In this document: positions 1 through 27,009 of the stretch, piece by piece
Position numbering within the stretch: position 1 is the first letter of the stretch
Layout of the letters: the number at the start of each line of letters is the position of its first letter
The notes under the pieces: model-generated
Told to the model about the DNA's origin: nothing
The model's input: the letters and a program-made list of their open reading frames with translations, nothing else
Database searches by the model: none
Program-made: the position numbers and the translations under genes
Assembly: GCA_964450485.1 (NCBI GenBank)
Contig: CAYVDX010000001.1
Location: forward strand, 1 to 27,009
Source of the DNA: an uncultured Calditrichaceae bacterium
GTDB taxonomy: Bacteria; Calditrichota; Calditrichia; RBG-13-44-9; J075
DNA: 27,009 bases
Reading direction: 5' to 3'

Positions 1-2
1 AT

Positions 3-338
3 TCCCTGGCGCAGAAACTGCCAAAGCGGTTGATGACCATTGTTGATAAAACGCTGGATGATCAGTTTGCTGAAATTGAGCGATCTTTATCGGAACTCCC
101 GGAAATTTCCAAAAAAGAGGTCTTTCTGATCACCCTGCCGTTGGAAAATTATATTGAGGATATATATTTTCCGGCCAACCGACCGGCCGTTATCTATCCC
201 CGAACCATTTTTTTAATTATATATGAAGAGATCAACAAGAAAAGATCTAAAAAAGAGATTGCTCAATATCTCGTCGATTTACAGCAGAAAAATGAGTTTG
301 AAAAAATTACCGGCCGAAAACCCAGGAAAGATGAATAA
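3..338 (+). CDS. 5'-truncated ORF; C-terminus possibly of a periplasmic substrate-binding (PstS/PBP-like) protein
   Basis: Frame is open from position 3 (SLAQKLPKRLMTIVDK...) to TAA at 336-338, so the track start at 30 is internal. The segment YPRTIFLII...EIAQYLVDLQ loosely recalls PBP C-termini. Product call is weak. Confidence 0.55.
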   Translation, partial: SLAQKLPKRLMTIVDKTLDDQFAEIERSLSELPEISKKEVFLITLPLENYIEDIYFPANRPAVIYPRTIFLIIYEEINKKRSKKEIAQYLVDLQQKNEFEKITGRKPRKDE

Positions 339-346
339 CCTTTGTG

Positions 347-1333
347 ATGAAAAAACGATTCAAAAATATTTTGTTTTTATCCATGGTGGCGGGAATGTTT
401 TGGAATTCCTGCCTTGCGGCGGCGGATATCCGAACGGGACTGGAAGTAGAGTTTCGCACATTTTATTTTCCGGTAAGCCGGCCGCAATTTTCTTTTCAAA
501 TGAGAGAAGCGAAGCTCTTCTTTGACACCTTTATTTCCGATCACGCAAGCGCGTTGATCGAGTTCCGCCTACAGGAAGGCCTGAAAAAGAGCGGTTTGGA
601 TCGAGGTTATTTTGTTTGGTTAATCCCGCGGTATCATTCACAAATAAAGTTTGGGCAAATCAGGATACCCTTTGGCTTTTGGGATCCCTACACCATCACC
701 CGATCTTTAATAAAAGGATTAGCGCTTGGCGAGGATGATTTTTTCAGGGGATTTAAGCTGCGAAAGCTGGATGTCGGATTTGAATTTCAGAGCAATATTA
801 ATAATCTAAATATCATGGTTGGCGTGGTAAACGGAAATTCCATCGACGCCGTTAGGGACGAGAATGATCAAAAAGATTTTTTTGCAAAAGTGGGTTTTCA
901 AATGCCTTATGCATTCTTCCACTTAAGCTCTTACTTTGGCACGGCCTCTCCGCGAGAAGATGTTCCCGCATCCGTTGCGCCGGGTAACAAAACCATCCGT
1001 GCGCTCGGCGGTGATTTTTTATTTTCAAAGGGCAAATTGACCATCAGCGGGGAAATGGCGGATATTAAATATGGCGACGCTCATTCCATTGGCGGCTACG
1101 GACAATTTAGTTACGATTTATTATCCGTTGTTTACGGACTGCGGCTGATCGGAAGAGTGGAATACCTGGATCGGGATAAAAACAGTTCCGGAGATGAGGT
1201 CTGGCAAAATGTGTTTGGCATCAAACAAACATTGGCCCGGGGCACCACGATGCAAATCGAATATCGTTATCACTCCCGCCAATTTACCAATGCGGAAAAT
1301 GGCGTATTGTTAGAGATTGAAGTGGAACTGTGA
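347..1333 (+). CDS. Outer-membrane beta-barrel porin, phosphate-selective porin O/P-like
   Basis: Signal peptide (MKKRFKNILFLSMVAGMFWNSCLAA), alternating amphipathic strands, IKFGQIRIPFG and GVVNG...NDQKDF segments typical of Porin_O_P-like proteins, and a terminal strand VLLEIEVEL. ATG at 347 (GTG at 344 is an alternative). Confidence 0.65.
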   Translation: MKKRFKNILFLSMVAGMFWNSCLAAADIRTGLEVEFRTFYFPVSRPQFSFQMREAKLFFDTFISDHASALIEFRLQEGLKKSGLDRGYFVWLIPRYHSQIKFGQIRIPFGFWDPYTITRSLIKGLALGEDDFFRGFKLRKLDVGFEFQSNINNLNIMVGVVNGNSIDAVRDENDQKDFFAKVGFQMPYAFFHLSSYFGTASPREDVPASVAPGNKTIRALGGDFLFSKGKLTISGEMADIKYGDAHSIGGYGQFSYDLLSVVYGLRLIGRVEYLDRDKNSSGDEVWQNVFGIKQTLARGTTMQIEYRYHSRQFTNAENGVLLEIEVEL

Positions 1334-2955
1334 TGGATCGATCGGCAAAACCATTTTTCTTAAAATTCCTAAATCGTCAATATGTCCCTCTCCGCTGGAA
1401 AATTCTGGCAATTATTCTTCCCATCCTTCTGGTCAGTATCATCATTTTTACCTATATTCAGGCAATTACCATTCGAAAGTCCCTGGTCAATAATACCGAA
1501 CATTTTTTAACAGCCCTTAGCGAACAACTGAGTTTAAACGTGGGGCGGAGTTATGAAATTGATAACTCCCGCAGCCTGTATCAACTTATTTCGGAATATA
1601 TCGATTACGACGATCGGATCGAAAATATCAGAATTGTTAAAAAAAACGGGGAAATAACCGCGGATATTAACCCTGATATTGTTTTTTCAAAAGATGACAA
1701 TCTTTATATTAAACAGGTTTTAAACAGCGGGAAGTCGGTCACTCGAAATTACTCTGAAAACGGAAAAACGATATATGAAAGCATTGTTCCGATTATCCGG
1801 TGGGAAACCACCGAAATTAATGGCGCATTATTATTAAAATACGATGCGACGTCCATTTTTCAAGTACTGAGCAATTTGCAGCGAACGGCGGTTATCGGCA
1901 CCTCGCTTCTTCTTTTAATCGTGGCCGCCGGTCTGGCCGGGTTTTTAGAGCGATATATCGCCCGCCCGGTGGAAGAGCTCAGCGAATTTGTGAATAATTA
2001 TGATTCATCTAAACCGATGGTTAAGCCGCCGGAAATAAAGTCGCGGGACGAAATCCACAGCCTGGCGACGGCTTTTATTCAGTTGATTGAAAACCTGCAC
2101 CGTGTGAATAAAGAGCTGTCAAAGCGGTCAAAAGAAATCGAATTGGCGTATCATCAGCTAAAAAGCACGGAAATGCAGCTCATTCAATCCGAAAAAATGG
2201 CTTCATTAGGGCTTTTGACTGCCGGTGTTGCCCATGAAGTGAATAACCCGATGAATTTTGTTTACGGCAATTTGGGGTTAATTGAAGAGCAGTTATCAGA
2301 TATTCGCCGGCTTTTAAAAGTGTATGAGTCCGCTAAATTGGATCCGGCAAACCGGGAAAAAATCGAAGCGATTAAGCGGGAAATGGGTTTTGAGGAAATG
2401 CTTGCGGATTTGGAAGTGATGCTTGCCGATTGCAAAACCGGGGCCCGGAGAACCGTGGATATTCTGAAAGATTTAAAATCATTTTCCCGGATGGATACGG
2501 GCGAAGTGCAAACCATTGATGTTAACCAGAGCATTGAAGTCGTGGTGAAATTGTTGCTGCCGGAATATAAAGACCGGATTACGATCCAAAAAAACTTTCA
2601 CAATTTGCCGCCGTACAACTGCCATGCGCGGCATATTAACCAGGTGTTTATGAATCTTTTGCTGAATGCCATTCAGGCTGTCGAGGGAGACGGTAAAATC
2701 ACCATCGACACTCACTCCCGGGACAACATTATTTATATTAAAATTTGTGATACGGGCAAAGGCATTCCCAAGGAAATGATTCATAAAATATTCGATCCGT
2801 TTTTTACGACAAAATCAAGCGGCACGGGGTTGGGGTTGAGCATTAGTTTAAAAATCATCCATGAACATAGCGGTCACATTTTTTTTAAAACCAACGAGGG
2901 TAAGGGAACTTGCGTGCATTTACAACTTCCGATCGACGGAGTCAAAATATCATGA
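1330..2955 (+). CDS. Membrane sensor histidine kinase (2 TM, periplasmic sensor, HAMP, HisKA, HATPase_c)
   Basis: TM1 ILAIILPILLVSIIIF, TM2 AVIGTSLLLLIVAAGL, HAMP (RPVEELS...RDEIHSLA), H-box AHEVNNPMNF, N-box NLLLNAIQA, G1 DTGKGI, F-box FDPFFTTK, G2 GTGLGL. Start overlaps the porin stop (GTGATG; ATG 1333 also possible). Confidence 0.95.
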   Translation: MMDRSAKPFFLKFLNRQYVPLRWKILAIILPILLVSIIIFTYIQAITIRKSLVNNTEHFLTALSEQLSLNVGRSYEIDNSRSLYQLISEYIDYDDRIENIRIVKKNGEITADINPDIVFSKDDNLYIKQVLNSGKSVTRNYSENGKTIYESIVPIIRWETTEINGALLLKYDATSIFQVLSNLQRTAVIGTSLLLLIVAAGLAGFLERYIARPVEELSEFVNNYDSSKPMVKPPEIKSRDEIHSLATAFIQLIENLHRVNKELSKRSKEIELAYHQLKSTEMQLIQSEKMASLGLLTAGVAHEVNNPMNFVYGNLGLIEEQLSDIRRLLKVYESAKLDPANREKIEAIKREMGFEEMLADLEVMLADCKTGARRTVDILKDLKSFSRMDTGEVQTIDVNQSIEVVVKLLLPEYKDRITIQKNFHNLPPYNCHARHINQVFMNLLLNAIQAVEGDGKITIDTHSRDNIIYIKICDTGKGIPKEMIHKIFDPFFTTKSSGTGLGLSISLKIIHEHSGHIFFKTNEGKGTCVHLQLPIDGVKIS

Positions 2956-4475
2956 AAGATGAATTCACAATTTTGTATGTGGACGACGAGGCGGCAAATT
3001 TAAATTTGTTTTATAATTCATTCAAAAAACAATATCGCATCATCCGAACGCGGGAGCCGCTTGAAGCATTAAAAATTTGCGGCAGCGAACCGGTGGATTT
3101 AATTTTATCCGACCAGCGAATGCCGGGCATGAAAGGCACCGAACTGTTGAGCAAATTAGCCCGGGAATATCCGAAAATGGTTCGGATTTTAATGACCGGC
3201 TATGCGGATGTGAATGCGGCGATTGACGCAATTAATCGCGGAAAAGTGCATCGATATGTCTCCAAACCCTGGGAAAAAGAAGAATTAGCCGAGGTGCTCA
3301 AACAGGAATTGCAGCTTTACCGGCTGCACGTCGAAAACGAACGATTGTTAATTGAAGTTGAGGAGAACGCCCGGGTTCTGGCGGAAAAAAATCACTTGAT
3401 GGAGATTGCGAACCGGCAGCTTAAAAAAGTGAATCGTGATTTGGAAAAAAAGAACCGGGAATACAAAAAATTATACCGTGATTTGCAGCAACAATTGGAA
3501 GAAAACAAAAACCTGCGAGAAGCCGTTGAGGATCAATATTCATTACAGGGGATTATCGGCAAAAGTCCCCAAATGCAGCATGTCTTTCAAATGATCAGGG
3601 ATGTGTCCGCTTCGGATGCAACCGTCTTGATTTTAGGGGAAAGCGGGACGGGAAAAGAGTTGGTTGCCAGTGCCATTCACAAAAACAGCTCGCGGAATGA
3701 AAATCCGTTCATCGCGATCAACTGCGCGGCGTTGCCGGAAAGCCTGCTGGAAAGCGAATTGTTCGGTCACGAAAAAGGGGCTTTTACGGGCGCGCATCAA
3801 TTAAAGCGCGGCAAGTTTGAGCAGGCCCAAAAAGGGACCATTTTTTTGGATGAAATCGGCGATATCAGCCCGGCGGCACAGGTGCGCTTGCTGCGGATTT
3901 TGCAGGAGAAAAATTTCCAGCGGGTGGGCGGAGAGAAAATTATTCAGGCGGATGTGCGGATTATTTCGGCGACGAACCGCGATTTGCAAGCATTGGTCAC
4001 GGAAGGTAAATTTCGCGAAGACCTTTTTTATCGTTTAAACGTGATCTCGATTGAAATCCCGCCGCTGCACGAGCGGGTGGAAGATATTCCGCTGCTGATT
4101 TACAGCTTTTTGAATCGATACGCCGCGGTAGCCGGGAAAAAAATTCAGGGATTTACCCCGGAAGCCATGCAAATTTTACTGGATTATCACTGGCCCGGCA
4201 ATGTGCGGGAGTTGCAAAATGTCGTGGAAAGAGCCGTGGTGCTGTGCAAGGCAAAAGTGATTACCTCGGAACTGTTCCCGCTGGAACTGCAACAGCTCCG
4301 GGATTCGTCGAATGCGCCACATAAAACGCTATACGAAGCCGAAAAAGAGTTGATTTTAAAGACCTTGGAAGTCACCCATTGGAACAAACACAAAGCCGCG
4401 GAAATGTTGGATATTACCCGGAGCAGTCTTTACAGTAAAATTCAGAAATACGATTTAAAGCAGCCGGAAGATTGA
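2952..4475 (+). CDS. Sigma-54-dependent response regulator, NtrC family (REC, long coiled coil, AAA+, Fis-type HTH)
   Basis: REC with YVDDE, phospho-acceptor in LSDQRMPG and KPW; Walker A GESGTGKE, intact GAFTGA, Walker B FLDEIG, WPGNVREL, HTH NKHKAAEMLDITRSSLYSK. ATG 2952 overlaps the kinase stop (ATGA), which is preferred over the track start 2910. Confidence 0.96.
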   Translation: MKDEFTILYVDDEAANLNLFYNSFKKQYRIIRTREPLEALKICGSEPVDLILSDQRMPGMKGTELLSKLAREYPKMVRILMTGYADVNAAIDAINRGKVHRYVSKPWEKEELAEVLKQELQLYRLHVENERLLIEVEENARVLAEKNHLMEIANRQLKKVNRDLEKKNREYKKLYRDLQQQLEENKNLREAVEDQYSLQGIIGKSPQMQHVFQMIRDVSASDATVLILGESGTGKELVASAIHKNSSRNENPFIAINCAALPESLLESELFGHEKGAFTGAHQLKRGKFEQAQKGTIFLDEIGDISPAAQVRLLRILQEKNFQRVGGEKIIQADVRIISATNRDLQALVTEGKFREDLFYRLNVISIEIPPLHERVEDIPLLIYSFLNRYAAVAGKKIQGFTPEAMQILLDYHWPGNVRELQNVVERAVVLCKAKVITSELFPLELQQLRDSSNAPHKTLYEAEKELILKTLEVTHWNKHKAAEMLDITRSSLYSKIQKYDLKQPED

Positions 4476-4761
4476 TCCTGCCTAACTTGCCTTTCTAAAG
4501 ATTTTAACCGCTACCCCCAAAATAATTTGACGTAAATTCATTGCTTTGTACGCGCTTCGTCGCTTTACATCGCTGTGGGCCGAAATACGTACGTAATTGC
4601 AATGTCTTGTTATTAAAGCACTTACCACTCTTGCGCCTGCCTGTTCTTGCGGAAATGAGGCCGGGTTTTGTACATAAATGAAAATCTTCCCGGATAAAAC
4701 GACAATATTGGTGCTGACAAGGCGTTTTTTTGTATTTTGATACCCGCCATAATTTATTTAT

Positions 4762-4774
4762 TAACAATTATTTA
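4762..4774 (+). promoter_or_regulatory. Candidate IHF site
   Basis: TAACAATTATTTA has one mismatch to WATCAANNNNTTR and lies just upstream of the sigma-54 -24 element, the usual IHF position. The context is AT-rich, so a chance match is possible. Confidence 0.35.
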
Positions 4775-4804
4775 AGTGTGTAGATTTTGGTGCCGGTTTA
4801 TTGT

Positions 4805-4820
4805 TGGCACCATTTTCGCA
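4805..4820 (+). promoter_or_regulatory. Sigma-54 (-24/-12) promoter
   Basis: TGGCACCATTTTCGCA: GG at 4806-4807, N10, GC at 4818-4819, matching TGGCAC-N5-TTGCW with one mismatch. It is about 90 bp upstream of the GT operon and next to a GAFTGA activator gene. Confidence 0.75.
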
Positions 4821-4907
4821 ATAGTGCATGCCGACATTAAAAAATGAAATACCGAATAAAATCACCGTCGTCCCAAATTTATTTGTTGATAAAGAAGGAA
4901 GGTTGTT

Positions 4908-6167
4908 GTGGTCATTCAAATTCTCCCATTCGTAAAGCCGGCCGTTCGTAAACGCCGCATTGTTCTCTATTCGCACGATACCATGGGCCTGGGTCACATG
5001 CGCAGAAATATATCGATTGCCAGGGCGCTGGCCGCGGAACCCACCCAGGCAGATGTTTTGTTGATTGCCGGGGCAAAACAAGTGAGCAGTTTTAAACTGC
5101 CGCAAGGCGTGGATTGTTTAACGCTTCCGGCGTTTTATAAAGACACGAATGGACAGTATCAGTCCAGATGTTTAGACCTTTCCCTGGAAGACTTGGTGCA
5201 GTTTCGGGGGCGTACCATTCGCGCGGCGGTCAAGGCATTTGATCCGGATGTGATGATTGTTGACAAAACGCCCATCGGTGTTTCCGGAGAGCTGGAACCC
5301 ATCCTGAAGGAATTGCGGATGTATCATCACACTCGCTGCGTGCTCGGCTTGCGCGATATTCTGGATGATAAACAGCAGGTTCAGCGGGAATGGTATCGTT
5401 CCAATTATGATGAGATTATCAATGCTTATTATGACGAGGTATGGATTTACGGTCACCCGGCGATTTATAACATGGTTCGCGAATACGGATTTTCGGATGA
5501 AATCAAAAAGAAAGTGCGCTTCACCGGTTACCTGAACCGCTGCGAATCATCGGAGAATCCGACGAAAGATGATGATCCGTTTGTGAAGTATGGTTTGCCA
5601 AAAGGGCGGTTGGCCTTGTGCATGGTTGGCGGCGGTCAGGACGGCGGGTGCATTACCGAGGCGTTTGCCAGGGCAAAATTGCCCGAAGGATTTGTGGGTC
5701 TCATCGTGACCGGCCCGTTTATGCCGGAAAAGTTTCGTTCCCGCTTGCGGCGTTTGATAAAAGATCGTCCTGAAATGCAGATGACCGGTTTCGTCAAAGA
5801 TCCCCAATCCTTGCTAAAATACGCCGACAGGATTGTCTCAATGGGCGGGTATAATACCGTTTGCGAAATCCTGTCCTTTAATAAAAAAGCGTTGATTATC
5901 CCCCGGGTCATCCCGCGCAGGGAACAATTAATCCGCGCGGAACGCATGAGCAACGCCGGTTTTTTAGATGTGCTGCATCCCGACGGTGTGACGCCGGGGG
6001 CAATCACCGCGTGGCTGCAAACAGCGGAAAAACCGAAATCGTTTCGCAATCGCATTGATTTAAACGGTCTGATCCGCATTCAAAAATATTTACGCGAACT
6101 TCTCATGGTAAGAAAACAACCCCTCGCCAATTTTCAGCAAACGGAGGTAATTTCTAATGTCCAATAG
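4908..6167 (+). CDS. GT-B glycosyltransferase, COG4671 / GT28 C-terminal-like
   Basis: YSHDTMGLGHMRRN, GGGQDG, MGGYNT and PRVIPRREQLIRA motifs; GTG start after AAGGAAGG. Confidence 0.88.
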   Translation: MVIQILPFVKPAVRKRRIVLYSHDTMGLGHMRRNISIARALAAEPTQADVLLIAGAKQVSSFKLPQGVDCLTLPAFYKDTNGQYQSRCLDLSLEDLVQFRGRTIRAAVKAFDPDVMIVDKTPIGVSGELEPILKELRMYHHTRCVLGLRDILDDKQQVQREWYRSNYDEIINAYYDEVWIYGHPAIYNMVREYGFSDEIKKKVRFTGYLNRCESSENPTKDDDPFVKYGLPKGRLALCMVGGGQDGGCITEAFARAKLPEGFVGLIVTGPFMPEKFRSRLRRLIKDRPEMQMTGFVKDPQSLLKYADRIVSMGGYNTVCEILSFNKKALIIPRVIPRREQLIRAERMSNAGFLDVLHPDGVTPGAITAWLQTAEKPKSFRNRIDLNGLIRIQKYLRELLMVRKQPLANFQQTEVISNVQ

Positions 6168-7401
6168 CAAACCCCTTAAAGTCGGATATGTGTTGAAGCG
6201 TTATCCACGCTACTCGGAAACGTTTATTTTGAATGAAATTTTGGCCCATGAGGCGGAAGGTTTAAATATCGAAATATTCTCGCTTTACGCGCCCAAGGAT
6301 ACCCATTTTCAGAACGCGATTTCATCCGTCAAAGCGCCGGTGAATTACCTGTTCGGCTCCCGCTTCGGCGATTTTTGGACGGAGCTGCAAAACGCGACGC
6401 AACAGTTGCCGGGCATTTGGAACGCCCTTGAAGCAGCGCGAGGGGAAGAACGGGAGATTGTTTATAAAGCGATTTTATTAGCGCAGCAAGTCAGACAAAA
6501 AGGCATCACCCATCTTCACGCCCACTTCGGCACAAGCGCGGCGGCGGCAGCGCGTTTAGCCGCGCTGTTTACCGGCGTGCCCTACACATTTACGGCGCAT
6601 GCCAAGGATATTTTTCACGAAAGCGTTGTTCCCGAATTGCTTCAGCGCAAGCTCAGTGACGCCGCCGGCGTGGTGACGGTCAGCGAATATAATGTCGAAT
6701 ATTTGAGTTCCCGTTACGATATGAGCGGCGTTCAATTAAAACGAATTTACAATGGTCTTGACCTGGCGCAATTTCCGTATCAATCCCCGCAAAGCCGCCC
6801 GCTGCGCATCGTGTTTGTGGGGCGGCTGGTTGAAAAGAAAGGCGTCGCGCACCTGATCGACGCCTGCTCGGTGCTGGCAACCCGCAAGCTTCCCTTTGAA
6901 TGCCTGATTATCGGTTCCGGCGAACTTGAGGAGCAACTCCGGGCGCAGGTTGAGCGCCTGGGATTGCAAACAACCGTGAAAATGATCGGGCCGCGTCCAC
7001 AGCGGGAAATCATAAAACTGGTTCAGGAAGCAGCGGTGTTTGCCGCGCCCTGCGTGGTCGGGGCAGACGGCAATCGCGATGGATTGCCGACGGTATTGCT
7101 GGAAGCCATGGCATTGGGAACGCCGTGCGTTTCGACCAGCGTGACCGGCATCCCGGAAGTGATTCAACACGAAAAAACCGGGTTGATCGTGCCGCAGCAT
7201 GACGCTTTTGCGCTTGCCGCCGCGTTGCAGCGATTACTGGAAAATCCCGCGCTGCGCGTAAAATTAGCCGGGCAGGCCCGAAAAATCATTGAAAATGAGT
7301 TTGATATTCATCGAAACGCCGGGCGTATCCGTCAATTTTTTGCGGAAATCGCCGACCCAAAAGACGCGATCGACATCCGCCCGCTGCGGGAGGTCGTATA
7401 A
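6157..7401 (+). CDS. Glycosyltransferase family 4 (WcaL-like)
   Basis: KRYPRYSETFILNE, HLHAHF, FVGRLVEKKG and RDGLPTVLLEAMALG (E-X7-E-type region) motifs; overlaps the upstream gene by 11 nt. Confidence 0.93.
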   Translation: MSNSKPLKVGYVLKRYPRYSETFILNEILAHEAEGLNIEIFSLYAPKDTHFQNAISSVKAPVNYLFGSRFGDFWTELQNATQQLPGIWNALEAARGEEREIVYKAILLAQQVRQKGITHLHAHFGTSAAAAARLAALFTGVPYTFTAHAKDIFHESVVPELLQRKLSDAAGVVTVSEYNVEYLSSRYDMSGVQLKRIYNGLDLAQFPYQSPQSRPLRIVFVGRLVEKKGVAHLIDACSVLATRKLPFECLIIGSGELEEQLRAQVERLGLQTTVKMIGPRPQREIIKLVQEAAVFAAPCVVGADGNRDGLPTVLLEAMALGTPCVSTSVTGIPEVIQHEKTGLIVPQHDAFALAAALQRLLENPALRVKLAGQARKIIENEFDIHRNAGRIRQFFAEIADPKDAIDIRPLREVV

Positions 7402-8573
7402 TGCGAATCGCCTATATCAGCGCCGATAACGGCGTGCCGGTTTTCGGCGCCAAAGGATGCTCGATCCATGCGCAGGAAGTGATCCGCGCGATGCTTGGCA
7501 GGGGCGCGCAGGTTGATTTATTTACCCCGCGTCCGGGCGGACAGCCGCCCCGGGATTTGGCGTCCGTCCGCATTCATTCGCTGCCGTATTTTCCCTCGGA
7601 AAACCCGGCGGCGCGCGAGCAAAAGGCATTAGCGGTGAACCATATTTTGCGGAATGAACTCGAAGCCGCCGGCGAGTTTGACCTGGTTTACGAACGATAC
7701 TCGCTGTGGTGTTTTGCCGGAATGAAATACGCTCGTTTAAAAGGCATTCCCGGCGTGCTGGAAGTGAATGCGCCGTTAATCGACGAGCAGGCAAAATATC
7801 GCGTGTTGATCGATCGCCGGGGCGCGGAGCAAGTCGCCAAAAGAACATTTAACGCCGCGTCAACCCTGGTTGCCGTTTCCAAAGGCGTCGCGAAATATTT
7901 GCGGCGATATGCGAACGATTCCCGGCGGATTCACGTTGTGCCGAACGGCGTTAATCCGCGGCGTTTTTCCCAAAACAGCCACTTCGGCGCGCCGGCTTCA
8001 ACGGGGAGTTTTACCATTGGCTTTGTCGGTTCGTTAAAACCCTGGCACGGGCTTATGCACCTAATCGAAGCATTCTCGATACTCAATCAGCGTGCCGGAA
8101 ATTGGCGCTTGCTCATCGTCGGAGATGGGCCGGAACGTCAGCATTTGGAAGAAAATCTTGAGGCGCGGGGATTGCGACATTTGGTAACATTCAGCGGCGC
8201 GGTGAATCCCGATCAAGTGCCTCGGCTGTTGGCGTCGATGGATGTAGCGGTTGCGCCCTATCCGGATCGAAAGGATTTCTATTTTTCGCCGCTGAAAGTT
8301 TATGAATACATGGCTGCCGGATTGCCGGTTGTGGCCAGCGAGGTTGGTCAGTTAAAAGAGATGATACACCACGGCAAAAACGGCCTGCTTTATACCCCGG
8401 GCGATCACGAAATGCTTGCCGCGATGATAGACCGGCTTTACCGCGATTCCCTTTTGCACACACAAATCGGGCGCGCCGGTTATCAAATGGTCATGGCGGA
8501 TTATACCTGGGATACGCTCCTTGAGCGCATCTTAGGGTTCGCCGGCGTCATGCCCTTATCAAAAGTGGGATAA
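7401..8573 (+). CDS. Glycosyltransferase family 4
   Basis: VYERYSL, EVNAPL, FVGSLKPWHG and FYFSPLKVYEYMAAG motifs; TAATG translational coupling at 7399-7403. Confidence 0.93.
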   Translation: MRIAYISADNGVPVFGAKGCSIHAQEVIRAMLGRGAQVDLFTPRPGGQPPRDLASVRIHSLPYFPSENPAAREQKALAVNHILRNELEAAGEFDLVYERYSLWCFAGMKYARLKGIPGVLEVNAPLIDEQAKYRVLIDRRGAEQVAKRTFNAASTLVAVSKGVAKYLRRYANDSRRIHVVPNGVNPRRFSQNSHFGAPASTGSFTIGFVGSLKPWHGLMHLIEAFSILNQRAGNWRLLIVGDGPERQHLEENLEARGLRHLVTFSGAVNPDQVPRLLASMDVAVAPYPDRKDFYFSPLKVYEYMAAGLPVVASEVGQLKEMIHHGKNGLLYTPGDHEMLAAMIDRLYRDSLLHTQIGRAGYQMVMADYTWDTLLERILGFAGVMPLSKVG

Positions 8574-8579
8574 CGTATA

Positions 8580-8607
8580 GCAGGCAACGGTCGCGACCGT
8601 TCCCTGC
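8580..8607. repeat. 28-bp REP-like palindrome
   Basis: GCAGGCAACGGTCG|CGACCGTTCCCTGC is palindromic with one mismatch, 6 bp after the GT4 stop. It resembles GTAG-type REPs (GTAGGGAACGGTCGCGACCGTTCCCTAC, from memory). Confidence 0.7.
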
Positions 8608-8639
8608 CGTCGTAACTTGACAATGTTCAATTTCAAAGG

Positions 8640-8740
8640 ATTTCGACAGGATCAACAGGATATACATGATATTTCAAAAGAATGATCAACAAATCTTTAA
8701 ATAATAATCCTGTTTAATCCTGTAAATCCTGTCAAAAAAT
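8640..8740. repeat. Inverted-repeat element whose arms are ACAGGAT x3 tandem repeats
   Basis: Left arm ACAGGAT 8646-8652, ACAGGAT 8655-8661, ACATGAT 8664-8670; right arm ATCCTGT 8707-8713, 8717-8723, 8726-8732; AT-rich spacer. Confidence 0.85.
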
Positions 8741-8792
8741 CTAATTTAACATTGTCGAGGTCATTAAAGTTTGAAAAAAATGGAGTTTCAGA

Positions 8793-10646
8793 ATGGCCAG
8801 ACCATTAGAAATAAAAAATATGTTACCATCTCTCTGGCGGGTATTACGCAAATTTTGGCCGTACATTCGTGAGTATCGCTTGTTGATCACGGGTTCTTTA
8901 GCAGCGCTTTTTATTGAAATTGGTTTTCGCGTTCTGGAACCGTGGCCATTAAAATTTGTTTTCGACCGCGTGATTGCCCACCCCCTAAAAAACGGTAAGT
9001 CCCGATTCCCGGCATTTGATTCAATTGATTCGTCAACGCTGCTGATTTTGGCAGCCGTTGGCATAGTTGCATTTGCCGGGTTTCGGGCGCTTGCCGCTTA
9101 TGCAAATAAAATCGGATTTGCACTGGTCGGAAACCGGGTGTTGAGCAAAGTGCGCTCCGAGCTGTATAAACATCTTCAATTCCTGTCGCTTTCTTTCCAC
9201 AACAAGGCAAAAAACGGGGATTTAATCGTGCGGGTCATCGGCGATGTGGGATTGCTGAAAGACGTCACCGTTACGGCGATCCTGCCATTGTTGGCCAATA
9301 CCCTGATTCTGTTTGCAATGATGGGCATTATGCTCTGGCTGAATTGGCAGCTCACGATGGTGGTGCTGGCGGTTTTCCCGCTGTTTCTGCTGTTTGGATC
9401 GCGCATGAGTTTTAAAATCCGCCAGGTTTCCAAGCTGCAACGCCGGCGGCAAAGCGCGATGGCAACCACAGTGGCGGAGTCGTTCGGGGCAATCAAAATT
9501 GTTCAGGCGCTATCGCTTGAGGATGTGTTCGATCAATCATTTTCCAGCCAGAACAACAAAAGCCTGAAAGAAGGCGTGCAGGCAAAAAGACTGTCCGCCA
9601 ACCTGGAACGCACGGTGGATATTCTCATCGCCCTGGCAACGGCTTTGGTGGTGTACTTCGGTTCGCGGTTGGTCATGCGCAGCGCGCTGACGCCCGGCGA
9701 TCTGTTGGTTTTTCTGTCGTATCTGAAAAGCGCGTTTAAACCGGTTCGCAATTTTGCCAAATACACGGCACGGCTTGCCAAAGCCTCTGCCGCCGGCGAC
9801 CGCGTGATGGATATTCTGGAAACCGTGCCGGATATTTGTGATCTGCCGGATGCCGTTCCCGCGCCGTCCCTGCATGGGCATGTCAAATATGAAGATGTCC
9901 ATTTCGCTTATGAACCCGGTCAAAATGTGCTTTCCGGCATTTCATTCGAGGCGCGTCCCGGGCAGCAAATTGCGTTGGTCGGCCCTTCCGGAACCGGCAA
10001 ATCAACGCTCGTCAGCCTGGTGATGCGGCTGTATGAACCCTCCGCCGGCCGGGTGCTTATCGATGGAAAAGACATCCGCGGTTTTACCCTGGGTTCCCTG
10101 CGCTCTCAGATCAGCATGGTGCTTCAAGACCCCATGCTGTTCGGTGCAAGTATTTATAAAAACATTGCTTACGGCGCGCCGGAAGTTACGCGCGCGGAAG
10201 TTGAAGCAGCGGCGCGACTGGCCAATGCCCACGAATTTATCACCGCGCTTCCCGAGGGTTATGAAACCGAATTGGGGGAACGCGGCGTCACATTGTCCAA
10301 CGGCCAGCGGCAGCGGATTGCCATTGCCCGGGCCGCGGTTCGCAAATCACCGATTCTCATTTTAGATGAACCGACCACGGGTCTGGATAAAGAAAATGAA
10401 CACGAAGTGGTGGAAGCGCTGGAGCGCCTGGCCTATGGCCGCACCACTTTTATGATTGTCCACGACCTGAAATTAGCCGTTATCGCGGATCATATCTTAT
10501 TTCTCGAAAACGGTAAAATTTGCGAGCAGGGAAACCATGATGAATTGATGGCGAAAAAAGGGCGTTATGCAGCGATGTGGCGTCTTCAGTCCGCCCACCG
10601 CGATAAACGAATAAACCTGGAGGATACTTATGTTATCTCAGCCTGA
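8793..10646 (+). CDS. ABC exporter, fused TMD and NBD (MsbA/PglK/MdlB-like)
   Basis: N-terminal multi-TM domain, Walker A GPSGTGKS, Q-loop VLQD, signature variant LSNGQRQR, Walker B ILILDE, H-loop VHD; GGAG RBS. Confidence 0.95.
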   Translation: MARPLEIKNMLPSLWRVLRKFWPYIREYRLLITGSLAALFIEIGFRVLEPWPLKFVFDRVIAHPLKNGKSRFPAFDSIDSSTLLILAAVGIVAFAGFRALAAYANKIGFALVGNRVLSKVRSELYKHLQFLSLSFHNKAKNGDLIVRVIGDVGLLKDVTVTAILPLLANTLILFAMMGIMLWLNWQLTMVVLAVFPLFLLFGSRMSFKIRQVSKLQRRRQSAMATTVAESFGAIKIVQALSLEDVFDQSFSSQNNKSLKEGVQAKRLSANLERTVDILIALATALVVYFGSRLVMRSALTPGDLLVFLSYLKSAFKPVRNFAKYTARLAKASAAGDRVMDILETVPDICDLPDAVPAPSLHGHVKYEDVHFAYEPGQNVLSGISFEARPGQQIALVGPSGTGKSTLVSLVMRLYEPSAGRVLIDGKDIRGFTLGSLRSQISMVLQDPMLFGASIYKNIAYGAPEVTRAEVEAAARLANAHEFITALPEGYETELGERGVTLSNGQRQRIAIARAAVRKSPILILDEPTTGLDKENEHEVVEALERLAYGRTTFMIVHDLKLAVIADHILFLENGKICEQGNHDELMAKKGRYAAMWRLQSAHRDKRINLEDTYVISA

Positions 10647-13032
10647 TCGGAACCTGGTGCAACGCGATAAATCCATACCGGGATTGAAAACGCTTTTGGA
10701 TTCGGAATTATTGCTTAAACGGCTGCGCCTGTCGCTTCCAAAAGCCGACCTCCGCGCCGTGCAACCGCGATATATCCGTTATAAACCCGGGATGAATTGC
10801 CTGGTCGCCTACCGGTTGAACGCCGGCGGAAAGTGGATTGATGTGTACGCCAAGGCCCACGGCGCCGATGCTGTCGGTAAGCTCCGAAAAGCCGGCGCTA
10901 AACAGACCACGGGTCCATTCGGCCCGGGGCGCGTCGCTCTGAAAGGCTGCGATGTGGTGGTCTCCTTTTTCCCGAATGACAGCAAACTCAAACGACTGCG
11001 GCGGATTGTGAATGATCGTTTCACAACCAAGCTAATGGCCCGGTTATCTCTGGAAGCGCCGGGTACCGGCGAAATACATTTGACGCCGCTGCGATATAAA
11101 CCCGAACGGCGTTTTGTCGCAAGGCTGGAAATCAATAAAAAACCGGTGGCCCTGTTAAAGATGTACACCCGGGATGCTTTTATACGATCACAAGCGAGCA
11201 CAAACTCGATCGAATCCCGCGGCATGCTGCGTATTTCCGGACGCCTGGGAAAATTCGATCGTTACCAGCTTTTGGGGTTTGAGTGGCTGCCCGGAAAATT
11301 ATTGACGGATATGATTTACAAAAATGATAACGCAATACAAGCGGTCTCGGAAACTGGCGTTGCCCTGGCAAATTTTCATCTTCAGCGTCCCCGGGGCTTA
11401 TACATGCGCACCCGGGCAATGCGCGCGGAAACGCTGCTGTCCCGGGCGGAATGGCTTGGATATGTTTGTCCCGCTTTAAGTGAACAGGCAAAACAGTTAG
11501 CCTGGAAACTATCGGCATGGATAATGTCCCAACCGGAAGCGCAATATCCGATTCATGGCGATTTTTATTCGCAACAGGTGTTGTGGAGCAAGGGCCGCGT
11601 GGGCGTCATCGACCTGGACGAGACCGTCATGGGCGACTCCTGTGTAGATGTGGGTTTATTTGCCGCGCACCTGGAGCGGGATGTTCTACGGGGCGACATT
11701 TCCGCTGCCTCGCGGGAAAATTTTAAGAACGCATTTGTTGAAGGCTATCGCCAGGGCGGCGGCGAGGTTGACGAAACGAATCTTCAGATGTGTATTGCCG
11801 CGGAACTTTTTCAGCTCTCCCACGGACCGTTTCGCGCCTGTGAGCCGGACTGGGCTGCGCGAACAAAAGCGATCCTTCACCGCGCAGCGGCGTTGGTTCG
11901 CTCAACAAAACCCAAAAAAAAGGCGGCGCCGGGAAGACCACCGGTTACGCATTCGCCAAAATCATCCACTACCGCGCTGGTAATCGATCCATTTAATGTA
12001 ACGAAAGATGACGCCATGCCGACGTTGAAACATGCCCTCGCTCCGCACACCGCCGAACAATTACTAAAACGGATGCTCGCGAACGGTGAACCGGGCACAG
12101 GCTCGGAAAATCAATTGGTTGCCATCCGCGCCATCCGGTATAAACCCGGCCGCCGCTGCCTGGTGGAATATACCCTGGCGCAAAATACCGGCGATGGGGC
12201 TCAAAAATTGATCACCTTTTTGGGAAAAACACGCGCCAAAAGAATGGATACACGGACGTTTTTACTCAACCGGGAACTCTGGCAATCGGGCTTTCATCAC
12301 CAAAGCATTGACAATATTTCCGTTCCCCGGCCGGTTGGTATTATTCCCGAATTCAAAATGTGGTTTCAGGAAAAAGTTTCCGGTGTGCTTGCAACACATC
12401 TCATCGAAAAAGAGAATGATCCCGGTTTGGCCAGGCGCATTGCGGAAGCCATCCATAAAGTACACCGCTTAACGCTTGCACCGCGGCGCCGGCACACCAT
12501 GCGGGACGAGCTGCGCATTTTGCACGAACGGCTGCCCTTGTTGACCGAGAGTTATCCACAATGGACCCACCGCCTGGAAAAAATACTCGATGCCTGCGAC
12601 CGGATCGGCGCAACAGTTACAGCGGTAGAACCCACCTGTATCCACCGTGATTTTTATCCCGACCAGGTGCTTGTTTCCGGGGATTGGCTCTACCTCATCG
12701 ATTTTGATCTGTTTTGCCTGGGCGATCCGGCGTTGGACGCCGGTAATTTTCTCGGTCACGTAACCGAGCAGAGCTTGCGAAACCTGGGCAACCCGGCCGC
12801 GCTGGCCGCGTGGGAAAATGCATTTGTCGAGCATTTTGTCGATTTGAACGGCGATAATTTACGGCATAATATCCAGGTTTATAAAATACTCACATTGGCG
12901 CGGCATATTTATATCAGTACGCTTTTCCCGGAACGACGGCTGTTTACGGAGCAATTGATAAATTTATGCGAGCGTCAATTGGCGCGGGCAATTTCAAACC
13001 CTAAAGATCGCGTCATGCTGATGCAGGCATGA
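10630..13032 (+). CDS. Tandem (two-domain) APH/choline-kinase-fold phosphotransferase
   Basis: Two catalytic modules, IHGDFYSQQVL...VIDLDE and IHRDFYPDQVL...LIDFDL, plus three RYKP motifs; overlaps the ABC stop by 17 nt. Confidence 0.85.
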   Translation: MLSQPDRNLVQRDKSIPGLKTLLDSELLLKRLRLSLPKADLRAVQPRYIRYKPGMNCLVAYRLNAGGKWIDVYAKAHGADAVGKLRKAGAKQTTGPFGPGRVALKGCDVVVSFFPNDSKLKRLRRIVNDRFTTKLMARLSLEAPGTGEIHLTPLRYKPERRFVARLEINKKPVALLKMYTRDAFIRSQASTNSIESRGMLRISGRLGKFDRYQLLGFEWLPGKLLTDMIYKNDNAIQAVSETGVALANFHLQRPRGLYMRTRAMRAETLLSRAEWLGYVCPALSEQAKQLAWKLSAWIMSQPEAQYPIHGDFYSQQVLWSKGRVGVIDLDETVMGDSCVDVGLFAAHLERDVLRGDISAASRENFKNAFVEGYRQGGGEVDETNLQMCIAAELFQLSHGPFRACEPDWAARTKAILHRAAALVRSTKPKKKAAPGRPPVTHSPKSSTTALVIDPFNVTKDDAMPTLKHALAPHTAEQLLKRMLANGEPGTGSENQLVAIRAIRYKPGRRCLVEYTLAQNTGDGAQKLITFLGKTRAKRMDTRTFLLNRELWQSGFHHQSIDNISVPRPVGIIPEFKMWFQEKVSGVLATHLIEKENDPGLARRIAEAIHKVHRLTLAPRRRHTMRDELRILHERLPLLTESYPQWTHRLEKILDACDRIGATVTAVEPTCIHRDFYPDQVLVSGDWLYLIDFDLFCLGDPALDAGNFLGHVTEQSLRNLGNPAALAAWENAFVEHFVDLNGDNLRHNIQVYKILTLARHIYISTLFPERRLFTEQLINLCERQLARAISNPKDRVMLMQA

Positions 13033-13057
13033 ATTATCAAGCCAAACTTTACGCCAC

Positions 13058-13105
13058 GGCGTCTTGCCGGTGAAGCCGTTAGGGAACTTTCCCGGCAGAG
13101 ACGCC
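13058..13105. repeat. REP-like inverted repeat
   Basis: GGCGTCTTGCCGG (13058-13070) pairs with CCGGCAGAGACGCC (13092-13105), with one bulged base. Confidence 0.6.
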
Positions 13106-13160
13106 CCGCTTATACTTTGCACGGTTGATCCCGAAGAAGTGGGGATCATTTCATCTGCCT

Positions 13161-13226
13161 CGGTGCTTGAGTGCTTCGGTATTAGAGTAAAAACAATGCT
13201 TTAGCTCCGAAACACTTCTACACTCT
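13161..13226. repeat. Degenerate inverted repeat with roughly 8-nt internal periodicity
   Basis: Left GGTGCTTGA-GTGCTTCG-GTATTAGA-GT. The reverse complement of the right arm reads AGTGTAGA-AGTGTTTCGG-AGCT. Core GTGCTTCGG / CCGAAACAC. Confidence 0.45.
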
Positions 13227-13327
13227 GTTTCTTGCAAAAAGTAAAATTATTGCCCCTGCACAGTATAAAAAAGCGCTGATTTTTAAGCGGGAGCATGGCA
13301 AATTGCACTTATGGACATTTTTTTTAT

Positions 13328-13344
13328 AAACCGTTAAAACGGTT
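13328..13344. repeat. Short palindrome AAACCGTTAAAACGGTT
   Basis: Same family as the copies at 23337-23353 and 23425-23440. Confidence 0.65.
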
Positions 13345-13393
13345 AAATAACCAGTGACGTTGTTCCGCTCGCGCTGAAACGAGAGAAAAAACA

Positions 13394-15157
13394 ATGATTA
13401 AATCATTCTTGTTATTGATGTTAATCATCGGCGAGTGCGTGTGGGCCCAGGGCGGCGCCACGCTCCTTGTTCACCTGAAACCAAAAATGTGGGCGTCCGT
13501 ACGCGGCAGTGTTTCACAGAACCCGGCCGATCCGGTAGTGGCCAAGTCGGTCGAGGAAGTTAAGCCGCGTCCTCATTTTGATCCCGAAAAAATGGAGATC
13601 ACCGCGATTGCCGGCAAAGCGGTGGGGCTGAATGACAGCCTCGTTCAAATCATGAATTACACCGCAATAATCACGGAAAACACGCGCTTTGAGAATCGTG
13701 ATCGCAAAAAAGCGCCCCGCTTTTTCGTAACGCAACATGAATGGATAAAAGTCAAGCTGCGGATTAAACCGGATGGGCGTCTTTTTGCGAGAACCATCCG
13801 GCGAATTGCGCCCCGGGATCGATTTAAGGTGTTTGGGCAAATTCAAAAAGTGTCCGTCGCGGAACAGCGTTTCACCATCGGCGGGATCGAACTCACGGCG
13901 CACCAGCAGATGCGGCTGGCGTTATTGGCGGATCAAAATAACGGCAGCCCCTTGGATCGCTTTTTTCAGGATGAACAAAAAAGCGTGCGGTTCAGCATAC
14001 AGCCGGCAAAAAACATGCTGCTCGGCGGACAGCTATTTACCCGGAGCCGCGCGGATAAAGAGCGCGATTTAAGAAAGTCGCGCAAAAAAGATAAGCAGAT
14101 CATCTCCAGTGAACTTAAGCTCGATGCGCTATGGCATCTTGCCAAAAACGGGTCTTTTACATTTGCCGAGGCTGTGGTGGGGCTGCGGGAACAATTTTTG
14201 AATCAAACCCACGATTTGAGCAGCCGTTCCTACCGGTTGGAGCAAGCGTATGCCTATTGGGTCATATCGCGTGCGTTCACGCTGCAGACCGGCCGCCAGG
14301 ATTTTGACGACGAGCGGGAGTGGCTTTACAATCACCGGCTGGACGGATTGCGCCTGCGTTTTCAAAGCGGCCGCATCATGCTGGAAGTTTCCGCAAGTCG
14401 GGAACCGCGCTGGCTTCGCTCCCAAAATTCTCGTGAAGATGTGGGCAATTTTATTGGATTGCTGCGCTATCACGTTGGCCCCGACGCCTTTTTAAGCACG
14501 TACGCCATGCAGCGAAAAAGTGTTGAAAACAGCGGTTTTCGCCTGCGTATTTTCGGTTTGAGGTATTACCACTGGCCGCGCCGGGGATTTCGTCATTGGC
14601 TGGAATTGGCAAAATCCGAGGGGCAAAATCGTTCCGGCAACGGCAGCGGCTATGCCGTCGATACGGGGATGTCATACATTTTTCGCACCGTCGGAAAACC
14701 GACCATCACCGGCGGCATTGCGTATGCCAGCGGCGATAAAAACAGCGATGATCAAAGTGGTGCGTTCCACCAAACCGGTTTGCAAAAAAACAATGCCCGG
14801 CTTGGCGGCGTCACCAGCTTCAGGTATTACGGAGAGGTGATGGACCCGGAACTGTCAAACCGGGTGATCACGACCCTCGGCATTGACATTCGCCCGATTA
14901 GAAACTTGTCATTGGATGTGGTTTTTCATACCTATCGCCAGGATCAAGCCTCCACCGATTTAGGCGATACGCGCATCAAATCATCGCCGGATGGAAAATC
15001 AAAAGACCTCGGGAAAGAACTGGATTTAATCGTGGGATACCGGTTAAAAAGCTGGGCGAACATGGAGCTTGTTTTAGGGCAATTTAACCCGGGAAATGCG
15101 TTTAAACATCAGGATTCCGCCCGGCTCGCTCAGTTTCAAGTAAGAATGAGTTTTTAA
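13394..15157 (+). CDS. Alginate-export (AlgE-like) outer-membrane beta-barrel with N-terminal DUF5666-like repeats
   Basis: Signal peptide (MIKSFLLLMLIIGECVWA); N-terminal segments such as FKVFGQIQKVSVAEQRFTIGGI are DUF5666-like; barrel segments LEQAYAYW, QTGRQDF, AYASGD, YYGEVMDPELSN, DLGKELDL; terminal Phe (VRMSF). Confidence 0.78.
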   Translation: MIKSFLLLMLIIGECVWAQGGATLLVHLKPKMWASVRGSVSQNPADPVVAKSVEEVKPRPHFDPEKMEITAIAGKAVGLNDSLVQIMNYTAIITENTRFENRDRKKAPRFFVTQHEWIKVKLRIKPDGRLFARTIRRIAPRDRFKVFGQIQKVSVAEQRFTIGGIELTAHQQMRLALLADQNNGSPLDRFFQDEQKSVRFSIQPAKNMLLGGQLFTRSRADKERDLRKSRKKDKQIISSELKLDALWHLAKNGSFTFAEAVVGLREQFLNQTHDLSSRSYRLEQAYAYWVISRAFTLQTGRQDFDDEREWLYNHRLDGLRLRFQSGRIMLEVSASREPRWLRSQNSREDVGNFIGLLRYHVGPDAFLSTYAMQRKSVENSGFRLRIFGLRYYHWPRRGFRHWLELAKSEGQNRSGNGSGYAVDTGMSYIFRTVGKPTITGGIAYASGDKNSDDQSGAFHQTGLQKNNARLGGVTSFRYYGEVMDPELSNRVITTLGIDIRPIRNLSLDVVFHTYRQDQASTDLGDTRIKSSPDGKSKDLGKELDLIVGYRLKSWANMELVLGQFNPGNAFKHQDSARLAQFQVRMSF

Positions 15158-15187
15158 TATAGGTGTCATTTTGAGGAGTAAATCGCA

Positions 15188-16105
15188 ATGAAAATATTAA
15201 TCACCGGCGGGGCCGGTTTTATCGGTTCTAATATCGCTGACAGGTATCTCGAATTAGGCCATCAAGTGGTCATTTTGGATAATTTATCCACCGGGAAAAA
15301 GAACAATATTCATCCGGAAGCCAAATTCTATGAATTTGATATTTGCGACCCTAAAATCAAATTTGTCTTTGAAATTGAACGCCCCGATATTGTCAATCAT
15401 CACGCCGCGCAAATTGATGTTCGCCAATCTGTTTCCGATCCCGAAAACGACGCCCGGATCAATATTCTGGGCACCATCAACCTGTTGCAGCACTGTGCGA
15501 ATTACAATGTGAAAAAGGTGGTATTTGCCTCAACCGGCGGGGCAATCTATGGCGAACAGGATTATTTTCCCGCGGATGAAAATCATCCCACCCGGCCGCT
15601 GTCGCCGTATGGCATTACCAAGCTGACCTGCGAGAAATACCTCTATTTTTATCAACAAAGCCATGGGCTGAACTACACGGTTCTGCGATATGCGAACGTT
15701 TACGGCCCTCGTCAAAATCCGCATGGAGAAGCCGGGGTCGTGGCAATTTTCTGCAAAAAAATGCTGGATAACTCTCAGCCGGTCATCAATGGCAAGGGAA
15801 CTCAAACCCGTGATTATGTTTATGTCGGCGATGTGGTCAAAGCGTCGGAATTAGCACTCGCCGGCGGCGATAATCAAATTTACAACATCGGCACCGGCAT
15901 TGAAACGGATGTGAATACCATTTTTCAAAAAATCGCCAACTTTATGGATGCGTCGATAAAAGAAATTCACGGGCCGGGTCAGCCGGGCGAGCAGATGCGC
16001 AGCGTGCTGGATTATTCTTTGATAAACAAAGCGTTAGCCTGGAAACCCACGGTTGATTTGGACAGCGGTTTGGAAAAGACCGTTGATTTTTTTCGCGCCG
16101 GCTAA
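15188..16105 (+). CDS. NAD-dependent epimerase/dehydratase (extended SDR, UDP-glucose 4-epimerase-like)
   Basis: TGGAGFIG Rossmann motif, STGGAIYG, catalytic YGITK, LRYANVYGPRQ, RDYVYV; GAGGAG RBS. Confidence 0.93.
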   Translation: MKILITGGAGFIGSNIADRYLELGHQVVILDNLSTGKKNNIHPEAKFYEFDICDPKIKFVFEIERPDIVNHHAAQIDVRQSVSDPENDARINILGTINLLQHCANYNVKKVVFASTGGAIYGEQDYFPADENHPTRPLSPYGITKLTCEKYLYFYQQSHGLNYTVLRYANVYGPRQNPHGEAGVVAIFCKKMLDNSQPVINGKGTQTRDYVYVGDVVKASELALAGGDNQIYNIGTGIETDVNTIFQKIANFMDASIKEIHGPGQPGEQMRSVLDYSLINKALAWKPTVDLDSGLEKTVDFFRAG

Positions 16106-16153
16106 TACGAAACAACAAGCCTGTTTACACCTTGCCATGGCATTTTCGACATT

Positions 16154-16172
16154 TTTGTCAAGTAGCGACAAA
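16154..16172. promoter_or_regulatory. TTTGTC-N7-GACAAA dyad, possible transcription-factor site
   Basis: Perfect 6-bp inverted repeat in the spacer upstream of the second sigma-54 promoter. Function unknown. Confidence 0.3.
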
Positions 16173-16433
16173 TCCTGAAATGACACTTCTGTTTTAACAC
16201 CTTTTATGCACTTTTTCGGTATAAAAAAATTCATTAAAATGTCTGTCCACTGTTGCTTTTCCAGCCTTTCGGCCGAAAAGCGTACACACCTGTAATATAC
16301 TGTTATTGCATGGTTTATCGCTTTTTGTACGCGAATAATATTGTGGGTTAGGGGTCGGTTTTTGTACAAAATTGACCGCGCGCTATCTAAAAACATCAAT
16401 AAACGACGTTTCTCGGACAATTCTGTGTGTATG

Positions 16434-16446
16434 TAAGTTGTTTATT
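16434..16446 (-). promoter_or_regulatory. Candidate IHF site
   Basis: TAAGTTGTTTATT has one mismatch to the reverse IHF consensus YAANNNNTTGATW and lies about 45-55 bp upstream of the -24 element. Confidence 0.35.
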
Positions 16447-16487
16447 TGCAAGAAGTTAAAGCAAAGGGAGGTGTGGCGGTAAATTTT

Positions 16488-16503
16488 TGGCAGTTTTCTT
16501 GCC
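16488..16503 (+). promoter_or_regulatory. Sigma-54 (-24/-12) promoter
   Basis: TGGCAGTTTTCTTGCC: GG at 16489-16490, N10, GC at 16501-16502, with TGGCA and TTGC both matching consensus; upstream of a GT4. Confidence 0.75.
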
Positions 16504-16654
16504 TTATTGCAATTCAGACAGAAAAGATCATTTTGTCGATTGGGGGATATTTGAAATCAATGCGGGGGTAACCGCGAATACAGAGCTTGTTTTTTCTTTA
16601 CTGTATTTGTTGGGACAATGTGAACCAATCTCAAAAAGGCGAAGGAAGGCTTTA

Positions 16655-17866
16655 ATGGAAGGATTTCAACCGGAGACAGGAAAAGAAAAAATTCGGGTTA
16701 CCCATTTAATCAATTATCTCGCCCCGGCAGGGAAAGAAATGGGCGTTCTCAAGCTGATAAAAAATTTGGATTCAAATGTATTTGAAAGCTCTTTAATCGC
16801 ACTCAATGCAATTCGAAATTCAAGCGTATTAAATTTAAAGAAAATAGATGTTTATTGCATGAATCACGCCGGTGGAAACAGTTTAACGCTCCCGGTAAAA
16901 CTCGCAAAGTTGCTCAACAAACAGCGACCGCACATCGTCCACACCCATTCCTGGGGGACGTTGCTGGAAGGCGTTATTGCGGCAAAATTGGCAAAAATTC
17001 CCGCCATCGTTCATAGTGAACATGGCACATTTCCGAAAAAAAAGGCACATTTGCTTTTCCAGCGATATTTTTGGGCTAAAGCCGACGAAGTGATCTCCGT
17101 ATCAAATGACCTTCGCAATCGTCTGGCTCAGTCCGTCGGGTTTCCGCGGGACGCTATCAAGGTAATTTTAAACGGTGTGGAAAAAGCGCGCTTTTATGTT
17201 TGCGGAGATCAAAGACAGCTTTTCCGCAAAAGGTTTATGTTTTCAAATGATGAATTTGTGGTTGGCGCTGTCGGGCGGTTGACAAAGGTTAAAAACCAGA
17301 TGATGTTGCTGCGGGCCTGCAAGGAAATTGTGAAGCGCGGCGAGCAAATTCGTGTTGTTATCGTGGGTGGTTTTGCTGTCGGAGACGGTGTGGAAGCGGA
17401 ATTGAAACAATTCGTGGAAAACAACGGATTGTCCCGACAGGTACGCTTCACCGGTTTTCAAAAAGAAATGAACATGTTTTACAACGGGTTTGACCTGTTT
17501 GTCCTCACCTCGCTCTGCGAAGGTTGCTCAAACGTCATCCAGGAAGCAATGATCTGCGCGAAGCCGGTGATTGCCACAAATGTCGGTGGGAACAGCGAGT
17601 TGGTTCAGGATGGAAAAACCGGCTTTTTAGTGCCGTTAAACAATCCTGTTGAACTCGCCGATCGCATTTTGCAGATAAAAAAAGACCGCAAGCTCCGGCA
17701 AAAACTGAGTTGGAATGCCTACCTTCATGCGACAAACCATTTTTCTTTAGGAGCGATGGTTAACGCCCATGCGGACATTTATAGGAATGTTTATCACAAG
17801 GCCATCGGAAAAGCATCCAGGCATGAGAAAGTCCCGCGGGAATCATTGCATATTTCCTTCAATTAA
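16655..17866 (+). CDS. Glycosyltransferase family 4
   Basis: IVHTHSW, VHSEHG, GAVGRLTKVKNQ and LCEGCSNVIQEAM motifs. ATG 16655 follows GAAGGAAGG. The track start at 16487 lies inside the sigma-54 promoter and adds 56 non-homologous residues. Confidence 0.92.
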   Translation: MEGFQPETGKEKIRVTHLINYLAPAGKEMGVLKLIKNLDSNVFESSLIALNAIRNSSVLNLKKIDVYCMNHAGGNSLTLPVKLAKLLNKQRPHIVHTHSWGTLLEGVIAAKLAKIPAIVHSEHGTFPKKKAHLLFQRYFWAKADEVISVSNDLRNRLAQSVGFPRDAIKVILNGVEKARFYVCGDQRQLFRKRFMFSNDEFVVGAVGRLTKVKNQMMLLRACKEIVKRGEQIRVVIVGGFAVGDGVEAELKQFVENNGLSRQVRFTGFQKEMNMFYNGFDLFVLTSLCEGCSNVIQEAMICAKPVIATNVGGNSELVQDGKTGFLVPLNNPVELADRILQIKKDRKLRQKLSWNAYLHATNHFSLGAMVNAHADIYRNVYHKAIGKASRHEKVPRESLHISFN

Positions 17867-18340
17867 CACCGTGATTTATCTTCGCCATCATTAATTGAGC
17901 GGTTTTCTCCCTGGCGCGAAAGCGGCTCGGGCGGCGTCGCTTTGATTTTCAAAACAGACGCACACCGGGATGCCGGTTAACAAAAATCCTCAATCTCCTC
18001 ATTTACGCATATCCCGTTTTTCCATTTCATCTCCAGGAATCGGTAAATCCCTTTGATTTTTCCTCGTTTCGTAAATTTTTAACTACAAATGATTTGGAAA
18101 TTTTCGTAAATTAAAAATTCTGGAACGTAACAGGCCTTTTAAGGAAAAAGGCAAGTCGTTCGAGAATGATAAGGGAAGCGGAATAAAAGCGTTCGCACAA
18201 GTTGACAATTATCAATTTTCGTAATGCAAATCGAAACTATTTACACCCAAAAAGATTATATATGAGGCAGCAAAACTTTTTTGAACATGGTCACCATCCG
18301 TTTTGCCGGGTGAAATTATAACATACAAAGGCGTTTATTT

Positions 18341-20350
18341 ATGAAAAAGTGGATTGTAATAATACTACTAAGCCTGGGGGCAGGCGCTAATTTATTTGCA
18401 GATTCTGTTATTTCCGATACCACGGCAATAACATTTAAAAACCTTGAGCCGGAACCGCAACACCGGCGAGTTAGCCAAACCATTTCACAAATTCTGACCC
18501 AATATCATTACTTAAAAAAAGCCATCGACGATTCGATGTCTTCTCAAATGTTTGACCGCTACCTGGAAAGTCTGGATCCAAACCGGCTTTATTTTTTGAG
18601 CGGCGACATCCAAAATTTTGAGAAGTTTCGCTATATGTTTGACGATTTTGTGCTCTCCGGGCAATGAAATGTGGCCTATGATATTTTTAACACATACCAA
18701 AAGCGCGTTGCGGAACGGCTGGAGTATGTATTTCAACATATTGATCAACCGTTTGATTTCACCATTGACGAATATTTGAATTATAACCGGGAAAATGCAC
18801 CCTGGGCAAGAGATGGGGCTGAGCTGAACGAATTGTGGCGCAAACGGCTTAAAAACGAAACCCTGAGCTTAAAACTTGCCGGCAAGGAATCGGCGGGCAT
18901 TGTTAAAACACTGCGCAAACGCTACAAGCGAATGCAGAAAAATGTTGCTCAATCACAAAGCGAAGATGTGTTTCAGATTTTAATGAATGCGTTTGCGGAG
19001 TCTTTTGATCCGCACACCAATTATTTTTCTCCGAAAGAATTTGATGATTTCAGGATTCGCATGAGCCAGTCGCTGGAAGGCATTGGCGCGCGTTTGGTCA
19101 ATGAAAATGATTACACAAAAGTGGTGGAAATTGTGCCCGGCGGCCCGGCGGACAAAAGCAAACGATTGCATCCCAACGATAAAATCGTCGGTGTAGCGCA
19201 GGGATATGACGGTGAAATGACCGATGTTGTGGGTTGGCGAATTGATGATGTGGTGCAATTGATTCGCGGGAAAAAGAATACCGTTGTGCGTCTGCAAATC
19301 CTTCAGGGAGAAGCCGCGCCCGGCACGCCGCCGGATACCATCGCCCTTGTTCGCGATAAAATAAAATTGGAGGATCAATCCGCCAAGGCGGACACGGTTC
19401 ACATTATGCACAATGGGCAGGAAATGATCTTTGGGGTGATTACCATCCCGACATTTTACTCGGATTTTGACGCCATGCGCCGCGGCGAAAAAGACTACAA
19501 AAGCACCACGCGCGATGTGTCCCGGCTGCTTGGCGAGCTGAAGGAACAAAATGTTGACGGCGTGATTATTGATCTGCGGCGCAATGGCGGCGGCTATTTG
19601 AATGAAGCGGTGGATTTAACCGGGCTATTCATTGATCGCGGGCCGGTGGTGCAGGTTCGCGATACCAACGGGCAGATTGATGTGGAGCGCGACCAGCATC
19701 CCGGGTTGGTGTACGAGGGCCCGCTTGCCGTGATGGTGGATCGCCTGAGCGCTTCGGCGTCGGAAATTTTTGCCGCGGCAATCCAGGATTACAACCGGGG
19801 TATTATCATCGGGAGCCGGTCTTATGGCAAGGGAACCGTTCAACGCCCGATTGATTTAAACCGGTTTGTTCGCGATCCCAATCTGAAGCTTGGACAAATT
19901 AAGCTGACCATTGCCAAATTTTATCGCGTGGACGGGCGCAGCACTCAACACGCCGGGGTTACACCCGATGTTCCCTTTCCCTCCCCGTTAGGGTTGATGG
20001 ATATTGGCGAGAGCAGCCAACCCAATGCACTGGTCTGGGATCACATCAACGGGATACGCCATTCCGATTTTGAGGAATTGGACGGCATTCTTCCGCAACT
20101 AAACAAACAGCACATGCTGCGCCTCTCGCATAACCCGGAATATGAAGAATTGCTTGCTGAAATCGATGATTATAAAAAGCGGCGAAATCAAAAGCACATT
20201 TCTTTGAATGAGATAAAACGCCGCGCCGAAATCGACAAAAAGAAGCGCGAAAAAGATGAAGAAACGAAAGACGATAAAAAAGACGATTTGTTGATGACCG
20301 AAAGCGCGCATGTTTTGGGCGATTACATTACGCTCAAAAAAAGCAATTGA
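18341..20350 (+). pseudogene. prc: Tail-specific (carboxy-terminal processing) protease, S41, interrupted by one in-frame TGA at 18665-18667
   Basis: ORFs 18341-18667 and 18671-20350 are in the same frame. Together they give signal peptide, N-domain, PDZ (GIGARL), catalytic SASASEI and GKGTVQ, and a C-terminal domain, 669 codons in total. Either a real nonsense allele or a sequencing error. Confidence 0.85.
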
Positions 20351-20385
20351 TTTTACAATTATTAACTGAGGTTACGCGGTCGCAA

Positions 20386-20517
20386 AATATTACGCCCCGA
20401 CGGGGCTTATTTTCAAAATTTTCAGTGAAATATGGCGGTTTAAGCTCCGTTAGGAGCACGATATTTATAGAAAAGCTGAATACATAAAATCCAAAGCTCC
20501 GTCAGGAGCGAAATATT
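20386..20517. repeat. Cluster of three related REP-like units
   Basis: AATATTACGCCCCGACGGGGCTT (+, 20386-20408), AATATCGTGCTCCTAACGGAGCTT (-, 20442-20465), AATATTTCGCTCCTGACGGAGCTT (-, 20494-20517). Confidence 0.75.
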
Positions 20518-20641
20518 AGACACTGCGTAACATCAATTATTAAGAAAATAGTCGGATTTTACAGAAACTTGTTGTTAATGCTGGTTGACAACTTTATAAA
20601 TCATGGAATTTTGGCTCTACTGGGTTTCTTGTGATACATGA

Positions 20642-20739
20642 TGTCACTCCCACATGTTTTATAAGTGGGTGTCCAGACCGAGATGTTATGGATTCCCGCT
20701 AAATACACGCCCCAAAAGATGGGATAAACTGGGAATGAC
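20642..20739. repeat. Degenerate REP doublet of the ATTCCCGC...GCGGGAAT type
   Basis: TGTCACTCCCACATGTTTTATAAGTGGGTGTCCAG (20642-20676) faces TGGATTCCCGCTAAATACACGC...GGGAATGAC (20689-20739). The right copy appears to carry an internal insertion. Confidence 0.55.
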
Positions 20740-20788
20740 CTCGATACGGTTAATTCTTGCTTATTTTTTCAGGAATACCTGTATGCCA

Positions 20789-21901
20789 TTATTTCAACAG
20801 TAACATCATGCGAGATTCATTAAATGTTTCGGATGTTAATCGATAGACATAAACGCCTGTAATTACAGACGTTTGATTATTATCCAACCCATTCCACACG
20901 ACCGATTTTACACCAGCCGTTTGTGTGGAATTTACCAGGGTTTTCACTTCTTCACCCAACATATTATAAATTTTTAACTGTACAAACGTAGATTTTGGCA
21001 ACGTATATTCGATTGTCGTGCTGGGATTGAATGGATTCGGATAATTTTGTTTTAATTCAATTTTACGCGGCAGGTTCCCCTCACGATCATCAATTGCCGT
21101 TGGAATAATTTCGACAAAATCTACGCGATTGCCTTGCACATTTGGCACAGCCAAAGTGTTTGTCGGCTGATAATAAAAGATATCTGCTGGTGCATTGTGA
21201 CCGCTGGAAACTAACTCAGGGGGAATATTAAATGCCGGATCATAGCGATATACCGCGCCCGTTCCCCAAGCAGATACATAAATATTCCCGTTGCCATCTT
21301 TTGTTAAGCCGTCTAAGTTATCAAAGGTTGTCTCAACGACGGTCGATACAGATGAATCTGCCAGGCTAACTGCCTGAATCGGAGAATTATCCCGAAAAGA
21401 ACAGACAAACAGACGACTGTTGACTTCGTCAAACAACAACCCGTTGGGCAGGCTTAAATTGCTATTCGCAAAAATGGTAAAACGCTGGTTAGCCGGTTGA
21501 TATTTAAAAATTACGTTCGCAAACGAATCAGAAATGTAAATATTTCCGGTAGCGTCTGCACAAATATCATTCAAAAACTGTGCCCCGGGAGGCGTTAAAT
21601 TGAAAATAACACTCCCATTTGTAATATCGAATGCAACCAATTGGGTGTTGCCGGCAACGTATAAAATATTACCCGACAAAAAAAGGCCGCGTGCGGCGCT
21701 TAATACCGTATTATTAAAGATCGATTGACTACCATCGCTGTTGATAATAATGATGTCACCATTTCCCATGTTCGAAACCAAATAGCGATTGTTTGCCGTG
21801 TCAAAAACAATACTTTCCGGCTGGTTCAACAAATTTTGAGAAAACAACTCAAGTGGTAAAATAAAAATGAATGAAATCAATAGACACTGAACGCTTTTCA
21901 T
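20789..21901 (-). CDS. Secreted SMP-30/gluconolactonase-like beta-propeller with C-terminal T9SS type A / FlgD-Ig domain
   Basis: Signal peptide; propeller blades QPESI, FLNDI, PNGLL, LDGL, APADI; C-terminal QNYPNPFNPSTTIEYTLP...GVYVYRL; AAGGAG RBS. Confidence 0.88.
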   Translation of the reverse strand: MKSVQCLLISFIFILPLELFSQNLLNQPESIVFDTANNRYLVSNMGNGDIIIINSDGSQSIFNNTVLSAARGLFLSGNILYVAGNTQLVAFDITNGSVIFNLTPPGAQFLNDICADATGNIYISDSFANVIFKYQPANQRFTIFANSNLSLPNGLLFDEVNSRLFVCSFRDNSPIQAVSLADSSVSTVVETTFDNLDGLTKDGNGNIYVSAWGTGAVYRYDPAFNIPPELVSSGHNAPADIFYYQPTNTLAVPNVQGNRVDFVEIIPTAIDDREGNLPRKIELKQNYPNPFNPSTTIEYTLPKSTFVQLKIYNMLGEEVKTLVNSTQTAGVKSVVWNGLDNNQTSVITGVYVYRLTSETFNESRMMLLLK

Positions 21902-22004
21902 GACAATTCTCCTTATTTAAACGACATTTATTTCATTACGCCGTGTTTTTTTACGCAATATCTTCGTTTTATGTAAAGAGATCGTCGGAACCGGAGAACT
22001 TTGA

Positions 22005-22028
22005 CGTAAAATCCGATCGGATTTTACG
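22005..22028. repeat. Perfect 24-bp palindrome CGTAAAATCCGATCGGATTTTACG
   Basis: Read directly, just downstream of the AraC stop. No U-tract follows it on the minus strand, so it is REP-like or an operator rather than a classic terminator. Confidence 0.7.
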
Positions 22029-22035
22029 AAAAAAT

Positions 22036-23199
22036 TTAGCCCGCCTGCTTGGACATTTCCCGGAATTCAGAGGGAGTCATTTGGGTATGTTTTTTAAAAG
22101 CGGCATTGAACGAGGCTTTCGAATTAAATCCCACCTCTAAGGCAATACTAAGGATTGTGTAATATTCATACGCCGGATCACGTAATTTTTTCTGAGCGTC
22201 TTCGATCCGAAACTGATTGACAAAATCAAAAAAATTTTGCCCCAATCGTTCATTTAAAACCTGGGAAACATAATGGGTAGAAATAGACAATTCATCAGCC
22301 AGGCTTTGTAATTTTAAATCGCTGTTTAAATACAACTTATGCGACTTCATTACATCAACTAACTGCTTCAGATAAATTTCAGCTTTTTGAGGCGACAAAC
22401 TTGATTTTTTGTATCTGGGTAATTTTTTAAATGGCGATAAACCGGAAAAGACTTCCGGCTGCCGCAGGGTCATGAAGCCTGCGGCATAAATCATCACAGA
22501 AGAAACGATCGATGTAAACGAATCCACATAAAACAGATACTGATAACCAAAATAAAGAAATTGTAAAAAAGTTACAATTTTTAAGGCAATAAAAAAGATA
22601 AACCCAAAAATTAAATAACGGAGCCACTTAAATTCTACTTTCTCGATTGAAAAATGTCCATTGTTTCTTATTGGTTTATGTTTTTGCAGCCATTGAAATG
22701 TAAATGTCGCATAAATTGACATGTGCAGTAGCTGTACTAAAATAGTTGCCAAAACCGTCGCTGTAATCGAGAAATTGTCAGCAGGCATGGAGTTGACAAA
22801 ATGTTCAAGTTTCATTTCGGCACTTAGCAAATAAAACGGCAATTTATTGATAAAGAAAGCGAAAAAAGGTATCAGATGAAGCGCATAGATTTTTTTAAAT
22901 TTAAAATTTTTGTCAATTACAATTTTGGAATATAAAAGAATTAAGGGGCCAAACAGCATTTTGAAGGGTGTTGAAGCGTAAATCAAATGGGGGAATTTAA
23001 AGGCCAGCCCCGACCAGTATCCTGCCTGTTCGAGCAAAAGGAATGAAAAAAAAGCGATAAAAATACTTAATATCCGATTAGCACGGCTATTTCCTCTTTG
23101 GTGAAAAAAAAGCGACAGCCCCAGAAAAAAACCGTAAATTGCGCCGGAAAAAGAAAGAATCGCCCAAATATTTAGTGTCGAATCATTCATCCAAATCAC
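22036..23199 (-). CDS. AraC-family regulator with a multi-TM N-terminal sensor domain
   Basis: About 6-7 hydrophobic segments, then LKLQSLADELSISTHYVSQVLN and IALEVGFNSKASFNAAFKKHTQMTPSEFR. GTG 23199 or ATG 23190. Confidence 0.93.
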   Translation of the reverse strand: MIWMNDSTLNIWAILSFSGAIYGFFLGLSLFFHQRGNSRANRILSIFIAFFSFLLLEQAGYWSGLAFKFPHLIYASTPFKMLFGPLILLYSKIVIDKNFKFKKIYALHLIPFFAFFINKLPFYLLSAEMKLEHFVNSMPADNFSITATVLATILVQLLHMSIYATFTFQWLQKHKPIRNNGHFSIEKVEFKWLRYLIFGFIFFIALKIVTFLQFLYFGYQYLFYVDSFTSIVSSVMIYAAGFMTLRQPEVFSGLSPFKKLPRYKKSSLSPQKAEIYLKQLVDVMKSHKLYLNSDLKLQSLADELSISTHYVSQVLNERLGQNFFDFVNQFRIEDAQKKLRDPAYEYYTILSIALEVGFNSKASFNAAFKKHTQMTPSEFREMSKQAG

Positions 23200-23334
23200 T
23201 TGTTAATCATTTTATTTTCTTACGAAACTGATATATTACTGAGTTCCCGTTTTTTTGACATCATGCTATTTAAAATTTTAATGATCAGGCATTTTGCGCA
23301 AATAAACCATTTTTAATTGTGTCGCGATTTATCA

Positions 23335-23443
23335 GGAAACCGTTGAAACGGTTATTTCAACCTAATTTGTTCTCATTGACACCGGGATTAATCCCGGTGT
23401 CAATGAGAGAAGTGTATGCGCTATAGCCGTTTTAACGGCTTCC
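23335..23443. repeat. Composite symmetric palindromic element (109 bp)
   Basis: Outer 19-nt inverted arms GGAAACCGTTGAAACGGTT and AGCCGTTTTAACGGCTTCC (3 mismatches) flank a perfect 38-bp palindrome TCTCATTGACACCGGGATTAATCCCGGTGTCAATGAGA at 23371-23408. Confidence 0.85.
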
Positions 23444-23511
23444 AGGAAATTTGCTACATAAATACAAACCATTTTTTAACACACCGGGCATATTTTTCAA
23501 AAAAACATTCA

Positions 23512-24315
23512 TCAATCTTGCGCGTCGATGCTGTATTGCATGATATCAATTTTTTCAGGACTCTGATAGATCTTTGCCGGAAGCTGATCAAAAACAGCGA
23601 TACGAGAATGTTTCCGTTTTCCACGGTCATCTGAAAGCAAAATTTTTCCGTATTGTCGCCAGTTTTTCCACGGCACGGTGAACCGCGGTTCCGCATCCGA
23701 AGCATTTGCGAAATATGACCACTGTTCCACTAAATGGCGGTCTTTGCTGACATAAATGAGATATTTATTTTGCGGCGTGTCGCCGACATTTTCAAATGTC
23801 AGTTGCAAAATTTCGCAGGGCCGCCCGTCCGGCAGCTTCCCTTCGCCGTGATATTTCAGTGTCACGCCGCTGTCTTTTAACTTGTAGGGCATGAACATCC
23901 AATAGCTGTCGTTGATCCAAATGCTGACCGCTTTTTTTAGAATTTCCGCCAGTTTTTCAGCGTCGCTCACCTCTTTGCCCTTGATCCAGGCGCGCCCTTT
24001 TTTTGTGTTCAAATTCATTAACACCAACAGACTGTCAGCCGCCAGGCGGTAATCCCCGCTCCATTTATCCCAAACGTGGGTGCGAATGCCAAAAAAATTC
24101 CAGGTGATGTGTCGGGTATTCTCCCAGTTTTTCCACCCGCCCATTGCTTTCATCACTTCATCGGCAATTTCAATCGCTTTTGTGTCCGAGCCGCTTGGGT
24201 TAAAACCGGACATGGCCGGGTTTTCGGCATTTTGCCCCAAAGCCGACATTGTTGATAAAAATACCATCAAAGCGACGAACCATTTTATCAATATTTTATA
24301 TGGATGAACAAACAT
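23512..24315 (-). CDS. Secreted conserved hypothetical protein (possibly LolA-like / DUF6503-like fold)
   Basis: 267-aa ORF with signal peptide, GGAGGT RBS, and Trp-rich conserved-looking motifs (AMGGWKNW, WINDSYW, PYKLKD). Fold call is tentative. Confidence 0.8.
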   Translation of the reverse strand: MFVHPYKILIKWFVALMVFLSTMSALGQNAENPAMSGFNPSGSDTKAIEIADEVMKAMGGWKNWENTRHITWNFFGIRTHVWDKWSGDYRLAADSLLVLMNLNTKKGRAWIKGKEVSDAEKLAEILKKAVSIWINDSYWMFMPYKLKDSGVTLKYHGEGKLPDGRPCEILQLTFENVGDTPQNKYLIYVSKDRHLVEQWSYFANASDAEPRFTVPWKNWRQYGKILLSDDRGKRKHSRIAVFDQLPAKIYQSPEKIDIMQYSIDAQD

Positions 24316-24359
24316 GATTTACCTCCGCATGTTGGAATATATCTTGAAAAGATTTTTGT

Positions 24360-24389
24360 AAAAGAAAAGGCGGAGCAAAGAATCCGCCT
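24360..24389 (-). terminator. Candidate intrinsic terminator
   Basis: Minus strand reads AGGCGGA-ttctttgc-TCCGCCT followed by TTTCTTTT, about 30 bp after the stop of the 83-aa ORF. Confidence 0.55.
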
Positions 24390-24421
24390 GAAAAATGGAG
24401 TGATAATATACAACACTTTGC

Positions 24422-24673
24422 CTAATGATCAAAGAGCAGCTTTGCCCCGAAAAAAAACAGCAATAATGTCGTTGCGATGATAAAAAGGAGTTTTATCAGG
24501 TTTGATTCGTAGTCCTGGTGATTCATATTACGGGCGGGTTTACTTTGCTCATGGCGAATGGGAATTAGCTGTCGCGAGCGATTTTTTGGATCAAAATTAA
24601 ACAAATCGCTCAACCATGCGCGCGCGCTGTCGCATAAGTTTTGTATCGCATTCATCAGATTTTCAAGTTGCAT
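24422..24673 (-). CDS. Small hypothetical protein with C-terminal transmembrane helix
   Basis: GGAGG RBS upstream of ATG; C-terminal LIKLLFIIATTLLLFFFGAKLL; followed by a terminator-like hairpin. Confidence 0.6.
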   Translation of the reverse strand: MQLENLMNAIQNLCDSARAWLSDLFNFDPKNRSRQLIPIRHEQSKPARNMNHQDYESNLIKLLFIIATTLLLFFFGAKLLFDH

Positions 24674-24731
24674 TTTTCCTCCGAAGATTAATGTTCTGAT
24701 AAATACGCTATTGCAGAGATAAAGGTTTCCG

Positions 24732-25508
24732 CTATTGGTTGGATTGTTCGCGTTCCATCAATTCGACCGCTAATTTTTTTATATCCCGGGCGCCGCGGCT
24801 GGTGGGTTTATAATCGAAGATCGTTTTTCCAAAACCGGGCGCTTCCGCTAAGGCAATGTTTACCCCGATTTTTGTTTTCATGAGTTTATCGCGAAAGGAG
24901 CTTTCCAGCCGCCGGATGATGGAATCGGAGAGTTTATTCCGCCGGTCATACATTACCGGGATAACGCCGCCGATGACTAATTCAGGGTTGTAAAATGCTT
25001 TGATTTTATAAACAAACGAAACTGTTTTTTTTGAGCCGTGCAGCGCAAATTGATGGCATTGAACCGGCACTAACACCTTTTTTACAAATGACAGGGCATT
25101 CATGGTTAACAAGCCGGTTGAGGGAGGGCAATCAATGAGCATGTAATCGTAGTCGAGCTTTACCCGGGAGAAATATCGCTGAAAAACGTTGCCGGCGTTT
25201 TGTTCGCTTTTGTACGCCGCCGACAGGGTGATATCGAGCTCTTTCAATCCCTTGCCGGCCGGAATAAAATCAAATTTTCCGCGATAGGTTTTTACAACTT
25301 CCTCAAAGCGAAGTTTTCCTTCCAGAAATTCTTCGATGCCGACAGCCCGCATCGGGTTGATGCCCAGGTTTTGCGTCAAATTTTGCTGGGGGTCAAGATC
25401 AATCACCATGACCTTTTTGCCAAAACTGCTAAGCGCCGCGCCTAAATTGACTGTCAGGGTTGTCTTGCCTACGCCGCCTTTCAAATTGAATAAGGCGAAT
25501 GATTCCAT
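24732..25508 (-). CDS. ParA/Soj-family ATPase (orphan, no adjacent parB)
   Basis: Deviant Walker A NLKGGVGKTT, DLDPQQNL, Walker B LIDCPP, EAPGFGKTIFDY...GA. ATG 25508 gives a typical Soj N-terminus; the track ATG at 25571 is an alternative. Confidence 0.92.
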   Translation of the reverse strand: MESFALFNLKGGVGKTTLTVNLGAALSSFGKKVMVIDLDPQQNLTQNLGINPMRAVGIEEFLEGKLRFEEVVKTYRGKFDFIPAGKGLKELDITLSAAYKSEQNAGNVFQRYFSRVKLDYDYMLIDCPPSTGLLTMNALSFVKKVLVPVQCHQFALHGSKKTVSFVYKIKAFYNPELVIGGVIPVMYDRRNKLSDSIIRRLESSFRDKLMKTKIGVNIALAEAPGFGKTIFDYKPTSRGARDIKKLAVELMEREQSNQ

Positions 25509-25825
25509 CTGCGTTGATCCGAATCTTGTCGTCTTTCCGTTAACAATATCTGTATAATTATTTTGAAACATGCAGTATAATGGTTTTGATGTCCGGTTTC
25601 AACAGTTTTATCCAACATTTGTTGAATTTTTTAGCAGTTTAATTTCCTGATTTTCCCGGTTGTCGTATGCAACATAAATCACTTTATTCAAAAAAATCGA
25701 ATAATTTACAGCCGCCCCTAAAACGAGAAATATGTTGGCATCAGAAGCATTATCGGCATGTTGACATGATTTATTGAAACTAAAATGTTTACAATTTACG
25801 GTATAACTTTACGATTCCCTTCGGA

Positions 25826-26152
25826 TCAATACTGATATTCTTCCCGGACCGGCGCAAATACCTCCATCACGCGTGCGCCCTGCTCGCTAACGGTTGCGCC
25901 ATGTTCAATATTGCCGGGAATAATGTAGCTGTCGCCCGGTTTCAAAGCGCGGGTTTCGCCGGCAATGGTGAGTGCAAATTCGCCGGATACGACCACACCG
26001 CACTGTTCGTGCGCGTGACTGTGAAGCGGCAGGACGGCGTTCGGTTCCAAATCAACCATGGAAACCAGCATTTTTTCCTGCCAGAAAGTGCGAATGCGGA
26101 TACCGGGCGCCACTTCTTTGGCCGCGCGATTTTCAAGATCACAAAAATACAT
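25826..26152 (-). CDS. Cupin-domain protein (Cupin_2, KdgF-like)
   Basis: LPLHSHAHEQCGVVVSG and IIPGNIEHGA metal-binding cupin motifs; AGGAG RBS. Confidence 0.9.
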   Translation of the reverse strand: MYFCDLENRAAKEVAPGIRIRTFWQEKMLVSMVDLEPNAVLPLHSHAHEQCGVVVSGEFALTIAGETRALKPGDSYIIPGNIEHGATVSEQGARVMEVFAPVREEYQY

Positions 26153-26172
26153 ATTTCTACTCCTGTTTTGGT

Positions 26173-26291
26173 TTAAACGCTGGCGGTTTCTAATCCCTCC
26201 AGCGTGTTAAAATAGTGCCAAACCCAAAGACTGTCAACGGCTATTTGTTAATCGCGTTAAACGCTGGCGGTTTCAAAAACCGCCAGCGTTT
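26173..26291. repeat. Two copies of a REP-like hairpin
   Basis: 18-bp direct repeat TTAAACGCTGGCGGTTTC at 26173-26190 and 26257-26274. The second copy forms a perfect 15-bp stem (26259-26273 with 26277-26291); the first has a degenerate right arm (CCTCCAGCGT). Confidence 0.8.
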
Positions 26292-26383
26292 CCAAAGCGT
26301 TTTTAGAATATGTTTTTGATCGCCGCGCTTTGCGTTGTATTTTTTGGGTGTAGATTTCATTTTACGTAATTTTTGCTTTCAAA

Positions 26384-26417
26384 TATTTCACCCCCCGTAA
26401 CGCCGGGGGGTGAAATA
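26384..26417. repeat. 14-bp-stem hairpin TATTTCACCCCCCG-taacgc-CGGGGGGTGAAATA
   Basis: Read directly; lies in the divergent spacer between the cupin and the S8 peptidase. Confidence 0.7.
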
Positions 26418-26613
26418 AATGAGAGAATATTTTACGTAAAACAAACCGAATCTACACCCTATTTTTTTTAAGTTTTTATTGTGCTGGCGGTTTTGGAAAT
26501 CTCCGGCATTTTTGATCACAGTTAAACGCTTCGCGTAACTTACATCACAGTGAACAGGGACAACGGGCTTTAATTTCACTGTTACAAATATTGCTCAAAA
26601 GAAAGGGTTTCCC

Positions 26614-27009
26614 ATGCCGCGGAGATTCTCAAAACCGTTACTGCTCTTTATTACGTTGATTTTTGCATCGTCCATTTTAATCGGAAAAAATGTGCGTTCA
26701 AATGCAGCCAACACTCAAAAATCGCTGAAAAACGGCGTCGCCGGACGGGCGAAATACTTGCCCAACATGCTGGTTGTCAAATTTAAAAATCACATGAGCT
26801 TTGGCGAAAAAGTTACCGCAACCGGCATTTCGTCGGTTGACGCCATTCTGCGCCGCTATGAGGTGACGGAAATGCGCCAATTTGTCAAAGCGAGCTTTAT
26901 TCGCAAGGATATCGACAATTCAGCGACGATGGAAAGCATTTATAACCTGAGTTTTCGCGGCAATCATTCCCCGCTAAAAGTGGCGCGCGCGCTCAGCGGT
27001 GATCCGAAC
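26614..27009 (+). CDS. 3'-truncated secreted protein; N-terminal prodomain of a subtilisin-like S8 peptidase
   Basis: Translated by hand: MPRRFSKPLLLFITLIFASSILIG...YLPNMLVVKFK...GISSVDAILRRYEV...IYNLSF...VARALSGDPN, open to the window end. The pattern is typical of S8 propeptides; the catalytic domain is outside the window. Confidence 0.7.
   Translation, partial: MPRRFSKPLLLFITLIFASSILIGKNVRSNAANTQKSLKNGVAGRAKYLPNMLVVKFKNHMSFGEKVTATGISSVDAILRRYEVTEMRQFVKASFIRKDIDNSATMESIYNLSFRGNHSPLKVARALSGDPN

Follow-up and report, generated by a model that had tools for sequence, protein, structure and literature searches.

NdvA/ChvA (cyclic β-1,2-glucan), MsbA and PglK move sugar-containing substrates across the inner membrane. 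The glycosyltransferases (GTs) GlgM, MshA, sucrose-phosphate synthase and BshA work on small acceptors that are phosphorylated or acidic. To our knowledge, the sole role of AlgE-type outer-membrane barrels is that of a channel for soluble anionic polymers. The window analyzed here, a stretch of 27,009 nucleotides from an uncultured Calditrichaceae bacterium, holds relatives of such proteins in a run of eight genes. A first-pass annotation had proposed that the run builds, phosphorylates and exports a glycan. On balance, we consider that the locus was acquired horizontally and is one copy of a conserved, mobile cassette that would synthesize, phosphorylate and export a glycan. The features are as follows.

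1330–2955, + strand: sensor histidine kinase (HAMP, HisKA, HATPase_c; Pfam), 3′ end overlapping the start of the next gene
2910–4475, + strand: sigma-54-dependent response regulator (REC, AAA+ Sigma54_activat, HTH_8; Pfam, 252 bits)
4663–4681, + strand: upstream box 1 (GGNTTTTGTACANAANTGA), candidate activator site about 140 nt 5′ of promoter 1 (motif alignment)
4805–4820, + strand: putative sigma-54-type promoter 1 (TGGCAC-N5-TCGCA), one mismatch to consensus
4908–6167, + strand: GT-B glycosyltransferase with GT28-type C-terminal domain, core gene 1 (Pfam)
6157–7401, + strand: GT4 glycosyltransferase a, core gene 2 (Pfam)
7401–8573, + strand: GT4 glycosyltransferase b, core gene 3 (Pfam)
8613–8759, unstranded: palindromic repeat element of about 147 nt, MITE-like, inserted between the GT4b and ABC genes (RNA hairpin)
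8793–10646, + strand: fused TMD-NBD exporter of the ABCB type (type IV), core gene 4 (Pfam)
10630–13032, + strand: tandem APH/maltokinase-like kinase with two intact catalytic heads, core gene 5 (two APH domains)
13394–15157, + strand: outer-membrane porin with predicted signal peptide, DUF5666 periplasmic domain and AlgE-type β-barrel (Pfam, AF2, Foldseek)
15188–16105, + strand: NAD-dependent sugar-nucleotide epimerase/dehydratase (SDR), lineage-specific accessory (Pfam)
16063–16095, + strand: terminator-like hairpin with a T run, 3′ end of the epimerase gene (9-bp stem, then ATTTTTTT)
16357–16375, + strand: upstream box 2, motif as in box 1, conserved in the close relative L001
16488–16503, + strand: putative sigma-54-type promoter 2 (TGGCAG-N5-TTGCC), GG-N10-GC conserved in L001
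16655–17866, + strand: GT4 glycosyltransferase c, lineage-specific and putatively co-regulated (Pfam), start revised from 16487

All eight open reading frames first described at 4908–17866 are present on the + strand, and at the level of GT, ABC exporter, kinase, porin and epimerase families, their labels agree with Pfam and NCBIfam. Genes of the run overlap by 11, 1 and 17 nt (the last at the ABC/kinase junction) or are separated by 220, 362, 31 and 382 nt. The final GT4 gene, initially placed at 16487–17866, does encode a GT4, but its start had to be revised because a sigma-54-type promoter occupies 16488–16503. The start is most likely the ATG at 16655 (403 aa, as in L001), set by alignment with L001 and by a GAAGGAAGG ribosome-binding site.

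The order GT28-like, GT4, GT4, ABC, kinase is repeated in 51 of the 55 loci of other organisms that have sufficient upstream sequence to be fully covered, and the gene arrangement is therefore far beyond chance. Loci with the core order fall into at least 14 phylum-level groups, and carriers include cultured Vibrio, Lacipirellula and E. coli ST-enterotoxin plasmids. A pattern scan yielded 498 species-level loci; the kinase has 3,145 cluster representatives (E≤1e-30). The five core genes are a fixed unit across many phyla. Of the eight-gene system originally proposed, this core is real, but the accessories are modular, and the epimerase and fourth GT4 are specific to this lineage. The epimerase is GalE-like in NCBIfam (below the cut-off) and was found only here and in L001. 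Elsewhere, 14 loci have a sulfotransferase gene between those for the ABC protein and the kinase, and in P0015 and P0278, sulfotransferase and kinase form one fused protein. In 10 loci, and also on the E. coli plasmids, the cassette has a UDP-glucose dehydrogenase as its neighbor. Periplasmic β-helix and sulfatase/phosphodiesterase genes lie near several cassette copies. The first-pass annotation had foreseen, among others, two objections to its proposal: that the genes might not co-occur elsewhere, and that a characterized pathway might match them. Co-occurrence is wide, and neither the NCBIfam cut-offs nor a literature search produced such a pathway; the search found no description or published study of the cassette.

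The cassette is a foreign, laterally acquired element of this genome. Its GC content is 51–57%, against a background of about 42%, and a search of 40 relatives did not find it. The repeat at 8613–8759 folds into a predicted RNA hairpin of −46.5 kcal/mol (z=−7.5) and has 53 matches, a figure that counts partial copies and both-strand self-matches, spread over about 40 of this genome's contigs. In most other loci, the GT4b and ABC genes abut, overlap or lie at most a few tens of bases apart. Here, the operon is broken by the 362-nt gap and by the 220-nt gap that holds the repeat, and because of these interruptions, the porin, and even the ABC and kinase genes, can only be called putatively co-transcribed. 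No RNA runs containing the window's sequence were found.

This cassette copy is probably controlled by sigma-54. Promoter 1 is located 88 nt 5′ of the first GT gene, directly after the sigma-54 activator gene. Both promoters carry the GG-N10-GC signature and are of matching design, and a shared 19-nt box, the candidate upstream site, is found about 130–140 nt 5′ of each. The window has exactly two occurrences of the box motif, where 0.01 would be expected, and the second promoter and its box are conserved in L001. The second promoter, with the same upstream box, would also tie GT4c to the cassette. The idea of signal control put forward earlier gains support from the neighboring genes for a histidine kinase and a sigma-54 activator, and from these two matching promoters. 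Sigma-54-like sites lie near the first GT gene in 6 of 53 other loci, compared with 1.9% of background windows. No orthologue of the histidine kinase was seen in relatives, and in five relatives, only the AAA+ part of the activator matches, to paralogues.

The only Pfam match of the first core protein is Glyco_tran_28_C (26.4 bits; cut-off 22). A GT28 N-terminal domain was not detected in this protein, and it scores 19.9 against the 339 of the MurG equivalog model. Its orthologues are the first cassette gene in 54 loci. GT4a and GT4b share 49–63% and 42–57% identity, respectively, with the proteins in the same slots of other loci. The nearest solved structures to GT4a are BshA, PimB′, MshA and GlgM. 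The best NCBIfam match of GT4c, the stp2 PEP-CTERM-type GT, is below its cut-off.

The exporter is a 617-aa protein with fused ABC_membrane and ABC_tran domains (Pfam). All of its NCBIfam matches are below their cut-offs, and the best are MsbA-related models. We rejected the MsbA lipid A flippase (TIGR02203, 428.8 vs 602; NF008381, 353.8 vs 867), the PglK exporter (168 vs a cut-off of 1000) and the NdvA-ChvA glucan exporter (NF010178, 343 vs a cut-off of 733). The closest solved bacterial relative is Sav1866, followed by MsbA. The label "PglK/MsbA-type" thus gives way to that of a generic ABCB/Sav1866-type exporter, which fails the MsbA and PglK cut-offs. A Wzm/Wzt or KpsMT pathway was also rejected, as the window has no ABC2_membrane, Poly_export or Wzz family. 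The absences reported earlier hold: among non-shadow ORFs of at least 100 aa in the window, there is no Wzx/Wzy, Wzm/Wzt, Wza/Wzc, Bac_transf/Glycos_transf_4 primer or GT2 synthase. Neither a primer transferase nor a lipid-carrier enzyme is a conserved neighbor of the cassette. Fusions of the ABC protein and kinase in a single chain exist (P0368, P0380).

The product could instead be a membrane glycolipid. The GT28-like enzyme (GT28 being the family of MurG and MGDG synthase) would then glycosylate a lipid, for instance diacylglycerol or a sugar linked to polyprenyl phosphate, and the GT4s would extend it. Phosphorylation of the head group would fall to the kinases, and flipping to the MsbA-like ABC protein; the barrel would be an outer-membrane protein that handles lipids or has no part in the process, rather than a pore for secretion. 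The lipid-acting PimA, PimB′ and PglA among the nearest solved relatives of GT4a point this way, as do the MsbA-related matches, the fusions that place the kinase at the membrane, and the cassettes of Chloroflexia and Vibrio that have no barrel. We nevertheless regard this as unlikely: the shortfall against the MsbA and PglK cut-offs is wide, β-helix and sulfatase/phosphodiesterase genes sit beside several copies, two unrelated barrel families alternate in one slot and only in diderms, and AlgE-type barrels have no known role other than passing soluble anionic polymers. The MsbA matches also make up, with WaaG-type GT4s and WaaP-type kinases, a superficial parts list for an LPS inner-core or lipid A pathway to which the porin is merely adjacent. 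Such a pathway is scarcely credible here. The MsbA score is 429 bits against a cut-off of 602, the kinases match APH and not the Kdo/WaaP family, and the porin subfamily tracks the cassette. The cassette is also carried by Chloroflexia MAGs and by E. coli plasmids, whose hosts already have chromosomal waa and msbA, and the 40 relatives in which it was not found would still need a core pathway.

Both catalytic heads of the tandem kinase are intact. Across 24 homologues, the residues H309-D311-Q316-D328/D330 and H672-D674-D691/D693 do not vary; the second-loop Gln is a consensus residue that falls outside the invariant columns. Both heads keep the HGDxxxxQ loop of maltokinases, and profile alignment to the maltokinases 4o7o and 4u94 gave identical H-G-D-x4-Q-V-L and D-x-D/E positions. 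The Gln in place of the Mg-binding Asn is common to 4o7o and 4u94, but not to APH(4) or corramycin kinase. Overall, the resemblance to maltokinase is weak in sequence (E 2.7e-6 over 90 residues), with a Foldseek target TM-score of 0.41–0.48. The longest Foldseek alignments are with maltokinase and glucosamine kinase (460–507 columns), and in the fold search, sugar kinases could not be told apart from kinases that act on antibiotics, choline or peptides; the APH-fold matches include macrolide, hygromycin, capreomycin and corramycin kinases. We rejected membership of Mak/Pep2: the loop motif is present, but the overall sequence falls outside the family and the GlgE-pathway context is missing, with no TreS or GlgE in 80 loci. 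WbdD-type kinases carry a methyltransferase and a coiled-coil ruler, with recognition by a carbohydrate-binding module (CBM) of the ABC ATPase. Such a kinase was rejected as well, as the cassette kinase has no methyltransferase domain and the ABC protein has no extra C-terminal module. P0114 is a distant half-kinase that does carry a methyltransferase.

The likeness to maltokinase and glucosamine kinase suggests another order of events, in which the kinases act first. They would make sugar 1-phosphates or another phospho-acceptor for the GT4s to glycosylate, and the phosphate would be a biosynthetic handle rather than the last decoration. The use of phosphorylated or acidic small acceptors by the GT4a relatives GlgM, MshA, BshA and sucrose-phosphate synthase agrees with this. 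We find this order improbable, since the kinase is the last core gene, fusions and neighborhood link it to the exporter and to the sulfotransferase, a late decorating enzyme, and neither TreS, GlgE nor a nucleotidyltransferase is conserved nearby. The resistance kinases among the fold matches, the multidrug exporters closest to the ABC protein, and the patchy, mobile distribution would suit a detoxification or self-resistance set that glycosylates, phosphorylates and pumps out a small molecule, as macrolide GTs, Mph kinases and ABC efflux do. This is very improbable: the GTs number three, keep a fixed order and, with two GT4s among them, are not of the GT1 type that acts on antibiotics, and the catalytic-loop Gln sets the kinase apart from resistance kinases. 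UDP-glucose dehydrogenase, sulfotransferase and dedicated outer-membrane barrels fit it poorly, and no small-molecule biosynthesis genes are conserved nearby.

The porin matches Alginate_exp (PF13372) with 96.1 bits (cut-off 25.2) over residues 210–577. Its AF2 model (pLDDT 84.9) has about 18–19 strands in residues 199–586, and a signal peptide is predicted, in keeping with a monomeric AlgE-like barrel. In a Foldseek search of the PDB, the top 17 matches of the model are all AlgE (E 2e-22; target TM-score 0.71–0.80; about 17% identity), and the next family, Occ/OprD, is ten orders of magnitude worse. We picked six homologues (28–46% identity) blind to genomic context. Five are directly behind the cassette or a variant; the sixth is behind a teichoic-acid-like phospho-polymer module (NTP_transferase, Glyphos_transf, ABC membrane protein). 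In the slot 3′ of the kinase, about 15 of the 80 loci have an Alginate_exp barrel, and 14, from other diderm lineages, have a barrel of the unrelated OMP_b-brl/BBP2-like kind. Chloroflexia have a Metallophos enzyme there instead of a barrel, and Vibrio and many Planctomycetota copies lack an adjacent barrel. The porin phylogeny is not congruent with that of the ABC protein and kinase. The porin belongs to the system, and in diderms, the AlgE-fold subfamily that carries an N-terminal DUF5666 domain recurs as a partner of the core. The independent inheritance that the first-pass annotation had held up against its own proposal is not what we see, although the porin has been shuffled between cassette lineages and is not strictly co-inherited. 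A synthase-dependent alginate secretion system was rejected, as the GT2 synthase/co-polymerase and TPR lipoprotein partners are missing; no Alg8/Alg44-type GT2, PilZ or TPR protein is present in the window or in the gene families common to related loci.

The most likely product of the cassette is an acidic sugar compound that is phosphorylated and secreted, and the best reading is that of an anionic phosphorylated glycan that leaves through the ABC pump and then the porin. We infer the chemistry, that is, a phosphorylated oligosaccharide or glycolipid. A signal at the histidine kinase would lead the activator to switch on both promoters. A short glycan would be assembled in the cytoplasm by an inverting GT, the GT28-like enzyme, together with two or three retaining GT4s; it would probably contain a uronic acid or an epimerized hexose, for which the source would be the epimerase here and UDP-glucose dehydrogenase in other loci. 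The two kinase heads, positioned at the exporter, would place phosphate on two positions, and sulfate may also be added in some lineages. The anionic product would then cross the inner membrane through the ABC exporter and the outer membrane through the porin, whose periplasmic DUF5666 domain may receive it.

Among known systems, NdvA/ChvA, MsbA and PglK share the type IV ABC architecture, but the cassette ABC protein is far below every curated cut-off and has no Cgs/NdvB synthase, oligosaccharyltransferase or ligase partner. Mak/Pep2 (4o7o, 4u94) and the actinobacterial glucosamine kinase 6hwl have the APH-type fold, the N-terminal cap and the HGDxxxxQ loop with Gln for Asn. The similarity to the cassette kinase is weak (E 3e-6), and the latter differs in having two heads per chain, in an export operon without TreS/GlgE context. 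The E. coli O9a system (WbdA/B/C, WbdD, Wzm/Wzt) and the group 2 capsules (KpsMT/KpsDE) also rely on cytoplasmic assembly by GT4-type enzymes, on a kinase that acts on the glycan before ABC export, as it would here, and on physical coupling of kinase and exporter, which the cassette has in its ABC-kinase fusions. The cassette exporter, however, is a fused ABCB/type IV half-transporter and not an ABC-2 pair, and there is no OPX (Wza/KpsD), PCP (KpsE) or linked primer GT. The parallel with WbdD drawn earlier is no more than a loose one, given the resemblance of the kinase heads to maltokinase; the double APH/maltokinase-like enzyme has neither methyltransferase nor coiled coil. AlgE of Pseudomonas aeruginosa is like the porin in its Alginate_exp family, in its structures, which best match the predicted barrel, and in its known role, which corresponds to the outer-membrane exit for an anionic glycan suggested here. 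Compared with the alginate pathway (Alg8/Alg44/AlgK/AlgE), the window and related loci have no Alg8/Alg44-type GT2 synthase, AlgK-type TPR lipoprotein or c-di-GMP receptor; the partner of the porin is an ABC exporter, and its extra N-terminal DUF5666 domain replaces any TPR scaffold. We propose tentatively, as a possible rather than a probable reading, that the cassette is a fourth, self-contained route of bacterial envelope glycan secretion. If so, cytoplasmic GT-B assembly, double phosphorylation by exporter-docked maltokinase-like kinases (or sulfation), transport by a type IV ABC exporter, and exit through an AlgE-type porin that has DUF5666 as its receiver domain would make the Wzx/Wzy, ABC-2/OPX and synthase machineries all unneeded, in a mobile unit that crosses phyla and reaches enterobacterial plasmids.

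ORF calling placed the gene run co-directionally on the + strand, with families assigned by Pfam and NCBIfam.

Features of the gene run (protein families by Pfam and NCBIfam)
4805-4820, + strand: predicted sigma-54 promoter, near consensus (TGGCAC-N5-TCGCA), 88 nt 5' of the first glycosyltransferase (GT)
4908-6167, + strand: GT-B enzyme, GT28-type C-terminal domain only
6157-7401, + strand: GT4a
7401-8573, + strand: GT4b
8613-8759: palindromic repeat element of ~147 nt between GT4b and the ABC gene
8793-10646, + strand: fused TMD-NBD ABC exporter
10630-13032, + strand: 800-aa protein with two APH domains (tandem kinase)
13394-15157, + strand: DUF5666 + Alginate_exp protein (porin)
15188-16105, + strand: SDR sugar-nucleotide epimerase/dehydratase
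ORF from 16487, + strand: further GT4 (GT4c)
16488-16503, + strand: second predicted sigma-54 promoter, upstream of the last GT4

Each of the families that the first-pass annotation had named for these genes is borne out by Pfam and NCBIfam. Its claim that canonical export and polymerisation genes are absent also stands: flippase, polymerase, ABC-2, OPX/PCP, primer transferase and GT2 synthase are missing from all real ORFs of the window. Pfam places a histidine kinase and a sigma-54-dependent response regulator upstream of the run, and an Rfam scan of the window returned zero RNA families.

The tandem kinase has ~180 close homologues in a 90% clustered database and 3,145 cluster representatives at E≤1e-30 in a 50% clustered library, the best 150 of which are all full-length and two-headed. 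With one genome per GTDB species as the search set, a pattern scan yielded 498 cassette loci. The best 80 were examined; the scan was motif-seeded and so favours fused kinases. ORFs of these loci were called mechanically and labelled by BLAST with the window's proteins. Gene order was counted in the 55 loci with at least 6.5 kb of upstream sequence. The order GT28-like, GT4a, GT4b, ABC, kinase was present in 51 of them, confirming in other organisms that these genes occur together; the other four are rearranged or have genes missing. This order is conserved over at least 14 phylum-level groups. Going by record titles, it is carried by, among others, Chloroflexia, Acidobacteriota, Planctomycetota, Verrucomicrobiota, Gemmatimonadota, Trueperaceae, Cyanobacteria, Myxococcota/Deltaproteobacteria, Nitrospirota, Nitrospinaceae, Rhodothermales, Spirochaetales and Entotheonella. 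There are also many Gammaproteobacteria, among them the cultured Vibrio bivalvicida, V. brasiliensis, V. amylolyticus, V. profundi and V. ouci, and the cultivable Lacipirellula limnantheis I41 is a carrier too. A version with a split kinase is found on ten large E. coli/Escherichia plasmids, in the order GT28, GT4, GT4, ABC, APH, phosphotransferase, 'alginate export family protein', nucleotide-sugar dehydrogenase. On one of these, pCFSAN004179G (L092, 159889-170067), the cassette lies ~3 kb from the sta1 heat-stable enterotoxin gene and an IS630 transposase. No description of the cassette was found in the literature searched, which included COG4671, DUF5666, pCFSAN004179G, GT/APH/ABC combinations and the alginate export family.

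The porin has a signal peptide and a beta-rich DUF5666 N-domain, and the first 17 Foldseek matches of its AlphaFold2 (AF2) model (pLDDT 84.9) are all AlgE entries (E about 1e-22 to 1e-20; target TM-score 0.71–0.80; 16–18% identity). Occ/OprD porins come next, ten orders of magnitude worse. On the basis of this model, the predicted pore is structurally a member of the AlgE family. The first-pass annotation had raised the possibility that the porin is inherited independently of the other genes. Six porin homologues on long contigs (46, 41, 36, 31, 29 and 28% identity) were sampled blind to their context. Four lie directly 3' of a GT28-like, GT4, GT4, ABC, kinase(s) cassette, and one lies behind an ABC-less variant and is followed by a sulfatase/phosphodiesterase. 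The sixth, from Halioglobus (L099:5991-10749), has upstream of it genes for an ABC membrane protein, nucleotidyltransferase and TagF-type glycerophosphotransferase; this neighbourhood is another phosphate-rich polymer module, teichoic-acid-like, in a Gram-negative genome. Linkage of the porin to partner genes, seen in five of the six, thus stands, but strict co-inheritance was ruled out, since porin identity does not follow ABC or kinase identity. In two loci (L095 and L096) the porin is 45–49% identical to that of the window, the ABC ~35% and the kinase at most ~23%; a third locus (L029) has the opposite pattern, with 28% for the porin and 59% for the ABC. This incongruence argues that barrels have been exchanged among cassette lineages, and the porin is best regarded as a part of the system that behaves as an exchangeable module.

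All ORFs from the 80 loci were grouped by clustering, and the families that recurred were searched with Pfam. A PAPS-type sulfotransferase sits between the ABC and kinase genes in 14 of the 80 loci; in the cluster representatives P0015 and P0278 it forms a fusion with the kinase. UDP-glucose dehydrogenase adjoins the cassette in 10/80 (Trueperaceae, Vibrio). An Alginate_exp barrel is found directly 3' of the kinase, or within the cluster, in ~15 loci, and a second, unrelated barrel family of ~340 aa, with weak OMP_b-brl/BBP2/SlipAM matches, takes the same slot in 14. In Chloroflexia, which have no barrel, a calcineurin-type phosphoesterase fills this slot, and the ABC exporter carries a fused C-terminal WD40 beta-propeller (L002/L003:6881-9982). 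Among families present in at least five of the 80 loci, none was a primer transferase, a lipid-carrier enzyme, a precursor peptide or a biosynthetic enzyme for small molecules. The set of accessories speaks for an anionic glycan, one that would exit the cell. Two cluster representatives (P0368 and P0380) are single chains of about 1,380–1,400 aa with the architecture TMD-NBD-kinase-kinase. Together with the 17-nt overlap of the ABC and kinase genes in the window, they argue that the kinase acts at the exporter.

The reading that we favour, with a confidence slightly above even, is that a glycan is built, phosphorylated at the exporter, pumped by the ABC protein and released through the AlgE-type porin. 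The product, its acceptor and the sequence of steps are our inference. Three or four GT-B enzymes would assemble a short cytoplasmic glycan with a sugar that is acidic or epimerised. Docked on the exporter, the two kinase heads would phosphorylate it, and some lineages would add sulfate. The ABC exporter would then carry the product across the inner membrane, with the AlgE-type porin as its outer exit. The product could instead be a phosphoglycolipid that is flipped across the membrane, which we consider unlikely. Detoxification of a small molecule is a poor match to the accessories and to the distribution of the cassette, and we give it very little weight. A pathway for the LPS core also fits them poorly and appears the least probable of all.

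In the AF2 model of the kinase (pLDDT 88.3), a disordered linker (429–446) connects two kinase bodies, both of them complete. Across 24 diverse homologues, H309-x-D311, Q316 and D328-x-D330 are invariant in the first head, and H672-R-D674-F and D691-x-D693 in the second. The fold does not discriminate between substrate classes, as all APH-type kinds score alike in Foldseek: sugar, antibiotic, choline, tryptamine and peptide kinases all match at about 1e-8 to 1e-6. Sequence alignment shows a Gln in the window kinase where APH(4)-Ia has its Mg-binding Asn; the window kinase shares the HGDxxxxQVL loop with the maltokinases 4o7o and 4u94; corramycin kinase and 3csv retain Asn at this position. It is this Gln signature alone that points to sugar kinases, and its presence in the catalytic loop, as in maltokinases, favours a carbohydrate substrate. 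The same likeness brings to mind a scheme in which the kinases act first, in a maltokinase-type priming step, which we regard as rather improbable beside phosphorylation at the exporter. For a RiPP reading, in which an LxmK-like kinase would modify a peptide, no conserved precursor, cyclase or protease was seen in the loci surveyed. Compared with its counterpart in L001 (89-2488), a close metagenomic relative with 85–96% protein identity in the flanks, the kinase is a mosaic: residues 1–100 are 74–80% identical, 100–550 28–52% and 550–800 84–94%, a pattern suggesting that the first head and the linker have diversified or recombined. Elsewhere in the window's own genome (G000), single-domain APH-family paralogues cluster on contigs C162, C737, C251, C159, C91, C479 and C463, and such clusters are also present in some relatives.

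The two predicted promoters are alike in the layout of the surrounding sequence, and the same 19-nt box lies about 130–140 nt upstream of each; the box occurs exactly twice in the 27 kb (0.01 expected). The second promoter region is kept in L001, and this alignment moved the start of GT4c to ATG 16655. A terminator-like hairpin at 16063–16095 marks the end of the first unit, in a scan that was overall at background level; sigma-70 promoter matches were likewise only at background level. Sigma-54-like sites lie near the first GT in 6/53 other loci, compared with 1.9% of control windows, and in L096 (1190-3271) the GT28-like enzyme is fused to REC (response-regulator receiver) and PAS domains. 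The proposed signal control is hence recurrent, but it is not universal among cassettes. The histidine kinase that precedes the L096 fusion has a weak match to DUF5666, the domain found at the porin N-terminus. A search of relatives for an orthologue of the sigma-54 regulator was uninformative, as only AAA+ paralogues match (17–24 per genome). A search for RNA runs containing the sequence returned none.

The contig comes from a hydrothermal-vent metagenome and, going by the names of homologues, probably belongs to a Calditrichota genome. The GC content of the cassette is 51–57%, against ~42% in the flanks, and no kinase orthologue was found among 40 relatives ranging from the same genus to the same class. 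The porin, epimerase, GT4, Tsp (tail-specific protease) and ParA block is shared with L001 at 75–96% protein identity. With G002, the closest complete relative, the flanks have only the Tsp protease in common, so the insertion boundaries of the cassette cannot be drawn. The Tsp gene itself (18341-20350) has an in-frame TGA at 18665-18667 that leaves ORFs of 108 and 559 aa, whereas the protein of relatives is unbroken, at ~683 aa; the stop may reflect a pseudogene, recoding or an error in sequencing. Insertion of the palindromic element accounts for the 220 nt that separate GT4b from ABC. The element, which folds as a long hairpin (−46.5 kcal/mol, z = −7.5), has 53 matches on about 40 contigs of the genome, counting partial copies and both-strand self-matches, with several at contig ends. 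It is MITE/REP-like, and it may affect transcript continuity. At 20789–23199, on the − strand, a T9SS-tailed SGL/beta-propeller gene and an AraC-type regulator gene, absent from the syntenic L001, appear to be a local insertion.

The identity of the product would give a function to thousands of proteins labelled merely 'phosphotransferase' or 'alginate export family', and would reveal how an ABC pump can feed an AlgE-type pore. Extracellular sugars bearing phosphate or sulfate might also emerge as a new class, of relevance to biofilms, host interaction or mineral surfaces. Three export schemes currently cover bacterial surface and secreted glycans, and this compact cassette fits none of them. 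The pore is of the AlgE family in structure, but every partner of the alginate system is missing. The exporter falls below the curated NCBIfam cut-offs for MsbA, PglK, NdvA and HepA, and is closest to Sav1866-type exporters. ABC-dependent export of O-antigen or capsule with a WbdD-like kinase is similar in overall scheme, but the cassette departs from it in the class of ABC, the kinase family and the outer-membrane protein.
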